Source: an uncultured Chloroflexia bacterium
GTDB taxonomy: Bacteria; Chloroflexota; Limnocylindria; Limnocylindrales; CSP1-4
DNA: 64,000 bases
Direction: 5' to 3'
Assembly: GCA_963746845.1 (NCBI GenBank)
Contig: CAVVCZ010000006.1
Coordinates: 32,001-96,000 of the forward strand
In this document: positions 1-64,000 of the stretch, in pieces
How the letters are laid out: each line of letters begins with the position of its first letter
Position numbering within the stretch: position 1 is the stretch's first letter
Made by a program: the position numbers and the translations under genes
Notes under the pieces: generated by a model
Told to the model about the DNA's origin: nothing
Databases searched by the model: none
What the model saw: the letters and a program-made list of their open reading frames with translations, nothing else

Positions 1-191
1 TTGGTCCAGGTGATTTTCAAACCGTTGCGCTCGAAGATGCCGGCGTCGCGGGCCATGTACATCGGCAGTTTGCTGATGTTCCAGGGTGGGTAAAACAACA
101 CGCGGAGGGTGTCGGATTGGGCGGCGGCGTGGGAGCAGAATGAGAGTAGGTAGAGAATTGCAACTAGTCTGGCCAGCGTGCGCGTACCCAC
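1..191 (-). CDS. ABC transporter substrate-binding protein (SsuA/NMT1-like), 5' part; runs off the window edge
   Basis: Manual translation from GTG at 191: signal peptide (..SHAAAQ), then DTLRVLFYPPWNISKLPMYMARDAGIFERNGLKITW; GGGGAGGA upstream. Confidence 0.7.
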   Translation of the reverse strand, partial: MGTRTLARLVAILYLLSFCSHAAAQSDTLRVLFYPPWNISKLPMYMARDAGIFERNGLKITWT

Positions 192-250
192 CGCCGCCCT
201 TGTCCTCCCCCATCGGGAGCCTGTGTCACAGTTGGCAAAAGTCCTATTGC

Positions 251-332
251 TGTCATCCTGAGTAGCAGCGAAGGATCTCGTCTTCTCTGCCACTCACGAA
301 GACGAGATTCCTCGGCTTCGCCTCGAAATGAC
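251..332. repeat. REP-like imperfect palindromic element
   Basis: TGTCATCCTGAG..GAAGGATCTCGTCTTC / GAAGACGAGATTCC..CTCGAAATGACA; ATCTCGTCTTC/GAAGACGAGAT and TGTCAT/ATGACA are exact inverted pairs. Confidence 0.75.
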
Positions 333-422
333 AATTACGAAACAGCCTCTGACGGGGAAAGGACGAATTCGGGCCGGTGTCGAATTGCATATCCAAATTC
401 CGATTTGCCATTGTTGCGAGTC

Positions 423-2127
423 CTATTGTTTGAACGACACGATGAAATACGCCGTCGCGGAGCGCGACGCCGAGTCGCCTTGACCGACGACGATGACCGG
501 ATAGGTGCCGATGTCCTTGGTCATCTGTGCCGGCACGATGGCTTCGAGTTCGCTAGTGCCGATAAATCGGGTTTCCAGCTCCTTGCCGTTCAACATGACC
601 TTGTGGAATTTGTCGAAGCCGCGCCGGTGTGCTGATTTTCAAGGTTCCGGCTGTCCCCTGTGCCAGCGAGCGCGGCGCGATGTCAATCTCCTGCGGTGTC
701 GAGCGCCAGGCACGAATCGCTGGAATCGGATTTTTGTAATTGGCGTGGAAGTCGCGGTCGACGACTTTTCCACCCTGCACCACCAGCTTGACGTTTTGCA
801 CGGCCCAAATGTCTTGCAGCGGATCGCCGTCGATGACGACGATGTCGGCGACTTTGCCGGCCTCGACCGTGCCGTAGTCTTTGTCCTTGCGGAACGCTTT
901 GGCGACGTTGATCGTGCCGGCCTGGATCGCTTGCATCGGCGTAATGCCCGCTTCGACGAACATGACCAGTTCCTGGTGCAGACCGAGGCCTGGCAGGCCA
1001 TTGTTCGGGTCCGAGCCGGCGCGAAGCAGTCCGCCGGCTTTGACATAGCGGCGCATCAAGTCTTCGAGCTTCTTGTAACCTTCGCGGGCATTGTTGAGCC
1101 GCTCGGGGGCGAATTTCGCGTAGCGTTCGTACTGGCCGAGAGCCTGCTCGCGCAAGACGCGCGGCAGGTAGCCGGCATTTTTCTGATCGAGAATCGACAG
1201 CTCGCGCTCTTTGAATCTTGCCACGCTGGGCGATAGCGGCCGGTACCAGGTGGCGATGGTCGGGCTCCAGGTGATGTTTTTGTCCACCGCCGCTTTGACG
1301 ACCTTGTCGAAGTTCTCCGGTTCATAGAAATAGGCGAGGTCGGCGGTGTTGATCTTGCCGGTCATGCGCCGCTCGTGCACTTCCCAGCGTTTCTTCAAAT
1401 CGCCGATGGTGGTCATGCCCATGCCCCAATGGTGCTCGACGCCGGCAAAATTATTTTCCGCAGCGAGAAAGACATCGAGGCAGTGGCAAGTGATCGGCAG
1501 GCCGAGTTTGTTGGCTTCCTCGGCGCCGGCTTTGATCACTTCCGGCGCGACGTATTCGTTGAATTTAATAATTTCGATGCCGGCGGCTTTTTTCTTGCGC
1601 ACGGCTTCGCGCGCTTCTTCCGGAGTCTTGACCAAATAGCCGCGCTCGCCGCGCAGCGCCCAGGCGGGCGGCGCGCCGACCAACCGGCCGCCGGTGGACC
1701 AGATGCGCGGGCCGCGAATCTTGCCGAGGTTGGTGCCGTGCTTTTGCGCCAGGGTCCAGTCGTCGTCGTTCTGGGTGATGTCGGGGCAAGTGGTGATGCC
1801 GAGATGGAGATAAAGCTCGCCGACGAAGTCGAGCAGGTGGCAGTGGCCGTCGATGAAGCCGGGCAGAATGGTTTTGCCTTTGGCGTCGATGATGTGTGCG
1901 CCGCGCGGGATCGTCACTTCGCCGCGCTTGCCGACCGCTTTGATACGCTCGCCTTCGACGACAATGACCGCGTCTTCGACCGGCGGCCGTCCCGTCGCGT
2001 CGATCAGCGTGCCGCCTTGAATCACCAGCGGCGTGATCTTTTGCGCTGCGCTCGGCGCCGGTGGCAGCGCGAATGCGAATAGCAGCAGCGCGGCGGCGAG
2101 TATGCGGCGGCGTTCAAAAGTTTCCAT
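423..2127 (-). CDS. Secreted amidohydrolase-family protein with C-terminal Ig/TIG-like domain; frameshift near 630
   Basis: Signal peptide; motifs GKTILPGFIDGHCH, AGSD, GTVEAGKVADIVVIDGDP; an alternate frame continues RGFDKFHKVMLNGKELETRFIGTSELEA...YFIVSFKQ* to TAG at 423. Confidence 0.85.
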
Positions 2128-2154
2128 TATGCAGTCTCCTAAGTTGAAATTGTT

Positions 2155-2292
2155 TTGATCACTACGAAGGACAACGAAGGTTTCGGAAATACATTATTCG
2201 CGAGCTTCATGCGACTTGGATGTCCATTCGTGGTGAAAACTCTTTCCCATTTGGTTGCGGCTATGCCGCCCTCGGCTCTTCGTGGTGAAAGC
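2155..2292. repeat. Intergenic palindromic repeat (TCACTACGAAG...CTTCGTGGTGA type)
   Basis: TCACTACGAAG near 2159 is inverted relative to two TTCGTGGTGAAA copies; related CTTCGTGGTGA near 5598. Confidence 0.5.
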
Positions 2293-2323
2293 ATCGTCAC
2301 AGCAAACCTGAAATGCGCCGAGC

Positions 2324-3313
2324 TTATTTATTGAGCGAATCGAAAAAGCCGCTCTTTTCCAGTTGATCGACAATCGAAAAGTCGACGAACTGTTCGGGTT
2401 TTGGCAGCGGCTTTTTCCCGGCAAATTGGTTCTCAATCATAAACTGAACCGCTTTGAGCGACGGGCGCGGTGTTTTCTGCAACGTCGGCGCGTAGTCTTG
2501 CCAGGTGCCTTCCAAGATTTCCTCGTCATTGATCTTGCCGTACTTGGCCAAAACTTTTTTGCTGTATTCTTTATCCGTGCGATAGCGCTGCATGCCGCGC
2601 GTGAAGGCGCGCATGAAGCGCAGCGCCGTGTCGCGTTGCTGGGCGACGAAAGCGCGCGTCGTCATCACGGTGCCGTTGATGTCCTCGACACCGAGATCGG
2701 CGAAATTGACCAGCTCGCGCATGCCGCTTTTTATCGCCTTTGGATAGAGTGGATAGCTGAGCGCGGCGACCTGCACGATGCCGTTCATCAACGCAGCGAA
2801 CGCCTCCGGTTGCGCGCCGAAGGTGAGCAGCGCGACATCTTTGCTGGGGTCGAGATTGAACTGCTTGAACGCGATGCGCATGACTTGATCGGAAGTCGAG
2901 CCGAAAGTTGTGATGCCGGCTTTTTTGCCTTTCAAGTCGGACGGCTGCTTGATCTCCGGGCGCGCGATTAGACGGAAGGGCGAGACCGTACCCGTAGAAC
3001 CGATGATCACGACGTCGGCGCCGGCGACGTTGGCGGTGAGCGCCGCAATGGCGCCGGCCTGAATGATCGGCGCGCTGCCGCCAAGCATCGCCGCAACCAT
3101 TCGGCTGCTGCCGCCGACGCGGACGAGTTCGACGTCGAGCCCTTCGGCACTGAAGTATCCGGCTTCCTTGGCGATCCACGCCGTCGCCCAGCTGCCGGCG
3201 AAGCTCGGGTAGAGCAAGCGCATGGGTGTCAGAGTTGTCGCGCAGAATACCGGGTTCGTTAGGCCGCCGATACTTAGGAGCAGGGCAACCAGCGCAATTC
3301 TTGTAACGAACAT
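2324..3313 (-). CDS. ABC transporter substrate-binding protein (SsuA/NMT1/THI5-like)
   Basis: Signal peptide; WIAKEAGYFSAEGLDVELV, DLKGKKAGIT..GS; GGAGGAG RBS. Confidence 0.9.
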   Translation of the reverse strand: MFVTRIALVALLLSIGGLTNPVFCATTLTPMRLLYPSFAGSWATAWIAKEAGYFSAEGLDVELVRVGGSSRMVAAMLGGSAPIIQAGAIAALTANVAGADVVIIGSTGTVSPFRLIARPEIKQPSDLKGKKAGITTFGSTSDQVMRIAFKQFNLDPSKDVALLTFGAQPEAFAALMNGIVQVAALSYPLYPKAIKSGMRELVNFADLGVEDINGTVMTTRAFVAQQRDTALRFMRAFTRGMQRYRTDKEYSKKVLAKYGKINDEEILEGTWQDYAPTLQKTPRPSLKAVQFMIENQFAGKKPLPKPEQFVDFSIVDQLEKSGFFDSLNK

Positions 3314-3457
3314 GGCTCCTCCTGGATTTGTTTACTCTTGGCGTTGGCTTCTTTGGCCAACCCATTGTAGAGATTGTCTCGATTACGACGATGCAGCGCG
3401 ACGATACCTCAAAGACGATGTTGAATAAAAGCGCCAGCGGCGGAAATTGCCGCGCCG

Positions 3458-4648
3458 ATGGCCGCATCCGGCGCGTCATTTGGGCGACAGGTCGCGCCGG
3501 TATTTTTTCTCGCGGCGATCTTTTTACTCAACTTCATCGCGCGGGTGATTCTCTCGCCGCTGTTGCCGACGATTGAAAAGGAGCTGGCGATCGGCCACGG
3601 CCAGGCGGGCTTTTTTTTCTTCTTGATCTCCGCCGGTTATCTCTCGGGTTTGCTCGGTTCGGGATTTCTCTCGTCGCGCACCAGCCATCGGCAGACGATT
3701 CTCCTCTCCGGCACCGGTGTCGGACTGGCGCTGTTCCTGCTCTCCGGCTCGACCAGCCTGTGGGCGATGCGGCTCGGGTTATACGCCTTGGGATTGGCCG
3801 CCGGGCTTTACATGCCGTCGGCGATCGCGACGATCACCGCGCTGGTCGATCAACGCCATTGGGGCAAAGCGATCGCGATTCACGAGCTGGCGCCCAATCT
3901 GGCGTTTTTCACCGGTCCGTTCGTTGCTGAACTATTTCTCCGCCACTCGACTTGGCGCGCCGCGCTGGGGGTGTTGGGGTGCGCCTCGGTGCTGATCACC
4001 ATGAGCTACTATCGTTATGGGCAGGGCGGCCGATTCGCCGGCGAATCGCCGGCGTCGAACGCCTTCGGTGCGCTGGTGCGGACGTCGGCGTTTTGGATCA
4101 TGTTGATTCTCTTCGGCCTGGGCGTCAGTTCGACCGTCGGGATTTATGCCATGTTGCCGCTCTATCTGGTCAGCGATCGCCATGTCGAGGCGAGCTGGGC
4201 GAATACGGTGACGGCCTTGTCGCGTTCCTACGGGCCGGTGTTCGGCATGCTCGGCGGCTGGGCCTCGGACCGGCTCGGGCCGAAGCGGACCATGGTGGTG
4301 AGTTTGATCGTCACCGGCGCTTTGACTTTGCTTTTGGGTTTCGTCGCCGACAGTTGGATCAGTGCCGTGGTGATCATCCAACCGGCCCTCGCCGTGTGGT
4401 TTTTCCCGGCCGGCTTCGCGGCACTAGCAGTGATCGCGCCGCCACAAGCGCGCAATCTCGCGGTCGGCTTCACCATTCCGTTTGGCTATTTGATCGGCGG
4501 CGGGGCGATCCCGACGTTTATCGGCATGATGGGCGACGCCGGACTGTTTGCGCTGGGCTTCACAATCACCGGGCTCTTGATCACTGGCGCCGGCGTTCTC
4601 GCGATGTCGCTCAAGCTGCCGCGCACGATCCAAGGCGGAGCCCACTAG
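3458..4648 (+). CDS. MFS transporter
   Basis: About 12 hydrophobic segments; MFS motif GGWASDRLGPKR. Confidence 0.9.
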   Translation: MAASGASFGRQVAPVFFLAAIFLLNFIARVILSPLLPTIEKELAIGHGQAGFFFFLISAGYLSGLLGSGFLSSRTSHRQTILLSGTGVGLALFLLSGSTSLWAMRLGLYALGLAAGLYMPSAIATITALVDQRHWGKAIAIHELAPNLAFFTGPFVAELFLRHSTWRAALGVLGCASVLITMSYYRYGQGGRFAGESPASNAFGALVRTSAFWIMLILFGLGVSSTVGIYAMLPLYLVSDRHVEASWANTVTALSRSYGPVFGMLGGWASDRLGPKRTMVVSLIVTGALTLLLGFVADSWISAVVIIQPALAVWFFPAGFAALAVIAPPQARNLAVGFTIPFGYLIGGGAIPTFIGMMGDAGLFALGFTITGLLITGAGVLAMSLKLPRTIQGGAH

Positions 4649-4692
4649 TTTTCGGTTGTCAGCGGCGCACCGGCTGTTCTATAAACCGTCAT

Positions 4693-5444
4693 ATGAAGCT
4701 GGACGAGTTCGCTGCGAGGATTCGCGAGAGCGATGAGATCGTGGTTTTTACCGGGGCGGGGATCAGCACCGAGTCCGGCATCCCGGACTTTCGCAGCCCC
4801 GGCGGCATCTGGACGCGCTATCGGCCGGTGACGTTTCAAGAATACATGACCAGCGAGTCGGCGCGCATCGAAGCGTGGAAGCGCCGCCTCGACGGCTGGG
4901 AACAATATAAAAATGCCAAACCCAACGTCGGCCATCATTTTATCCAGGCGCTTAGCTTGAAAGAAAAATTGATCGGCCTGATCACCCAAAATGTCGATGG
5001 CCTGCACAGCATGGCCGGCCTCGCCGACGACAAGATCGTCGAGCTGCACGGCTCGAACCGCAAGATTCTTTGCATGAGCTGCGCCAAGGAATTCGCACCG
5101 GAACCGATCATCAACAGTTTAGTCGGCGATTTCGTCTCGCCCAAGTGCGACAGCTGCGGCGGCATCCTCAAGTCGGCAACGGTGTCCTTCGGCCAAGCGA
5201 TGCCCGAGCAGGCGATGCGTGTAGCACAGGAATGGACCGAGCAAGCGGAAGTTTTCATCGTCATGGGCTCATCATTACAAGTGCAGCCCGCGGCGTCGTT
5301 TCCCGTCATGGCGAAACGCAATGGCGCGCTGTTGGCGATTATCAACCGTGAAGCAGGGCCGCTCGATGACTGGCGGATTTCGTTCACAACGGCGCGATCG
5401 GCGAGTTCTGCGGCAAATTCGGCGAGATGATCGCCGATGGGTGA
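4693..5444 (+). CDS. cobB: NAD-dependent protein deacylase (sirtuin); 1-nt frameshift near 5370
   Basis: GAGISTESGIPDFR, ITQNVDGLH, ELHG, two CxxC pairs, GSSLQVQPA, IINRE; natural C-terminus ADFVHNGAIGEF...* lies in another frame. Confidence 0.9.
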
Positions 5445-5645
5445 CGCGGATTCGGAATGTTGGCCGCAAAGAACACAAAGGGCGCAAAAGTTCGGAACTG
5501 TACGAGTAAATTCACCTCCGAATTTGGCGCACGAAAATTTGCGCAAGCTCGGCAAATAGTAATGTATCCGAAATCCGATCGGAAGTATTTCAGAACCTTC
5601 GTGGTGATAACGACCGAGACTTCCTGGCGACGAAAGGGCAAATTT

Positions 5646-6650
5646 ATGGCTGACTGGAAAATGATCGATGCCGATGGGCATATTCGCGAGGTCGAGAGCG
5701 ATGTCTACGAGTATCTGCCGGATTACTACAAAGCGCGGCGCGAGGCGGTGATGTATTTCCCGTTGCTGCCGCATCATGGCTGGCACCGGCAGGCGGGCCG
5801 GGCGGGGATCGGCGCGTCATTCTTGATCCCCACGTTGCAGGATTGGCAGCAGGCGTTGGATCTCGGAGGGCTCGAAGCGGCGGTGGTTTATCCGACCCGC
5901 TTCATGCATATCGGCCAGGTCGGCATGGCCGACTTCGCGGTGGATTTGAGCAGGGCTTACAACGACTATCTGCACGATCGCTTCCTGCGCCACGAGCCGC
6001 GCTTGAAAGGCATCGCGATTTTGCCGATGCAAGATGTGCCAGCGGCCGTCGCCGAGCTGCGCCGGGTCGTCAAAGACTACGGCATGGTCGGTGCGGTGTT
6101 GCCGGCCGACGGCCTGCCGCGGCCATTGGGCCACCCGGAGTTTCATCCAGTCTACGAAGAGGCCAATCGCTTGGGCTGCATGCTCGCCGTGCATTCGCAG
6201 AATTCATTGCGCAACAATGATTTGTTCATGTGGCGCGGCGAGGCGGCGACGCTGGCCCATGTCTGGCCGCAGATGCGCCAGTTCACCAACTTCATGTTTT
6301 CCGGAATCCTCGGCCGGTTGCCGGATTTGAAAATTGCTTTCTTGGAAGCCGGCTGCGGCTGGGTGCCTTACTTGATGAGTAAAATGGGCAACCGCATGGG
6401 CGAGGCGCCGCCGCCGGCGAAGCTGATCGAGCGCGGGCAGATTTATTTTCAATGCGGCGAAGAGATGACGACCGGGCGGGATTTGGAATTGCTCGGCGAC
6501 GAGTGCTTGTTCTGGGCCTCGGACTTTCCTCATGAAGGTATCGTCAGCATGAAGAAAGCCGTCGACGAGTTTCTCGAGCGCGACGATATCCCGACGGCAG
6601 CGAAGCGCAAGATCAGTTACGACAATCCGAAAAGACTTTACGCGCTCTAA
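5646..6650 (+). CDS. Amidohydrolase_2 family protein
   Basis: IDADGH, AYNDYL, AFLEAGCGW, WASDFPH, NPKRLY. Confidence 0.9.
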   Translation: MADWKMIDADGHIREVESDVYEYLPDYYKARREAVMYFPLLPHHGWHRQAGRAGIGASFLIPTLQDWQQALDLGGLEAAVVYPTRFMHIGQVGMADFAVDLSRAYNDYLHDRFLRHEPRLKGIAILPMQDVPAAVAELRRVVKDYGMVGAVLPADGLPRPLGHPEFHPVYEEANRLGCMLAVHSQNSLRNNDLFMWRGEAATLAHVWPQMRQFTNFMFSGILGRLPDLKIAFLEAGCGWVPYLMSKMGNRMGEAPPPAKLIERGQIYFQCGEEMTTGRDLELLGDECLFWASDFPHEGIVSMKKAVDEFLERDDIPTAAKRKISYDNPKRLYAL

Positions 6651-6656
6651 CGAGCG

Positions 6657-6760
6657 CGTTCCAATCGTTCCAAAGGTTCCAGCAGTTCCAAGTCGTTTGG
6701 AGACTTCAGCAGTTTCCCGAACGATTGGAACCGCTTGGAACATTTGGAACTTTTGGAACG
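6657..6760. repeat. Inverted array of 9-nt units between convergent genes
   Basis: Four GTTCCA-containing units facing four TGGAAC-containing units. Confidence 0.8.
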
Positions 6761-7161
6761 AATCGCGGCCTAGGTGCTGTCACGAATTCTTGCTGGACTT
6801 TTTGCCGGACATCTTTGCGCGTGACGTAGTCGATGATCTGGATATTTTCCGACGGGCCGGAGCGGTTGCCCATCATGATCATCGGTTTGTCGCTGGCATT
6901 TTCCAACTGATAGAACGAGCCGCCGGTGATGGTGGCGGCCATGCCGGGAGTGAGCACGGCTGTGCCGCCGTCGGGGAAGCGCATGGTGCACTCGCCGTCG
7001 ATGACGTAGAAAGTCTGGTCGGCGTTGTGGCAGTGCATGTCGTCTTTGTGACCGGGTTTGTAATAGTGCATCCAGGCGTGGAAGCGCGGCGTGTTGAAAA
7101 TTTCTTTGCGCTTTTTTTCCTGATGGGCGAAATCGACCATGTCGATGACTTCGATGGGCAT
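6706..7161 (-). CDS. Cupin domain protein
   Basis: HCHNADQTFYVIDGE...LTPGMAATI cupin motifs. Confidence 0.8.
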   Translation of the reverse strand: MPIEVIDMVDFAHQEKKRKEIFNTPRFHAWMHYYKPGHKDDMHCHNADQTFYVIDGECTMRFPDGGTAVLTPGMAATITGGSFYQLENASDKPMIMMGNRSGPSENIQIIDYVTRKDVRQKVQQEFVTAPRPRFVPKVPNVPSGSNRSGNC

Positions 7162-7190
7162 TGGCGTGTCCTCCTGTTTTGGGTTTTGGA

Positions 7191-7571
7191 TTAGAGTACT
7201 GCGATCACTTCGATCTGAAACAAATTGTCGCCGCGCAGATCGATTTTGACGGCGTGGCGCGCCGGGCGGTCATGTTCATCGGGAAACATTTTGAGCCATG
7301 CTTTGTTGACCGAATCGCGCAGCTTTTCTTCTTTCAAATAGACCTTCATGTAGGCGATCTGGTCCGGCGTTCCTCCCGCGGTTTCCATAAACAGACGAAG
7401 GTTTCGGAACATCGCTTCGGCCTGCTCGTCGGCATCCGTCGACAGCACGCCGGTCTTGGCGTCCTTGCCGGACAGCGCCGAGGAGAAAACCATGTTGCCG
7501 ATCACCACGCCGTTGGGGATCGGCGCGCCATGTTCCATGCCGGGAATATGAATGCTTTTGCGTTTTGCCAT
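7191..7571 (-). CDS. RidA/YjgF family protein
   Basis: EQAEAMFRNL, RPARHAV, QIEVIA; AGGAGGTG RBS. Confidence 0.85.
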   Translation of the reverse strand: MAKRKSIHIPGMEHGAPIPNGVVIGNMVFSSALSGKDAKTGVLSTDADEQAEAMFRNLRLFMETAGGTPDQIAYMKVYLKEEKLRDSVNKAWLKMFPDEHDRPARHAVKIDLRGDNLFQIEVIAVL

Positions 7572-7716
7572 ACTTCACCTCCTTGTCCGACTCGTTGCCT
7601 TTCTCATAGCACGGCGCCGAATGTTGGTCTACCGCGCCAAGTGTTCACTGGCGCTGTGAAAAAATCGGTGCTATGGGAAAGACCAACCCTCTACACCCAA
7701 GCCGAAGGAGTCGCCC

Positions 7717-8403
7717 ATGGAAGCACTCGCGCAAATTGAAAATGGCCGGACGTTGACCGAACTCGAGGCCTACTTCAAAAAATACTCGGACATGCCGCGC
7801 GAGGTGGTGCTCAAGCATGACCTGTTGCGTGACGGCCATTGGTTCACCGATGCGGCGTTGGAGCTGGCGTCGGATGCGTTGGTCAAGTCCTACCGGCTGT
7901 TTTCCTACGATCTGATGCCGATGAAGGACATGAAGCGCAAGGAGCATCGCAAGATCACCGAGTGGTTCATGATGCGCGGCGGGCCCTATGGCTTGCGGCC
8001 GGTGACGGTGCAGACGACTTTGAATTCGGATTCGCCTTACCTGATCGATGCGGTCGATGGCAAGGCGAAGCTGTTTCTTCAAGGTAAGGAAATTTGCGAC
8101 GTGGCGTTTCCGCCGCCGTTGAAATATTACACGCGCAAGTTCGCCGACGGCACGGCCTATCACGAGATCATCGCCTACGGTTACTTCGTCACGGCGTTCC
8201 GCAATTGCCAATATTGGGGGCCGGATGAGGAGTGCCGCTTCTGCGATATCAATATCAATGCCCGGCAGATGAAAGATTCGCAAGACTTCACCTTCAATCC
8301 ACCGGTGAAGCCGCTGGACTACATGGTCGAAGTGGCGCGTTCCATCGAGCAGGACGCCACCGACGAGGTCGGCTACACGAGGAGCCTTGGACCGCCGTCT
8401 TGA
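7717..8403 (+). pseudogene. Radical SAM-like protein, truncated at about 8380
   Basis: C-x7-C-x2-C motif (NCQYWGPDEECRFC) lies only about 55 aa before the stop, so the barrel is missing. Confidence 0.65.
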
Positions 8404-8720
8404 GGCAAGCAATCTCCGATCTTACCGGCTTGAGGCTTCGCATGGAATCAGCGTACCGCCCCGGTCAGCGCGCGGGGAAGGCACACCAGGCGCGATATTT
8501 TGCCCGCCTATGGTTTTTATCCGACAATCACCAACCATGCTCTTTCAAGTGAGTCTGCGATCATCTCGAACGTGATGCGCCATCGTTCCGCCGCCGGCTC
8601 TTTGAGATCGTCGACGGATCTCCGGAAGTCGCGGATAGAATACCGATTCAGCTTGAAGCTTTTTTGGCTGAGGAAGAAGAGGATAAGGAAAACGGCGCCC
8701 AGCCTACTTTACGCAGCCTG
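8380..8720 (+). pseudogene. Fragment of a hypothetical protein with no start codon and an internal TGA
   Basis: One frame reads WTAVLRQAISDL..ARLWFLSDNHQPCSFK*VCDHLERD..FRRRL. Confidence 0.4.
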
Positions 8721-9233
8721 ATGAGTAATCGAGGGCGTGTCGTTCGGAAGGTCGTCGATAAAATTTTCCGCTTCACGGTAGAGGATAAACCGATTGAATT
8801 TGCCAGCAACCCACATCATGAGGGCGACAAAGCCCGCCACAATGACAAGTATGGGTGAGTTAGATGTCATGATCCACATCCCGTCGCCGGCTGTCTTGTG
8901 CATCATGCGAACCAGCTCGCGAGACGCTTCGCGTCGAAACCTGTCGGCATTATGCTCGTGACCGCAACTTTGGTTGCGAATCATGAACCAGACAAAAGAA
9001 AGTAGGCTGATGGAGGGGACCACAGCCACGGTTTTGCAAATAAAACCTTCGACTTCGCGGTAGGAATACGACTCGTAATCTTCTTTACGATCGATCGCCA
9101 ACCGGCGCAACTCATCTCTCCGGGCAAACAACCGAAAGCGGACGGAGGTGATGAGCACCGGATGTACGACGTGCCAATAGAACGAGCTGACAATGCAGCA
9201 CGCAAAAAACGTCACAATTAAATGAACTGCCAT
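8709..9233 (-). CDS. Hypothetical membrane protein
   Basis: 174 aa, about 3 hydrophobic segments, 2 bp downstream of the upstream gene. Confidence 0.65.
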   Translation of the reverse strand: MAVHLIVTFFACCIVSSFYWHVVHPVLITSVRFRLFARRDELRRLAIDRKEDYESYSYREVEGFICKTVAVVPSISLLSFVWFMIRNQSCGHEHNADRFRREASRELVRMMHKTAGDGMWIMTSNSPILVIVAGFVALMMWVAGKFNRFILYREAENFIDDLPNDTPSITHQAA

Positions 9234-9235
9234 CT

Positions 9236-9589
9236 TTATTCCCTCGGTCGCGTGAGCAACTGGATCTGTAGATTATCTCGTTCTTGGGCCACTCTCTTCA
9301 ACTCCTTTTCGTAAAACCGCATCAAAAGTTTAATCAACACAACTCCGGCAATCAGTTCTATGAGTGCCAATATCCAGCCCGTGATCGCCCAACTATTGGA
9401 TTCAACGAGAATCTTGACAATTTGAGGGACGTCTTTGGAGTCCGCTCTGATCATCGCTGTAATAAGAACCAGCCCGACTACGATGATCGAAAGATTTTTC
9501 GAGGTAAGAACCGGTTGTCCAGTGCGCTCGCTGGACTGCATAGGCCTAGCCGGCTGCGGTGTTTCCAAAGCCGTTGAGGCTATGCCCAT
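9236..9589 (-). CDS. Hypothetical two-TM protein with coiled-coil tail
   Basis: Two hydrophobic helices, then YEKELKRVAQERDNLQ. Confidence 0.65.
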   Translation of the reverse strand: MGIASTALETPQPARPMQSSERTGQPVLTSKNLSIIVVGLVLITAMIRADSKDVPQIVKILVESNSWAITGWILALIELIAGVVLIKLLMRFYEKELKRVAQERDNLQIQLLTRPRE

Positions 9590-9699
9590 AGTACAGGTCC
9601 AGTGCGTAAGTCAACAGATATAAATTCGATGGGGCAATGTCAATGCTCTGTCGCTGCGGGGGCAAGCGTCCGGTCTTGGCCCCGAGATTGAAGTCCCTC

Positions 9700-10242
9700 T
9701 CATGTGGCCGCACGGATGCCCGTCATGCGTTCGCAGAACTCATCTGGTACTTTCGGGGAGGTAGCGACCATAAGGGTCAACATCCCCACAGCAAATAGAT
9801 ATCTGATTCGTGAAGAACTTTCGACCGGCTCGCTCGCCGCCTCGTGGCCGACTCCAGCGTCGACTATCTGGATCGCCGTGCACCAGTCGCTTACCGGCGA
9901 AGAATCGAACGTTGCGTCCCAGATGTGATGTGCAAAGTGATTCCGTACCTTGCGAACCAGGTCCATATCTCGAGCCAGGGGCTCGGTTATAATTCCAAGT
10001 GCCGCCGCTAACGAGATCTTAGCACCGAAAGAGCTTAACGCGCCTTGTCCGACGAACATAGTTTCGAGTCGAGTGCTCGGAATAAGGCAGCTCCGAATCG
10101 CTGCCTCCACAACTGCGTCGAGAAAGCCACCCGCGAGTACCGCCGCGGCGCGATCAGTCTCCTTGTGGAAGCGGCCCACAAACTCATTATAGGAGGAGGC
10201 GTCCAGTGATCGAATATTCGTTGCCTTTGTCATGTCATTCAT
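9700..10242 (-). CDS. MtlR-family (HEPN-like) protein
   Basis: ETDRAAAVLAG..GALSSFGAKI..LVRKVRNHFAH with an intact RxxxxH motif. Confidence 0.75.
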   Translation of the reverse strand: MNDMTKATNIRSLDASSYNEFVGRFHKETDRAAAVLAGGFLDAVVEAAIRSCLIPSTRLETMFVGQGALSSFGAKISLAAALGIITEPLARDMDLVRKVRNHFAHHIWDATFDSSPVSDWCTAIQIVDAGVGHEAASEPVESSSRIRYLFAVGMLTLMVATSPKVPDEFCERMTGIRAAT

Positions 10243-10331
10243 CCGCCCGGCTAATCAACGAACCAGCTCAAGCCATCGGCGCCGGCGTAGTAGGCACAGT
10301 CCCGAATCTTTTGCCCGTGGATCGCAAATTC

Positions 10332-10634
10332 TTATCGCCGCCGATAAGGCGATTTCGTTGTTTCCCGTTCAATAACTCGCTCAGTTTCCTCCCGCTCGCG
10401 CAGAAGTTCAGGGTAACAAGTGTCGACGATCAGCCGGGCGAGCTCCAGACCGATCAACTCGGCTACCTCGCGGTCCTCCAACTCGAAGTTGTGTACGTTC
10501 AGGGTGGTTAGCTCGACCACTGAATTGTCCGGGCGCTGATTCAAAACGCAAGCACCGGGCGTCGAGTTATTGCCGCCGGGATAGCCGGGAGTGGCATCGC
10601 CGGAAATCCAAAGGTCTTTGTATTGTTCCATCAT
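10332..10634 (-). CDS. Hypothetical protein
   Basis: 100-aa ORF with protein-like composition. Confidence 0.55.
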   Translation of the reverse strand: MMEQYKDLWISGDATPGYPGGNNSTPGACVLNQRPDNSVVELTTLNVHNFELEDREVAELIGLELARLIVDTCYPELLREREETERVIERETTKSPYRRR

Positions 10635-10681
10635 GGCGCTGGATCTCGAGGCGTTCGTGCTTTTCGTATGCCTGCGCTACA

Positions 10682-10924
10682 TCAACGCGACTCTATTTTG
10701 AACCAGTCGAGCAGACCTATGAGAAGCCTCCGGCCTGTCTGATTGATAAGTGTAAAATACCCGACGATTATAAAAGACGTGATCTTTAGAACGATTCTCA
10801 AAAATCGACTTTTAATCTCGTCGATCAAGCCGTAAACAAGCACAAGAAGAGCGGCGAATACGAATGCAAAAAATTGCCAGCTCTCAGCACCGCGGATAAC
10901 ATCAATAGCGAGCTTTTCTGTCAT
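10682..10924 (-). CDS. Small membrane protein
   Basis: 80 aa, two TM segments, GAGGGAG RBS, directly downstream of motif copy A1. Confidence 0.7.
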   Translation of the reverse strand: MTEKLAIDVIRGAESWQFFAFVFAALLVLVYGLIDEIKSRFLRIVLKITSFIIVGYFTLINQTGRRLLIGLLDWFKIESR

Positions 10925-10943
10925 TCAATGACTCCCTCAGGGC

Positions 10944-10973
10944 CTTCTACCGCACGGCACAGAGACAAAGCAA
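10944..10973 (-). promoter_or_regulatory. 30-bp repeated promoter-like motif, copy A1
   Basis: Minus strand TTGCTT-N18-TAGAAG; near-identical copies at 11716, 11994, 12514. Confidence 0.6.
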
Positions 10974-10989
10974 CCAGAGCAACCGCTAC

Positions 10990-11019
10990 TTGCTTTCTAT
11001 CTCAGACATCGGGTAGAAA
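10990..11019 (+). promoter_or_regulatory. Divergent promoter-like element
   Basis: TTGCTT-N18-TAGAAA upstream of the ORF at 11043. Confidence 0.45.
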
Positions 11020-11042
11020 ATCCAAGTAAGAGACGGATCGCG

Positions 11043-11342
11043 ATGAAACTAAGTCAAAAAACATGGTGGCAACCGAGTTGGCGATATGAAACCGGTAACA
11101 GTGACCCCGTTCCGGCCGCAGTGGCTACCGAATACGGCATCTTGCGAAGGTGCTCGATTGTGGCGGGGAGCTTGATTATGAGTGTCGACTGCAAAGGCAA
11201 ATCCGTTCGCGGCCGTATTGGTCTCTCGGTTAATGCACCACTCTTGGACAGAGTTCTAGTCTTCCTTCGAGCCTACGAAGGCGACTCCATTGAATCAATC
11301 GAAAACCTTGAGATTGAAGAGAACCAGTTCGGTACTCCTTGA
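11043..11342 (+). CDS. Hypothetical protein
   Basis: 99-aa ORF between a promoter-like element and a hairpin. Confidence 0.6.
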   Translation: MKLSQKTWWQPSWRYETGNSDPVPAAVATEYGILRRCSIVAGSLIMSVDCKGKSVRGRIGLSVNAPLLDRVLVFLRAYEGDSIESIENLEIEENQFGTP

Positions 11343-11361
11343 TTGAAAGATAGACAAGCAG

Positions 11362-11385
11362 GCGCCGAGCCCGAAGACCCGGCGC
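11362..11385 (-). terminator. UUCG-tetraloop hairpin, probable intrinsic terminator
   Basis: Minus strand GCGCCGGGTC-TTCG-GGCTCGGCGC followed by a T-rich tail, just after the stop at 11393. Confidence 0.7.
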
Positions 11386-11392
11386 TACCAAG

Positions 11393-11611
11393 CTACTTGC
11401 GACGTTTCTTGACGAGTTTCTTCTTTCCGCGGCGCGTAAGGACTTCGAGTTGCTTAGCCCCCATATCCGCTAGGATAGAAGCAAAGGCCTTCGTGATCGG
11501 TGCCAGTAGCACTGCGCAGCCCAGTTTTTTGCTCCCGATCGCCCACTTCAGAAGTTCAATCAAATGACCGTTGAGCTGTACAAGTCGCGCGAGATTCACT
11601 GCGTCGCTCAT
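11393..11611 (-). CDS. 72-aa helical protein with basic tail, copy 1
   Basis: MSDAVNLARLVQLNGHLIELL...RRGKKKLVKKRRK; GGAAGGA RBS; paralog at 12189-12407. Confidence 0.7.
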   Translation of the reverse strand: MSDAVNLARLVQLNGHLIELLKWAIGSKKLGCAVLLAPITKAFASILADMGAKQLEVLTRRGKKKLVKKRRK

Positions 11612-11691
11612 AAAATGGTTCCTTCCGCGCCGTTTCCGGCCAGAACAAAGAGGGCACCAAGGATCGCCAAGACTGAGAGGAAACTCTGCAT
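11608..11691 (-). CDS. 27-aa hydrophobic leader peptide coupled to the 72-aa gene
   Basis: MQSFLSVLAILGALFVLAGNGAEGTIL*; GAGGTG RBS; ATGA overlap with the next start. Confidence 0.5.
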   Translation of the reverse strand: MQSFLSVLAILGALFVLAGNGAEGTIL

Positions 11692-11715
11692 CGTAGTCAC
11701 CTCTCGCGGAGCGTT

Positions 11716-11745
11716 CTTCTACCGCACGCCACAGAGATAAAGCAA
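11716..11745 (-). promoter_or_regulatory. 30-bp motif, copy A2
   Basis: Plus strand CTTCTACCGCACGCCACAGAGATAAAGCAA. Confidence 0.6.
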
Positions 11746-11881
11746 CCGGGAGCCTTCTCCTTTTTATGTCAGATTTCTGACACATAAATTATGGACCCGG
11801 ATCGTGGCGCCTCCCAATTTCTAATAGAATTTTACCTCGAAGCCGTTCGCACCGGCGCCGGCATCTGTTACCATTTTCTTT

Positions 11882-11965
11882 GTGAAGTTCTGGCAAATTA
11901 TCGTTTTTATCTTTGGCGTGGTTCTGCCTATTCTTTACATTGTCTATGTTTTGATCTTTGAATAG
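11882..11965 (+). CDS. 27-aa single-TM peptide, paralog 1
   Basis: GTG start, MKFWQIIVFIFGVVLPILYIVYVLIFE*; TGTTACCAT 7 nt upstream. Confidence 0.7.
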   Translation: MKFWQIIVFIFGVVLPILYIVYVLIFE

Positions 11966-11993
11966 AAACCGGACGCCGTATAACATGCGCTGC

Positions 11994-12023
11994 CTTCTAC
12001 CGCACGTCACAGAGATATAACAA
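11994..12023 (-). promoter_or_regulatory. 30-bp motif, copy A3, pointing antisense into peptide 1
   Basis: Plus strand CTTCTACCGCACGTCACAGAGATATAACAA. Confidence 0.6.
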
Positions 12024-12067
12024 TTGGGCGCTAGTTGTACCCCCGAGGCAACTGTTACCATTCCTTT

Positions 12068-12151
12068 GTGGATTTCCGAACACTACTCGTAATCCTCTTT
12101 GGAATAGTTCTGCCGGCTCTTTTCATTGCCTTTTACTTGATCAGCCCCTAG
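12068..12151 (+). CDS. 27-aa single-TM peptide, paralog 2
   Basis: GTG start, MDFRTLLVILFGIVLPALFIAFYLISP*; TGTTACCAT 6 nt upstream. Confidence 0.7.
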   Translation: MDFRTLLVILFGIVLPALFIAFYLISP

Positions 12152-12156
12152 AGCAA

Positions 12157-12182
12157 GGCGCCGAGCCCGAAGACCCGACGCC
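12157..12182 (-). terminator. UUCG hairpin terminator, copy 2
   Basis: Minus strand GGCGTCGGGTC-TTCG-GGCTCGGCGCC between convergent ORFs. Confidence 0.7.
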
Positions 12183-12188
12183 ACCAAG

Positions 12189-12407
12189 CTAATGGCGACG
12201 CTTCTTGACGAGTTTCTTCTTTCCGCGAGGCGTATCAACAGGGAGTTGCTTAGTCGCCATTTCTGCTAGGATCGAAGCAAAGGCCCTCGTGATCGGTGCT
12301 AGTTGCGCTGCGTAGTCTAGTTTGTCGGTCTCCATCGCCCACCTCAGAAGCTCGATCAAATGATCGTTGAGCTGTACAAGTCGCCCGAGATTCACTGCGT
12401 CGCGCAT
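12189..12407 (-). CDS. 72-aa protein, copy 2
   Basis: MRDAVNLGRLVQLNDHLIELLRW...PRGKKKLVKKRRH; same length as copy 1. Confidence 0.7.
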   Translation of the reverse strand: MRDAVNLGRLVQLNDHLIELLRWAMETDKLDYAAQLAPITRAFASILAEMATKQLPVDTPRGKKKLVKKRRH

Positions 12408-12513
12408 AACATGGTGTTCCTTCCGCGCCGTTTCCGGCGAAAACAAACAGGGCACCAATGATCGCCAAGACAGAGAATAAACTCTGCATCGTAGTCACGC
12501 CTCAAGGAGCGTT

Positions 12514-12543
12514 CTTGTACCGCACGTCACAGAGATAAAGCAA
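12514..12543 (-). promoter_or_regulatory. 30-bp motif, copy A4
   Basis: Plus strand CTTGTACCGCACGTCACAGAGATAAAGCAA. Confidence 0.6.
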
Positions 12544-12595
12544 TCCGGCGCCAGTTGTCCTGGCGCGCTATCCTCTGTTACCATTTTGCTTGATT

Positions 12596-12676
12596 ATGCT
12601 CTCGTCAACTATCGTGATTTTGCTTGGCGCGGTTCTGCCCGTTCTTTTCGTTGTCTATATTTGGTTCTTTGCATAG
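12596..12676 (+). CDS. 26-aa single-TM peptide, paralog 3
   Basis: MLSSTIVILLGAVLPVLFVVYIWFFA*; upstream TTGTCC-N18-TACCAT with TG extension; hairpin downstream. Confidence 0.7.
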   Translation: MLSSTIVILLGAVLPVLFVVYIWFFA

Positions 12677-12826
12677 AGCGGGCGCCGAGCCTAAGCCCGC
12701 GGGTGCGTGAGCCCATGAACTGATTTTAGCTTCCGGATGCCGACAGTCGCGTAAATCTCCTTCGTTGAGATGCTCGCATGACCGAGTAGTTGTTGAATCA
12801 CTCGTATATCGGAGCGAACCGCCTTT

Positions 12827-13699
12827 GTGGCGATCGTTTCGGCTTACCTTGTCGAATCGGTGGTAACCGGCAAGAGTAAGAAGCGCCTGGACGCGCTCGA
12901 AATAAATTTCCGCCGTTTCATCGTTCCCCACTTTGGCGAGAATACCGCAGTCACTGCCATCACTCACACGCAAGTCGAGTATTTCATCAGCGTACAGACC
13001 CAGCGCGGGGTAAAGAATTCGACGGTCTGGCACTATGTCTCGGACCTTCGCGCCTGTTTGAATTACGCCATCAGGAAGGATTGCTGCGAGATAACCCGGT
13101 GAAGCGTGCCGACAAAACCAGAATCATGAACCGCAAGGTGATCAAGCCCCCGCTCGATCCTCATGCCGTCGACCTGGCGGCCGAAGCGATCGCGCACCCC
13201 GTTGACAGGGCTTGGTTTAACGTCGTTCGATTCGTCGGCTTGCGCAAGGATGAAGGCAATCGGCCCGAATGGTCAGACATCAATTTCGAACTGGCAATAC
13301 ATTCGAGGCAGCAAGACCGAAGGGGCCGACGTTTGGTTACCGCTGGCGCCGATCGCGCTGCACACCTTGCGCGAATTGAGAAAGATCAGCGACCCCAAGA
13401 ACCCGCTGATATTCCCGGGAAGGTCGGCACAGAGCAAAGGAAAGAAAGACTACGAGTGCGGCCTGATGTTCAAGAAGATCTTGAAGAAGACCGGCATCAC
13501 GCTTATGCCGAAGGATCTCCGTGATTACTTTTGCAATGAGGTAGCCGCACCCACGCGAGACCCCGCCGTTCTCATGCGCTTGATGCGTCATCAGTCCTTG
13601 GAAACAACGACAAAGTACCTGCGCACCGTACCGGAACGCATGGAGGATGCTGTCAAGAATCTGGGGCGAGCTTTGGTGGTGGATTCGATTCAAATCTAG
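12827..13699 (+). pseudogene. Tyrosine recombinase/integrase split over three ORFs
   Basis: N-terminal core-binding region, GLRKDE (R), GSKT (K), KDLR, LMRH, TTKY (Y); frameshifts near 13085 and 13297. Confidence 0.85.
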
Positions 13700-13758
13700 T
13701 GCAGAAAGCGACGGAAAACGACAATGCGCCAGAAAATATTGTTGCATTGAATGAGGGT

Positions 13759-15288
13759 TCAACTACGCGAAATAGTTCGGTGAATGTGGACGGCATTGGG
13801 ACCAGTCAAGACGCTATCGACATGCCACATGGCCAGGCAATCGTCTTGGTTGTAGATCAGCGCGCGGTCGATGGCGAACAGGTCGGTGTTTTCCAGATAA
13901 TCCCAGTAGCAGACCATGGACTGATAGGCGCCGATGTCTTTCTGGCGCCAGTGAAAGCCCAGGGCGGGGGCGACGGATTTGATCGAGAAGGTCGGCACGG
14001 GCAGGTAGACGGCGGCCTGAATCGCTGCTTTCAAGTCGACGCATTTGGCGACGATCTGTTCGATCGAAGCGGACAGCAGTGGCCAGCGGCGGGCGACGCG
14101 GTGCATCTGGTGAATTTCAAAGTCGGTCCAGTGATACAAGCAAACATCGCGCGGGTCGCCGACATAGTCGAAGAACTCGGTGAAGATGCGCGCTTCATCG
14201 GCCGCGCCACGGGCGAGAAACTTGACGAATTGATCGCGGCTGCCGTCGTAACAGCCGATGAGATAGGTGTGCGGCGGCTCGCTCGGATGGATTGCATCGG
14301 AAGTTTCGAAATCGAAATAGAGCAGACGCTTGGCGCGCGGGATATCGAGCTCGCGGCCGGGCCGCAAAAGCGGGCCACCGAATTTGTAGGCCTGGCTGAC
14401 ATGGTGCGCGATCTCGCCATAATGTTCGCCGATTATTTCCACGAGTTCTTCCTGCCGCAGGTTCCATGCTTGATCGACTCTGTGAATTCCGGCGCGGCGC
14501 AGCTTGTCGCGTTCGCGCTTGGTGAGGCCGGCCAACAAGATCAGGTCGCGCTCGTCGCTGGCGCGCTGGTTGGCGTAGAGGCGCCAAGGCGAACTCGCTG
14601 CGTTGGGTGGACGATTCATTTCGGGGATGACGCTGCCGTTTCGCAATTCATTCCAAAACTGGCGCGCTGCGACAACCTCTTCGGCTTTTTCGGAAAAGGC
14701 AACAGTTGTTTCGCTGTCTTTGAGAACGATGGTGAACTCGTCGGGCACGAGGCCCTGAAGCTTGCCGATGTTTTCATTGTAGAAAGCGCCTTGGAGCGCG
14801 TGGGAAGCTTGCAGAGACTGCGATCTTTTGATTTCGATGACGCGGTAGTGAAATGGCCCGAGATCCGACGGTGCCGAATCGTCGCGAATCAGTAAGTCGC
14901 CTTTTCCGTAGATCGTCTGCGCTAAATCCCACAGCTGGGGTTGATAAATTGCCCGCGGGCCGGCGAGCAGGGCGCGGCAAGTATTTTTCAGCGCCTCGAA
15001 CCCGAAGCCCGGTGTGATTTCCATGGCATCGGGATAGTTGCTTTTAACCCAGCGCCGCTCGTAGTCGACGCCCTGCTGCATGCGCAGTCTTTCATAGCGC
15101 GTGGTTTCATCGACGGCGGCACTTTTCGGCGCATGATGTTCGCACCAGAGCCAGAAGGGATCTTTGAGCAGGTAGTAGCTGTGCGAGGGGCGAAAAAGGT
15201 TGTGGCGGTTGAATTTCTGCCCGGCGGTGGCGCGCTGGATCAATGCCTCAAGGGTGACTTTTGCCGTTGTCGTCATTCGACTATCCAC
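13759..15288 (-). CDS. TM0106-family RecB-like nuclease with RNase H-like C-terminal domain
   Basis: GKGDLLIR..YRVIEIKRS (PD-(D/E)xK), YFDFET, FSIKSVAPALGFHW, YNQDDCLA. Confidence 0.85.
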   Translation of the reverse strand: MDSRMTTTAKVTLEALIQRATAGQKFNRHNLFRPSHSYYLLKDPFWLWCEHHAPKSAAVDETTRYERLRMQQGVDYERRWVKSNYPDAMEITPGFGFEALKNTCRALLAGPRAIYQPQLWDLAQTIYGKGDLLIRDDSAPSDLGPFHYRVIEIKRSQSLQASHALQGAFYNENIGKLQGLVPDEFTIVLKDSETTVAFSEKAEEVVAARQFWNELRNGSVIPEMNRPPNAASSPWRLYANQRASDERDLILLAGLTKRERDKLRRAGIHRVDQAWNLRQEELVEIIGEHYGEIAHHVSQAYKFGGPLLRPGRELDIPRAKRLLYFDFETSDAIHPSEPPHTYLIGCYDGSRDQFVKFLARGAADEARIFTEFFDYVGDPRDVCLYHWTDFEIHQMHRVARRWPLLSASIEQIVAKCVDLKAAIQAAVYLPVPTFSIKSVAPALGFHWRQKDIGAYQSMVCYWDYLENTDLFAIDRALIYNQDDCLAMWHVDSVLTGPNAVHIHRTISRS

Positions 15289-15289
15289 C

Positions 15290-16060
15290 CGCCAACAGAT
15301 ATCTGCTCACGATTGGAAAAATTTATCGGCGGCGTCGATATGGACCCAATGGCCGGTGTTGGCGGACGACCAGGCCATTCGGGAAGCGCTCGCGGATTTC
15401 CGGAATGTTTGTCATGGGCAATGAAATTTGACCGGCCCGCTCGAATGAAGCAAGTTTGGCTAGAGACGGCGCCATCGGCGCTGAACGCTTCAGTAAGCGC
15501 ATCATAATTTGCGATAATCTCTTCCAAGCCGATGCGCCAATGGAATCATGCATCCGTACCGCAGGCGAGATTGGCAATCAAGAACTGGCGTAGCGTCGGT
15601 TCCGGAATGTTTCCTGTGTGCGCCCGGTCGGCGTCGCTGGAGGTCTACCCGCTTGCGAGCGTAAGCGCCTCTAGGCGGCAGCGGGCTTATGCGCGGCGGG
15701 CTTCGGGCGCGATGTCGACTACGACTAGCCCATTGATGGAACTGGCGTTGACCGCGGCGCATTGCCGGGCCACCTTGCCGACCATGGAGTGGCCGCATAG
15801 ATGGGCACGATCGAGTTCTCGCGGCAAAAAATTCTCTCACATCCTTCGCCATGGCGCATGATGCGTCACCGGATGATGCGCTGAGGCGCCGTGATTTCTC
15901 AAATCTAAATCATAGACTTTGAAGTAGACAGCGAGCCGCTTGACGATGGCGCGCCAATTGTCGGTCGCGCCGAGAAAGCCTGCAGGGTGATCCTCGGGAC
16001 ACCGATCCCTTGGACTTGGAAGTTGAGACGGATGGTTCTGGTTGTGGCGGGCGGCCGACG
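15290..16060 (-). pseudogene. Decayed YbfF-like alpha/beta hydrolase (esterase)
   Basis: Colinear fragments in different frames: GFLGATDNW, DLRNHG, MAKDV, GHSMVGKVA, VVVDIAP, FIRAGRSNFI, GHWVHIDA. Confidence 0.75.
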
Positions 16061-16214
16061 AAACTCTGCCAAGATCGGGAGCAAGGAAGCGCCGCGAGGC
16101 GCTCAAGTTCGAAGAGAGTTGCGAAGGAATCGTTGAGGCGGGGGGTTAACAACGCGCTGGCGATCGCAAAGGAGAGTAGCGCTAGTATGTCGGTTGCCGT
16201 GAAACGAGCCGTGA

Positions 16215-17837
16215 TCAGCCGCCGACTCGCGCCACGGCGTCGCCGCGGATATATCCTGGCGGCCGGCCATGTTTGGAGTGAATCTCCAGCCAGCCATCGC
16301 GGGAGTTGACGACGTTTACTTTAAGGCCGGCTTCGATCTCGCCCAGTTGCTGGGCAAACTCTGTAGGCGCGGCGAAGACCCGGGTGCTGCGAGTGACTTC
16401 GTAAGTGCCCGCGGCTGCCTCCGGCTGTATTTTGGTTTGTCTTGCCGGGTGCGCCGTCGCTGTCTCGTTGGCCTTGCCGACCGGGGTCGCCGAAGCGACC
16501 GCATCGCCAGCGGGCGCGCGCTTCAGTTGGACCGGCGTCGGCGCGGCTTTTTTCTCCGGACCGGCTAGCGCCAACGGTTTGGCGGCGTGGATAACCGGCT
16601 GCTCGCCGCTCTGGCTCCAGAACAGCGCCGCCATGGCAGCGCACACCACCAGGGCAATCAAAGCGTGGAAGATACCGAGGCCGCGTTTGGCCTGGGGTGC
16701 TAATTCTTGGTTGACGGGGTCGGTACGGACCGATGCCGTCGCGGCATGGTGGCTGTCGCTACCGTTGTTTGACGCCGCCATGTGCAGCAACGCTGCCGGC
16801 GCGACCGTGTCCGGCTCGGATTGGAGATCGAATAATGTCGGCGCGGCAATGGTGCCGTCGTGGGACGCCGAGATAAATTGCGCGAAGGCTTTTAGCTCGC
16901 CATGATAGGCGCGTTGATGCTCGATGATCGAGCTTTGTTTGGCGACCAGCTGATCGTAAACCGGCTGCAGGGCGAGCAGGCGATGCTTGATTTCTTCGCT
17001 GGCGGCGATCCGCTCTTGCCATTGAGGAATCTCATCCTCGCGCCGCCGCAGTGAGTCGCGCAGCTCGCGCTCCAGCTTCTCCGATTCGCGGATGCGCTGC
17101 TGCAGAGTGTCGAGCTGGCGGGTGATTTCGGCGCCGGCGCGCAAGTCTTTTTCCAACTCGGCGATTCTCGCCTGGAGCCTTTGGCTTTCTTCCTGGTGGC
17201 TGGCTTCGTTGGCGCTCGCATCGGCCACGGGCGTAGGCGAGTTTTCCAGTTGGCGAACTTTTGACTGGCTTTTTTCCAATTGCTGTTTCAAATCGATGAG
17301 CGCGTTTTCCAACTGCGTCTGCCGTTCGCCGGCGCCACTGTCGACGACGCTGGCATTCTGGACTTTAGCTTCGCTCTCCTGCAGCTGGCGGCGCAGCTCT
17401 TGCACTCGAGCGTCGAGTTGGGTGTTGGCGCTGCGTAACTGTTCCACCTGGGCGAGTGTCGTGTCGTTTTCGGCCGCGGGCTTGCCGGTGCGAAGTTCGT
17501 CGATGGCCCGGTGGGCGGCTTCCAAATCGTCTTGCAACAAGGCCATTTCTTTTTTCAGCTCTTGGTTATTGGCGCGCAGGCCGGTGACCTCGGCGCCGTT
17601 GCCGCCGGCTTCGCTGCTCGCCGGGGCGGACGCCATTGGGGCGTCTTCCAAGCGGGTCAAAAGGTCGTTGATTTCGCCGCGTTTTTTCTTGAGCTCTTTC
17701 TCGGACGCGACCAAGAATAGGCCGAGCAACAGTACCGTCGCTCCTGAAAACAATACGATCCAGAGGAACATGCTCTCCATAGCGATCTCCCGTCGAGTTT
17801 GAGGCTGAATTTGATGACTGAATAACGCTAAACTCAT
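16215..17837 (-). CDS. Membrane-anchored coiled-coil protein with C-terminal SH3-like domain
   Basis: N-terminal TM, long heptad-rich region, second TM, KVNVVNSRDGWLEI..GYI; true start possibly at MESM near 17780. Confidence 0.75.
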   Translation of the reverse strand: MSLALFSHQIQPQTRREIAMESMFLWIVLFSGATVLLLGLFLVASEKELKKKRGEINDLLTRLEDAPMASAPASSEAGGNGAEVTGLRANNQELKKEMALLQDDLEAAHRAIDELRTGKPAAENDTTLAQVEQLRSANTQLDARVQELRRQLQESEAKVQNASVVDSGAGERQTQLENALIDLKQQLEKSQSKVRQLENSPTPVADASANEASHQEESQRLQARIAELEKDLRAGAEITRQLDTLQQRIRESEKLERELRDSLRRREDEIPQWQERIAASEEIKHRLLALQPVYDQLVAKQSSIIEHQRAYHGELKAFAQFISASHDGTIAAPTLFDLQSEPDTVAPAALLHMAASNNGSDSHHAATASVRTDPVNQELAPQAKRGLGIFHALIALVVCAAMAALFWSQSGEQPVIHAAKPLALAGPEKKAAPTPVQLKRAPAGDAVASATPVGKANETATAHPARQTKIQPEAAAGTYEVTRSTRVFAAPTEFAQQLGEIEAGLKVNVVNSRDGWLEIHSKHGRPPGYIRGDAVARVGG

Positions 17838-18099
17838 GCCACTTGACGCAAGGCTAGTTACCTAGAGACAAGCAAGGTAGTTCCGGAGATCATTCGATAC
17901 TTTGCCAGACAGTTTTCCGGGTATTCCGGCTGAACAGAGCTGCACAAATCGGTGAATCGTTACGAAAACTGTTTAGCTATGTCTGCGTTGCCCGCGGCAG
18001 CAGCGCTGGTTCCGAGGAAAAAAACTCGCATCGTCTGGCAGATCGCTGGCGCTATGAGCGTCGTTGGGCTAAGAAAAATTACCCCAAGATGTCCTTCCA

Positions 18100-19005
18100 T
18101 GATCCCGCAATCTCAAACCGCCACGCCGCCAAAGAATCTATCCATCGCCGAAGAGCGGGCGATCCTTTCGGTGACCTGTCTGGCGGCGTTTCTATTCTTC
18201 AACAGTTTTGGCAGCATCAGCGTCGCCCTACCGGCGATTCAGAAACAATTTGGCAATAGTTTGTCGGAGATTCAGTGGGTCACGCTGATGGGCGTGGTGA
18301 CGATCTCCAGCTTGTCGTTCTGTTTCGGCCGTGCCGGCGGTATTCTCGGCCAGCGCCGGCTCTACAAGATCGGTGTGGCGCTTTATGCCGCCGGCGCCGG
18401 CTTGGGCGCGCTGGCGCTGTCGTTTCCACAGCTGCTGATCGCGCGCGCGGTGATGGCGGTTGGGCTGGCGATGGCGTTGCCGATGTCGACGGCGTTGTTG
18501 GCCGGCAGTTTCGCCGCCGCGCGGCGCGGCCAGGTGCTGGGCACCTTCGCCTCGGCTATCGCCGTCGGGCGCATGTCTGGGCCGACCGTCGGCGGCTTGC
18601 TCTTACAAATGGGCGGCTGGACCTGGATCTTCTGGATGAATTTTGTCGTCGGCTTGGCGGTGACGTTGGCGGTGGTGAAAATTTTTCGCGGCGCCGGCGA
18701 GCAACGGCCGGAGAAATTCGACATCTGGGGCTCGTTGGCCTTACTGCTTGGCTATCCGTCGCTGTTGATCGGCTTGAGTTTTGGCGCCCGCCTCGGTTGG
18801 AGTTCGTTGCCGGTGATCCTGTGCTTTGCCGTCGCCACGATTGGGCTGGTGGGTTTCGTCGGCATCGAACTGCGCACCGCGAAGCCGTTGGTCGATGTGG
18901 CGATTTTTCGCAATAAAATGCTGTCCGCGGCTATCGTCGCGCTGATCCTCAGTCATATGCTCCACAATCCGATCGCCTTGGCGGCGCCGCTTTATTTGCA
19001 AAACG
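18100..19005 (+). CDS. DHA2-type MFS efflux transporter, truncated at the junction
   Basis: ISVALPAIQ, RRGQVLG, GWTWIFWMN, PLVDVAIFRN; hydrophobic pattern stops at PLYLQNV. Confidence 0.85.
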
Positions 19006-19219
19006 TGAAGAGGTCGAGCGGGCGGCCTCCGAGACGGGCGATCAAGTCGTCGATGACCGGCTCGAAGACGGCGTCGACACCACCTGCCTTGCTCAGCGCA
19101 TTGCCGAAGTCGAACAGGATCGTCCGTTCGATCGGCTGGCCGTTCTCGGTATCCGGGATCGAGACAAGGATCGCGTCGCCGAAGCGCACGTCGTAGGCCC
19201 GGACGATCAGCTCGCTCAT
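19005..19219 (-). CDS. ComEC-like MBL-fold hydrolase, N-terminal fragment cut at the junction
   Basis: VRAYDVRFGDAILVS..ILFDFG..RPLDL; ends just before the expected HxHxDH; ATGA overlap with the upstream peptidase. Confidence 0.75.
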
Positions 19220-20982
19220 TCGTCCAGGTCCGATACGACGTGGAGGAGCCGGGCCGTCTGCTTGACCCGGAGGATCCCGCTCGTGGCGACGGCGTCGATG
19301 CCGGACGCGGTTCGTTCGCCGTGAGCCCGGACCTCGGGCTCGGTGATCTCGACGATCCCCCGGCCGACGAGGTCGTCCAGCATCGCGTCGCGGGCGGCCC
19401 GGCGCCCCGCGAAGTCGAGCGGCCGCTGGAGCGCCCGGATCCGCTTCGCATTCGAGTCGATGACGAGGGTGGTGCCGGTCTGGACCCGGCGCCGCGGCGG
19501 ATCGAAGCCGCGTGGGTTGTCCTCGACCTGGCTCCAGCGGACCTTGAACAGCAGCTCACGGAACGGCGTTCCCGCCTCCTCGGCGGCGGCGGCATCGGCC
19601 GGCGGCTCGTCGTCGTCGTCGGGGGCGCCGGCGGCGGCCGCGGGCGGCGCCGGGGCCTGGCCGGCATGTGCTGCCGTCTCGTCGGGGCTCTGGACCCGAC
19701 CATCGACCACGACGCGCTTCAGCACCTCGAACTCCGCGTCATCGGGGATCTCGAGCAGGTCGCGATTGACGTCCGCGAACTTGTACGCGACCCAGTCGCT
19801 GTCCGCGAGTCCCTGGAGGTCCGCGGCGGCGACTGCCGGGTGGTCGATGTTCACCCTGACGTCGAGGGCTGACGCGTCGGCGACGATCCGGCGCGCGACG
19901 AACTTCGTCCGGAGTTTCTGGCCCCACTGCCGATCCCCCGGTGACGCCTCGTCGGCCGCGAGGATCGCCCGCCCGAAGTCCGCGAACGTGACCTCGCCCG
20001 GCGGCAGGTAGTCGAGTCCTCGGAGGACCATCCGTCGGAAGAGGCCTGCCGCGACGGCAAGCGCGAGTCCGGACGCCTTGAACCGGTCGCCACCGAACCG
20101 GCCCGCGTACTCGTCCTTGAAGGACTCGTGCATCTCGACGATCAGCTCGTACAGGACGCCGCTGATCACCTCGCTCAGCGCGTGCGGCTCGATCTCCTCG
20201 TTCTTCGGATCGATCTTCGCGTCGTTCTTCAGGTTCCGGAGATAGCCGGGCCTCCGCCCGCCGGCGATCGCGTCGCCGAACTGCTCGCCGATCGAGCTGA
20301 ACGCGTTCGACTTGTCGATCCGGCCGCCCGTCGCGTCGAGGATCGCGTGGGTCAGGCGACTGCTGTCGAACGCGATCAGCATCGCGGTCAAGTCGGCGAT
20401 CCCCTCGTGGAGCGCGAGCCCCTGTGGGTCGAGGGCGTCGTAGAGGTCCGGATCGATCCCGTCGATCAGGGCATGGGCCGTCTCGTGGGAGACGATGTCC
20501 CGCGAGAGGCTCGTGTAGATGGTCTTGCCGTCGGCATCGAACGAGAAGAACTGGAGGCTGTGCGAGGCTCGCTCGTAGTAGGCGTTCTCCATCCAGCCGG
20601 CGCGCGGGACGAGGAGGAGCTGCGGGGCATCGAACCCCCAATGGATCTCCCGGCCGAGGGTGCGCTTCTCCTCGAACAGCTTGATCGTCCGCCAGACGGT
20701 CGCGAACGCGCTGACCGCGATGAACGGCGGCGACTCGATATCGTCGCGATCGACGGTGTACCGGCCCAGCGTGCGCCCACCGGATGGCGGCTCGAACGGG
20801 ACCGGGTCGAGCAGGGTTTCGCTGTCGGGGTCGAGGTCGACGACGGCGAGCCGCGGCGTGATCGGGCCGGCGAGGAAGTGGTCCTGTTCCAGGCCCTTCC
20901 AGTCCTCGACCATCCGGCCCACCGCGGTCTCGGCGATCTCCGGGTCCTGGATCATCATCGGCAGCCGGGCGCGGGTCGCCAT
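19216..20982 (-). CDS. M4/M36-like gluzincin metallopeptidase without a signal peptide
   Basis: ENAYY, DIVSHETAHALIDG (HExxH), ALHEGIADL (third ligand), EPHALS. Confidence 0.85.
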   Translation of the reverse strand: MATRARLPMMIQDPEIAETAVGRMVEDWKGLEQDHFLAGPITPRLAVVDLDPDSETLLDPVPFEPPSGGRTLGRYTVDRDDIESPPFIAVSAFATVWRTIKLFEEKRTLGREIHWGFDAPQLLLVPRAGWMENAYYERASHSLQFFSFDADGKTIYTSLSRDIVSHETAHALIDGIDPDLYDALDPQGLALHEGIADLTAMLIAFDSSRLTHAILDATGGRIDKSNAFSSIGEQFGDAIAGGRRPGYLRNLKNDAKIDPKNEEIEPHALSEVISGVLYELIVEMHESFKDEYAGRFGGDRFKASGLALAVAAGLFRRMVLRGLDYLPPGEVTFADFGRAILAADEASPGDRQWGQKLRTKFVARRIVADASALDVRVNIDHPAVAAADLQGLADSDWVAYKFADVNRDLLEIPDDAEFEVLKRVVVDGRVQSPDETAAHAGQAPAPPAAAAGAPDDDDEPPADAAAAEEAGTPFRELLFKVRWSQVEDNPRGFDPPRRRVQTGTTLVIDSNAKRIRALQRPLDFAGRRAARDAMLDDLVGRGIVEITEPEVRAHGERTASGIDAVATSGILRVKQTARLLHVVSDLDE

Positions 20983-20986
20983 CGTG

Positions 20987-21925
20987 TCAGCCCGCAGCCG
21001 CAGCGATGGCCTGGGCGATCAGCGGGATCTTCAGGTAGCCCGTCAGTTCGTGGTTGTTCCGGGCCTGGTTGTTGACCGACTCGTCATGCGCGAAGTTCGG
21101 CGGCGGCGTGAACTCGTCACGCAGCGTGTGCTCGAGCGCGACCGGGTCGAACGGATCCGAGTAGTTCGACCAGGCGCCGATCTGCGGGGGAACCGGGTTG
21201 GGTCGACCGGCGCTGTCGCGGATCAGCTTCTGGACGTTGCCGATCCCCAGGGGGCAGCCGACCGTGAACAGGATGTCGACCTTGAGGCCAGCGAGGTCCG
21301 GCTGGTTGAGGACGTCGTAGGTGATGATCGTGCCGAGGCTGTGGGCGACGACGACCTTCGGCGCCGGGCTCGCGAGGAGCGCCTTGCGCACCGGCTCGCG
21401 CATCGCCTGCTTGAACGGCCCGTACAGGTAGTCGAGCACGTCGCTGGCGAACTTCCCGACGACGAACCGGAAGATCGGGTCGGGGAACGTGACGTTCAAC
21501 GCGGTGCCGCGACGGGGCGGCCGCGGCGAGCGATCCGCGATCCGGTCGGCCTCCCGGAAGAGCTCCTCGACCAGCGCGGTCGCGCTGTCCCGGTCCTTGG
21601 CGGAGATCGTGGTCGCGGCCGCCCCTCGACCGCCTCCGGCGGATGGCGCCAGCGTCGCGGCGACGATCCGGGAGGCCGCGACATCGGCACTGAGGTCGGG
21701 CGCCATGGCCGCACGGATGGCCCGCGTGCGTCGCTGCTTGTTCGCGCCAGCTGCCGCGGCCGCCCCACCGCCCGACGCGGCCGGCCACCGGACGTTCGCG
21801 TAGTAGCCGACACGCGTGGATGGCATGTCCCGGCCGAAGATCAGCGTGTCGGCGTCGCGCTTGAACTCCTTGACCGGCGCCTGTGGCCCGGCGCCGTGGA
21901 CGTAGACGAGCGGCAAAGGCGGCAC
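20987..21925 (-). CDS. Alpha/beta-hydrolase (lipase-like)
   Basis: GTG start with GGAGG RBS; VYVHG, VVAHSLG, FTVGCPLG, DPFDPVA, NNHELTGYL. Confidence 0.85.
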   Translation of the reverse strand: MPPLPLVYVHGAGPQAPVKEFKRDADTLIFGRDMPSTRVGYYANVRWPAASGGGAAAAAGANKQRRTRAIRAAMAPDLSADVAASRIVAATLAPSAGGGRGAAATTISAKDRDSATALVEELFREADRIADRSPRPPRRGTALNVTFPDPIFRFVVGKFASDVLDYLYGPFKQAMREPVRKALLASPAPKVVVAHSLGTIITYDVLNQPDLAGLKVDILFTVGCPLGIGNVQKLIRDSAGRPNPVPPQIGAWSNYSDPFDPVALEHTLRDEFTPPPNFAHDESVNNQARNNHELTGYLKIPLIAQAIAAAAG

Positions 21926-22028
21926 CGGGGAACCTCCGAGCTTCGTTGGATGCGTCGGGCACTCGCCCCTCGATCGCACGCCGACGCTATCGGACCACCG
22001 TCGCGCCGGCGTCGTGCGCCGCGCTCGA

Positions 22029-25000
22029 CTACGCCAGGAGCGCGTCCGCCTCCGCGAGATCGGGCGTCGAAGCGCCCTCGGTGATGCCGGCGCGGACCGC
22101 CCGGAGGGCGTCCAGCCGGCCCCGACGGTCCGGCTCCGGTGCGACCTGGCAGCGTCGGACGGCAGCCCGAAGCTGCGGCATCCGCGCCCCGAAGCGCTCC
22201 GCCATCGCGAACGCATGCTCGTACGACGCCATCGCGGCCGCGACATCGGGGTCCGGCCCCACGAGCAACAGGTCGCCGCGGACGACGTGGAAGAGCGGCG
22301 CGATCGGGTTGGTCGGTCCGCCCAGGTCGATCGCCTCGCCGATCAGCGGCAACCCCTGGCCGGGCAGGCCCGCCTCGACGTGCGCCCCTCCCTGGATGAA
22401 CCGAAGAAACGGCCAGAAGATCGGCGGCGTTCGGAGATCCTGATACTGGTCGAGGCCGTCCGCGATCTGGTGGAGACCCTCCGTCGGCCGGCCGAGCGCG
22501 CTCGTTGCCGCGCCGAGCAGGCACGTCCCGAGCGCACGCCAGATCGGCAGGTCACTCGCCTCGGCGACTCGCAGCGCCGCGGTTGCGCGCGCCGCGACGA
22601 GGTCCGGCTCGCGGCGCCACAGATGCAGGAACCCGGAGTGGAACAGCCCGTACGCCAGCGAGTACGGGTGGTCGAGCTCGGTCGCGACCACGATCGAGCG
22701 GTCGGCCCGTTCGACGGCCCGATCGGGGTGGCCCAGGAGCCAGAGGAAGAACCCCGACGTCGTCAGGCACGACACCCGCACGTCCAGCCCGAGCCGGTAC
22801 CGCCGGGGCCGGTAGGCGGGGCTCTCGAACCCCCCGATCGCCTGGTCGAGGTACCGCAGACCTCCCTCGAGATCGCCGGCGAACCCGGTGTCGGCGCCGA
22901 GGATGAAGTTGCCGTCGACCCGCATGCTCGGGTCGTTCTCGGCATCGGCCAGCTGCAGGATCTGATTCGCGTACCCGATGCCCTTGTCGACCTCCCCGCG
23001 GAACCCATGGAAGCTCGCGAGGCTGCGCAGGACCGGGAAGAGCAGCGGGACGTCGGGGTGGTCCTGGAGCAGTGCCAGCGCCTCGACGTAGGCGTCCTCG
23101 GCCTCGCCGGTGTAGCCGCGCAGCAGCGTGAGCGCCCGGGCGAGGCTCGTCCGGAGCGTCAGCTCCTCCTGCCAGTGATCGGACCGGTCGGGCATCGCCG
23201 TCAGGACGCCGAGCATGTCGCGGATCGCTTCGACGGTCGCGTGGTACCAGCCTCGTCCGTCGTAGAAGGGCCACATCGCGCCCTTGAGCTCTTTCAGTCC
23301 ATCGAGATCGCGCTCCGCCACCCGGTGGCCCCACGCGATCCGGAGGTTGTCGATCTCGAGCGCCACGGCATCGCTGGAACCGGCACGCTCGGCGTCGCCG
23401 GTCGTTCGGGCGATGTCTGTCGCGTACTGCACGAAGAAGCGTGCGTGGTGGTCTCGCGCCGAGGTGGCGAACGCGGGGCGCGCATCGAGCCGCTCCGCCG
23501 CGTACTCGCGGATCGTCTCGAGCATGACGATCCGCGGCTCGCCGTCGGTGGCGGTCGTGTCGGCCTGCCGGACAAGGCTCTTGTCCAGCAGGGAGCCGAG
23601 ACCTTCGAGCGCGTTGAGCTCGACACCGGCGTCCTCGTCGAGCCCGGCCGCCACCGCCTCCACCGCTTCGACCGACGCGCCGGCAAAGACCGACAGCAGC
23701 TCGAGCAGCCGTTGCTCGGCCGGCTCCAGGAGCAGGTAGCTCCACTCGATCGTCGCCCGGAGCGTCTGCTGCCGTTCCGGGAGGTCGCGCGCTCCGCCGG
23801 CCAGCATCTTCAGCCGGCTTCCGAGCCGGTCGCGGAGCGCCTCGGGCGAGAAGAGGTTCAGCCGGGCGGTGGCGAGCTCGATCGCGAGCGGCAGCCCGTC
23901 GAGCCGGCGGCAGATCTCGAGGACGGCGGCCGCGTTGTCGTCGGTGAGATGGAAGTCGGACCGGACGGCCCGTGCCCGCTCGACGAAGAGCTGGATCGCC
24001 TCGAACTGCGTGAGCTCCGCCGCCGTCGTCGCGTGGCCCGCCGCGGCCGGGAGCGACAGCGGCGGCACGGACACGACGTTCTCCCCCCGCACCCGGAGGG
24101 CCTGGCGGCTCGTGACGAGCAGCTTCAGGCCGGGACAGTCGGCGAGGAGGTCGATGAGGACGGGCGCCGCGACGGCGACCTGCTCGAAGTTGTCCAGGAC
24201 GAGCAGCACACGCTGGGAGCGCAGCTGGCGGCGGAGCTCGTCGAGCGGCGCGCGATTGGTCGTGTCGGCGAGACCAACGGCGACCGCGACGAGGGCGACG
24301 ACGCCGTCCGCGTCGCTCGCGGTGACGAGGTTCACGAAGAAGACGCCGTCGGTGAACCGGTCGATCTGGTCGGCGGCTGCCCGGAGGGCGAGGCGGGTCT
24401 TGCCCGTCCCGCCGGGTCCCGTCAGGGTGACGAGCCGGACGCCGGCGTCATCGAGGCGCTCGCGGATGACGCGCAGCTCGGCGTCGCGACCGATGAACGC
24501 CGACGACTCCGTCGGCAGGTTGTTCGGCCGGCGATCGAGCGTGGCGAGCGGCGGGAACTCGGCGGGCAGGTCCGGATGGGTCAGCTGGAAGAGGCGCTCG
24601 GGCCGGCCGAGATCCTTCAACCGATGCTCGCCGAGATCTCGAAGCGCGACGCTTCCCGGAAGGTCACCGTCGAGGAGCGCGGCGGCCGAGCCCGACAGCA
24701 GGACCTGGCCGCCGTGACCGACCGCCATGATCCGCGCGGTCCGGTTGACGGCCGGACCGAAGAAGTCCCCGCCTCGCGACTCCGCCTCGCCGGTGTGGAT
24801 CCCCATCCGGACGCGGATCGGGCAGGAGCTCGGCCACGTCTCCGCGAACAACGCCCCCTGGGCGGCGATCGCCGCCGTCACGGCACCGATCGGGGCGTCG
24901 AACACGGCCATCAGGCCGTCGCCGGTCGTCTTGACGACGTCGCCGTTCGAGCCCTCGATCGCTGACCGGATCAGGACCTCGTGCCGGGCCAGTGCGGCCT

Positions 25001-25145
25001 GCATCTCGCGCGGGTTCTGCTCCCAGAGACGCGTGCTGCCCTCGACGTCGGTGAAGAGGAAGGTCCGCGGCGCATCGCGGAGCGACGCGGACGACGGCTC
25101 CTCGACGACCTGACCCGAGGTCGATCCGCTCGGTGGTGAGACCAA
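22029..25145 (-). CDS. Class III adenylate/guanylate cyclase + STAND (NB-ARC-like) ATPase + TPR-like protein
   Basis: TFLFTDVEGST, GDG, VRMGIHTG, AVNRTAR; GPGGTGKT; LLVLDNFE; LDGLPLAIELA; helical C-terminus; start estimated at TTG 25145. Confidence 0.9.
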   Translation of the reverse strand: MVSPPSGSTSGQVVEEPSSASLRDAPRTFLFTDVEGSTRLWEQNPREMQAALARHEVLIRSAIEGSNGDVVKTTGDGLMAVFDAPIGAVTAAIAAQGALFAETWPSSCPIRVRMGIHTGEAESRGGDFFGPAVNRTARIMAVGHGGQVLLSGSAAALLDGDLPGSVALRDLGEHRLKDLGRPERLFQLTHPDLPAEFPPLATLDRRPNNLPTESSAFIGRDAELRVIRERLDDAGVRLVTLTGPGGTGKTRLALRAAADQIDRFTDGVFFVNLVTASDADGVVALVAVAVGLADTTNRAPLDELRRQLRSQRVLLVLDNFEQVAVAAPVLIDLLADCPGLKLLVTSRQALRVRGENVVSVPPLSLPAAAGHATTAAELTQFEAIQLFVERARAVRSDFHLTDDNAAAVLEICRRLDGLPLAIELATARLNLFSPEALRDRLGSRLKMLAGGARDLPERQQTLRATIEWSYLLLEPAEQRLLELLSVFAGASVEAVEAVAAGLDEDAGVELNALEGLGSLLDKSLVRQADTTATDGEPRIVMLETIREYAAERLDARPAFATSARDHHARFFVQYATDIARTTGDAERAGSSDAVALEIDNLRIAWGHRVAERDLDGLKELKGAMWPFYDGRGWYHATVEAIRDMLGVLTAMPDRSDHWQEELTLRTSLARALTLLRGYTGEAEDAYVEALALLQDHPDVPLLFPVLRSLASFHGFRGEVDKGIGYANQILQLADAENDPSMRVDGNFILGADTGFAGDLEGGLRYLDQAIGGFESPAYRPRRYRLGLDVRVSCLTTSGFFLWLLGHPDRAVERADRSIVVATELDHPYSLAYGLFHSGFLHLWRREPDLVAARATAALRVAEASDLPIWRALGTCLLGAATSALGRPTEGLHQIADGLDQYQDLRTPPIFWPFLRFIQGGAHVEAGLPGQGLPLIGEAIDLGGPTNPIAPLFHVVRGDLLLVGPDPDVAAAMASYEHAFAMAERFGARMPQLRAAVRRCQVAPEPDRRGRLDALRAVRAGITEGASTPDLAEADALLA

Positions 25146-25299
25146 CGCCGCTCCAATCTCCAGCCTGACTCGACCAGGTGATCGTGACACGGGCAGCGCC
25201 GACTCGTCCGAAAGCCGCGACGAACGTCCACCGGAACACCTTCGGCAGTGGGCGTGAGGGCTCCGAACATGCAGCCTCGATGCCCGGGTGGGCGAGGCG

Positions 25300-26433
25300 T
25301 CACCCTCCGAAGAACGCGCGGACGCTACTGACGAGTATCCCGACCACACCGGCGACCAGCGGCGCAGCGACCGCAGCCCAGGCGGTCCGCAGCGCGGTTG
25401 TGTGGATCGGCCAGGCCGGATAGGTCAGGGTGATCTCGGCGGCGCGTCGATCCAGCTCGACCAGGAGATCCGTACCTTCCTTCAGCCTTCTCGTGATCAC
25501 AGCGGGCGTCTGGCTCGTGACGATCGTCGCCCGAGCGACGCGATCGTAAACAGCGCCAACTTCACCCAGCACCGTCCCGCGCGCCGTCAGCATCGCCTCA
25601 TGCGGAAAGTGCAGCCAGAACCAGAGGACGAGCGGGGCCACCACGAGGAGAGCGCCGACGCCGAATACGGATTCCATCGAGGCCAGCAGGTTGTTGCCCT
25701 GCTGAAGCGACAACACGTTGATGAATAGCACAGCGGACCCCGCCGCGGCGCCGGCCCAGGCCAGGATCGTGACGCGCCGGCCGATCGGGCCGAATCCTCC
25801 GGCGCCGTCCGGGTGGTACGGGTAGACCCGGATCCGATACCGATCGAACAACTCGGTCGTCACTCGAATTCCCGCGACCATCCGGAAGAACGACAGCGTT
25901 GCGGCGTAGATCACCGGTGCGGCGACGAGGAGATCGAGGATGAGTTGGACGGTCGCTGCCGTACTGCCCGGCGGCAGGTTGCGGAACTTGACGATCGAGT
26001 AGAGGGCGATCAGGTAGATGCCGGGGACGAAAAACCACGCGTACTCGTATCGGTCTTTCGCGTTTGCCTCGAACTGATCGATCGAGACGGTCGTCCCCTC
26101 CTTGGGCCCCAGGATGACGCCGTTTGCCCGGAGCTCCGGGATCAGTGCAACGGATGAACCGGGCGACCAGAAGTACAGGTACATCGCGACCGGGACGGCG
26201 AGGAAAGCCCAGGCGGCCATCTGTTGGGAATCCGGGCTGGACAGAGGCGGGATCGATTGTCCGCTGAGGGTCAGCGCCGGCCGAAGCAGGCCGTTGACGG
26301 CGGTCAGGATTACCACCGACACGATCATGATCAGGGCCCGATCCGACACCTTTGTGCCGCGCGTCATGACCGTCGGACCCATCGCCCGAAGGAGAGGGTC
26401 GCCCGGCATCCGCTCAGTCGTGGCGCTGCTCAT
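25300..26433 (-). CDS. Multi-pass membrane protein
   Basis: Several TM segments; PYHPDGAGGFGPIG and YPAWP. Confidence 0.75.
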   Translation of the reverse strand: MSSATTERMPGDPLLRAMGPTVMTRGTKVSDRALIMIVSVVILTAVNGLLRPALTLSGQSIPPLSSPDSQQMAAWAFLAVPVAMYLYFWSPGSSVALIPELRANGVILGPKEGTTVSIDQFEANAKDRYEYAWFFVPGIYLIALYSIVKFRNLPPGSTAATVQLILDLLVAAPVIYAATLSFFRMVAGIRVTTELFDRYRIRVYPYHPDGAGGFGPIGRRVTILAWAGAAAGSAVLFINVLSLQQGNNLLASMESVFGVGALLVVAPLVLWFWLHFPHEAMLTARGTVLGEVGAVYDRVARATIVTSQTPAVITRRLKEGTDLLVELDRRAAEITLTYPAWPIHTTALRTAWAAVAAPLVAGVVGILVSSVRAFFGG

Positions 26434-26446
26434 CCGGGTGCTCCGT

Positions 26447-27580
26447 TCAGGGCTCCGGCCAGAGCAGCTGGTATGCCGAGGCCGACGAGACTGCAAGACC
26501 GAGGTCGTGCTCGAGATCGAGCAAGGTCTTCAGCGGCATCGTCGACGCGAGATGACACGACGCCGGGTTGCCTGCCTTCGCGCAGTAGACGACCTCAGGC
26601 TCGATGAATGACGCAGGGCGGGCTCCGCTCAACTGCTCGCTGAGCTCGCAGGGATCGACCGCGGTCGCATTGTCGCTGGCCGTCATCGGATCGCACGTTG
26701 CGCCCGAGCTCCGGAGATGGCCGACCATCGTCGCCGGTCGCCACTCGACGGCCAGACGCCGTTCGTCCGGGAACATCGATCCGAGAACCGGCGTGCGGTT
26801 CTCGACCCGCCAGTAGGTCCAATAGATCGGGCGCACCGTCAGGTCGCCCTCGAGGTCCGGGCGGCAGCCGGCTGCGCTGTCGCCCGCCAACTCCCCAGCC
26901 GTCCAGTTCGTCGGCTCGTCATCGGTCTGGATTACATCACCCTTCGCGACCCACAGGTCGACGGAGAACATGGCCACGTCGGCCTCGGACGGACGTGCGA
27001 ACAAGATGACCCGCTCGTCGGTCTCCTGGCCGGCGTCGAGCCAGCTGCCATCGAGCATCCGACCGGTCGCGAGCATCGTCCAGGAGTCGGCCGCTGCCTC
27101 GAGGTACCGGCCGCCAAACGGCGTCGAGCAGAACCCTTGTTCCTTCGGGAGCGCCGCGTCGAACTCGGCGCCGTTTCGTTGCACGAGCCTCGCGCCCCAC
27201 AGGTTGTACTGGGCGGCGAGCACGGTCACCCGGCGGCTACCGGCGTTCTTGACGTGGACGACGGCCTCGAACTGTCGCAAGTCGCCGAGGCCCTCGGACT
27301 CGGGAACCGGCTTCGGGTCTCCGAGCTGGACTGACACGGACAGGTCCGCGGGCAGCGTCGATGGGACGTACGCAGACTGGTGCCACAGGGCGAAGCCGGA
27401 CAGACTGACACCGATGACCGCGACGACGGCGCTGAGCTGAAACGCGCGCAACCACGGAACACGTGCTCGCCAGCCAGTCGACGGCGGCTGATGGATGACG
27501 ACATGGACTCGTTGATCACCATCACCCGCGGGCCCGGCCACCGCGGGGGGTCCTGACGGCGGCGGCAGTTGATCGGTCAC
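26447..27580 (-). CDS. Membrane-anchored hypothetical protein
   Basis: One N-terminal TM, Cys-containing distal part; GGAGGG RBS. Confidence 0.65.
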   Translation of the reverse strand: MTDQLPPPSGPPAVAGPAGDGDQRVHVVIHQPPSTGWRARVPWLRAFQLSAVVAVIGVSLSGFALWHQSAYVPSTLPADLSVSVQLGDPKPVPESEGLGDLRQFEAVVHVKNAGSRRVTVLAAQYNLWGARLVQRNGAEFDAALPKEQGFCSTPFGGRYLEAAADSWTMLATGRMLDGSWLDAGQETDERVILFARPSEADVAMFSVDLWVAKGDVIQTDDEPTNWTAGELAGDSAAGCRPDLEGDLTVRPIYWTYWRVENRTPVLGSMFPDERRLAVEWRPATMVGHLRSSGATCDPMTASDNATAVDPCELSEQLSGARPASFIEPEVVYCAKAGNPASCHLASTMPLKTLLDLEHDLGLAVSSASAYQLLWPEP

Positions 27581-27938
27581 GAGCGATCCCTCCTGCGCGG
27601 GTGGGCCGTTTCGAGAGATTCACCGGAGCAACTCGAGATCCGGGCGCGTGACGGTCTGGGCGCAATCGCGGTATAGCAGCGGCACATCTCCGCTCCGTCT
27701 CGCACCTTGTCGAGACACCCTCCCGACCCCATGTCCGCCCTGAGCCTCATCGGGCTCCTCCATGCGGCTCTCTCACCCGAACATGGGACGAGCGATCCGG
27801 AATGTTACGGGCCAGATGGAACCAATTCGCCTTGGCCTGGACCTCAATACGTCGTTCGTGCAGCAACTGGGCTCTGTCCTGGTCGCCGCATGGCCGGACG
27901 ATCGCCTTCGATATCGACAACCACGCCGCGTCAGACAG

Positions 27939-28460
27939 TCAGCGGCCTCCGGGTCGTTCCGACCACGGCTCCAGGACGACGATCGCGGTCTCGCGGGACC
28001 GGAGCGCCGCGCTCGCATCCGTGAATGCGGAGGACCCCAGGGCGAGGAAGTTCGCCCATAGGCGCGCGCGCTCGTCGCCGATGGCGGCCCGCGCTCGGAC
28101 CTCGCGCCGACCCTCGGGCAGCTCGACGACGGCCTCCGGATGCGCCTGGAGGTTGAGCCACCACGCGGGCTCGGGATCGGCCCAGCCGTTCATCGCCGGG
28201 GTGACGAGGTTCGGGCCATCGGCGATGAAGCCGACGATCGCCACTCGGCTCTTGCCGGTCTTGCGGCCGACGGTCGTGAGCCGGAGCATCCCCCAGCGAT
28301 GGTCGTTGGCGGTCCGCAGCCCGAGGCGGCCGCCCGTGAGCCGGTATGCGGTCCGGTGCACGATCCAGATCGTCCGGACGAGCCACCGCGGGACGTAGGG
28401 CGGCGCCTTCGGGGTCTCGGTCATCTCGCTGGTCTCGGTCATCTCGTTGGTCTCGGTCAT
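27939..28460 (-). CDS. Deazaflavin (F420)-dependent nitroreductase (DDN family)
   Basis: LTTVGRKTGKSR, PAWWLNLQAHPEA; GGAGGAG RBS before ATG 28460. Confidence 0.85.
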   Translation of the reverse strand: MTETNEMTETSEMTETPKAPPYVPRWLVRTIWIVHRTAYRLTGGRLGLRTANDHRWGMLRLTTVGRKTGKSRVAIVGFIADGPNLVTPAMNGWADPEPAWWLNLQAHPEAVVELPEGRREVRARAAIGDERARLWANFLALGSSAFTDASAALRSRETAIVVLEPWSERPGGR

Positions 28461-28466
28461 CTCGCT
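28413..28466. repeat. Three 18-nt tandem repeats encoding EMTET
   Basis: GGTCTCGGTCATCTCG(C/T)T repeated three times. Confidence 0.85.
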
Positions 28467-28473
28467 CTCCTCC

Positions 28474-28521
28474 ATGTTTACACCGTCAACTACGGCGTAA
28501 ACATAGCGCTACACCGTAAAC
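28474..28521. promoter_or_regulatory. Probable TetR operator
   Basis: ATGTTTACACCGT-N5-ACGGCGTAAACAT inverted repeat (1 mismatch) plus a third TACACCGTAAAC site between divergent genes. Confidence 0.7.
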
Positions 28522-28529
28522 TCGTCAAG

Positions 28530-29183
28530 GTGATGATCGAAGAAGAGCCCAGCGCTGCACGTCGGCCGCCTGTGAGCCGCGAGCGCGTGCTCGCGGCCGC
28601 AGTCGAGCTCGCCGACGGGGGCGGCCTCGATGCGATGAGCATGCGCAAGATCGGCCAGAGGCTCGACGTCGAGGCGATGGCCCTCTACCGCCATGTCCGC
28701 GACAAGGACGACCTCCTCGACGGCATCGTCGACGTCGTCATCGGTGAGATCGACCGACCGCGGCCGAATGACGATTGGAAGGCCGGCCTCCGGGATCAGG
28801 TCCTTGCCGCGCGACGAGTGATGCTCCGCCACCCGTGGGCACCACGGTTGATCCAGGAGCGCGGTACGAGTGGTCCGGCCTCACTCGACCGGATCGAGGC
28901 GGCGATCGGCACGCTCCTGGCCGGAGGGTTCTCCATCGATCTCGTCCATCACGCCCTCCACGTCCTGAGCAGTCGGATCTACGGGTTCAACCAGGATTTG
29001 TTCGACGACTCGCCGCGGGGCCGCGAACCCGGGCCGGTCCCGCCGGCCGACCGGTACCCGAGCATCGGTCGGATGGCGCAGGCCGCCAGCCACGAGGGCG
29101 GGCTCGGCTACTGCGACGACGACGTGGAATTCGCCTTCGGCCTCGACCTGATCCTTGACGGCCTCGAGCGCCTGCGGGCCTGA
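28530..29183 (+). CDS. TetR family regulator
   Basis: SRERVLAAAVELAD..SMRKIG..MALYRHVRDKDDLL; FAFGLDLILDGLE. Confidence 0.92.
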   Translation: MMIEEEPSAARRPPVSRERVLAAAVELADGGGLDAMSMRKIGQRLDVEAMALYRHVRDKDDLLDGIVDVVIGEIDRPRPNDDWKAGLRDQVLAARRVMLRHPWAPRLIQERGTSGPASLDRIEAAIGTLLAGGFSIDLVHHALHVLSSRIYGFNQDLFDDSPRGREPGPVPPADRYPSIGRMAQAASHEGGLGYCDDDVEFAFGLDLILDGLERLRA

Positions 29184-29233
29184 TCCGGCCGTATGCGCCA
29201 GCGCTGCGACACGCATGTCACCTTTCGCGTGAG

Positions 29234-29737
29234 ATGTGGCCCTTTGGGTCGATGGACGTTGCCACCGAGCTCGCCGAACCGCGCCTGACCGTCGAGGCCG
29301 TGTATCGCGCCGACGCGGAGCGGCTGTGGCATGCCGTCCTCGCCTGGGCCGGCGACCCGGAGATCGCCAGCGATGCCGTGGCTGAGGCATACGCCCAGGT
29401 GATCCGTCGCGGCGATTCCGTTCGGGATCCGGCCGCCTGGACGTGGCGTGCCGCCTTCCGGATCGCCGCCGGTGCCATGAAGTCGCGGCCGTCCACCATC
29501 GACACGGATCGAGCGGACCTCGGCGTCCACGTCGACCGATATGCCGATCCGGACCTCCTCGCCGCGCTCCAACGGCTCCCGGACGGCCAGCGGGCCGCCG
29601 TCGTCCTGTTCTATCTCGCCGACCTGCCGATCGGGCAGATCGCCAACCGGCTCGGCTCGAACAGCATCGCCGTCCGGGCCAACCTCAGCCGGGGCCGGCG
29701 CCGCCTCCGTGAGCTTCTGGGTGACCGAGATGGATGA
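29234..29737 (+). CDS. ECF sigma factor
   Basis: ASDAVAEAY, PAAWTWRAA, LQRLPDGQRAAVVLFY..IGQIA..VRANLSRGRRRL. Confidence 0.88.
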   Translation: MWPFGSMDVATELAEPRLTVEAVYRADAERLWHAVLAWAGDPEIASDAVAEAYAQVIRRGDSVRDPAAWTWRAAFRIAAGAMKSRPSTIDTDRADLGVHVDRYADPDLLAALQRLPDGQRAAVVLFYLADLPIGQIANRLGSNSIAVRANLSRGRRRLRELLGDRDG

Positions 29738-31031
29738 CCTTCGCGACCGCCTTGCCCCCCTCAAGCGGGTCCCGATGCCGGACCTGTGGCCGACGATCGA
29801 GGCGCGCGCGGGAGCGTCGGCCGACCTGCCGCCGGCGGAGCGGGTCCGAGCGACTCGACCGACCGCCGCCGCGGTCGGCAGGGGCCTGTTCGATCGTCCC
29901 GCCTTCGCGTGGCTCGTCGTGCTCGTGCTGCTGCTCGCGCTCGTCGTCGGCGTGCTCGCGGTCGGCGCCCCGCGTCCCGGACCGCTGCCGGCGGTCGTCC
30001 CGCCGATCGCGATCGCAGGCTCGGCCGAGCCGTCGACGACTACGCCGGTCGAGCCGACGACGGCGCCTTCCGACTCGGCCCGCCCGACACCCTCCGACCC
30101 GGTCCCCGCCGACCCCGCAGGATGCCCGGCCATGCCGGCGGCGCCCGGGCAGGCGACCCTCACGGCGATCACGATGTTCGACTACGCCGTGGATCTCACC
30201 GCCGCCGGCTGCTCGCTGTGGGCGCAGAGCGAGTCGAACAACGGTGGCATCGTGCGCATCGATCCGACGACCGGCCGGATCCTCACCCAGATCGTCCCCG
30301 ATGAGGTCGTCGACTCGATCGTCGCCAGCGACGGTGCGATCTGGGCTGTCGCCCATCCGTCGAACCTCACCGGGCAGATCCAGCCACGTCTGGTCCGGAT
30401 CGATCCGGTCACGAACGAACTGTCGACCATGCGCGACCTGCCGACAGAAGGCGACCTTGCCATCCTCGGCGACGTCGTGTGGGTTCGCGACACCCTGGGG
30501 GGCAAGCGCTGGATGGCCCCGCTCGACGGCCATCGCCCGACCCTCCGGGTGGGGACCTCCGGTCCGTTCCTCGGTGTCGCCTTCGACACCGTGTGGGTCC
30601 AGCCAGGCCAGACGGGCCGCCTGGAGCGGTTCGACGCGGTCGGGGGGACGATGGCCTCCATCGACGTCGGCGACGCCTCGTCGTGCGCGATCGCGGAGAC
30701 CGGCGTCGCCTGCGCATCCGGCTCCGGGCGCGTGCTGTTCGTCTCCCCGGAGACGAACACCGTCGTCTGGTCCGTGCAACTGCCCCACTGGACGGGCGAC
30801 GTCACGTCGGTCGCCGCCCTCGGCGGCTCGATCTGGGTCTTGCCGGCCGAGATCGGGCCGGGCCGGCTCGACGCTCCGGGGCTCGTCGAGCTCGACGCCG
30901 CGACCGGTGCGGTGCTCCGAGACATCGCGCTGCCGGTCCGCCAGCCGCTCGACCTCTGGGGCGAGCTCGGCAGCCTGTGGCTCGCCTCCGCGGAACAGCC
31001 GCTGGCCCGGGTGGACCTGCCTCCGCGATAA
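29730..31031 (+). CDS. Putative anti-sigma membrane protein with beta-propeller ectodomain
   Basis: Overlaps the sigma stop codon; TM, Pro/Thr linker, repeated RIDP and GSxW blades. Confidence 0.7.
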   Translation: MDDLRDRLAPLKRVPMPDLWPTIEARAGASADLPPAERVRATRPTAAAVGRGLFDRPAFAWLVVLVLLLALVVGVLAVGAPRPGPLPAVVPPIAIAGSAEPSTTTPVEPTTAPSDSARPTPSDPVPADPAGCPAMPAAPGQATLTAITMFDYAVDLTAAGCSLWAQSESNNGGIVRIDPTTGRILTQIVPDEVVDSIVASDGAIWAVAHPSNLTGQIQPRLVRIDPVTNELSTMRDLPTEGDLAILGDVVWVRDTLGGKRWMAPLDGHRPTLRVGTSGPFLGVAFDTVWVQPGQTGRLERFDAVGGTMASIDVGDASSCAIAETGVACASGSGRVLFVSPETNTVVWSVQLPHWTGDVTSVAALGGSIWVLPAEIGPGRLDAPGLVELDAATGAVLRDIALPVRQPLDLWGELGSLWLASAEQPLARVDLPPR

Positions 31032-31101
31032 GCGCTGATGCGGCGCAAGAGGGCCTCCGGCGACCGCCCGCGACGGGCGCGCGCCCGGCGACAATGTCGG
31101 C

Positions 31102-31989
31102 ATGCCGGGGAAGGACTCGTACTCGTTCGTGATCGGATCGATCCGGTGCACCGCCGTGAACGACGGCGACGCCTGGTACCAATCCGCCGACTACGTCGCG
31201 AACGCGTCGCGCGACGAGGTCACGGCGGCGCTCTCCCCCCACGGTCACGACCCGGATGCCATCCCCTCTCCATGGAGCGGGCTGGTCGTCGACACCGGCA
31301 GCGCGCGGATCCTGATCGACACCGGCGGCGGCCCGGTCACGTCCGAGGTCGGGCGCTTGTACGAGAACCTCGGCCGGGCCGGGATCGCGCCGGACACGAT
31401 CGACACCGTCGTGATCACCCACGCCCACCCGGACCACATCGGCGGGAACACGAATGGCGACGGCCGGGCGGCCTTCCCGAACGCCCGCTACGTCATCGAT
31501 GAGCGCGAGTGGCGGTTCTGGACGGACGAGACGGAGCTGGCGCGCGTGAACGACGGCTTCGCCCAGGCCGCACGGCGACATCTGCTCCCGCTCGACGAGC
31601 GGCTCGAACCCATCGGGCGGGACATCGAGATCGCGAGCGGCATCGAGCTGATCACGACGCCCGGCCACACCCCCGGCCACCTCGGGGTCGCGATCCGCTC
31701 GGGCGGCTCCGAGCTGGTGTACATCTCGGACGCCGCGCTCCACCCCATCCATCTCGAGCATCCGACCTGGCACCCGGCGTTCGACCAGGATCCCGTTGCC
31801 GCCCTCGCGAGCCGGCGCCGGCTGTTCGACCGGGCCGCGACGACCGGCGCCACCGTGCTGGCGATGCACTTCCCGCCGTTCCCGAGCCTCGGCCACGTCG
31901 CGAAGCACGGGACCGGCTGGCACTGGGAACCGCTGTCATCCACATCCGCGGATCCGCTGGCGCCGCCGCGCCCGGCAACCGGCGGTTGA
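31102..31989 (+). CDS. MBL-fold hydrolase (lactonase/phosphotriesterase-like)
   Basis: LIDTG, THAHPDHIGG, TPGHTPGH, AMHFP. Confidence 0.9.
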   Translation: MPGKDSYSFVIGSIRCTAVNDGDAWYQSADYVANASRDEVTAALSPHGHDPDAIPSPWSGLVVDTGSARILIDTGGGPVTSEVGRLYENLGRAGIAPDTIDTVVITHAHPDHIGGNTNGDGRAAFPNARYVIDEREWRFWTDETELARVNDGFAQAARRHLLPLDERLEPIGRDIEIASGIELITTPGHTPGHLGVAIRSGGSELVYISDAALHPIHLEHPTWHPAFDQDPVAALASRRRLFDRAATTGATVLAMHFPPFPSLGHVAKHGTGWHWEPLSSTSADPLAPPRPATGG

Positions 31990-32012
31990 CCGGCGCCTGC
32001 TAGCCTCGCCGG

Positions 32013-34031
32013 GTGCCACGACTCGACCCTGACCGCCTGCTCGACGACCTCGACCCGGAGCAGCGCGAGGCGGTCCTCGCGACCAGCGGACCCGTCGCGA
32101 TCCTCGCCGGCGCAGGGACCGGCAAGACCCGGGTCATCAGCCGGCGCACGGCCTACGCGATCGCAACGGATGTCGTCCCGCCGGACCAGGCCCTCGTCGT
32201 CACGTTCACCGACAAGGCCGCCGGCGAGATGGTCGAGCGGCTCCGGGGGCTTGGGTTGCCGGGCGTCACCGCCCGGACCTTCCACGCCCACGCGCTCAGC
32301 CAGCTCCGCCACTTCTGGCCGTCGCGCCACGACGGCGCGCCCCTCCCCGCGCTCCTCGACTCGAAGATCCCGATCCTCGGCCGGCTCGCGCGGCAGCTCC
32401 CGGGCCACTTCCGGTTCACGCCCGCCAAGGACCTCGCCGACGAGATCGAGTGGGCGAAGTCGCGGCGGATCGACCCGCGGGCATACGAGCGCGAGGTCGC
32501 GCGCCTCGCGCCCGGGCGTGAGCCGCCGATCCCGATCGACCTCTTCGTCCGGACGTTCGACAACTACGAGCGCGCGAAGACGCGGGCGGGCCGGATCGAC
32601 TTCGATGACCTGCTCGTCGAGACCGTCCGGCTGCTCGAGGACGATGCCGAGGCCGCCGACACGGTCCGCGCGCGGAAGCGCTGGTTCAGCGTCGACGAGT
32701 ACCAGGACACGAGCCCGCTCCAGGAGCGGCTGCTCGAGCTGTGGCTCGCCGACCGGCCGGACTTGTGCGTCGTCGGCGACGTGGACCAGACGATCTACAC
32801 GTTCACCGGGGCGACGTCCGGATTCCTGACGTCCTTCGCCGAGCGGCATCCCGGCGCGCGGGTCCTCGACCTGACCCACAACTACCGCTCGACCCCACAG
32901 GTGCTCGAGCTGGCGAACCGGTTGATCGCTGCCGACGGACGCTCGAAGCGACTGACCGCGAGCCGGAACGACGGCCCGGAGCCGACCGTGACTCGTCACG
33001 CGTCCGCCGAGGCCGAGTTGGTGGGCGTCGTCGCAGCGATCGGCGGCCTGATCCGCGACGGCGTCGCACCCGCCGAGATCGCGGTGCTCGTCCGGATGAA
33101 CGCGCAGATCGAGCCGATCGAGGAGGCGCTGACCCGCACCGGGATCGCCTACCAGGTGCGCGGGATCCGGTTCTTCGACCGGCCGGAGGTCAAGGCCGCC
33201 GTCGCGAGCGTCCGACGCCGCGGTCTCGACGCGACGGGTCTCGCGCTCGTCGCCGCCATCCGGCGGCGGTGGGTCGAGGACGTCGGCTTCGAGGAGGACG
33301 GTGCGTCGGCATCGGAGGGTCGCGAGGCGCAGGAGCGCCAGTCGTCGCTGGAGACGTTGCTCGCGATCGTCACCACGGTCGTCCATGCGGACGTCTCGAG
33401 CGACGCCGGCGCGATCGTCGCGGAGCTGGACCGGCGGGCGGCTCACGAGCGAGACAACGCCGGCGAGGGGGTGAACCTCCTCACGTACCATCGGGCGAAG
33501 GGCCTCGAATGGGACGCGGTCTTCCTGCCGATGCTCGAGGACGGCTCGCTCCCGATCCGCCAGGCGCTCGATGACGACGACGCGCTCGCCGAGGAGCGGC
33601 GGCTGCTCTATGTCGGGATCACCCGCGCCCGGATCCACCTCGCGCTGTCGTGGGCGGAGCGGCGCGAGACCCGCGGTCGCGAGGGTCGTCGTCAGCCGAG
33701 CCGGTTCCTGCTGGACCTTCGTCCCCGCTCGGCCGCCCGAACCGGCGAGCGTCGCGTGCGCGACCTCGGCGGGCCGCCGGCCGCCCCGCGCCCGCCGCGC
33801 CCGGGCGACGACGCCGACCCAGTCTTCGCGGCGCTGCGTGAGTGGCGCACGTCAACGGCCCGTTACGAGGGGATGCCGGCGTACGTGATCGCCCACGACT
33901 CGACCCTCGCGGCGATCGCGGAAGCACGGCCCGCGACGCTCGCGGCGCTCCGCCGCGTGAAGGGCATGGGCCCCACGAAGCTCGAGAGATACGGCGACGG
34001 CATCCTCGAGGTCCTCGCCGCCATCGACTGA
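32013..34031 (+). CDS. uvrD2: UvrD/Rep helicase with HRDC domain (UvrD2-like)
   Basis: AGAGTGKT, VDEYQD, NYRST, HRAKGLEW, EERRLLYVGITRA, C-terminal HRDC. Confidence 0.92.
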   Translation: MPRLDPDRLLDDLDPEQREAVLATSGPVAILAGAGTGKTRVISRRTAYAIATDVVPPDQALVVTFTDKAAGEMVERLRGLGLPGVTARTFHAHALSQLRHFWPSRHDGAPLPALLDSKIPILGRLARQLPGHFRFTPAKDLADEIEWAKSRRIDPRAYEREVARLAPGREPPIPIDLFVRTFDNYERAKTRAGRIDFDDLLVETVRLLEDDAEAADTVRARKRWFSVDEYQDTSPLQERLLELWLADRPDLCVVGDVDQTIYTFTGATSGFLTSFAERHPGARVLDLTHNYRSTPQVLELANRLIAADGRSKRLTASRNDGPEPTVTRHASAEAELVGVVAAIGGLIRDGVAPAEIAVLVRMNAQIEPIEEALTRTGIAYQVRGIRFFDRPEVKAAVASVRRRGLDATGLALVAAIRRRWVEDVGFEEDGASASEGREAQERQSSLETLLAIVTTVVHADVSSDAGAIVAELDRRAAHERDNAGEGVNLLTYHRAKGLEWDAVFLPMLEDGSLPIRQALDDDDALAEERRLLYVGITRARIHLALSWAERRETRGREGRRQPSRFLLDLRPRSAARTGERRVRDLGGPPAAPRPPRPGDDADPVFAALREWRTSTARYEGMPAYVIAHDSTLAAIAEARPATLAALRRVKGMGPTKLERYGDGILEVLAAID

Positions 34032-34046
34032 CGGCGGATCGCCCGA

Positions 34047-35756
34047 TCAGGCGGTCGTGGCGGCCGCGGCGGTCGTGGCGCTTGCCCGCTGCAGGTTCGT
34101 CTGGACCATCCGCTCGGTGATCACGCACGCGGCGGGACCGGCCACCGCGGCAAGGAATGTCCCCGCATCCACGCTGTACCCGGTCACATCGGTGACCGCG
34201 ATCACGGTCGCCGTGCGCGGACTTCGGCGGAGCAGCGCGATCTCCCCGACGCCGGCGCCCGGGCCCAGCCGGTGGATCGGCCGCCCATCGACGATCACCT
34301 CGATCTCGCCGGTCGCGATGACGACGAATTCGTCGCCGGGCTCGCCCTGCGTCATCAGCGCGCTCCCGGCGGGAGCCGTGACCGGCCGAAGCCCCTCGGC
34401 CACCCGCTCGACCGCGGTCATCGGGAGCTCGGAGAACACCGGCACCTTCCCGAGGAGCTGAACCAGACCCTCGTTGACCACCGTCACCCGTTCGACGTGC
34501 CCGATCCGCAGGTAGATCACCGTCGCCAGGACCGGCAGGATGGACCCGGCGACGATGAGGGCGCCGCGCGGGCCGAACCCCCAGATCAGGAGCGGGGCGA
34601 GCAGGCTGCCGGACACCGCACCCAGGCCGATGATGCCCTCGAGCACGCCGAGCGCCGGCGCCCGATCCTCGTTGGCGCTGGCGCGCTGGAAGATCGTGAA
34701 GAGTGCGACGTCGTAGGTGGCGTTCGCGACCCCGATGACGACCATGGCCGCCAGCGCGATCTCGGGGAGCGGGATGACGCCGATGATCGCGATCGGCAGG
34801 CCCCAGAACACGAGGCCCAGCACCTCCTGGGGGACGAGCCGCTCGGACCGTGCCGATGCCATCGCGAAGATCGCGCCGCCCAGGCCGCCCAGGCCCAGCG
34901 CGGCCGCGAGCAGCCCCGGTCCGGATTGGCCCATGTTGAGGAGATCGATCGCCGCGACCACGGCGAGGGCATTGAGCAGGCCGCGGGTCAGCACCTGGCC
35001 GTAGGTTCCGAGCGCGCTCCAGGCGAGCAACGGCTGCCGCCGGATCGCGCGGACGCCGTGCATGAGCCGAAGCCCGCCGCTCTTCCGCCGATCATCGACC
35101 GCGACGTCGGCGGCCTGCTCGAACCGGAGCCCGGCCGCGATCAGGGCCGTCACGAGGAACGTGACCCCGGCGACGGCCGCGACGGCCGCCGGCATCCCGA
35201 GGGCCATCAGGATCCCGGCAATGAACGGTCCGGCAAACGCGCCCACGCCCTCGCCGGTGCTCCAGACCGTGTTCGCGGCGACCAGCTCGCCCGGGCTCCG
35301 GGCGATCGCGGGCATCAGCGTGACCTGCGTCGGGCGAACCGGCGCACCCGCGGCCGCGGCGATCGCCGCCAGCACGAAGAGCTCGATCAGCAGGACCTGG
35401 CGGTCATCGAGCGAGTGACCCGCCGTGAAGATCGCGAGCGCGGTGAGGCCCGCGCTGCCGGCGCGGATCAGCGCGAGGACGACGAGGACCCGATCGCCCC
35501 GGAACCGTTCGAGCATCGGCCCCGAGAGCATCCCGGCGGCGACCGCCGGGATCATGCGGATGGCACCCAGCAGCCCGGCCGCCACGACCCCACCTCGATT
35601 GAAGACTGTCACGAGCATGACGACGACGAGCGCGGCATCGGCCGCGACGCCGAGCATCCAGGTCAGCCCGAGCCGACGGATGCCGTCGTTCGCGAGCGCC
35701 TGGCGCAGGTTCGCGACCGCCGTCTCGACGGCGGACGGGATCCGCCTCGTGGTCAG
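34047..35756 (-). CDS. MFS transporter fused to a cyclic-nucleotide-binding domain
   Basis: About 12 TM, then QGEPGDEFVVI..GEIALL..PRTATV; start approximate. Confidence 0.85.
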   Translation of the reverse strand: MTTRRIPSAVETAVANLRQALANDGIRRLGLTWMLGVAADAALVVVMLVTVFNRGGVVAAGLLGAIRMIPAVAAGMLSGPMLERFRGDRVLVVLALIRAGSAGLTALAIFTAGHSLDDRQVLLIELFVLAAIAAAAGAPVRPTQVTLMPAIARSPGELVAANTVWSTGEGVGAFAGPFIAGILMALGMPAAVAAVAGVTFLVTALIAAGLRFEQAADVAVDDRRKSGGLRLMHGVRAIRRQPLLAWSALGTYGQVLTRGLLNALAVVAAIDLLNMGQSGPGLLAAALGLGGLGGAIFAMASARSERLVPQEVLGLVFWGLPIAIIGVIPLPEIALAAMVVIGVANATYDVALFTIFQRASANEDRAPALGVLEGIIGLGAVSGSLLAPLLIWGFGPRGALIVAGSILPVLATVIYLRIGHVERVTVVNEGLVQLLGKVPVFSELPMTAVERVAEGLRPVTAPAGSALMTQGEPGDEFVVIATGEIEVIVDGRPIHRLGPGAGVGEIALLRRSPRTATVIAVTDVTGYSVDAGTFLAAVAGPAACVITERMVQTNLQRASATTAAAATTA

Positions 35757-36412
35757 CTGGTCTTCAGCGTCAGCCACTGATCCGTCGGTTGGTATGGCTC
35801 TCCCTCCGGTGCGACGTCCTCGGCCACCACCACGGCGCCCGACAGCTGGTCCGTGAGCTGGGTCAGGACCGCCAGGCGGATCGTCGATGGGGAATGTAGC
35901 GCCTTGAGCTTGACGGTCATCCGCAGGACATTCTTCGTCAGCTTGAACGAGCCCGGGAACGTCTTGCCGGCGAACGCCTTGTTGACGGTCCAGTCGTCCA
36001 GCTCCGCCTGCCACGAGCCGTTCTTCTGGTTCGTGAGCTGCAGCCAGTAGTCGGAGCGCCCGGTGCCGTTGGGCTCGATCGTGATCGCGTAGCTGGTCTG
36101 GGTCTTGGTGGCCGGGGACTTCGCCGGGATGTTGCCGGCCAGAACGAGATCGACCACGAGGTTCCCGCCGGCCGTCGACGCGGACACCTGCTTGACGTCG
36201 ATGTCCGGTCGTGGCTTGGCGGCCGCGCCGGTGTCGTCCTTGAGGTCGCCCTGGGCGTCCTGGAGCGTGGCGGGGCCGCCTGCCGAGGCCGCCGGCCGCG
36301 CCGCCGACGGATCGGCCGCCCCGGATCCGGACGGACCGGTCGAGCCGCCGCACGCGGCGAGCAGTCCGGCGATTCCGATGAGGATCAGCCATCGCCTGGC
36401 CCTTGAAGCCAT
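35753..36412 (-). CDS. Lipoprotein
   Basis: Lipobox LLAAC, low-complexity linker. Confidence 0.75.
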   Translation of the reverse strand: MASRARRWLILIGIAGLLAACGGSTGPSGSGAADPSAARPAASAGGPATLQDAQGDLKDDTGAAAKPRPDIDVKQVSASTAGGNLVVDLVLAGNIPAKSPATKTQTSYAITIEPNGTGRSDYWLQLTNQKNGSWQAELDDWTVNKAFAGKTFPGSFKLTKNVLRMTVKLKALHSPSTIRLAVLTQLTDQLSGAVVVAEDVAPEGEPYQPTDQWLTLKTS

Positions 36413-36442
36413 CCGCGACTCCCTGCGGACCGAACCCCTGCG

Positions 36443-37726
36443 CTAGTGTGCCCCTCCGGCCGAGCCGTCGAGGCCCGTCCGGACGCGCTCCGTTCGCGGA
36501 CCGAACGCCGTCGCCGACCAGGCGGCCACGGCGAGGACGCCCGTGGCCGTGATCGCGATGACGAATGCCGTCGACGTCCGGTCCGCGAGTGGCCCGGCGA
36601 CGAGGATCGGCAGCAGGCTCGCGGCGCTGACGATCGAGGCGAGGACGCCGAAGACCCGGCCGCGAACGGCCGGGTCCATGTTCTCGAACAGGGCCGTCTG
36701 CGCCGAGACCGTCGTCGTCGCGTAGGCCGATCCCGCGAAGAAGGCGAAGGCCACGGCCAGCGGGATCAGCGGAAGCTCGCTCGACCCGCCGATCGACGCC
36801 AGACCCGCGATCGCGAGGGCGAGCACCCCGAAGACGATCAGACCCGCCTCCCCGGCACGCCGGCGGGTGATCCCCGGGCCCAGCTGACGAAGCGCGAGGA
36901 CGCCGGCAACGACACCGAGCCCGAGCGGCAGCACGACGACGACGAGGTTCTTCGGGTCCAGGCCGAGTGAAAAGGCGAGGCTCGGGCCGAGAACGCCGAC
37001 CACGCCGACGAGCGACGCCGACGCGGCCAGGTGCACCAGCGGCCGGCCGACCTCCCGGTTGCCGCCGATGGACGTCAGCCCCTCGCGGAGCTGATCGACG
37101 GGCTCGTGGAGCGAGCGCGGACCGCGGCCCGCATCGCGCTCGATCGGCGGTGCCGACGGGAGCATCACCGTCGCCACCGTCGCACCGGCGTAGAAGACCA
37201 CGACGGCCCCGAGGACGAACGACGGCCCGGCGATCGACACGAGCAGGGGACCGAGGAACGCGAAGCCCACGGCAAACGACGCCTGGAGCGTCAGGTTGAA
37301 GATCCCCATCGCCGTCTCGAGCTGGGCCCGGGGGACGATCCGCGGGATCATCGACGCCTCCGCGGGCGTGAGGACGACGGTCGTGAGGCTGATCCCGAGG
37401 TTGAGCGCCAGCAGGACCGCGATGTTCGTGCCTGCCAAAGCCAGCCCGAGCGTCAGCACCGTCCGGATCGTGTTCGGGATGATGAGCGCCCAGCGGACAT
37501 CCAGCCGATCGACCAGGACGCCCGCGACGGCGGACAGCAGGATCGTCGGGACCAGGTAGGACATCACGAGCGCGCTGACGGCCGCGTTCGAGCGCGTCGT
37601 CGCGAAGACCAGGATGGTCAACGCGTAGAGCGCCATGTTCCCGCCGACCTGCGTCGACGCCTGGATGAACCACAGCCGCCCGAACCCGGGGTCGCGCAGG
37701 AGCGGCCGGGCGCTGCTCGCGGTCAT
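36443..37726 (-). CDS. MFS transporter (DHA3/H+ antiporter-like)
   Basis: FGRLW, AGVLVDRLD, RGRVFG. Confidence 0.88.
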   Translation of the reverse strand: MTASSARPLLRDPGFGRLWFIQASTQVGGNMALYALTILVFATTRSNAAVSALVMSYLVPTILLSAVAGVLVDRLDVRWALIIPNTIRTVLTLGLALAGTNIAVLLALNLGISLTTVVLTPAEASMIPRIVPRAQLETAMGIFNLTLQASFAVGFAFLGPLLVSIAGPSFVLGAVVVFYAGATVATVMLPSAPPIERDAGRGPRSLHEPVDQLREGLTSIGGNREVGRPLVHLAASASLVGVVGVLGPSLAFSLGLDPKNLVVVVLPLGLGVVAGVLALRQLGPGITRRRAGEAGLIVFGVLALAIAGLASIGGSSELPLIPLAVAFAFFAGSAYATTTVSAQTALFENMDPAVRGRVFGVLASIVSAASLLPILVAGPLADRTSTAFVIAITATGVLAVAAWSATAFGPRTERVRTGLDGSAGGAH

Positions 37727-37760
37727 GGACGGATGCGGGGCCGGCGACCCCGTCGCGACG

Positions 37761-38012
37761 CTAGTCGCGTGGCCGGCGGTTCCGCTCTTCCTTGGTTGGG
37801 CGCGGCTCGCGCTTGGGCGGGTTCGGGCGGGTGCCCGGGGGCATGTTCGGGTACGGGCCCTGGGGTGGCCGTGCACGGGCGACGGCGACGGCCTCCTCGA
37901 ACGCGGCCGCGGCCGGCTTCGAGAGGCTGCCCATCCAGGCGGCCTCGATCTCCTTCACGCGCGCCGATTCGGCCGCGCGTCGCTCCTTCTCGAGCTTCGA
38001 GTGCTTCGCCAC
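37761..38012 (-). CDS. Small basic hypothetical protein
   Basis: 83 aa, AGGAG RBS. Confidence 0.6.
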   Translation of the reverse strand: MAKHSKLEKERRAAESARVKEIEAAWMGSLSKPAAAAFEEAVAVARARPPQGPYPNMPPGTRPNPPKREPRPTKEERNRRPRD

Positions 38013-38037
38013 TCACGGTCTCCTGTCGCTGGATGCG

Positions 38038-38071
38038 AAAAGGCCGCCCGCACCGGAAGTGCGAGCGGCCC
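38038..38071 (-). terminator. Intrinsic terminator after the cold-shock gene
   Basis: Minus strand GGCCGCTCGCAC-TTCCG-GTGCGGGCGGCC-TTTT. Confidence 0.8.
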
Positions 38072-38082
38072 CTCGAGGCTGA

Positions 38083-38286
38083 TCAGGCGCTCTGGACGTT
38101 CGTCGCGCGCGGGCCCTTCGGGCTCGCTTCGATCTCGAACTGGACCTTCTCACCGCCGGCGAGGCGGTCGAAGTCGAGCGAGGACGTCAGTCCGTTGCGA
38201 TGGAAGAAGTACTCCTTGCCGTCGTCGGCGGCGATGAAGCCGAAGCCGCGGTCGGAGACGACCTTCTTGATGGTGCCGGTGGTCAC
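38083..38286 (-). CDS. cspA: Cold-shock protein
   Basis: RGFGFI, YFFH, KGPRATNV; 67 aa from GTG. Confidence 0.93.
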   Translation of the reverse strand: MTTGTIKKVVSDRGFGFIAADDGKEYFFHRNGLTSSLDFDRLAGGEKVQFEIEASPKGPRATNVQSA

Positions 38287-38470
38287 AGTGACCCTCACTT
38301 TTCTCGAACTCAAGACTGCAGACGCACGGTCAGTTCGAGAGAAGTCGACCACACGGAGCACGGCCCCACAGTGGGACCTGCCCCTAGCCTAGCACGTTCG
38401 TTCGACCATCCGACAGCCCGCGGGCACCTGTCCCGCGTCCCGGCCCGGTCCGATCGACTAGGCTGGCGCC

Positions 38471-38872
38471 GTGGAATCGCTCGATCGGGTCGTCCGCTCG
38501 GCACTCGACGGCGACATCGTGTCGGCCGCGGTCTTCACCGTGGCGCCTGGCTCCGCGACGCTCGAGCTCGCGGCGGCGGCCGGGATCGAGGGTCCGGCGC
38601 TCGACGGTCTCGTGGCCGCGGTCCGGAATCCGGTCCATCCCGTGGCGCGGGCGCTCGCGGACGACGGGCCGACCTTCGACGTCGCACCGATGAACCCGGG
38701 TGGCCCGGCGCTGCGCAGCCATCTTCCGCTGTTCCGCGTCGCGGGCGGTGGCGCCGGCGAGGCGATCGGCGTGCTGGCCGTCTCCCACGACCACCCGCTG
38801 GATCCGGCCGCCCGGACCCGCCTCGAGTCCCTCGCGACCGCCGCGGCAGCCGCCATCGACGGTCCGCGCTAA
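38471..38872 (+). CDS. GAF-like domain protein
   Basis: LELAAAAG..HLPL..IGVLAV pattern. Confidence 0.55.
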   Translation: MESLDRVVRSALDGDIVSAAVFTVAPGSATLELAAAAGIEGPALDGLVAAVRNPVHPVARALADDGPTFDVAPMNPGGPALRSHLPLFRVAGGGAGEAIGVLAVSHDHPLDPAARTRLESLATAAAAAIDGPR

Positions 38873-38987
38873 GGCGAGCATCGACGCGCAAGACGCGCGC
38901 GAGACGCCGTCGCGACACAGTGGAGCCGATCGCCCTCGACGCCGCCTTCACCCGCCGACCGGCGATCGTGCGATGGGGGATGGACGG

Positions 38988-39926
38988 ATGGGCGGAACGC
39001 TGTTCGGGGTCGACGTGTCACCGTCGCAGGGCGTGGTCGACTGGGCGAAGGTGAAGGCCGGCGGGATCACGTTCGCCGTCGCCCGCTGCCTCCGCGAGAC
39101 CGGCACGATCGACACGACCTACCGCCGCAACGTCGACGGCGCGAAGACGGCAGGCCTGGTGCCGGGCGCCTACGCGTTCCTCGTCGGCGGCAACGCCAAG
39201 CACCAGGCGCAGACGTTCATCAAGGCCGTCGACGACCCGAAGGGCATGCTGATCATGCTCGACGTCGAGCGTCCGAAGATGAAGTCGAGCGCGGTCCCGA
39301 CCGCCGCCGACATCAGCGCGTTCGTCGGCGAGTGGCGCGCGGCCCATCCCGGTCACCCGATCATGATCTACGGGTCGATGGGCTCGGTCCTCGGGTCGAT
39401 CGGCAAGAAGGCCAACCTCCATGCGTTCGGCCCGCTCTGGCTCGCGTTCTATCGTCAGGGCCATACGCACGCGCCCGCCGGCTTCTACGAGTCGCTCGGC
39501 GGGAACCAGGCGAACCAGTGGCGGCTGAAGTTCGGCGGCTGGTCCGGGGCGACGATCTGGCAGTACACGAGCCACAACATCCACGTGCCCGGGATCCAGA
39601 AGCCGGACGGGACGTTCCTCGCCGTGGACACGAACGCGTTCCGTGGCACGAGGGCGGAGCTCCTCGCGCTGACCGGCACCGCGGGTCCGAACCCACTCGT
39701 CGCGTCGCCGCCGAAGCCCACGCCGGCCCCGGTCCCGGTCGCGGGCGGAACCGCCGGCGCAACGAAGGTCTTCCACACGGTCGCGCCCGGCGAGACGCTC
39801 TCGGGCATCGCCGCGAAGTTCGGGTTCAAGGGGTTCAAGGCCCTGATCAACCTGTTTCCGGAGAACCACAAGTTCAAGGCCAACCCGGGCCTGATCCACG
39901 TCGGCGACAAGGTGCGCGTGGGGTAG
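38988..39926 (+). CDS. GH25 muramidase with C-terminal LysM
   Basis: GVDVS..VDW, GAYAF, LDVE, LWLA, IWQYTS, VDTN; HTVAPGETLSGIA..LIHVGD. Confidence 0.9.
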   Translation: MGGTLFGVDVSPSQGVVDWAKVKAGGITFAVARCLRETGTIDTTYRRNVDGAKTAGLVPGAYAFLVGGNAKHQAQTFIKAVDDPKGMLIMLDVERPKMKSSAVPTAADISAFVGEWRAAHPGHPIMIYGSMGSVLGSIGKKANLHAFGPLWLAFYRQGHTHAPAGFYESLGGNQANQWRLKFGGWSGATIWQYTSHNIHVPGIQKPDGTFLAVDTNAFRGTRAELLALTGTAGPNPLVASPPKPTPAPVPVAGGTAGATKVFHTVAPGETLSGIAAKFGFKGFKALINLFPENHKFKANPGLIHVGDKVRVG

Positions 39927-40005
39927 CGACGGGTCGTGTACGAGACGATGGCCCGCGCCCACGAGTCGGCGTACACGGAGGCGGCCGCGGCCGGCTGACC
40001 GAACG

Positions 40006-41079
40006 TCAGGATCGGAGGCGCCGCGCGTTGAGCAGGCCGATCAGGACGATCGCTCCGGCCAGCATCATGCTCAGGGCCACGACCGGCAGCCATGCAGGGA
40101 ACACCATCTGCGCCACCGTGGCGTCCGACAACGGCATGGCGGCGGGGTCGTTCGACGGAGAGACGGCCGGCGCCGCGAGGGCGGCAAGCGGCACGGTCGA
40201 CTGGGAGCCGCTCCCGGCGGGATCAAGCGAGTCGACGCTCGAGGAGGCGGTCGGCGACTCGCTCGGCAGTGGGGTCGGCGTCGGCTTCGGCGTCGGGCGG
40301 GGCGTGGGTCGCGGGGTCGCCGTCGCCACCGGCTTCGGCTCGGCCTTGGCGGCGGGGCCGGATGCGATCGGCTGGACCGACACCCAGCGGCCTTCCCAGG
40401 CCATCCGGACGCCTGCGTAGTGCCACGGAGTGAAGAACCCGCGCAGCTGGCTCGGCGTCAGCTTGCGATCCGGCGTCATGTCATACCCGTAGCTCCGGCT
40501 CTGGAGACCCCAGAGTGGTCCGGTGACCCGGACGCTCGTCACGGTGAAGCGGCTGGTCGTCGCGGGATCCGCGGTGGCGCTGAACCCGGTCAGGACCCAC
40601 GCGTGGTTGCCGTGGGACACGGTGATCGCCACCGGCAGGTTGGTCTTCCGGAGGTTCGTGACCGCCGCGCGGAGCGCCGCGTCGAAGCTGGTGCTGGCGA
40701 CCAGGCGATAGCGCTTGTCGACGAAGTGCTGGAGCCCTGCGGTCCAGCCGGCCGGATCGACCCCGTCGGACACCGGGATCCGGTAGCGGTTGTGCTTGCG
40801 CATGTAGTCGAAGTACCGGCCCTGGCTTGCGCCGTTGTGGTCCGACCGGCGGTCGACGATGTTGCGGATGATCTGGACGTCGGCCGCGGTGCACCAGAGC
40901 CAGGTCGCCTGGGTCGTGAAGACGCCGTTCCGGTACAGATCGATGCCACCCGTCCAGCGCGACAGGGCACTGGCCGACGGCGCCGACGGTGACGCGGCGA
41001 AGATCGCGAACGACAGGGCAGCGAAGGTGGCCGCGAGGCCCCGAAGGGCGTGCCGGCGGCGGCGCGTAGGGCCGGCCAT
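40006..41079 (-). CDS. Secreted, C-terminally anchored protein with papain/C39-like Cys-His motifs
   Basis: Signal peptide; QATWLWCTAA, NHAWVLTG; Pro/Thr linker; C-terminal TM. Confidence 0.65.
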   Translation of the reverse strand: MAGPTRRRRHALRGLAATFAALSFAIFAASPSAPSASALSRWTGGIDLYRNGVFTTQATWLWCTAADVQIIRNIVDRRSDHNGASQGRYFDYMRKHNRYRIPVSDGVDPAGWTAGLQHFVDKRYRLVASTSFDAALRAAVTNLRKTNLPVAITVSHGNHAWVLTGFSATADPATTSRFTVTSVRVTGPLWGLQSRSYGYDMTPDRKLTPSQLRGFFTPWHYAGVRMAWEGRWVSVQPIASGPAAKAEPKPVATATPRPTPRPTPKPTPTPLPSESPTASSSVDSLDPAGSGSQSTVPLAALAAPAVSPSNDPAAMPLSDATVAQMVFPAWLPVVALSMMLAGAIVLIGLLNARRLRS

Positions 41080-41141
41080 GGCGCCATGGTCGCCCGGATC
41101 GGCGAATCCTGCCAGCGCGGACGCGTGCTGCCTGGTGCCGG

Positions 41142-42275
41142 CTACTCGAGCTCGATCGACAGCAACAGCGCCGGAGCCGGCCGGACGTCGACCTCGTAGT
41201 TGCGACGATGAGCGTCCCGGTCGGCCTTGAGGACCGCGTCGATCCGGGCGTCCGGGTTCGTGAAGTGGATCGCGTACTCGGCGGCGCCGCGCGCCGCCAC
41301 GAGACGCTCGATCGTCGCCGGGTCGGGGTTGCCGTCCTTCCCGTTCGCCGAGAAGACGTAGTGATCGGCGGTGATCTGCTCGAGGAGATGCGCGGGCTTC
41401 AGGACGTTCCGGATCGAGCCGTGATGCGGCATCTTCAGGATGTCGACGTGGATCGCGCCGTCCTTCAGCCGTCCCGCGACGTCTAGGTCCGCGAGGATGT
41501 CCGCGCCCAGCCCGTCGCCGGTCAGCAGCATCGTCCGGCCCTTCCGCTCGGCGAGGATGATGATGCTGCTCAGGTTGTAGACGGACCGGTCGACCGCCAG
41601 CGCGGCGGTCGCGACGTCCTTCTTCGGGGCCTTGGCGGCCTGCGCGGCGAGGAACGCATCCCAGGCCGCTCGCAGGTCGTCGATCCGCTTCTGGTGCGGC
41701 CCGATGACGGTCAGCGTGAGGTCGCCGTCAAGGTCGACCACGACCGGCCCGCCGACCGTCGCCATCGCCATGCCCGACGGGAAGTCCGCGTTCTCCGCGA
41801 CCTTCAGGACCTTCGCGACGCCGGACAGGTCGCGGGCCTGCGGGATCGTGGCGATCACGGCCTCCGATTCGGGGCCGACGTCCATGCCGACCGCCTCCCC
41901 GACCGACGCGACCGCGGCCGTCAGCGCGGCCGGCCCGTCGACCCCGAGGGCCGCCAGGTCGAACGCATTGAGCCACAGCCCGCCGACGTCGAACGGGGCG
42001 GCCATCTGCGACGCCGCGTCGTCCTCGAGCTCGGAGAACAAGTCGACGATCCCCGTGATGTGATCGGAGTCCATGTGGCTGACGATCACCCGCTCGAGCC
42101 GGAGCGGCTCCCCGTCGTCCAGCGCGGCGCCGAGCTGGACCAATCGCGGCCGGACGCTGCGCGGGTAGATCCCGGTTGGCCCGGCATCCAGGAGGATCTG
42201 CCGGCCCGGAGTGGCGCCGAACCGGACCAGCAGCGCGTCGCCGAAGTCCGCCTGGAGCGCCTCGAGGGTGAACAT
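41142..42275 (-). CDS. ComEC-like MBL-fold metallohydrolase
   Basis: FGDALLV, LLDAG, SHMDSDHITG, NLSSII, LLTGD, KMPHHGS. Confidence 0.9.
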   Translation of the reverse strand: MFTLEALQADFGDALLVRFGATPGRQILLDAGPTGIYPRSVRPRLVQLGAALDDGEPLRLERVIVSHMDSDHITGIVDLFSELEDDAASQMAAPFDVGGLWLNAFDLAALGVDGPAALTAAVASVGEAVGMDVGPESEAVIATIPQARDLSGVAKVLKVAENADFPSGMAMATVGGPVVVDLDGDLTLTVIGPHQKRIDDLRAAWDAFLAAQAAKAPKKDVATAALAVDRSVYNLSSIIILAERKGRTMLLTGDGLGADILADLDVAGRLKDGAIHVDILKMPHHGSIRNVLKPAHLLEQITADHYVFSANGKDGNPDPATIERLVAARGAAEYAIHFTNPDARIDAVLKADRDAHRRNYEVDVRPAPALLLSIELE

Positions 42276-42284
42276 CGGCCCGCC

Positions 42285-45200
42285 TCAGATCGACTGCATC
42301 GCGCGAAGCACGTCGACGAGACCGTGCCCCTGGAAGTAGCTCTCGCGACCGAGGTCGCTGGCGGTCGAGGTCAGGATCACCTTGATCCGTGACGGGTCAC
42401 CGATCAGCTCGTGGTACCGGGCCATCAGCAGGGCCGCACAGCCGCTGACGTGCGGCGCCGCCATGCTCGTCCCGTCGAGGAACCGGACCCCGCCCTCGGG
42501 GACCGACGACCAGATCTTCTCGCCCGGGGCGACGAGATCGGGCTTCGAGCGTCCGTCGCCCGTCGGCCCCCGACTGGAGAAGTAGCTCACGCCGTAGGCG
42601 TACGGCCGGTAGCCGTGTGTCGCCCCGACGGTGATCGCCGCCTCGGCGTTGCCGGGGTCGGTGATGCTCACCGTCCGGTAGCCGCCGTCGGCGTCGCCGC
42701 CGCCCGTGCCGGCGCGCGCTCGCAGGTACCCGTCGTTGCCCGCGGCCGCGACCACCACGACACCGGAGTTCACGAGCTTCGTGACGTCCTCGCAGACGGG
42801 CGTGCGCCCGCACGCGTAGTTCGCCACGTCGTGGCGGATCGAGAAGCTCATGTTCACGCCCTGGACCGTCAGGTCCTCGCGTTCGCTCGTCAGGCCCTGC
42901 AGGAACTCGATCGCCGCGAGGACGGCGAACTCGGTTCCGCCACCGCTCTCGTCGAAGACGCGGAGGTCGTACAGCTCGAGGGTCGGGCAGACGCCGATGA
43001 GGTCGTAGCTCGGCGGACCGAGCCCGTCCACCTTCTCGTCCGTCCGGCGCCAGTCGCCGGCCAGGATCCCCGCGACGTGCGTTCCGTGCTCGTTGGCGGG
43101 CGCCCGGTAGCCCTGCTTGACGACCTTGCCGGCGGCGTCCAGCTCGTCGGCCGCGTGGCGGATCCGCAGGAGATCGGCGAAGCGGGTCCATCGGATCGGC
43201 TTGCCGGCCCTCAGCGTGGTCAGCATCTCCCCCGCGAGCTCCCCGTTGGCGCGGACGCGCTCCGCGAGCGCCTGGTCGTCCATGAGGTCGAGGTTCTCGA
43301 GCCGTCGCGGATCCGTGAGCTCGCGGACGCCGCTGAAGTCATAGGTCTCGACGATCCGCGTGTTGTTGAGCGGCTTGCCGTCGTTGATCCCGAAGGCCAC
43401 CGCCTCGTGGTCGCCCACTGGCTTGCCCGTGCTCGGCGGCTTGCGCCGCCGAAACGCCGGATGCGTCGCATCGATGCCGCTGTCGACGACCGCCCAGGCG
43501 AGACCCTTGAAGTCGACCGGGAACAGGCCCCGGGCCGCATCGGCCTTCACCGTCGGGACGGACCGGTAGACGCTGACGTCCGCGTCGCGATTGAGGCTGA
43601 CCGTGAAGATCAGCTCCTTCTGGGTGGCGTTCGGGACGATCAGCCGGGCGACCGCGTCGACCAGCCGCCGGGCCCGAGCCATCTGGTCCTTGCCCTCGCG
43701 CAGCTCCGCGACGTCCGCCTTCGACGCGCCTTCGCGGACCAGCTGAATCCGGCCGACGAGGCGGACCCCCCACAGCACCGTTGACGGGACCGCCGGCCCG
43801 GTGTGCGGACCTTCCAGACCCGTCTCGAACTGGATGAGCTGGGCGGCCAGGTCATCGAGGCCCGCCTCGTCGCGGCCCGGGATGTCGAGCCACGTCCGCA
43901 CGACGGACCGCGACTCGATCCGCCACGCGCACAGCGGGAGCAGGTAGGCGACGAGCTCGCCGAAGTCGAGGCAGGCCGCGGTCGTGGACTGTGTGTACGC
44001 GAGTCGTGCCTCCGACGACACGCCTGCGGCGTTCAGGAGCCGGACGATCTCGCCGGGTGGGTTGGTGTCCCGCTCGGCTCGGTTCGGCGTGAGCAGCAGG
44101 TCGATCCGCTCGTTCGGCCGGTTGCCGTAGGCGAACCAGACGTCGGGCAGGATCGGCGAGTCCTGCGTGTAGCGGCGCAGGGACGACGAGTGGAAGATCA
44201 GGTCCTCGATCGCGCGCCGGCCGATCTTCGTGGTCTTCGGTCCGTCGCCGCCGGAGTCGCCGCCGGCGCCACCGACGCCGTCATCGCCCCGATTGCCTCC
44301 CCCGCCGCCACCGCTGGCGCCGCCGGCCCCGCCGCCTCCGCCTCGCCGGGGCGGCGGCCCGGGCGATCGCCTCGGCGCCGAGGCGGCCGCCACGGAGCGG
44401 GTCGGCCCCGCGGGTGCCGGGCCCGCCCCATCCGGGGGCTCGCCGGTCAGCCAGCCGAGCAGGGCGCGGCTCGTCTTCGCCTGGCCGAAGTAGTTGGCGT
44501 GCTCGACGCCGTCGTCCTTGCCGAAGAAGCACGGCTCGAGAACCGGGAACGGCGGCTCGAGGGTCCGCCCCTCGATGCTCTCGATGGCGACCATCCCGTC
44601 GTTCGCCCCGTGGAAGACGACGTCGTCCTTCAGCCCGTCGACGAAGAACGCCTTCAGGTCCGGATCGTCGGGCTCGTAATCCGAGTCGATCACGCGATAC
44701 GTCGTTCCCACCGGGACCCGGACGTTGTCGTTCAGCTTGTGGAGGAACGGCCGCGGCGGCGACATCGCATCGAGGCCGGCGAGGTCATGGGCCGTGTCGA
44801 CCGCGATCGCGCGGATCAGCCCGAAGATCGATTCGAGGACGTCGACCGCCGCCGGCAGCGGCGCGAACGACAGCAGCGTCGAGAGGCGGTCGATCATCTG
44901 GTTCCAGCGGTCGACGTTGGCCAGGTCCGTGCCGTTGGTCGTCGCCCCGACCAGGATCGCGGTGCCGACCGTCAGGTTCGGGCCGAGCGGCGCGAGGTCC
45001 TCCGGCCGCTCGACGATCGAGCGAGAGACGAGGCCGCCGCGCGAGTGGCAGACGAGATCGATCTCCAGCTTGTGAGAGCCGACGGCCTTGAAGAACTCGC
45101 GGGCGTTGTCGATCGGCGAGTCGGCGATCGTCGGATGGTCGAACGCGATCACTCGGCCCTCGTAGCGCTTGTGCAGCTCCTGGAGCGTGACGTCGGGCAG

Positions 45201-45908
45201 GCGCGCGAAGCAGCCCGTGATCGTGTCGAAGGTCCCGTGGATGAACAGCAGGCTCCGCCCGCCCTCGAGCCGCTTCCAGTCCGCGTCCTTGAGCGGCGAC
45301 AGCGACTTGTCCGGACCGTAGGCGCGGAGGACCGTCGGGTGGTGCTCGTGGTCCCACTTCCGGATCTCGAACTCGGCGACCTTGCCGGCGACGGCCGCGA
45401 CCGGGAACGTCACGACCTGGAGGATCTTCGAGATCCCGAAGCCGCGGCGGACCGGGCCCGACGGCACCCGCTCGATCTCGAACAGGTCGCTGCCGGCCGG
45501 CGTGAAGGTATCGTCCCGCTTCGGCGTCAGCGGGAAGTGCCAGGTCGTGATCCCGTGCTCGTCGCGCGAGAGGATCACCTGCGCCCGGTTCTTCGGCGGC
45601 TTCCTGACGGCGATGCGGATCCGCTCCGGTCGCCCCGCCGGCGCCGCGCCGCCCCGCCGGACCTCCCGGCTGACGGGGGTCACGTCGCTCGGCGAGTCGA
45701 TCCGGATCGTCGTCCGTGCCCGCATCGACTGTCGGCCCATCGCCCGCTGGAACGCGTCCGGAACCGGCGCCGCGAGATCGCGCGCCCCGCGCTTCGGCGC
45801 CGCGCCACGGCCCGGCTCGACCACGAGGTCGCCGGCAAGACCCGGCGCCGAGATCAGGATCCCGTCGACCTCGACGGGAGCGTCGCCCGTCAGCGACCGT
45901 CCGGCCAT
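42285..45908 (-). CDS. Alpha/beta-hydrolase + S8 subtilase fusion
   Basis: FIHGTF, CHSRGG; Gly-rich linker; VVDSGID, HGTHVAG, AAAGN, GTSMAAPHVSG; GGAGGAG RBS. Confidence 0.9.
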   Translation of the reverse strand: MAGRSLTGDAPVEVDGILISAPGLAGDLVVEPGRGAAPKRGARDLAAPVPDAFQRAMGRQSMRARTTIRIDSPSDVTPVSREVRRGGAAPAGRPERIRIAVRKPPKNRAQVILSRDEHGITTWHFPLTPKRDDTFTPAGSDLFEIERVPSGPVRRGFGISKILQVVTFPVAAVAGKVAEFEIRKWDHEHHPTVLRAYGPDKSLSPLKDADWKRLEGGRSLLFIHGTFDTITGCFARLPDVTLQELHKRYEGRVIAFDHPTIADSPIDNAREFFKAVGSHKLEIDLVCHSRGGLVSRSIVERPEDLAPLGPNLTVGTAILVGATTNGTDLANVDRWNQMIDRLSTLLSFAPLPAAVDVLESIFGLIRAIAVDTAHDLAGLDAMSPPRPFLHKLNDNVRVPVGTTYRVIDSDYEPDDPDLKAFFVDGLKDDVVFHGANDGMVAIESIEGRTLEPPFPVLEPCFFGKDDGVEHANYFGQAKTSRALLGWLTGEPPDGAGPAPAGPTRSVAAASAPRRSPGPPPRRGGGGGAGGASGGGGGGNRGDDGVGGAGGDSGGDGPKTTKIGRRAIEDLIFHSSSLRRYTQDSPILPDVWFAYGNRPNERIDLLLTPNRAERDTNPPGEIVRLLNAAGVSSEARLAYTQSTTAACLDFGELVAYLLPLCAWRIESRSVVRTWLDIPGRDEAGLDDLAAQLIQFETGLEGPHTGPAVPSTVLWGVRLVGRIQLVREGASKADVAELREGKDQMARARRLVDAVARLIVPNATQKELIFTVSLNRDADVSVYRSVPTVKADAARGLFPVDFKGLAWAVVDSGIDATHPAFRRRKPPSTGKPVGDHEAVAFGINDGKPLNNTRIVETYDFSGVRELTDPRRLENLDLMDDQALAERVRANGELAGEMLTTLRAGKPIRWTRFADLLRIRHAADELDAAGKVVKQGYRAPANEHGTHVAGILAGDWRRTDEKVDGLGPPSYDLIGVCPTLELYDLRVFDESGGGTEFAVLAAIEFLQGLTSEREDLTVQGVNMSFSIRHDVANYACGRTPVCEDVTKLVNSGVVVVAAAGNDGYLRARAGTGGGDADGGYRTVSITDPGNAEAAITVGATHGYRPYAYGVSYFSSRGPTGDGRSKPDLVAPGEKIWSSVPEGGVRFLDGTSMAAPHVSGCAALLMARYHELIGDPSRIKVILTSTASDLGRESYFQGHGLVDVLRAMQSI

Positions 45909-45972
45909 CGTCTCCTCCGTTCCGACCATCGGCGGTCGCGCTGATGCTGGATCACGCGGGCGTCCGGTCCCG

Positions 45973-47202
45973 CTACGACAGGAAGGTCGACAGGTAGTCG
46001 GCCCAGTGCGTGTTCAGGTCGAAGTCGAGCTTCCGGTAGGTCTCCTCCGTGTCGGCATAGGCCCCCTTGTCCGACGGGAACCAGAACGCGAGACCGGTCG
46101 CGTCCCGGACCTTCGGTCCGAGGGCCGCACTCCGGATCCGGGCCTTGTCGAGCGACGCGACCAGGGCCGTGGCCGCAGGCGCCGCCTCCGGGAGCTCCTT
46201 CACGATCCGTCCGGCGAAGTCCTTCAGGTCGTACGTGTCGCGCTGGGCGAAGCCCTGCGTCTCCATCCGGATGAAGCTCAGGTTCCGGAAGCCGTCGTCG
46301 CCGAGGGGCTTCACCGCGTCCAGGAGCTCCGCGAAGCGGGCCGCGATCGTGTTCTTCGATCGGTAGGCGGCGAGGGTGCACGGGAACTGGTCCGGGCGGC
46401 TCGCGTACGACGCGTCGAACGCGTCGACCGCCATCCGGCCCCACGCGGCCGCGGTGCTCGGCGGCTTCTTCGTCATCGCCCCGAACAGGCGCTGGTAGTC
46501 CCAGCCGTCGCCCGGCTCGAGGTCCTCGGACCCGACGACGACCTGGGCGAACGGCTCGAGCTCGTCGAGGACCTCGACCATGCCGTTCAGGCACGTGTCC
46601 GAGAAGATCATGTCGAGCTTCCGTGTCTGGCCCGCCCGCTTGAACCCGGCCCGCAGGACGCCCGCGGCCTCGACGTTCGTCAGGACGCCCCCGCTCGTGT
46701 TGTCGTGGAGCATCGCCCGGACCTCGGCCTGGGCCGCCCTGTGGCGCGGGATGAACAGGCGCCGCGCGGGGATGGACCGGTTGCCGGCCTGCGGCGCGGC
46801 CTTCTGGAGCGCGGCCTCGAGGACCACCTGCTTCGGGTCGTCCTCGTCGAAGACCCCGGTGCCGTGATCCCAGAACCCCAGGGCGCGATGGGGAACCTTG
46901 TCATAGGTGATGAGCGCCCGGGCGAGGAAGGTGGCGAGCGTGTCCGGATCGCCCGTGTCGATCTCCCCGACCTTCTCGATGACCCGCTTGCCTTTGGTCG
47001 GCGAGATCTCGACGACCTGACCGCCGGCGCCCGCGAAGTCCGCGAGGCCGATGACGGCGAACCGGCCCTTGTTCCCCGCAGCCATCTCCTTGAGGTCCAG
47101 ATCGACGAAGTCGCTGAGGTTGTTGTCGCCACCGAAGAGCTCGATCACGACATGGCTGACGTCAATCGTCGAGACGGCGAACGGCTTGAGATCGGCGGCC
47201 AT
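45973..47202 (-). CDS. Clostripain-family (C11) cysteine peptidase without a signal peptide
   Basis: GDNNL, EIDTGDP, WDHGTG (His), FSDTCLNGMVEV (Cys), GSEDLEPGDGWDY. Confidence 0.9.
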   Translation of the reverse strand: MAADLKPFAVSTIDVSHVVIELFGGDNNLSDFVDLDLKEMAAGNKGRFAVIGLADFAGAGGQVVEISPTKGKRVIEKVGEIDTGDPDTLATFLARALITYDKVPHRALGFWDHGTGVFDEDDPKQVVLEAALQKAAPQAGNRSIPARRLFIPRHRAAQAEVRAMLHDNTSGGVLTNVEAAGVLRAGFKRAGQTRKLDMIFSDTCLNGMVEVLDELEPFAQVVVGSEDLEPGDGWDYQRLFGAMTKKPPSTAAAWGRMAVDAFDASYASRPDQFPCTLAAYRSKNTIAARFAELLDAVKPLGDDGFRNLSFIRMETQGFAQRDTYDLKDFAGRIVKELPEAAPAATALVASLDKARIRSAALGPKVRDATGLAFWFPSDKGAYADTEETYRKLDFDLNTHWADYLSTFLS

Positions 47203-47420
47203 CTGATCCCCCGCAGGTGGTTCGGCGACCCGTCCGGCCGTCCGTTGGCATGACCCTACGATCTCCGCGTCATCCCGACATCTCGCGATCAGAGCCCGGC
47301 CCGATCGCTCCGTGCACGGGTGTGGGCCGGGTGGTGAGCCTCGTGGACATGGCCCACGATGCGGCGGCGTCGATCCGCTGTCGCGGGTCGCCCGCGTGGG
47401 TGGCGCGAGGGAGGACATCG

Positions 47421-47534
47421 ATGAAGCGCCCGTTCGGGGTCACGCTGCTCGCGATCATCGGGGTCCTCGAGGCGATTCTGTGGTACCTGAACCGCGCCAA
47501 CGTCAAGAAGGCATTCGGCCTGGTCGACGAGTGA
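47421..47534 (+). CDS. 37-aa membrane peptide, possibly an internally deleted remnant
   Basis: GGGAGG RBS; MKRPFGVTLLAIIGVLEAILWYLNRANVKKAFGLVDE. Confidence 0.5.
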   Translation: MKRPFGVTLLAIIGVLEAILWYLNRANVKKAFGLVDE

Positions 47535-47599
47535 TCGACTGACGGCATCGGCACGCCGCGGGCATCGCGGCGTGCGATCATCCCGAGGGAGGTGGTTCC

Positions 47600-47890
47600 A
47601 TGGGCTGTGTCACGGTTGTCCTCGGCGTCCTGGCTCCGAGGTTCGCACTCCTCGTCGGCTGGTACAACGATCCGAACTACTGGAATGCCCTGCTGGGGTC
47701 CCAGCTCCTGCTCGGGCTCGGGTTCCTCCTCCTGCCGTGGACGACGTTGATCTACGGGTTCACGGCGGCCAACGGCATGACCTTCTTCAACTGGATCTTC
47801 GTCGGCCTGGCCGTCCTGCTCGACATCGGCACCTGGGGCGGCGGGCTCTTCGGCGGCCGGAAGGAAGTCTCGAACTTCCGCCAGACCTAA
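47600..47890 (+). CDS. Small membrane protein
   Basis: GGAGGTG RBS; LAPRFA..LGFLLLPWTTL..LLDIG. Confidence 0.75.
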   Translation: MGCVTVVLGVLAPRFALLVGWYNDPNYWNALLGSQLLLGLGFLLLPWTTLIYGFTAANGMTFFNWIFVGLAVLLDIGTWGGGLFGGRKEVSNFRQT

Positions 47891-48432
47891 CCCCGGGTCG
47901 CGGCGAGCTCGACCAGCTTCGTCACGGTGTTCCAGTTCCGGGCGGTCGCGGTCACGCCCAGTCCGCGATCGGTGAGCTGGCCGGCCAGCTTCGAGGTCTG
48001 CAGCCCGTTCCGGTACCAGGCGTAGATCACGCGATCGCCGGCCGCGTACCGGTCCGGCGCGACGGCGTCCGGATCGATCGCGGCCAGCCGGCCCGGTTCG
48101 GGATCGGCCGACAGGAACACGGCGTAGAAGTGCGTGGGATCGGCGGTGCCATCCGGGATCGCGTTCGCCGCGATCACCGCCTGGAGCTCACCCAGGCGCC
48201 TGAGGAGGACCGCCACCGCGAAGCCGAACCTGGCCTCGAGCGCGTCCTCGATCTCGGCGGCGATCGCGTCGCCGTCGTCTCGGTCGCTCGTGAACCAGGC
48301 GTTGCCGCTGACGATCCACGTCCGGGCGTCGGCGTGGCCGAGCCCGACGAGCAGGTCGCGCAGCTCGGCCATCGGGACCCGCCGATTCGACCGGATGTTG
48401 ATCCCGCGCAGAAGCGCGATCCACGTCGTCAC
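47887..48432 (-). CDS. DUF1697 family protein
   Basis: IALLRGINI..VPMAEL..SGNAWF..TARNWNTV. Confidence 0.88.
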   Translation of the reverse strand: MTTWIALLRGINIRSNRRVPMAELRDLLVGLGHADARTWIVSGNAWFTSDRDDGDAIAAEIEDALEARFGFAVAVLLRRLGELQAVIAANAIPDGTADPTHFYAVFLSADPEPGRLAAIDPDAVAPDRYAAGDRVIYAWYRNGLQTSKLAGQLTDRGLGVTATARNWNTVTKLVELAATRG

Positions 48433-48501
48433 GCGTCGATGATCGCCGAACCCCGCCGACGGCGACCGGACCGGTCCCACGCACGAAATTTGGCATGGGG
48501 G

Positions 48502-48564
48502 TTGTCAAATCCCCCGCAAACTGGTACAGTATTGACATCGCTGGCGTGTCAGAACTTGACACGC
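48502..48564 (+). promoter_or_regulatory. Sigma70-type promoter plus downstream palindrome
   Basis: TTGTCA-N17-TACAGT with TG extension; GCGTGTCA-GAACT-TGACACGC at 48544-48564. Confidence 0.65.
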
Positions 48565-48709
48565 CGGTACGTGTGTCCGGCTCCTGGCGGAAGCGGATGC
48601 ACCACCGGTTCGCCTCGGCGGATGCGTGAATCGGTCGCAATCCAGCATCCCGGCGCGTCTCTTCGCGAGACCACGCGCGCAAGCGCGGCAGCAGCACCAC
48701 GGAGAACCC

Positions 48710-50308
48710 TTGACCACGTTCCTGGACCAGACCACCGACCTTGCCCCGCTGCGCCCCGATCTCGACATCGAGGCGCCGTCGGCCGATCTTGCCTCGCTCG
48801 AGCTCGAGACGGCCGCCGACCCGGCCGAGCTCCTCGGCGCCACCGCGCTCGACGGTCTCGCGATCGCCGACGGTGAGCCCGTCGTGGTGCCGGTCGCGAA
48901 GCCGGCCCGCAAGACCGCAACCCCCGATCCCGACGGCGACGAGCCGGCCGAGGTCGCCGAGCACGACGACCTCCTCGACATCGAGGACTCGACCCGGCTG
49001 TACCTCCGCGAGATCGCCCGCGTCCCCCTCCTCACGGCCGAGGAGGAGGTCATGCTCGCCAAGACGATGGAGCTCGGCAAGCGGATCAACACCGATCCCG
49101 CGTCGGCCGTCCTCGACCTCCACGTCTGGGGCATCAACGAGAGCGAGCCCAAGGCCCGCACGACCCATCCCCGCTATCGCCACGTCTTTGGTTCCGAGTC
49201 CGAGCGGATCGTCCGCGCGGCCCTGTCCTCCGACGAGGCGATGGACCTCCTGGTCACCGCCCCGCGGTTCGGTCTGACCGACGAGATCGAGGCCGCGACC
49301 GGCGACACCGAGGTCATCCTCGAGCGGGCGCGGAACCTCCGCGCCGTCTACAACGAGCGGCTGGACGCCGACGCGTTCGTCGCCATCCTCGACTTCGTCC
49401 ACGGGGCACTGCTCCGGCCGACGCTGCGCGAGAGCGCGGCGCTGATCGCGATGCGGACCTGGACCCGCAACGACGTCGCCCTGCCGGCGCTCCGTCGCTG
49501 GCTCGACACGGGCCACGACCTCGAGGTGATCGAGGACCTGGCGCCGGCCCTCGAGGCGTCGGGCGCATCGGCCCGAGAGCACCTGACGTCGGCGAACCTC
49601 CGGCTCGTCGTCGCCAACGCCAAGAAGTACGTCAACCGCGGCATGAGCCTGCTGGACCTCATCCAGGAGGGCAATGCCGGGCTGATGCGCGGCGTCGACA
49701 AGTTCGAGTGGGAGCGCGGCTTCAAGTTCTCGACCTACGCGACGTGGTGGATCCGCCAGGCGATCCAGCGCGGTCTCGCGGACCAGAGCCGGACGATCCG
49801 GATCCCGGTCCACATGGTCGAGACGATGAACCGGGTCACCCGCGTGACCCGCGAGCTCACCGTCACCCTCGGCCGCGAGCCGACGGTCGCCGAGATCTCG
49901 GAGGTCCTGTCACTCGACCCGAAGACGGCGATCACGCCGGAGCGGGTCGAGGAGGTCCGCGCCTACGGCCGGCTGCCGGTCTCGCTCGAGACCCCGGTCG
50001 GCGACGAGAGCGACACCGAGCTCGGCTCGCTCATCGAGGACAAGGATGCGGTCTCGCCGCTCGAGGCGGTCACGGACCAGATGCTCCGCGAGCAGGTCGA
50101 GAAGGTGCTCGACAGCCTCGACGGCCGCGAGCAGCGTGTGATCCGGCTGCGGTTCGGCCTCGATGATGGTCGGCCGCGGACGCTCGAGGAGGTCGGGCAC
50201 GAGTTCGGGCTGACCCGCGAGCGGATCCGCCAGATCGAGTCGCACGCGCTGCGCAAGCTGCGCCACCCGTCCCGGAGCCGCAAGCTCCGCGAGTTCGCGA
50301 TGGACTGA
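48710..50308 (+). CDS. rpoD: RpoD/SigA-type sigma-70 factor with a large insertion
   Basis: [58 protein letters not shown]; TTG start with GGAG RBS. Confidence 0.9.
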
Positions 50309-50332
50309 CGACCGACCCGGTCGTCTGAACGA

Positions 50333-50368
50333 ACGCCGCCCCGCTCTCCGGAGCCGGGCGGCGTCTTC
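50333..50368 (+). terminator. Hairpin after the sigma gene
   Basis: ACGCCGCCC...GGGCGGCGT followed by CTTC. Confidence 0.6.
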
Positions 50369-50430
50369 GTGTCCGGCGCGAGGCGGGCGCAGCCGGCGGC
50401 GAGAGTGCGGCACGTCCGGCCCCCCGGACG

Positions 50431-50830
50431 TCAGGACCGGGACGCGGCGTAGTCCTCGAGCCGGCGGAGCTCGTCCGCGTAGATCCCGGACAGCATCCGT
50501 GGCGCGAACAGCCGCTCGAGCACACCCTGAACCCGCCCTGTGAGGTCCACCTCGTGGCGACGCGGACGGTCGTGCCGCCGTTCGTCGGCGCGAACTTCGA
50601 AGGTCGTCGTCATCGGCCGGTCGAGGACGACCTCCTCGATCAGGCGACCCTCGTCGACGCGGGTCACCCGGGTCCGGACGGCCTCGGTTCGACCGCCCAT
50701 CGTGAACGTCGACGAGGTGATCGTCCCGACGCCGGTCCCCCTGCCTCGACGGTGAAGTCCTGGAACGCCGGCGGCAGGATTGAGCCGAAATCGATGGCCT
50801 GAGCGTCGTCGGCAACCGCCGCCACGTCGA
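50431..50830 (-). pseudogene. SRPBCC-family remnant
   Basis: ILPPAFQDFTVE / GVGT..MGGRTE / VLERLFAPRML..DELRRL across shifted frames; no clear start. Confidence 0.6.
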
Positions 50831-50863
50831 TGGACGAACGTCGATCCCCGTCGGCGGAACGCC

Positions 50864-51382
50864 CTAGGCCTCGGGACGCGACGGCGCGGGCGCCGCGAGA
50901 CCGTCCACGACCTCGACGTTGGGCAGGGTCAGCAGGATCGACGGCGGCGCGAGCACCTTCCACGACCGGCTGCCACCGCCGACGACGATCCGCTCGCGAG
51001 CCAGGACGGCGGCATCGACCCACAGCGGCAGATCGGCCGGCAGACCGAACACGGTCACGCCTCCGATCTCGTGCCCGGTCAGCTCCCTCGTCTCGTCGGG
51101 CGAGGCGAACGACGACTTGCGCCCGAACCGGCCCTTGACCACGCGGTTGACGTCGAGCCGATGGCTCGCCAGGACGACGCACGCGGCATGCATGGGCGGG
51201 TTGCCCTTGCCGACGACGATGATCGTGTTGGCCGAGTCCTCCAGCGCGAATCCGTAGGCGGCGCAGAATGCTGCCGTATCGGCGAGCGCCGGGTCGCACG
51301 CGAAGAGCTCGTACTCGCCGCGGCCGGCGAGCCAGCCCTCGAGCGCGCGCCGGTCCGCTTCCGCCGAGGGATCGATCACCAT
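50864..51382 (-). CDS. YbaK/EbsC aminoacyl-tRNA deacylase family protein
   Basis: SFASPDET..TGHEIGGVTVFGL..VGGGSR. Confidence 0.88.
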   Translation of the reverse strand: MVIDPSAEADRRALEGWLAGRGEYELFACDPALADTAAFCAAYGFALEDSANTIIVVGKGNPPMHAACVVLASHRLDVNRVVKGRFGRKSSFASPDETRELTGHEIGGVTVFGLPADLPLWVDAAVLARERIVVGGGSRSWKVLAPPSILLTLPNVEVVDGLAAPAPSRPEA

Positions 51383-51410
51383 GCGGACACGGTAGCGGAG
51401 ACCGGATCCG

Positions 51411-52376
51411 TCAGGGCGTCCCCACGACCGTGACCGAGCCGACCCCGCCGGACAGGTCGATGTCCGCGCGGTTCGAGGCCGTGCCGTAGTCGGGTGATTC
51501 GAAGCCCGCGGCGGAGCGCGGGAACCGGGTCTCGTCGATCTGGCTGCTGCCGATCGTCATCCGGCTCTTGATCCGCGCCGCGACGCCCGTCGGGACCTCG
51601 ATCGTCAGCGACGCCGCGCCGGCCGATGCCCGGACGGTCGTCATGCCGGCCGCGCGCGGCAGCCGGATCCGCGTCTCGCTGGCGCCGCTCTGGATCTTGA
51701 CGCTGCGGACGGGCAGGTCCGCGAGATCGAGCATCGCGCGTGCCGCACCGGTCTGGAAGTCGAGATCCAGCGGGACCTCGCCGGTCAGCCCGATGGTCCA
51801 GTCCGAGCGCCGGTCCAGCCAGGGCATCCCGTACGAGGTGTCCTGGTGCAGCTCGACCTTGCCGGGACCCCGGTCCTTCGGGATGACCCCGCCCTCGAAC
51901 GTCCCGTCGACGAGGTTGCCCGGGGCGGCTCGGCCGGACGTGAGCGTGCCCGCCCCGAACTGGATCCGCACCGACGCCTCGCTCGCGTTCCCGAGCGGGA
52001 CGACGAGGTGCTCGTTCGGGCCGCTCCGGGGGATCAGGGCGCCGACCAGGAACCACACGCCGAGCGCGACGAGGAGCACCGGCCACCACTCGGTGAACAG
52101 GTCGAGCGGCGTCCGGCCGAGGTAGCCCGTCGTGCCGCCGAGGAACAGCAGCCCGACGACGATCGTGACGACCGGCCAGGTGAAGGCCCACAGACCGGAC
52201 ACGCTGTGCTCGCCGTTGACGATCACGGAGATGAAGCCCGCGATCCCCGCGAGGACCACGAACATCGGCCAGGCGACGCTCCAGTCCAGGTCGAGCAGCT
52301 GCCGGATGAGGAACAGCAGCCCGAGGCCGACGAGCCAGGTCCCGGCGATGATCGGCCCGCGGCGGTCGCCGCTCAC
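51411..52376 (-). CDS. LiaF/DUF5668-like membrane protein with beta-repeat C-terminal domain
   Basis: Repeated WP motifs in TM region; GAGTL/GASE/GVGSV repeats. Confidence 0.7.
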   Translation of the reverse strand: MSGDRRGPIIAGTWLVGLGLLFLIRQLLDLDWSVAWPMFVVLAGIAGFISVIVNGEHSVSGLWAFTWPVVTIVVGLLFLGGTTGYLGRTPLDLFTEWWPVLLVALGVWFLVGALIPRSGPNEHLVVPLGNASEASVRIQFGAGTLTSGRAAPGNLVDGTFEGGVIPKDRGPGKVELHQDTSYGMPWLDRRSDWTIGLTGEVPLDLDFQTGAARAMLDLADLPVRSVKIQSGASETRIRLPRAAGMTTVRASAGAASLTIEVPTGVAARIKSRMTIGSSQIDETRFPRSAAGFESPDYGTASNRADIDLSGGVGSVTVVGTP

Positions 52377-53005
52377 GTGCCCGCCCCGGGCCCGCCTGGC
52401 TCGGTGGGGCCACTGGGTCCGGTCGGGCCGCTCGGGCCGGTCGGGCCACTCGGGCCGCTCGGGCGGAAGGCCATCGCCAGGACGAGGATCCCGAGCGCGA
52501 CCAGCACCAGCGGCCAGAAGAAGTCGAAGTTGATCTGGGGGATGTACTCGCGGACGAGGAAGCCGACGCCGAGGAGGACGAGGAGTCCCCCGATGACGAT
52601 CGAGGCGGTTCGTCCGTCACCGTTGCGCGCTCGCCGCGCGGCGCGGCGTGCGTCGCGCTCGGCCGCCCGCTGGCTGCGCCAGTCCACCGTACCGGGTGGC
52701 TGGGTCGCGGCGGCGCCGGTCGTGCCGCCGGCCGCCGTGCGGCCCGCGGCACCCGGGGCGGCCGCGCCGGCCGGGACCGGACCCGTCGAGGGCGCCCACG
52801 GGGCGGCTCCGAGGTCGGGCTCCTCCGGCACGACGATCGCCATCACGATGTAGATGACGATCCCGATGCCGCCCGCGAGGACGAGCACCGCCCAGCCGAT
52901 CCGGACGAGCGAAGGGTCGAGGCCGAGATAGTCGGCGAGTCCGCCCGCGACGCCGGCGATCATCCGGTCGTCGCGCGATCGATAGAGACGCGCGCCCGTG
53001 CCCAT
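52373..53005 (-). CDS. pspC: PspC domain protein
   Basis: RLYRSRDDRMIAGVAGGLADYLGLDPSLVR..YIVMAIVVPEE. Confidence 0.92.
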   Translation of the reverse strand: MGTGARLYRSRDDRMIAGVAGGLADYLGLDPSLVRIGWAVLVLAGGIGIVIYIVMAIVVPEEPDLGAAPWAPSTGPVPAGAAAPGAAGRTAAGGTTGAAATQPPGTVDWRSQRAAERDARRAARRARNGDGRTASIVIGGLLVLLGVGFLVREYIPQINFDFFWPLVLVALGILVLAMAFRPSGPSGPTGPSGPTGPSGPTEPGGPGAGT

Positions 53006-53964
53006 CAGCAGCCTCCGTTCGGGTCCAGGTTGAAGGCGGCGGCGTTGCCTTCGACATGGAGCGAGATCGTGCCGGCGTCACCCTGTGCCGGTCGCGTCCA
53101 GATCGTGCCGTCGCGGGACAGGTTCCGCGACGACAGGTTCGTCGCGAACGTCAGCTGCTCCTCGACATCGAGGCGGAGCCCGGACGTCGGCGGGACGCAG
53201 ATGTCCAGTGCGCCGGCGTTGACCGAGACGCTGCCGGTCGTGTTGCCTCCACCGAGGGTGAGCCGCATCCGGCCGGCGTTCATCGTCATCTCGACCGACT
53301 TCACGGTCGCCGAGCCCGCGTTGAGCCGCAGGTCTCCGGCGTTCAGGTCGGTCTGGAGGCGGTCGAGGGCCGCCGACCCGAGATCGACGTTCGAGCTCGC
53401 GGCGTTGGCCTCGATCTCGAACGCGGTGAGCGATGCCGCCGGGACACGGATCGTCCAGTCCTGGCGACGATCCGTCCCCGTCGGGGCACGGACGTCGAGG
53501 CTGGCGGCGGCAGCGTCGATCGTCGGTGGCTCGCCGCGATACGCGGCGTGGACGGTCCAGGTCGGGTCATCGCCCGCACGGAAGTCGATCGATCCGCAGT
53601 CCAGGTTCAGGTTGACCTGGGTGGGACCGCTGAACGTGCCCGACTTGTCGACCTGGGCGTTGGTGTCGTTGCCGAAGCCGCAGGCCCCGACCGCGCCCAG
53701 CCAGAAGCTGCCGCTCGCGAGGGCGGCCCCGCCCATCGTGCCGAGGGTCAGGGCCATGACGATCAGGCCGACGAGCGCCAGTCGGGTCCGGCTGCCGAGG
53801 ATCAGGATCCCGACGCCGATAACGACCAGCGGCCACAGGCGCCAGGCGTCAGCGAGGCGGCTGGCGTCGATCTGGCCGCCCCGGGTGAGGAGCGGGATCG
53901 CGCCGAGCGGGATCAGGAAGAGCCCCCAGAAGAGGAGGCCGCGCCGAATGCGCATGGCATCCAC
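53005..53964 (-). CDS. LiaF/DUF5668-like membrane protein with adhesin-like domain
   Basis: LFWGLFLI..WRLWPL; NAG repeats. Confidence 0.7.
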   Translation of the reverse strand: MDAMRIRRGLLFWGLFLIPLGAIPLLTRGGQIDASRLADAWRLWPLVVIGVGILILGSRTRLALVGLIVMALTLGTMGGAALASGSFWLGAVGACGFGNDTNAQVDKSGTFSGPTQVNLNLDCGSIDFRAGDDPTWTVHAAYRGEPPTIDAAAASLDVRAPTGTDRRQDWTIRVPAASLTAFEIEANAASSNVDLGSAALDRLQTDLNAGDLRLNAGSATVKSVEMTMNAGRMRLTLGGGNTTGSVSVNAGALDICVPPTSGLRLDVEEQLTFATNLSSRNLSRDGTIWTRPAQGDAGTISLHVEGNAAAFNLDPNGGC

Positions 53965-54104
53965 CGTTCGAGCAGGTTCGGGGGTGCGCCGCGGGCATTG
54001 GCGCAGCCACGCGTTCGAGTGGCGACCCCATCGTCGCCGACCGCGTCAACGGTCGCGTGTGCCGAATGTCACGGCCGTCGCGGCCGAATGTCGTGTTGTC
54101 GCGG

Positions 54105-54455
54105 TCAGCCGGATCCGCCGGTCGTGGCATGGCTCCGACCGGAGCCGCCCTGGCTCGGCCGGATCCGCGTCGTGCCGGTGCCGGACGAGCCCGAGGAGCC
54201 CGAACCGCTGCCGCCGACCCGGTTGGGGTCGGTCACGGTGGTCCGCGGCGCGGGGGTTGCCGTCGTCCCCGACCCGCCGCCGTCCACGTCGCTCGCCCTC
54301 GTCGCGCCCGGGACACCGGACCACGACGCGGCGGCGAGCAGGCTGAACCCGGCCGTCCCCGCGACGCCGGCGACGGCCGCGACCCGGGTGAGCGACCGAT
54401 GCCGGTCGATCGCCCGGCGCCGGCGGTGGATGTGGATCCCGGAGTCGCCGGTCAT
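54105..54455 (-). CDS. Small membrane-anchored Gly/Ser/Thr-rich protein ending ATTGGSG
   Basis: Arg-rich N-terminus + TM + low-complexity region; overlaps the ferredoxin stop. Confidence 0.65.
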   Translation of the reverse strand: MTGDSGIHIHRRRRAIDRHRSLTRVAAVAGVAGTAGFSLLAAASWSGVPGATRASDVDGGGSGTTATPAPRTTVTDPNRVGGSGSGSSGSSGTGTTRIRPSQGGSGRSHATTGGSG

Positions 54456-54721
54456 CGGCGGTTCCCCGGTCCCGCCGGACGCCGCACGAGGCGGAGCGCC
54501 AGGACGGGGCAGACCGCCGCGGCGCGGCGAGCGTGGTCCATCAGCTCGTCCGGGATCCCGCCCGGGCGGATGATCGGATAGCCCCAGTCGTCGAGGTCGA
54601 CGACCTCCGGGAGCAGCTCCGCGCACATCCCGAAGCCGTCACACGCGATCCGATCGACGACCAGCTCGACGGATCCGGGCGTGTCCCGGGCGGACGGGGT
54701 CCGCGTCGTCGCGAAGGCCAT
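54452..54721 (-). CDS. Ferredoxin
   Basis: CDGFGMCAELLP..DDWGYP..CPVLAL. Confidence 0.9.
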   Translation of the reverse strand: MAFATTRTPSARDTPGSVELVVDRIACDGFGMCAELLPEVVDLDDWGYPIIRPGGIPDELMDHARRAAAVCPVLALRLVRRPAGPGNRR

Positions 54722-54722
54722 C

Positions 54723-55970
54723 TCAGGCCACCTGCCGTCCCGTGCCCTGCCACGAGCCGATCTCGCGCGAGCACGTGCGACGGACCTGGTGGAGGTCCCA
54801 TTCGGCGCCGAAGACCCGGAGCGAGCTCAGGACGTGGCCGACCGCGCCGTCCGGATGCCGGCACGCGCCGCGGCCCGACAGCTGGCGCGACCAGCGCTCG
54901 ATCCGCTCCAGGTCGTCGCGCTCCGCCGTGCCTCCGGCCAGCCGGGCGGTCGCGTCCGCGATTGCCCGCAGCCCGAACACGCACGGTCCGCACTGGGCCG
55001 CGCTCTGGCCGGCCATGTAGCCCATGATCGTGGCGGTCGCCCGGACGCCGCAGCGGTCGTTGCCGAGGAACGCCACGACGCCCGCGCCGAACGCCGAGCC
55101 CGCCTCGCGCAGGGCGACCGGGTCCAGCGGGAGGTCCCAGCCGCGTTCGGCCGACATCCAGCCGCCGAAGTAGCCGCCGACGAGCACGGCCTGGCGATCG
55201 GTCGCGCGCTTGCCCGCGCCGGCCTCCGCTGCGAGCTCCCCGACGGTCGTCCCGATCTCGATCTCGCGGACGCCGTGATGGTCGGCCCCGCTGATCGTGA
55301 CGAGGGCCGTTCCTGGGGTGGCTGCGCGGCCGCGCTCGCGGTACCACCCGTCGCCGTGCCGGGCGATCAGCGCCGCGTGAGCGAGGCTCTCCACGTTCTG
55401 GACGAGCGTCGGTCGACCGTCGATCCCGCGCTCGAAGGGCCGCGGTGGCTTCGTCGTGGGCCGTGCGTCGGCGGTGTTGACGAAATGGACGGCGGCGGAT
55501 TCCTCGCCGGCGACGTAGGTGTCGGGCGCGTCGAACAGCTGGATGGGGACGCGGAGGTCCGGCCGCTCGCGGATCGCCCGGTCGACCGACGCCCGGGCGG
55601 CCCGATGGACCGCCCCGACGTAGAGGGCGATGCGGTCGGCACCGACGGCGTCCGCGGCGATCAGCGCCCCGTCCAGGACGAGGTGCGGCCGGAGCTCGAG
55701 CAGGACCCGGTCCTTGGCACTGAGCGGCTCGCCCTCGGCGCCGTTGACGAGCACCGCCGGGGCGCCGGCGTCCTGGCCGGCGACCGAGCGCCACTTCCGT
55801 CCGACGGGGAAGCCCGCGCCGCCCCGGCCGAGCAGGCCGCTCGCCTCGAGCACGGGGATCGCCTCGGCCGCCTCACGGCCGCGCGGGATGCCGCCCATCC
55901 GGGCCACGTGGTTGGCAAGGGACTCCGGTCCGTGGTCGGCCGGCGGCCCGGCGACGAGTCGGGCCTCCAT
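54723..55970 (-). CDS. NuoF-like NADH/FMN/Fe-S oxidoreductase
   Basis: GRGGAGFP, NGAEGEP, YVAGEESA, NVESL, QCGPCVFG, GACRHPDG. Confidence 0.9.
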   Translation of the reverse strand: MEARLVAGPPADHGPESLANHVARMGGIPRGREAAEAIPVLEASGLLGRGGAGFPVGRKWRSVAGQDAGAPAVLVNGAEGEPLSAKDRVLLELRPHLVLDGALIAADAVGADRIALYVGAVHRAARASVDRAIRERPDLRVPIQLFDAPDTYVAGEESAAVHFVNTADARPTTKPPRPFERGIDGRPTLVQNVESLAHAALIARHGDGWYRERGRAATPGTALVTISGADHHGVREIEIGTTVGELAAEAGAGKRATDRQAVLVGGYFGGWMSAERGWDLPLDPVALREAGSAFGAGVVAFLGNDRCGVRATATIMGYMAGQSAAQCGPCVFGLRAIADATARLAGGTAERDDLERIERWSRQLSGRGACRHPDGAVGHVLSSLRVFGAEWDLHQVRRTCSREIGSWQGTGRQVA

Positions 55971-56572
55971 CAGTCGTTCCTCCACGCCGTCTCGACCGCG
56001 ACGGGATCGGCCGTTCCCGCGGTCACGGCGCCGAGTCGCTCGCGGTTCGTCTCGCCGGCGGTGAGACGCCAGAGAAGGCACGCCCCGACCGCGACGATGC
56101 ACGACGCGGTGACGAGCAGCATCCAGGGATCGAGCGTGTCGCTCCCGGACGTGATCGAGTGGGCGACCGCGAGCGGCCACGCACCGTAGGCGGCCCAGTG
56201 GACCGTCCGCCAGATCCGGCTCCCGATCCGCTCGCGGAGGAGGCTCGTGACGATGACCGCCAGGGCGAGGTCCATCGAGATCACACCGAGCCCCACGGCG
56301 ATCGGCCGGTAGGACGACGCGAGCGGGATGATCGCGGCGGCGATCCCGAGGGACGTGAACGGGTCAAGGATCGCGGTGACGATGTGGAGGGCCAGGAACG
56401 CGACGGACAGCAGCGCGAGGCTCCGATGCAGCTCGACGGTGAGGAACCGCGGCCAGGCGGCGGACTGGGTGCGGGCGACCGCGAGCAGGCCGAGGCAGGC
56501 CACGGCGCTGAACAGGATCAGCGACACGACGCCGGAGCCGCGGGTCGCGAACCACAGGATCTGGGTGCTCAT
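55970..56572 (-). CDS. Ferric reductase-like transmembrane protein
   Basis: WFATRGSG, LHRSL, LHI, WRTVHWAAY, AH heme-ligand pattern. Confidence 0.88.
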   Translation of the reverse strand: MSTQILWFATRGSGVVSLILFSAVACLGLLAVARTQSAAWPRFLTVELHRSLALLSVAFLALHIVTAILDPFTSLGIAAAIIPLASSYRPIAVGLGVISMDLALAVIVTSLLRERIGSRIWRTVHWAAYGAWPLAVAHSITSGSDTLDPWMLLVTASCIVAVGACLLWRLTAGETNRERLGAVTAGTADPVAVETAWRND

Positions 56573-57546
56573 GGTCGAGATCTCTCGTCGGTGGCGATCG
56601 GTGACGGCCAGCCGTTGATCCGTACGATCTCACCATCGACGGAAACCAGTCGGGCGGGGTGGTCGACGGTGTTGAGCCAGGCGAGGCCGTCGACCCCGAG
56701 GACGATCGCCGCGGTCGCGGCGGTGTTCGCGTCGATGCACGTCGGGGCGGCGACGGTCACGGTCCGCCAGGGGGAGTCGGCGGGCCCACCGGTCCGGGGA
56801 TCGACGAGGTGGTGCAACGACACCGTCCCGCGACGCCAGCGCCGGACGGTCGTGCTCGAGGTGGCGAGCGCTCCCCCGTCCAGGGCGATCGTCTCGCCCT
56901 CACCGTCGGGCGGGGTCTCGCTGTTCTCCGCGATGAGGATCCGCCAGCCGCCGTCCGGAGCCGCGCCCACCATCGCGATGTCGCCGCCGAGCGAGACGAG
57001 GACCCCGGGCCTCGTGGCCGGATCCCCGTCGGCGGTCGCCAGGGCCGCGGCGGCGGCGAGGTCCGCCGCGAGGGCCTTGCCGGTCGATCCGAGATCCAGC
57101 TCCACACCGGGCCGGAGACGGACCTCTCGGCGGGGACGTGACACGTCGACCGTCTCCCAGCCGGGGATCGGCTCGAGCCGAAGGTCGATCGGGCCGGTCC
57201 GGTCGGCGAGCGCCGCGAAGTCCCGGTCGTAGCCGATCGCCCGCATCGCCCGCCCGACGGTCGGGTCGACGGCGCCGTCGGTCTCCCGGGCCGCCCGCAT
57301 GGCGACGTCGATCGCCTCGGCGAGGAGCGGGCTCACCGAGACGGATGCACCCGCGCGGTCATTGAGCCGGACGAGCTCGCTGTCGGGCCGGAACCGGCTG
57401 TACGTCCGGTCGATGTCGTCGAGGAGCGCCTCGACGGCGTGCCGGGCCGGAGCCAGGTCCAGACCGTGGACGACGAGCCGGACGCCCGTCCCGAGAGAGC
57501 GCCAGGTCGCCGAGCGGACGTCCGTATCGGACGCGGGGGCCGTCAT
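56569..57546 (-). CDS. apbE: FAD:protein FMN transferase
   Basis: SRFRPDSEL, DPTVG, LDLGSTGKA, SLGGD, ATSS, HHLVDPRTG, ANTAATA. Confidence 0.92.
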   Translation of the reverse strand: MTAPASDTDVRSATWRSLGTGVRLVVHGLDLAPARHAVEALLDDIDRTYSRFRPDSELVRLNDRAGASVSVSPLLAEAIDVAMRAARETDGAVDPTVGRAMRAIGYDRDFAALADRTGPIDLRLEPIPGWETVDVSRPRREVRLRPGVELDLGSTGKALAADLAAAAALATADGDPATRPGVLVSLGGDIAMVGAAPDGGWRILIAENSETPPDGEGETIALDGGALATSSTTVRRWRRGTVSLHHLVDPRTGGPADSPWRTVTVAAPTCIDANTAATAAIVLGVDGLAWLNTVDHPARLVSVDGEIVRINGWPSPIATDERSRP

Positions 57547-57917
57547 GAGCCGCCGGTTGTCGCCTGGGCGGCGCCGCCCGTCGAGGTGACGGTCGGGCTC
57601 GTGGCGGTCGTCGTCGGCGTCGTGGTCGCCGCGCTCGTGTCGGTGGTGGTCGTGTCGCTCGCGCTCGTGTCGCTCGTGCCCGTGTCGTCGTCCGACGCCG
57701 CATCCGTCGTCCCGGCGTCGATCGTGATCGCCGCGGTGGTGACGCCGTCGACGATCGTGCCACGATCCGTGAGGGCGGCCAACCCACCGAACGCCCCCGC
57801 GGCCGCGATGCTCGCGATCGTCGAGCCGATCGTCAGGCGGCGAAGGCGAGCGACGGCTCGATCCCGATCGGCGGAGCTGCGCTGGGTGGCGGGGCGGCGG
57901 TGGGCAGCGGGCTTCAT
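57543..57917 (-). CDS. Membrane-anchored Thr/Asp-rich protein ending ATTGGS
   Basis: Arg-rich N-terminus + TM + T/D-rich linker; ATGA overlap with apbE. Confidence 0.7.
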   Translation of the reverse strand: MKPAAHRRPATQRSSADRDRAVARLRRLTIGSTIASIAAAGAFGGLAALTDRGTIVDGVTTAAITIDAGTTDAASDDDTGTSDTSASDTTTTDTSAATTTPTTTATSPTVTSTGGAAQATTGGS

Positions 57918-58044
57918 GGCGTCAGGGTGGCCGATGTTTCTGCGGGTTCTCTGACAACGATCCACGGCGTTTCGACAGGATCGGCGGCAACCCCGCGACG
58001 AGGGTGACCGGGGCATCCCCGCCTGAACGACCGGGTGAGGCTCG

Positions 58045-59028
58045 TCAGAGGTCGGCGAAGGCCCGGCGAGTGACGAGGGCCCCGACGACGACCAGCGCGA
58101 GGGCAGCCGCGATCGGCAGGAGCGGGAGACCGTCACCCGCCGGGGCCGCTCCCGGCGCTGTCGCCGGACCCGGCGTCGCGCGGGCCCCCCCGCCGCCCGG
58201 AAGCGACACCCGGGTCGTCAGGCTCGGCACGAATTCGTCGACGCCGCCCTCGCCGGGGATCGCCACCCGGAGCGCGACGTCTCCGCCGGTCGGGATCGTG
58301 ATGGAGCCGGTGTAGAGACCCGGGACCGACTCGTTCGCCCGGAGCGGCGCCCGGGCGATGTCGGTACCTCGGGGCGGCGACGCCACGACGACCAGCTCGT
58401 GCGGCAGCCCCAGGCTGGCCGGGTCCCAATCGGCGAGGGGGGCGAGGATGACCGTCACGATGAGCGGGCGGCCGGGCTGGGCCGCGTCCAGCGGCTGCAT
58501 CGTCGCGCTGACGAGCGCGGAGCGGGGCGCGTCCGGCGGGGGCCCGATCCCCATCATCGTGAACGGGGCTTCCTCCACGCCGCAGACGCCGCTGGCGTCG
58601 CAGACCCTCCCCTGGAGCCCGACCTCGATCCGCCCGAGGCCGCCGTCCGGGATCTTGACCGTCGCCGTCAGGTGCCCGGGCCAGTCGGCCTGCATGGCGG
58701 CCACCGACGGTTCGTCATCGCCCTTCGCCGGATGGACCTTCAGGTAGGCGCCGTTCTGTGGTGCAAGCCGCGCAATCGTCGGGTCCCACAGCGTCACCCC
58801 GATGGTTACGGACTGGCCGTCGGGGACGTCGGGCGGCAGGGCGGTGTCGATCCAGGCCTGGATGCGCAGCTGGCCGGGAACCTCCACCGAGGGTTGGGGA
58901 CCGCCCGGAGGCGCGCTGGGTGAGGCCCCGGAGGCGAAGGAGCCCGGACCGGCCGCGACGAGGGTGACGGCGGCGATCCCGGAGACGGCGAGGAGGCGCC
59001 GGATCGACGACCGGGACGGGTGGGCCAT
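58045..59028 (-). CDS. Secreted, C-terminally anchored hypothetical protein
   Basis: Signal peptide and C-terminal TM. Confidence 0.65.
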   Translation of the reverse strand: MAHPSRSSIRRLLAVSGIAAVTLVAAGPGSFASGASPSAPPGGPQPSVEVPGQLRIQAWIDTALPPDVPDGQSVTIGVTLWDPTIARLAPQNGAYLKVHPAKGDDEPSVAAMQADWPGHLTATVKIPDGGLGRIEVGLQGRVCDASGVCGVEEAPFTMMGIGPPPDAPRSALVSATMQPLDAAQPGRPLIVTVILAPLADWDPASLGLPHELVVVASPPRGTDIARAPLRANESVPGLYTGSITIPTGGDVALRVAIPGEGGVDEFVPSLTTRVSLPGGGGARATPGPATAPGAAPAGDGLPLLPIAAALALVVVGALVTRRAFADL

Positions 59029-59064
59029 GCCTTCTTGTACACGCCCGACCGACCCGGGGTTCGC

Positions 59065-59889
59065 TCACCCTGTCGGCGCGGCGATCCCCGGCCGACGACG
59101 CTCGTGGAGCAGGAAGAACCCGGCCATCGTGCCCGTCATGACCAGCAGCGCGACGACGTACCCGATCGTCGTGCCGCGAGCGAGCAGGTCGTTCCGGAAC
59201 ACCGCCGCGGTCACGAGCAGCGCGACACCATTGAGCACGAACAATGCCGATGCCGTCCGGATCTCGTCCCAGTCGGTCGCGAACGCCATCGTCCCGCACC
59301 AGATGGACCAGCCGAGGAACCACGCGGCGACGATCCGGGCGTCGAGCCCGTTCAGCTCCCACGCCCAGCGCGTATTCGCGAACTCCGGCTGGGCGACGAG
59401 GAACAGGCCCTGCATCAGGAGGAGACCCGTCACCAGGACGAGGAACTTCCGGAACAGCGAGTGGATCGGGCCGCCCGACACCGGGGCCGGCGCGAACAGG
59501 ATCCCGCGCGGGATCAGGTAGACCATCGTCACCGGCTCGAAGATGTAGAGGATGATCCAGATGTGGGCCAGCGGCGTCTGGGACGGGGGCCAGTGGAACT
59601 CGGTCAGGTGCCAGTACGTGGCGAACAGGAGCGTCCCGGTGAACGCGATGTTCCCCCACACGATCCAGCGCAGGCGGTACCAGTTGCCCTCGCGGGCGGC
59701 GTTCAGGAAGAAGAACGTCCGGAAGACATAGCCGGCGCCGATGAAGGCCTGGGCGTAGCGGGGATGGACGTCCCAGGCGAAGTAGTCGGCGACCTGGTCG
59801 GGGAAGAACAGCATCCAGATCGCGAACCAGGCCGCGGCGGCCGCGCCGAGATAGCCCCAGATCGCCTGGTTCCGTCGCGACGCGAGCAT
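59065..59889 (-). CDS. Multi-pass membrane protein
   Basis: About 8 TM with an internal repeat (FAWDV..A.FIGA / WAWEL..ARIVAA). Confidence 0.8.
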   Translation of the reverse strand: MLASRRNQAIWGYLGAAAAAWFAIWMLFFPDQVADYFAWDVHPRYAQAFIGAGYVFRTFFFLNAAREGNWYRLRWIVWGNIAFTGTLLFATYWHLTEFHWPPSQTPLAHIWIILYIFEPVTMVYLIPRGILFAPAPVSGGPIHSLFRKFLVLVTGLLLMQGLFLVAQPEFANTRWAWELNGLDARIVAAWFLGWSIWCGTMAFATDWDEIRTASALFVLNGVALLVTAAVFRNDLLARGTTIGYVVALLVMTGTMAGFFLLHERRRPGIAAPTG

Positions 59890-59998
59890 TCGATCCCTCC
59901 TCGGCCGGGCTCCGGATGGCCCGACGGAACGTAGGGGACGGCCGTCTCGTCGCTGTCGCGGCGCGGCGTCGTCGCCGGGGGTCGCGGGCCGGGCCGGA

Positions 59999-61771
59999 TC
60001 AGACCCCGACGGCGACCCGCGACGGTCGGTGGGTCCCGCTCCGCGCCCGATCCTTGAGGATCTGGCCGGCCGCGAGCTTGCCCGGCGCGCCCATCACGCA
60101 GCCGCCCGGATGCGTCCCCGAGCCGCACTGGTAGTAGCCGTCGATCGGCGTCCGGTACTGCGACCAGCCCGGCGCCGGCCGGAAGAGCCACATCTGGGGC
60201 GACAGGAACTCGCCCGCGAAGATGTTGCCCTCGCTCAGGCCGACCGTCCGCTCGATGTCGAGCGGGGTCCGGATCTCGCGCTGGAGGACGAGGTCGCCGA
60301 AGCCCGGAAAGAACGACTCGAGCGTCGCCTGGACCGTGTCGCCGAAGCGCTCCTTCTCGGTGTCCCAGTCGGAACCCTTGAGGTGGTACGGCGCGTACTG
60401 GACGAAGCAGCTCATCACGTGCTTGCCGGGGGGCGCCATGTCCGGATCGATCGTCGACTGGATCGCGCAATCGAGGTACGGCCGCTTCGAGTACCAGCCG
60501 TACTTCGCGTCGTCGTAGGCCCGCTCCAGGTACTCCATCGACGGACCGATGTTCGTGAAGCCCCGGTACTGGTCTGTCCGGTCCCCGAGCGCCGGGTAGC
60601 GGGGCGCCCCGTCCAGGGCGAAGTTGACCTTCGCGGACGTGCCCTGGAACCGGAACCGCTCAATGGTCTCGACGAGGTCGGTCGGGAGCTCGCGTGGGTC
60701 GACGAGCTCGAGGAACGTCCGCCGCGGGTCGACGGCGGACACGACCACCGGGGCGCTGAGCTCGGTCCCGTCGGCGAGGGCGACCCCGGTCGCGCGGCCG
60801 TTCTTCGTGATCACCCGCTCGACGGGCGACTCCAGCGCGATCTCCGCACCGAACGACTCCGCCGCGCGGGCGAGGACCTTCGTGAACCCGCCGTTGCCCC
60901 CCTTGTGGAATGCCCACGCACCGAACTCGCCATCGTGCTCGCCGAGGATGTGGTACAGGAGGACGAGCCCCGAGCCCTGCGAGTACGGCCCGACCTTCGT
61001 CCCGATGATCGACGACGAGGCGAGGTAGCCCTTGATGATCTCGGACTCGAAGTAGTCGTCGAGGAAGTCGGCGGCGCTGCCGGTGAGGAGCCGGACGGCG
61101 TCGTGCAGGACCTTCTTGTCGAGCTTCTTGAACCGCGAGCCGATGGCGGCGAGCGCGATCAGCTCCTCCGGGTCGTTGCTGAAGATGTCCGGCGGGACCT
61201 GGTCGAGGAGCGGCTTGATCGCCCGGCAGACCCGGAGCACGTCGTGGTTGAACGCCTCGTACGCGTCCGCATCGTGAACCGAGTGCCGCTCGATCTCGCG
61301 CAGGTTCTCGCCGTGATCCTGGCCGAGGATCAGGTAGTCGCCGTTCTCCATCGGCGCGAACGTCGACGGCATCAGCAGTGGCATGAACCCGTGCTTCGTC
61401 AGCTCGAGGTCGTGGATGATGTCCGGCCGAAGCAGGCTCAGCGCGTACGAGAACGTCGTGAACCAGAAGCCGGGCCGGAGCTCCTCGGTGATCGCCGCGC
61501 CCCCGACGAGATGGCGACGCTCGAGGATCAGCGTCTTCAACCCCGCCTTCGCCAGATAGGCGCCGTTCACCAGGCCGTTATGCCCCGCCCCGATGACGAT
61601 TGCGTCATAGGACCGGTCGCGGGCGGACCGGTCCGGCGCGGGGCGTTTGGCCGGCGCCTTCGCGGGTGCCTTCGCGGTCGTCTTGGGCGAGGTCGCTGAC
61701 GCCTTCGATGTCGCCGCCGGCCGGCGGCCGTTGCCGCCCGTTCGGGCCGGCGCGGGCGTCGACTTCGGCAT
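59999..61771 (-). CDS. Phytoene dehydrogenase-like FAD oxidoreductase
   Basis: IGAGHNGL, LERR..GGA, APPGKH, TPLD.E, CGSGTHPGG. Confidence 0.9.
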   Translation of the reverse strand: MPKSTPAPARTGGNGRRPAATSKASATSPKTTAKAPAKAPAKRPAPDRSARDRSYDAIVIGAGHNGLVNGAYLAKAGLKTLILERRHLVGGAAITEELRPGFWFTTFSYALSLLRPDIIHDLELTKHGFMPLLMPSTFAPMENGDYLILGQDHGENLREIERHSVHDADAYEAFNHDVLRVCRAIKPLLDQVPPDIFSNDPEELIALAAIGSRFKKLDKKVLHDAVRLLTGSAADFLDDYFESEIIKGYLASSSIIGTKVGPYSQGSGLVLLYHILGEHDGEFGAWAFHKGGNGGFTKVLARAAESFGAEIALESPVERVITKNGRATGVALADGTELSAPVVVSAVDPRRTFLELVDPRELPTDLVETIERFRFQGTSAKVNFALDGAPRYPALGDRTDQYRGFTNIGPSMEYLERAYDDAKYGWYSKRPYLDCAIQSTIDPDMAPPGKHVMSCFVQYAPYHLKGSDWDTEKERFGDTVQATLESFFPGFGDLVLQREIRTPLDIERTVGLSEGNIFAGEFLSPQMWLFRPAPGWSQYRTPIDGYYQCGSGTHPGGCVMGAPGKLAAGQILKDRARSGTHRPSRVAVGV

Positions 61772-62970
61772 CAGGCGGTCCTCCGTTCGGGGTTGTAGAG
61801 CGGCAGCCGGGTCACGGCCGCTTCGAAGTACTCGTAGCGGTGGTTGACGGGCAGCTCGAGCTTGACCGTGGAGCCGGGCTTCGTCCGGTCGAGCGGGATC
61901 CGGGCCAGGGCGATGTGGCGCTGGAGCATCGGCGAGTACATCAGGCTCGTCGCGTAGCCGAGCTGCGTGCCGGTGTCGTCGTAGACGTAGTACTCGTCCT
62001 GGATCGGCGTGTGGTCCTTCGGCGGGATGAGGCCGGCCTCATCGTAGTGGCGGTCGTAGTCCTGCCAGTCGAGGACGAGCCCGGTGAGCTTCCAGCGCGA
62101 GGACTTGTGGCGCAGCTCGCGCTCGAGCGCGGCCCGGCCGATGAACGCGCGGTCGTCGTTGGCGAGGTCGCGGAGCATCCAGCCCAGCCCGACCTCGATG
62201 AGCGTCGAGCGGGTCGCGTTCGTCCACGCGTAGCGGCTCGAGCTGAAGTCGACGTCGAGGAGGAGCAGGCCGGCCTCGATCCGGGCCATGTACAGGGCGA
62301 TCATCCCGAACGGGATCACCCCGCGGCCGGCCGACGCCTCCGTGACGGCATCCCAGACCCGGATCGCCTTGTCGGCCGGGATCCAGAGCTCGTAGCCGAG
62401 ATCGCCCGTGTAGCCGGTCCGGGAGATGCGGACCGGCGTGCCGGCGATCTTCGCGTCGAGGAGCCCGAAATAGGGCAGCCCCTCGATCCCGGGCGCCAGC
62501 GCGGCGAGGATCTCGCGCGACTTCGGGCCCTGGATCGCGAGGACCGCCGAGTCCTCGCTGACGTCCTCGAACGAGACGCGGTGGCGGCCGACGAGCCCCT
62601 CGAACCAGGCGAGGTTCGGCTCGGCGCAGGTCAGCAGGTAGTCGTTCGCGCCGGTTCGGAAGATCACGCCGTCCTCGACGACGAAGCCGCCGTCGTCCAA
62701 CCACGCGGTGTACTGGCCGTGGCCGACCGGACAGGTCCGGATGTCGCGGGCGAGGACGCCGGCGAGGAACGCCTCCGCGTCGGGGCCGTGGATCCGGTAC
62801 TTGAACAGTGGCGAGCTGTCGAAGAGCCCGGCGCTGTTGCGGATCGCGAAGTACTCGAACTTCTCGGAGAGCTGGTATTTCTGGGCGACGAGGTAGCCCG
62901 ACCAGTGCTCCCAGAGGCCCGTCTCGTTGGCGGCGTTCGTCCGCTCATGGAATGGGGTCGTGCGGATCAT
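61771..62970 (-). CDS. GcvT-family aminomethyltransferase
   Basis: RTTPFH, IRNSAGLFD, QGPKS, SRTGYTGDLGYE, RIEAG, YSPML. Confidence 0.9.
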   Translation of the reverse strand: MIRTTPFHERTNAANETGLWEHWSGYLVAQKYQLSEKFEYFAIRNSAGLFDSSPLFKYRIHGPDAEAFLAGVLARDIRTCPVGHGQYTAWLDDGGFVVEDGVIFRTGANDYLLTCAEPNLAWFEGLVGRHRVSFEDVSEDSAVLAIQGPKSREILAALAPGIEGLPYFGLLDAKIAGTPVRISRTGYTGDLGYELWIPADKAIRVWDAVTEASAGRGVIPFGMIALYMARIEAGLLLLDVDFSSSRYAWTNATRSTLIEVGLGWMLRDLANDDRAFIGRAALERELRHKSSRWKLTGLVLDWQDYDRHYDEAGLIPPKDHTPIQDEYYVYDDTGTQLGYATSLMYSPMLQRHIALARIPLDRTKPGSTVKLELPVNHRYEYFEAAVTRLPLYNPERRTA

Positions 62971-63156
62971 CGAGCCCTCGTGGATGGATGCCGGACGGTC
63001 GGCTGACGGTCGCGCATCCGCGTTCGCGGGAGCGCGCGCGTCCCGCGTGATGGGCCGCGTGTCGCGCGTGATGGGCCGTACGTCGGCGGCCGACGCGCGG
63101 GGCGCTGGACCTGACGAGACGCTTCCGCGATCCGACGCCGCGCCTATCCTGTCGCC

Positions 63157-63999
63157 GTGGCGCTCTACCAGCTCGACGATCCCGGGCCGCTCGTCTCGCC
63201 GTCGCTGATCGTCGCGCTCGACGGCTGGGTCGATGCGGGGAGCGCGGCGACGACCGCGGCCGCGCTGATCGCCGGCGACGGCCGGGTCGTCGTGCGGTTC
63301 GACGCCGACCGCGTGTTCGACTATCGCGCTCGGCGACCGACCCTCGAGATCGTCGACGGCAAGCTGTCGGAGCTCGAGTGGCCCGAGTTCCGCATCCGCT
63401 ACGTCCGCGTGGGCGAGCGCGACCTCCTCGTCCTCGTCGGCCCGGAGCCGGACTACCGCTGGCCGAGCCTGGCTGCCGCGGTCAGCGAGGCGGCGCGGAC
63501 CCTCGGCGTCGCGGAGTGGATCAGCCTCGGCGCGATCCCGGCGGCCGTGCCGCACACCCGGCCCGTGCCGATCCTCGGGACATCGTCCCAGCCCGGGTTG
63601 CTGAAGGGCGACATCCGGCCGGGACCGGCTGGCGTGCTGCGGGTCCCGGCCGCGCTGATCAGCGTCCTCGAGAAGCAGGCGGCGGAGGACGGCATCGCGG
63701 CCGTCGGCTACTTCGCCCAGGTCCCCCACTACGTGAGCGGCCCGTATGCGCCGGCCGCGCTGGCCCTCCTCGTGGCGGTCGAGCGCCACCTCGGGATCGA
63801 GCTGGACCACGGCCCGTTGCAGGTCGAGTCCGACCAGCTCCGGATCCGGCTCGACGCGGCCACGACTGCGGACGACAACACGCGCTCCTACGTGGAGCGC
63901 CTCGAGTCGATGGTGGACGAGGAGCGGCTCCCGGCGGGGGACGACCTGATCACCGAGATCGAGCAGTTTCTCCGGGACCAGGGACCGCAGCGGTCGTAG
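63157..63999 (+). CDS. PAC2 (proteasome assembly chaperone) family protein
   Basis: GWVDAG, DYRARRP, GPEPDYRW, VPHTRP, QVPHY, YVERLE..IEQFLR. Confidence 0.9.
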   Translation: MALYQLDDPGPLVSPSLIVALDGWVDAGSAATTAAALIAGDGRVVVRFDADRVFDYRARRPTLEIVDGKLSELEWPEFRIRYVRVGERDLLVLVGPEPDYRWPSLAAAVSEAARTLGVAEWISLGAIPAAVPHTRPVPILGTSSQPGLLKGDIRPGPAGVLRVPAALISVLEKQAAEDGIAAVGYFAQVPHYVSGPYAPAALALLVAVERHLGIELDHGPLQVESDQLRIRLDAATTADDNTRSYVERLESMVDEERLPAGDDLITEIEQFLRDQGPQRS

Positions 64000-64000
64000 A

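Follow-up and report, generated by a model that had tools for sequence, protein, structure and literature searches.

Among the closest described systems to the peptides reported here are the toxins of type I toxin-antitoxin loci. Fst/Ldr, Ibs, ShoB, DinQ and TisB, as treated in sections of PMC8309996, are alike in size, in a single hydrophobic helix with a mid-helix proline, in having multiple copies per genome and in their mobile context. The same sections place an APxxxG motif in the helix of the Fst/Ldr toxins, whereas the present peptides have the order GxxLP, with no charged strip, leader, Shine-Dalgarno (SD) sequence or LexA box; excerpts of PMC6733600 name a non-translatable primary transcript as a major hallmark of type I loci. 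The accessory proteins of phages and satellites and the superinfection-exclusion proteins are, according to parts of PMC9122126, likewise small membrane proteins from high-turnover loci of 1–5 kb near integrases, and a three-gene system in a P2-like hotspot, a TIR protein with two membrane proteins, is shown there to be anti-phage. The present peptides are much shorter than superinfection-exclusion proteins and match no Imm, PADLOC or PHROG profile. Finally, Arp, Dcr and Rip, which come from random libraries, are likewise hydrophobic peptides of the membrane, short and with little demand for sequence identity in their function: in portions of the respective papers, hydrophobic peptides of random origin act through Rcs to block phage adsorption (PMC12557735), a random membrane peptide activates a sensor kinase via its TM domain (PMC7790251) and random hydrophobic peptides partly depolarise the membrane (PMC6550523). 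Those peptides are synthetic, whereas the ones described below form a natural family with its own promoters, and no homology is implied.

Small membrane peptides carried by mobile DNA are a known kind; this family of them is new. A preliminary description, made from the DNA sequence alone, had not recognised the family, and the searches agree: the peptides have no meaningful match in the six databases searched (Pfam, NCBIfam, PHROGs, PADLOC, PDB sequences and Rfam), and neither a Pfam scan of 10 members nor a PADLOC scan of the three original peptides gives a match to PF14373 or to a defence protein. Photosystem II PsbM is the best PDB sequence match, through a common GxxLPxLF pattern, but this is no evidence of kinship, the E values of 0.3–1.8 being at chance level for an apolar helix. 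The literature search, with supplements and database contents outside its scope, returned no description of the peptide family or of small proteins in the lineage, and the text of the sORFdb paper (PMC11796252) does not mention the lineage.

Three short genes and their promoters

Throughout, the window is the whole 64-kb stretch of DNA that was analysed. Three open reading frames lie on its plus strand where the preliminary description had placed them: peptide 1 at 11882..11965 (27 aa), peptide 2 at 12068..12151 (27 aa) and peptide 3 at 12596..12676 (26 aa from its ATG). Peptides 1 and 2 start with GTG and peptide 3 with ATG, preceded by an in-frame TTG at 12590; all three end with TAG. They lie inside a duplicated module of about 800 bp, together with a 72-aa gene on the other strand. 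As had also been claimed, the same extended -10 box precedes each one on the plus strand: TG-n-TACCAT at 11865..11874 for peptide 1, with the start codon 7 nt downstream, then 12052..12061 for peptide 2 (6 nt) and 12575..12584 for peptide 3 (11 nt to the ATG). This sequence, CTGTTACCAT, has exactly three occurrences in the window, at 11865, 12052 and 12575; with one mismatch allowed, the shuffle expectation is 0.54, and 3 of 100 shuffles reach three. Because the three copies are 65–74% identical as DNA, the box is shared partly by descent, and its real support comes from homologues, in which the sequence changes while the T-A---T pattern and the distance are kept. A reading of the box on the reverse strand, as ATG GTA ACA G, was ruled out, since homologues change the hexamer and lose the ATG.

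Among the 14 copies of the family (three in the window and 11 described below), TAnnnT ends 6–8 nt before an ATG or GTG in 10. For peptide 3 an ATT, aligned with the other starts, stands 8 nt beyond its end, with the ATG one codon later; of the remaining three copies, two carry TTCCAT at 7 nt and the third is without a box. The -10 hexamer takes seven different sequences, and TG precedes the box in 11 of the 14. As background, 12 of 262 ATG or GTG codons in the island show the TAnnnT spacing, a count in which the real starts are included. The earlier statement that SD sequences are missing is correct for the whole family (AGGA, GGAG, GAGG or AAGG in 0 of 14 copies, with 16 nt upstream scanned). 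From this geometry the start codons are predicted to lie at the mRNA 5' end. The proposal that the genes are leaderless is thus supported by a -10-to-start distance conserved in homologues but needs an exception for peptide 3, whose ATG stands 11 nt from the box: its leader would be about 4–5 nt, so that it is not strictly leaderless.

The lexA promoters of the lineage have the arrangement TTGACT-17-hexamer-6 nt-ATG in all four matches read, and a -10 box followed 6 nt later by the start is therefore normal in the lineage. These lexA genes (L072-L075) look leaderless themselves and look autoregulated by the palindrome TACT(G/A)AAA..TTT(C/T)AGTA; about 40 nt upstream of the lexA match, it sits between TTGACT and the -10 box and is a candidate LexA box for the group. 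In front of recA, 250 nt of sequence showed no perfect form of this candidate. In the peptide-2 subtype, a different inverted repeat (AGTTG-N10/11-CAA(C/T)T) overlaps the promoter spacer, at window positions 12036-12058 and in loci L035, L044 and L046, and is a possible operator.

Family membership and selection

The search for homologues began with the adjacent 72-aa gene (16 proteins, the query among them, at an E value of at most 0.01) and then covered the family (90 genomes) and order (123 genomes) of G001, a delta-proteobacterial MAG. The claim that the peptides form a family is borne out by 11 further copies in five genomes (five in G001, three in G047 and one each in G052, G032 and G049), which gives 14 in total with the window. 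These genomes are 5 of the 123 in the order, and all five fall within the 90 of the family. The weakest accepted copy is that of G049 (E 0.048), and three homologues were recovered solely by a hydrophobic profile. The copy on contig C19 of G001 is a 51-aa form extended by a frameshift; a sixth copy in G001, truncated to 16 aa, is not counted among the 14. A class-wide sample of 401 genomes yielded no clear additional copy.

Six matches were returned by a profile search of 1.84 billion representatives. In four of them the gene call is too long and has the peptide as its last part, and the family thus escapes standard annotation; the other two are C-terminally extended variants, one of which nearly equals the 51-aa form, so that the frameshift in G001 is probably natural. 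The database match P0029 reads through the stop. A tblastn search of peptide 2 against 50,697 phage records found nothing, and viral contigs have no match to the leftward promoter motif or the 72-aa protein described below. Judged by these sequence searches, the family is real but narrow. Several weak profile matches were dropped: L039-L041 (3 of the 14 rows of one search) and L071, and, in the class-wide search, 10 rows at E 0.01-0.1; eight of these were read, L039 among them, and the other two, L111 and L112, fall inside frames of 912 and 2034 aa. L109 and L115 are short ORFs with partial resemblance to the peptides.

On sequence comparison, each window peptide is nearer to a copy in another genome than to its window neighbours. 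Peptide 1 has an orthologue on contig C12 of G001, with 92% DNA identity over the gene and its flanks; peptide 2 has orthologues in G052 and G047 (70-85% amino acid identity, vs 38-44% to its window neighbours); and peptide 3 has one on contig C3 of G001. Since the nearest relatives lie elsewhere, the three appear to be old subtypes gathered by cassette shuffling. The preliminary description had spoken of a family amplified on a mobile island: a variable low-GC island with integrase remnants is present, but for the same reason amplification in place is only partly right.

G12 is kept in 14 of 14 copies and P16 in 13. Selection was tested on the 13 normal-length copies, the 51-aa and truncated ones being left out. 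Peptide lengths are 26-32 aa, no D, E, K, R, N, Q or H occurs at residues 7-24 in any of the 13, and the lowest mean hydropathy over these residues is 2.45. Neutral simulation on the nucleotide tree (length 3.55) gives an expectation, at full branch length, of 16-39 such charged or polar residues, and 0 of 2000 runs reach the observed residue count or the minimum hydropathy; at half the branch length, P is 0.0005-0.011. The hydropathy test is biased in favour because three copies were found only by the hydrophobic profile; its result persists when the two most distant copies are dropped. Hydrophobicity, whose loss at homologous loci would have counted against the preliminary description, is thus preserved in 13 of 13 copies, and chance is rejected by the simulation.

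Substitution patterns are less uniform. The second codon position varies least (41, 23 and 47 states at the three positions). Calculation of dN/dS, proposed as a check on the first description, gives a divided answer: the four-member peptide-2 subtype has an omega of 0.42 (2dlnL 4.1), but the family-wide maximum-likelihood omega of 0.80 (13 copies) or 0.875 (11 copies) is not different from 1 (2dlnL 0.5-1.3). Close pairs with peptide 1 and with peptide 3 show few changes, with pN about equal to or above pS. Within subtypes, the NG86 ratio is lowest in the sense frame (0.39, vs 0.59-1.77 in other frames); over all 78 pairs, the sense frame (0.55) is no lower than two antisense frames (0.48 and 0.50), and at this depth the frame test therefore does not discriminate. 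Absence of stops is weak evidence alone (P 0.015-0.30). Of 15 copies, two are altered, by the 16-aa truncation and the 51-aa frameshift extension, and another is without a promoter. Selection thus appears to keep an apolar helix with a G/P kink while letting I, L, V and F exchange freely, and the genes are very probably real and selected.

The island, its neighbours and the origin of the contig

The assembly that contains the window (G000) has a GC content of 70-72%, while the start of contig C6, from position 1 to about 51,000 (window 1-19,000), has 52-60% and is the only long stretch of such composition in G000. Window positions 504-8372 and 15414-19007 are syntenic with G001 and 95-97% identical to it, and the first 16 kb of C6 match G001, G047 and G052 at 85-98%. 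In all five genomes tested, the best matches end at 19007 or one base earlier, inside an MFS gene; from 19009 onward the DNA matches G000's own genus, not G001 or G052. None of the 40 relatives of G000 searched with the peptide profile gives a match. Because the matches stop at 19007 and each side matches a different lineage, the contig is almost certainly chimeric, the junction at 19007..19008 between foreign DNA of 52-60% GC on the left and host DNA of 71% GC on the right being most likely an assembly artefact, and the peptides almost certainly come from an organism closely related to G001, their DNA being foreign to the host of the assembly. We tentatively take the gene content of G001 to be Binatia-like. 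Anything found at the start of contig C6 would be assigned to the wrong organism.

The fusion places about 51 kb of G001-like DNA (C6:1-51007), joined in the middle of the MFS gene, in a genome rated 92% complete and 0.25% contaminated. Between window positions 4600 and 19000, several genes are split by frameshifts (Sir2-like, radical-SAM-like, integrase and MFS), as happens when error-prone long reads are assembled; for the radical-SAM-like gene, similarity to G001 stops at 8372, the island's edge.

The island itself extends from about 8.4 to 13.7 kb of the window, has 51-54% GC and is closed by a tyrosine recombinase (12827..13699, plus strand) that has SAM_5 and catalytic domains and is broken up by frameshifts. 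In a check for integron features, the integrase matches SAM_5/Phage_integrase and generic PHROG integrases, and genes with promoters of their own occur on either strand. Reading of the loci revealed no phage structural genes. A 30-nt promoter-like motif, read leftwards as TTGnnn-18-TAGAAG, occurs four times on the minus strand: at 10944..10973, before an 80-aa membrane ORF (10682-10924); at 11716..11745, upstream of copy a of the 72-aa gene; at 11994..12023, divergent from peptide 2 and pointing antisense across peptide 1 from 28 nt after its stop; and at 12514..12543, divergent from peptide 3. In most of the instances read, an SD-led or leaderless ORF comes after it, a different one from place to place, and so the motif behaves as a promoter. 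The second recurrent part is a GC-rich end element, found as a hairpin after copy a (11361..11385), as a hairpin with a UUCG loop on the minus strand between peptide 2 and the 72-aa gene converging on it (12157..12182), and, after peptide 3, as a variant with the palindrome CCCGCGGG (12681..12712). Peptides 2 and 3 and several homologues have it directly 3' of their stop codons. Both promoter motif and end element recur at scattered sites in G001, G047 and G052.

Alternative joins in other sequences show that these parts are shuffled. All three peptides are missing from locus L001 and from one contig of run X1, in both of which 11628 is fused to 12693; a second X1 contig joins 11748 to 12047; and a 269-nt X1 contig with nine differences spans peptide 1 into peptide 2 (run X1 may not be independent of the source sample). 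The syntenic site in G001 holds one different, mosaic copy. The copies on contigs C3 of G001 and C3 of G047 lie less than 1 kb behind tRNA-Ala and tRNA-Met, respectively. Locus L052 (3995-4981 and 714-992/3814-4137) has an integrase, not close to that of the window, adjoining a tRNA-Leu with a duplicated tRNA end, and other small genes at this locus are driven by the promoter and end elements described above. The window also contains a terminator-like hairpin (11748-11767) and a palindrome, TGTCAG..CTGACA (11768-11783), between the leftward promoter and peptide 1.

Copies a (11393..11611) and b (12189..12407) of the 72-aa gene, both on the minus strand, encode proteins that are 72% identical. 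Copy b, which converges on peptide 2, belongs to no known family: the protein has no Pfam or PHROG match and no Foldseek match at E 0.001 or better, and its model is a hairpin of two helices (pLDDT 84); the tail is strongly basic. The ESM Atlas yielded no usable match to it or to a 31-aa member of the peptide family, a result that speaks for neither absence nor novelty. The stop of a 27-aa hydrophobic ORF (11608..11691, minus strand) overlaps the start of copy a. This ORF is the surviving first half of a separate, unnamed family of 48-60-aa two-helix membrane proteins, seen elsewhere in L049 (~7291-7437), L053 (~10768-10950), L056 (~7435-7585) and L060 (~6947-7093). A 100-aa ORF at 10332-10634 (minus strand) recurs at 75-87% DNA identity in islands L002, L049, L050, L052 and L053.

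Defence genes are found near the peptides in two neighbourhoods. In the window, two minus-strand genes match components of the PADLOC 2TM/1TM/TIR anti-phage system, 2TM at 9236..9589 (E 1e-12) and 1TM at 8709..9233 (E 2e-11), with no TIR gene recognised after the 1TM gene; the PADLOC models presumably derive from the three-gene system of the P2-like hotspot. In G047, an Imm_superinfect gene (PF14373, E 2e-19; L054:7260-7583, minus strand) lies between the tRNA-Met and the peptide and converges on the latter. The neighbours of other copies are metabolic or regulatory, including a histidine kinase/response regulator pair and an ABC substrate-binding gene, and because these are ordinary the link to defence is suggestive only. 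At L050:3153-4433, about 1.7 kb from a family peptide, there is also an AAA ATPase with weak similarity to PADLOC IetA (E 8e-9).

Possible roles of the peptides

The explanation we prefer, tentatively, is that the genes encode accessory, single-pass inner-membrane peptides that modulate the envelope, possibly against phages. These lineage-restricted genes of 26-32 codons would each have an extended -10 promoter to themselves and be expressed from it as an mRNA with no leader or almost none; without a leader, translation would follow transcription directly, with no RNA safety catch and no SD to hide. Cassettes of promoter, gene and end element would travel on small integrative elements and their remnants, and would be swapped by recombination at the common promoter and end sequences. 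The apolar helix, kinked at G12-x-x-L-P16, may pack against some protein of the host's inner membrane, for example a sensor kinase, a transporter or a component of phage entry, causing a tolerated, non-lethal change in the envelope that would most plausibly lower infection by competing phages, in a mode resembling superinfection exclusion or 'moron' cargo. The cargo context is the reason for ranking envelope modification against phages first.

It is unlikely that the peptides are instead the depolarising toxins of type I-like addiction modules, silenced by antisense RNA and stabilising the mobile island, although the comparison drawn in the preliminary description holds for size and hydrophobicity (26-32 aa, below the 60 aa of type I membrane toxins, with hydropathy of at least 2.45 and a predicted membrane location), and the several divergent copies per genome and the mobile context fit as well. 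A promoter-like motif pointing antisense from 28 nt after the stop would suit a silencing RNA, but a narrow scan for TTG-starting sigma70-like sites within 250 nt finds it at only 2 of 14 loci, peptide 1 and its orthologue on G001:C12, a single inherited arrangement, and no antitoxin RNA is matched in Rfam. Nor would the predicted transcripts have a 5' leader with an SD to occlude, whereas the excerpts of PMC6733600 make a non-translatable primary transcript a hallmark: the -10 box lies 6-8 nt before the start codon, and SD motifs occur in 0 of 14. Sequestration of the start is not consistent (first 12 nt compared with shuffles, 3'-to-5' pairing), and the PxxxG of the Fst/Ldr motif is found in 0 of 13 peptides. 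No copy has a cationic C-terminus, a feature that IbsC, ShoB and DinQ are also without in the sections of PMC8309996. A scan for a LexA box of the form CTGA-N8-TCAG, with one mismatch allowed, hits two of the 14 loci, once downstream and once at -85, and never over a promoter; the lineage form, CT(G/A)A-N8-T(C/T)AG, was taken from the four lexA promoters. Because the type I hallmarks mostly fail, a tolerated, partner-binding peptide fits better.

Such a partner might have nothing to do with phages: the peptides could be physiological modulators of host transporters or two-component kinases, in the mode of MgrB, MgtS and AcrZ, merely spread by mobile DNA. This is rather unlikely, in that no neighbour is common across the subtypes and the distribution is patchy (5 of 90 family genomes, these being incomplete MAGs) with fast turnover; a purely apolar helix with a conserved G/P face would nevertheless suit a protein partner, some copies adjoin the histidine kinase/response regulator pair or the ABC substrate-binding gene, and the AGTTG-N10/11-CAAYT repeat over the promoter of one subtype could be an operator. 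The least probable account treats the ORFs as passengers, weakly selected or untranslated copies of an ancestral hydrophobic ORF that drift along with the promoter and end elements. An overall omega near 1 and the truncated, extended and promoter-less copies would be expected of passengers, but over a nucleotide tree length of 3.55 the copies have retained hydrophobicity, G12, length and the distance to the start, and the -10 hexamers have been rewritten yet retain T-A---T.

The family offers a natural, divergent set of 26-32-aa peptides for testing minimal membrane helices as defence or envelope modifiers, and it also suits a test of whether toxin-like peptides can be run from leaderless mRNA. 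A bolder form of the proposal, which we regard as doubtful, is that peptides of about 27 residues stand alone as anti-phage or envelope-remodelling agents on leaderless mRNAs in shuffled cassettes, or else as type I-like toxins without a leader. Were the former true, few known defence genes would be as short, and nature would supply an equivalent of the random hydrophobic peptides with which phage adsorption has been blocked in laboratory work.

What the first reader, a model, noticed from the sequence alone, without database searches (positions are those of the whole stretch)
41142..47202. Clostripain + (alpha/beta-hydrolase-subtilase fusion) + MBL operon: candidate protease-cascade system
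Seen: three co-oriented genes (gaps 64 and 9 bp), none with an evident signal peptide. They carry intact C11 His/Cys, hydrolase HSRGG, S8 Asp/His/Ser and MBL HxDxDH/HHGS motifs. The 1207-aa fusion has a long Gly-rich linker and repeated Arg-Gly sites in low-complexity regions (KRGA, VRRGG, VRRGF, PRRGGG). The MBL has an Ala/Gly-rich insertion between its metal-binding motifs. Known: clostripain is an Arg-specific clan CD protease, and MBL/protease pairing occurs in the Avs1 antiphage system. Inference: a cytoplasmic zymogen cascade releasing lipase-like and nuclease-like effectors for defence or cell death. I know of no described system with this exact architecture.
Basis: partly seen in the sequence, partly recalled or inferred. 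Interest (0 to 1): 0.8.

Follow-up and report, generated by a model that had tools for sequence, protein, structure and literature searches.

The report
Two protease-gated death-effector modules fused
This three-gene locus joins two kinds of bacterial "protease unlocks a dormant killer enzyme" modules (a cysteine protease with a lipase-like enzyme, and a subtilisin-type protease with a DNA-cutting enzyme) into one operon and partly one protein, a wiring not seen elsewhere that could show whether such modules can work in series.

Summary
On the minus strand lie a C11 peptidase (45973..47202), a 1207-aa fusion of a DUF7379 alpha/beta-hydrolase with an S8 subtilase (42285..45908), and an MBL-fold protein (41142..42275). 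All catalytic motifs are intact.

Each half matches a known protease–zymogen module:
- **S8 + MBL.** An MBL gene follows the S8 gene in 74 of 80 homologous loci. A 2025 preprint lists an S8-associated clade of protease-activated MBL pro-nucleases.
- **Clan-CD protease + DUF7379.** A CHAT-type protease gene sits directly upstream of DUF7379 in 41 of 52 metagenome loci with enough upstream sequence. That preprint shows a caspase-like protease opening an alpha/beta-hydrolase zymogen at two Arg|Gly sites.

What is new is the combination:
- None of the 80 S8 loci has C11, and one has DUF7379.
- None of the 80 DUF7379 loci has S8 or MBL.
- No other long fusion of this S8 family was found.

The fusion is not an assembly artefact. 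A second species of the genus carries the cluster at the same site, with C11, hydrolase and S8 in one 1690-aa frame.

A cascade between the two proteases is inferred, not shown. Verdict: a new variant of a known kind, of moderate to high interest.

The parts
45973..47202 (-). C11 (clostripain-family, clan CD) cysteine peptidase, 409 aa. It has catalytic His113 and Cys204, and an Arg-rich insertion between them at about residues 118-165.
   Evidence: Pfam PF03415, 7.6e-28. His and Cys are invariant in 17 aligned homologs. It is 79% identical to the sister-species ortholog. There is no PADLOC match.
45360..45908 (-). N-terminal beta-rich region of the fusion (residues 8-190). It carries Arg-Gly sites at 41, 47, 92 and 162. 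It is proposed as the autoinhibitory part that is cleaved.
   Evidence: Part of the stand-alone DUF7379 protein family of about 490 aa. Arg-Gly enrichment is 209 observed against 114 expected across 41 sequences. Sites 41-48 and 92 fall in low-pLDDT loops. RR-G at 161-163 is conserved in the sister species. There is a weak DUF7362 hit at 81-147, below the cut-off.
44439..45332 (-). DUF7379 alpha/beta-hydrolase core (residues 200-497), lipase-like, with nucleophile Ser296 in HSRGG.
   Evidence: Pfam PF24096, 3.4e-44. The model has pLDDT mostly above 90 in the core. The best Foldseek matches are lipases, such as 6wpy_A at E 1.2e-08.
44208..44438 (-). Gly/Pro-rich disordered linker (residues 498-574) that joins two proteins encoded separately elsewhere. 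It contains a conserved RR-G at 528-530.
   Evidence: Stand-alone hydrolase homologs end, and stand-alone S8 homologs begin, on either side of it. pLDDT is 35-44. RRG is kept in the sister species although the rest of the linker differs.
43500..44207 (-). N-terminal domain of the S8 family (residues 575-810), function unknown. It is a candidate regulatory or sensing domain.
   Evidence: Conserved in stand-alone homologs of about 670 aa. No Pfam family matches. The Atlas search gave nothing usable, best score 0.79.
42285..43499 (-). S8 subtilase catalytic domain (residues 811-1214) with Asp816, His948, Asn1065 and Ser1155. It has an insertion of about 100 aa between Asp and His. The range includes the stop codon.
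   Evidence: Pfam PF00082, 2.6e-41. PADLOC 'subtilase' PDLC03014, 2.2e-42. The triad is invariant in 24 sequences.
41142..42275 (-). MBL-fold protein, 377 aa, a predicted gated pro-nuclease. The metal motifs are HxDxDH (67-72), D254 and HH (284-285).
   Evidence: PADLOC LmuA PDLC03854, 4.9e-41 over its full length; Avs1a, 2.8e-26; RTasMBL, 4.2e-24. A homolog lies directly downstream of the S8 homolog in 74 of 80 loci. The model has pLDDT 89.1, and the best fold match is the ComEC MBL domain 9ic4, E 5.1e-11.
41841..41975 (-). MBL variable insertion 1 (residues about 101-145, Ala/Gly-rich), a candidate gating loop.
   Evidence: Poorly conserved in 58 sequences. pLDDT is 54-73.
41571..41663 (-). 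MBL variable insertion 2 (residues about 205-235), a candidate gating loop.
   Evidence: Poorly conserved. pLDDT is 50-80, and below 50 at residues 226-232.

Best explanation
The locus is a cytoplasmic conflict system of the anti-phage, abortive-infection or cell-death type. It is built from two protease-gated zymogen modules that have been welded together.

- **Module 1.** A clan-CD C11 peptidase with a lipase-like DUF7379 hydrolase whose N-terminal region carries Arg|Gly sites.
- **Module 2.** An S8 subtilase with an MBL-fold pro-nuclease whose active site is proposed to be masked by two insertions.

Proposed course, all of it inferred:
1. An unknown trigger activates C11.
2. [quoted passage not shown] This opens the hydrolase.
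3. C11 also cuts the Arg-Arg-Gly of the linker. This frees the subtilase.
4. The subtilase cuts the two insertions of the MBL protein, which becomes a DNase.
5. Membrane or ester damage together with DNA degradation stops the cell.

Shown here: the anatomy, the intact catalytic sites, the conserved pairings and the conserved fusion. Not shown here: any cleavage, the trigger, the substrates, or defence.
For: **S8 with MBL**
- An MBL homolog lies directly downstream on the same strand in 74 of 80 S8 loci. Three of the six misses are at contig ends.
- The MBL matches defence-associated MBL models in PADLOC over its full length.
- It has two variable, low-confidence insertions.
- Its best fold match is ComEC, the same comparison made for gated pro-nucleases in PMC12799240.
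- An S8-associated clade of protease-linked MBL is named in 10.1101/2025.11.14.688446.

**Clan-CD protease with DUF7379**
- A CHAT-type gene lies directly upstream on the same strand in 41 of 52 loci with at least 1200 nt upstream.
- Close C11 homologs (E 1e-140 to 1e-153) head three of these operons.
- The pairing of caspase-superfamily peptidases with an alpha/beta-hydrolase is stated in PMC7159879.
- Cleavage of such a hydrolase at two Arg|Gly sites, with toxicity of the cut form, is reported in the preprint.
[quoted passage not shown] It is not enriched in the core.

**Physical linkage**
- The sister species has C11, hydrolase and S8 in one 1690-aa frame, with the MBL gene next to it, at the same chromosomal site. 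Protein identities are 62-85%.
- RR-G is conserved at residues 161-163 and in the otherwise divergent linker.
- No CHAT homolog was found in either genome of the genus, each about 92% complete. C11 is therefore the only clan-CD peptidase on hand.
Against: - No cleavage, toxicity or phage test exists for this locus or, in what I read, for any S8-MBL pair.
- In relatives the usual partner of DUF7379 is CHAT. C11 sits one gene further upstream. C11 may therefore normally act on the CHAT protein rather than on the hydrolase.
- The Arg-Gly site at residue 92 is Arg-Asp in the sister species.
- The Arg-Gly clusters are found in only 19-30 of 41 sequences each.
- No recognisable sensor domain is present.
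- The immediate flanks are housekeeping-type genes, not a defence island.
- PADLOC has no model that matches C11 or the hydrolase.
- Whether the hydrolase studied in the preprint belongs to DUF7379 could not be tested.
- Arg specificity of C11 rests on recalled knowledge of clostripain, not on a call.
Confidence: 0.45

Rival explanations
1. The subtilase has taken the place of the lost CHAT protease and is the only executioner. It opens both the hydrolase fused to it (in cis or between copies) and the MBL nuclease. C11 is an upstream initiator that activates the subtilase, as it may activate the CHAT protein in relatives.
For: - Relatives have the order C11, CHAT/transglutaminase-like protein, DUF7379. 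C11 is therefore one step removed from the hydrolase.
- A patatin-like phospholipase gene directly precedes S8-MBL in 12 of 80 loci. This S8 family is thus repeatedly coupled to a lipase-type protein as well as to the MBL.
- No CHAT was found in the two genomes of the genus.
Against: - The hydrolase keeps its Arg-Gly sites, and RR-G is conserved between the two species. This fits an Arg-directed clan-CD peptidase better than a subtilase.
- That fit rests on recalled specificities, not on a call.
- Nothing here shows that S8 acts on patatin or on DUF7379.
Confidence: 0.2
2. These are two independent modules that happen to lie together. C11 serves the hydrolase and S8 serves the MBL protein, each with its own trigger. 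The fusion is a tolerated accident of a lost stop codon with no functional coupling.
For: - Both modules exist separately and widely.
- The fused form was found only in one genus.
- The window and its sister differ in whether C11 is in frame with the rest, so joins at these boundaries come and go.
Against: - The hydrolase-S8 join is kept in both species despite 62-85% protein identity.
- An RR-G is conserved within a linker that otherwise diverges.
- The usual CHAT partner has been lost at the same time. That suggests rewiring rather than plain juxtaposition.
Confidence: 0.2
3. The locus is not a conflict system. It would be an intracellular proteolysis and nucleic-acid turnover set with a housekeeping, developmental or DNA-uptake role.
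For: - The best fold match of the MBL protein is the ComEC competence nuclease domain.
- The flanks are housekeeping genes.
- The GC content of the cluster equals that of the genome.
- It sits at a stable site in two species.
Against: - Distribution is patchy. DUF7379 was found in 1 of 23 other genomes of the family and passed the Pfam cut-off in 16 of 401 genomes of the phylum.
- S8-MBL sits next to unrelated genes in different lineages.
- The MBL matches defence MBL models.
- Experimental work on sister modules shows defence.
Confidence: 0.08

Closest known systems
Protease-associated MBL pro-nucleases: HamM of Hachiman, the Avs1/Avs2 MBL, CanC of canu, and the S8-associated 'clade 3' (PMC12799240; bioRxiv 10.1101/2025.11.14.688446)
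   Same: - A separate MBL-fold gene lies next to a protease gene.
- The fold is ComEC-like.
- There are two variable insertions.
- PADLOC models LmuA, Avs1a and RTasMBL match.
- The partner is an S8 protease, as named for clade 3.
   Different: - The characterised examples use trypsin-like or caspase-like proteases fused to STAND, Hachiman, Lamassu or RT sensors.
- Here the protease is a subtilase fused to a second zymogen effector, with no recognisable sensor.
- The MBL gene lies downstream of the protease, not upstream.
- I saw no experiment on an S8-MBL pair. The papers' supplements were closed.
Caspase-like protease with alpha/beta-hydrolase zymogen: LcCaspase/LcHydrolase in the same preprint, and the 'alpha/beta hydrolase-CASPASE pairing' of PMC7159879
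   Same: - A lipase-like alpha/beta-hydrolase is encoded beside a clan-CD peptidase.
- Arg-Gly sites lie ahead of the core.
- DUF7379 relatives sit behind CHAT, and in one case CHAT plus TCAD7, proteins.
   Different: - The peptidase here is C11, not CHAT or caspase.
- DUF7379 proteins are about 490 aa. From the reported fragment sizes, LcHydrolase is about 300 aa.
- Homology between the two was not testable here.
- Here the hydrolase is fused to a subtilase.
C11 - CHAT/transglutaminase-like - DUF7379 operons in soil metagenomes (L151, L153, L196; L149 is cut at its end)
   Same: These are the closest relatives of the window's C11 (E 1e-140 to 1e-153) and of its hydrolase (41-60% identity). 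They share gene order and strand.
   Different: They carry a middle gene of about 810 aa with CHAT and transglutaminase-like matches, which the window lacks. They have no S8 or MBL.
Clostripain and other C11 peptidases
   Same: Pfam C11 match, and the His/Cys dyad.
   Different: - Only about 25-32% identical to other C11 homologs in the phylum.
- Apparently cytoplasmic.
- Embedded in a conflict-type operon.
- Arg specificity and activation by internal cleavage are recalled from the literature on clostripain and PmC11. They were not tested.

Membership tests
Protease-associated MBL pro-nuclease, S8-associated clade | MBL fold with intact metal-binding motifs | tested here: met
   H67, D69, D71, H72, D254, H284 and H285 are invariant in 58 sequences. 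The model has pTM 0.90. MBL folds top the PDB search.
Protease-associated MBL pro-nuclease, S8-associated clade | Gene adjacent to an S8 protease gene, conserved across lineages | tested here: met
   74 of 80 S8 loci have it directly downstream on the same strand. Three of the misses are at contig ends, and three loci truly lack it.
Protease-associated MBL pro-nuclease, S8-associated clade | Two insertions that mask the active site | tested here: inconclusive
   Two variable, low-pLDDT segments lie at residues 101-145 and 205-235. Whether they cover the active site was not measured.
Protease-associated MBL pro-nuclease, S8-associated clade | Cleavage by the partner protease turns it into a DNase, and the system defends against phage | not testable with these tools
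   Needs biochemistry and phage assays.
Caspase-like protease with alpha/beta-hydrolase zymogen module | Alpha/beta-hydrolase with a Ser nucleophile next to a clan-CD peptidase gene | tested here: met
   Ser296 lies in HSRGG and the fold is lipase-like. C11 is adjacent here and fused in the sister species. CHAT lies upstream in 41 of 52 relatives.
Caspase-like protease with alpha/beta-hydrolase zymogen module | Two conserved Arg|Gly cleavage sites | tested here: inconclusive
   Arg-Gly is enriched 209 against 114 expected in the N-terminal region. It clusters near window residues 48, 92, 113, 140 and 162, in 19-30 of 41 sequences each. No cleavage data exist.
Caspase-like protease with alpha/beta-hydrolase zymogen module | Sequence homology to the characterised LcHydrolase | not testable with these tools
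   The paper's text that I read gives no sequence or accession. Supplements are closed.
AVAST type 1 (Avs1) | STAND NTPase sensor fused to or beside the protease | tested here: not met
   The three genes and their direct neighbours have no STAND domain. Only the MBL matches the Avs1a model. The nearest STAND gene lies 16 kb away.
Lamassu | LmuB (SMC-like) and LmuC partners | tested here: not met
   Only the MBL matches an LmuA model. The neighbours are a sigma factor, DUF1697, a secreted protein and GH25.
canu (caspase-nuclease, CanABC) | A caspase-family protease that activates the adjacent MBL nuclease, with a CanB partner | tested here: inconclusive
   A clan-CD peptidase and an MBL protein share the operon. 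However, the MBL's relatives pair with S8, not with a cysteine protease. No CanB-like gene is evident, and no CanABC sequences were on hand.
Peptidase family C11 | Pfam match above the cut-off, with the His/Cys dyad | tested here: met
   98.5 bits against a cut-off of 25.8. His113 and Cys204 are invariant.

The most novel reading that the evidence does not exclude
The locus is a natural two-tier protease cascade in a bacterium, encoded largely as a polyprotein.

1. A clan-CD 'initiator' (C11) cuts Arg|Gly sites.
2. These cuts both arm a lipase-like effector and release a subtilase 'executioner'.
3. The subtilase then opens a gated DNase.

One trigger would thus fire two different death effectors in sequence. 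The related C11 - CHAT/transglutaminase-like - hydrolase operons would be a second form of the same serial logic.
Probability: 0.3. Interest if true: 0.75.

Novelty: new variant of a known kind. Interest (0 to 1): 0.58.

Why it matters
Protease-gated effectors were established experimentally only in 2025. So far they appear as single steps: one sensor-linked protease and one zymogen.

This locus couples two such pairs physically. In the sister species three of the four enzymes are one polypeptide. This makes a concrete question testable with three proteins: can bacterial protease-effector modules be wired in series, like initiator and executioner caspases?

The locus also offers:
- An S8-MBL pair of a clade for which I saw no experiment.
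- A DUF7379 hydrolase whose substrate is unknown.
- An example of how modules are exchanged. CHAT has been lost and S8-MBL gained at one locus.

Tried and rejected
- **Complex prediction.** C11 with residues 1-520 of the fusion, both given as alignments. No verdict: score 0.14, mark 0.32.
- **Sequencing runs.** No RNA holder is listed. Four soil-metagenome DNA runs of one study hold a small share, 0.12-0.17. When laid, only short contigs of 150-324 nt lie on the hydrolase part, with 0-3 differences. None bridges the linker, so they say nothing about the join.
- **Atlas search.** The S8 N-terminal domain gave a best score of 0.79, which is not usable.
- **Promoter and terminator scan.** No more sites than chance.
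- **Rfam.** No match in the window.
- **Empty insertion site in other genera.** Synteny is not kept in the three genomes fetched, so no empty site could be defined.
- **C11 relatives in the phylum.** 0 of 28 loci, each covering about 1.5 kb either side, hold DUF7379, S8 or MBL.
- **Literature searches with no relevant hit.** 'DUF7379' gave 0 papers. Lamassu, hydrolase, protease and subtilase together gave 0. Metallo-beta-lactamase, subtilase, reverse transcriptase and defense together gave 3 unrelated papers. 'Protease cascade' with anti-phage and caspase gave 3 papers, 2 listed, neither on such a system by its title and abstract.
- **Assembly artefact.** Rejected because an independent genome keeps the join.
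- **Secreted protease set.** Rejected because no N-terminus looks like a signal peptide. This was by reading only.
- **Not done.**
  - Defence-island enrichment of the flanks of the 80 S8 loci.
  - A tree of the MBL with reference clades.
Full report
**What is there**

Window 41142-47202 holds three genes on the minus strand, in a stretch of about 70% GC with the GC3 pattern of real genes.

- **First gene, 45973..47202, 409 aa.** It matches Peptidase_C11 at 7.6e-28.
- **Second gene, 42285..45908, 1207 aa.** The open frame begins at 45929. A GGAGGAG Shine-Dalgarno sequence precedes the ATG at 45908, and homologs start there. It matches DUF7379 (3.4e-44, residues 227-400) and Peptidase_S8 (2.6e-41, residues 812-1203).
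- **Third gene, 41142..42275, 377 aa.** It matches Lactamase_B weakly in Pfam. In PADLOC it matches three defence-associated MBL models: LmuA PDLC03854 at 4.9e-41 over its full length, Avs1a at 2.8e-26 and RTasMBL at 4.2e-24. The S8 part matches PADLOC 'subtilase' PDLC03014 at 2.2e-42.

The gaps are 64 and 9 nt.

**Surroundings**

The direct neighbours are not defence genes.
- On one side lie DUF1697, a sigma-70 factor, a tRNA-editing domain protein and a LiaF-like protein.
- On the other side lie a secreted Cys/His protein without a Pfam family, a GH25-LysM muramidase, a cold-shock protein and an MFS transporter.

**The fusion joins two complete proteins**

The C-terminal 645 residues are 43-47% identical (BLASTP) to a large family of stand-alone S8 proteins of about 670 aa. 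The first residues of those proteins align just after the Gly-rich linker. The N-terminal 490 residues are 41-60% identical to a family of stand-alone DUF7379 proteins of 480-510 aa.

- In one search, 1650 proteins of 667-2125 aa scored E <= 0.001. Of the 120 listed, only the window's own protein covered more than 54% of the query.
- In one search, which searched proteins of 1148-3275 aa with the S8 half, only the window's own protein was a close match. The next best had E 2.5e-15.

Both searches choose their candidates by shared words, so a miss is weak evidence.

**The join is not an assembly artefact**

A second species of the same genus (handle G285) carries the whole cluster at the same chromosomal site, with both flanks syntenic. 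Protein identities are:
- C11, 79%.
- N-terminal region, 71%.
- Hydrolase core, 85%.
- S8 half, 70%.
- MBL, 62%.

There C11, hydrolase and S8 lie in a single frame of 1690 aa, followed by the MBL gene. In the 22 other genomes of the family that were sampled, DUF7379 was not found. In the phylum sample it passed the Pfam cut-off in 16 of 401 genomes.

**Module 2: S8 with MBL**

A scan of one genome per species gave 589 stretches that encode a relative of the S8 half, and the best 80 were kept.
- In 74 of the 80, an MBL homolog lies directly downstream on the same strand.
- Of the six misses, L009, L017 and L043 end at the contig edge.
- L029, L034 and L036 truly lack it.
- C11 was found in 0 of 80. 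DUF7379 was found in 1 of 80 (L011, on the opposite strand 3 kb away).

The gene upstream of S8 varies. Among 64 upstream ORFs:
- 12 are patatin-like phospholipases.
- One each carries nSTAND1 with HEAT repeats, SIR2_2, or TIR_2.
- The rest are unrelated genes.

S8-MBL is therefore a self-contained, mobile pair that sometimes takes a lipase-type or sensor-type third gene.

**The MBL protein**

In an alignment of 58 sequences, the metal ligands are invariant. Two stretches, residues about 101-145 and 205-235, are poorly conserved. The AlphaFold model is confident overall (pLDDT 89.1, pTM 0.90) but drops to 50-73 in exactly these two stretches. Its best match among solved structures is the MBL domain of the competence nuclease ComEC (9ic4, E 5.1e-11, TM 0.69 on the target).

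**Module 1: clan-CD protease with DUF7379**

A scan of metagenome contigs gave 545 stretches, and the best 80 were kept.
- S8 and MBL were found in 0 of 80.
- A CHAT-type protease gene lies directly upstream on the same strand in 41 of the 52 loci that have at least 1200 nt of upstream sequence.
- It lies in part in 12 of the 28 shorter loci.
- In two genomes of the phylum, the DUF7379 gene follows a CHAT protein with a TCAD7 domain.

Close homologs of the window's C11 (E 1e-140 to 1e-153) occur in three loci: L151, L153 and L196. There they head an operon of C11, then a protein of about 810 aa with CHAT and transglutaminase-like matches, then DUF7379. The closest hydrolase relative, L149 (60% identity), follows the same kind of middle gene, and its contig ends before a C11 gene could be seen.

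Neither genome of the window's genus has a CHAT homolog, by protein or by Pfam family. Both genomes are about 92% complete. Other C11 homologs in the phylum are at most 32% identical, and 0 of 28 of their loci hold DUF7379, S8 or MBL within about 1.5 kb.

The simplest history is this. An ancestral C11 - CHAT/transglutaminase-like - DUF7379 operon lost its middle gene. It then gained an S8-MBL pair that became fused to the hydrolase.

**Arg-Gly sites**

Across 41 DUF7379 proteins, Arg-Gly is enriched ahead of the core: 209 observed against 114 expected from composition. It clusters near window residues 48, 92, 113, 140 and 162, in 19-30 of 41 sequences each.

In the core it is not enriched: 71 observed against 79 expected, and 41 of the 71 are the nucleophile motif.

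In the model of the N-terminal half (pLDDT 80.1), three features stand out.
- The sites at 41-48 and 92 lie in low-confidence loops of a beta-rich domain.
- The site at 162 lies in a loop between strands.
- The linker at 502-560 is disordered.

The core resembles lipases. The best matches are 6wpy_A, 4hs9, 6cl4 and 1ex9, at E 1e-08 to 3e-07.

Between the two species, RR-G is conserved at residues 161-163 and in the linker at 528-530, although the rest of the linker differs. The site at 92 is Arg-Asp in the sister species.

The C11 subfamily has an Arg-rich insertion between its catalytic His and Cys. From memory, clostripain and PmC11 are activated by a cut in that region. This was not tested here.

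**What is in print**

Kaur and colleagues (PMC7159879; passages seen) state that a caspase-superfamily domain in their systems always comes with a neighbouring alpha/beta-hydrolase gene.

Evans and colleagues (bioRxiv 10.1101/2025.11.14.688446) were read as follows: abstract, the first part of section 3, sections 7 and 12, and passages. They report:
- Protease-associated MBL proteins fall into three clades, linked to trypsin-like, caspase-like and S8 proteases.
- The MBL protein is a zymogen cut at two sites, and it becomes a Zn-dependent dsDNA nuclease.
- An alpha/beta-hydrolase of Lysobacter is cut by its caspase-like protease at two Arg|Gly bonds. The cut form is toxic and its substrate is unknown.

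Tuck and colleagues (PMC12799240) were read as follows: abstract and opening, section 8, and passages. They show gated pro-nucleases in Hachiman and AVAST and a caspase-nuclease system, and they compare the nuclease with ComEC.

I saw no experiment on an S8-MBL pair and no mention of a hydrolase-S8 fusion or of C11. Their supplements were closed and may bear on both points.

**How it most likely works**

By homology and context, each protease gates the effector it is linked to. The fusion and the loss of CHAT suggest that the two modules are now coupled.

My preferred order is this (confidence about 0.45).
1. C11 cuts at the Arg-Gly sites of the N-terminal region and of the linker.
2. This arms the hydrolase and frees the subtilase.
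3. The subtilase opens the MBL nuclease.

Two rivals are taken seriously.
- The subtilase replaced CHAT and opens both effectors, with C11 as initiator.
- The modules are independent and the fusion has no functional meaning.

A non-conflict role is unlikely, given the patchy distribution and the defence-type MBL. The trigger is unknown, since no sensor domain is recognisable.

**Verdict**

This is a real, intact and conserved locus. Its parts belong to two known kinds of protease-gated effector module. Their combination and fusion are new as far as my searches reach. It is a new variant of a known kind, and it is worth a bench test because it makes serial wiring of bacterial protease modules directly testable.

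Noticed in passing
L111 7469-12541 (sister species G285): C11, DUF7379 hydrolase and S8 lie in one open frame of 1690 aa, whereas the window has a stop codon after C11. G285 also has about 2.1 kb extra upstream of the cluster, with a 432-aa ORF that was not annotated here.
   Followed up: partly
L151 1149-6459; L153 2255-7563; L196 251-4981: Three-gene operons: C11, then a protein of about 810 aa with CHAT and transglutaminase-like matches, then DUF7379. Two or three cysteine-protease folds therefore lie ahead of one hydrolase, which is a possible protease relay in its own right.
   Followed up: partly
L004, L006, L013, L019, L028, L035, L048, L051, L055, L063, L070, L076 (gene just upstream of S8): A patatin-like phospholipase gene directly precedes the S8-MBL pair in 12 of 80 loci. 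This is a recurrent three-gene form of lipase, S8 and MBL.
   Followed up: partly
L029, L034, L036 (and L017): A subgroup of the S8 family has an amino-acid permease gene upstream and no MBL gene downstream.
   Followed up: no
L011 1312-5715 (minus strand): A 1467-aa ORF with a DUF7379-like stretch lies 3 kb from an S8-MBL pair on the opposite strand. It is the only other place where both families were seen together.
   Followed up: no
window 22029-25349 (minus strand): An 1106-aa protein with an adenylate/guanylate cyclase domain and an NB-ARC STAND NTPase. It is flanked by ORFs without Pfam families (19216-22246, 25300-27580).
   Followed up: no
window 1-18000: GC content is 52-60%, against about 70% in the rest of the window. 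The genes include amidohydrolases, an NMT1-like binding protein, MFS transporters and an RNase_H_2-superfamily protein, so this is probably acquired DNA.
   Followed up: partly
window 40006-41079 (minus strand): A secreted protein with a signal peptide, a conserved Cys and His, a Pro/Thr-rich linker and a C-terminal membrane anchor, and no Pfam family. It has five matches in the own genome and matches in 22 of 25 other genomes of the family.
   Followed up: partly
L001 5409-7955: Upstream of the closest S8-MBL pair (59% and 55% identity) lies an 848-aa ORF with weak MBL-like matches, below the Pfam cut-offs.
   Followed up: no
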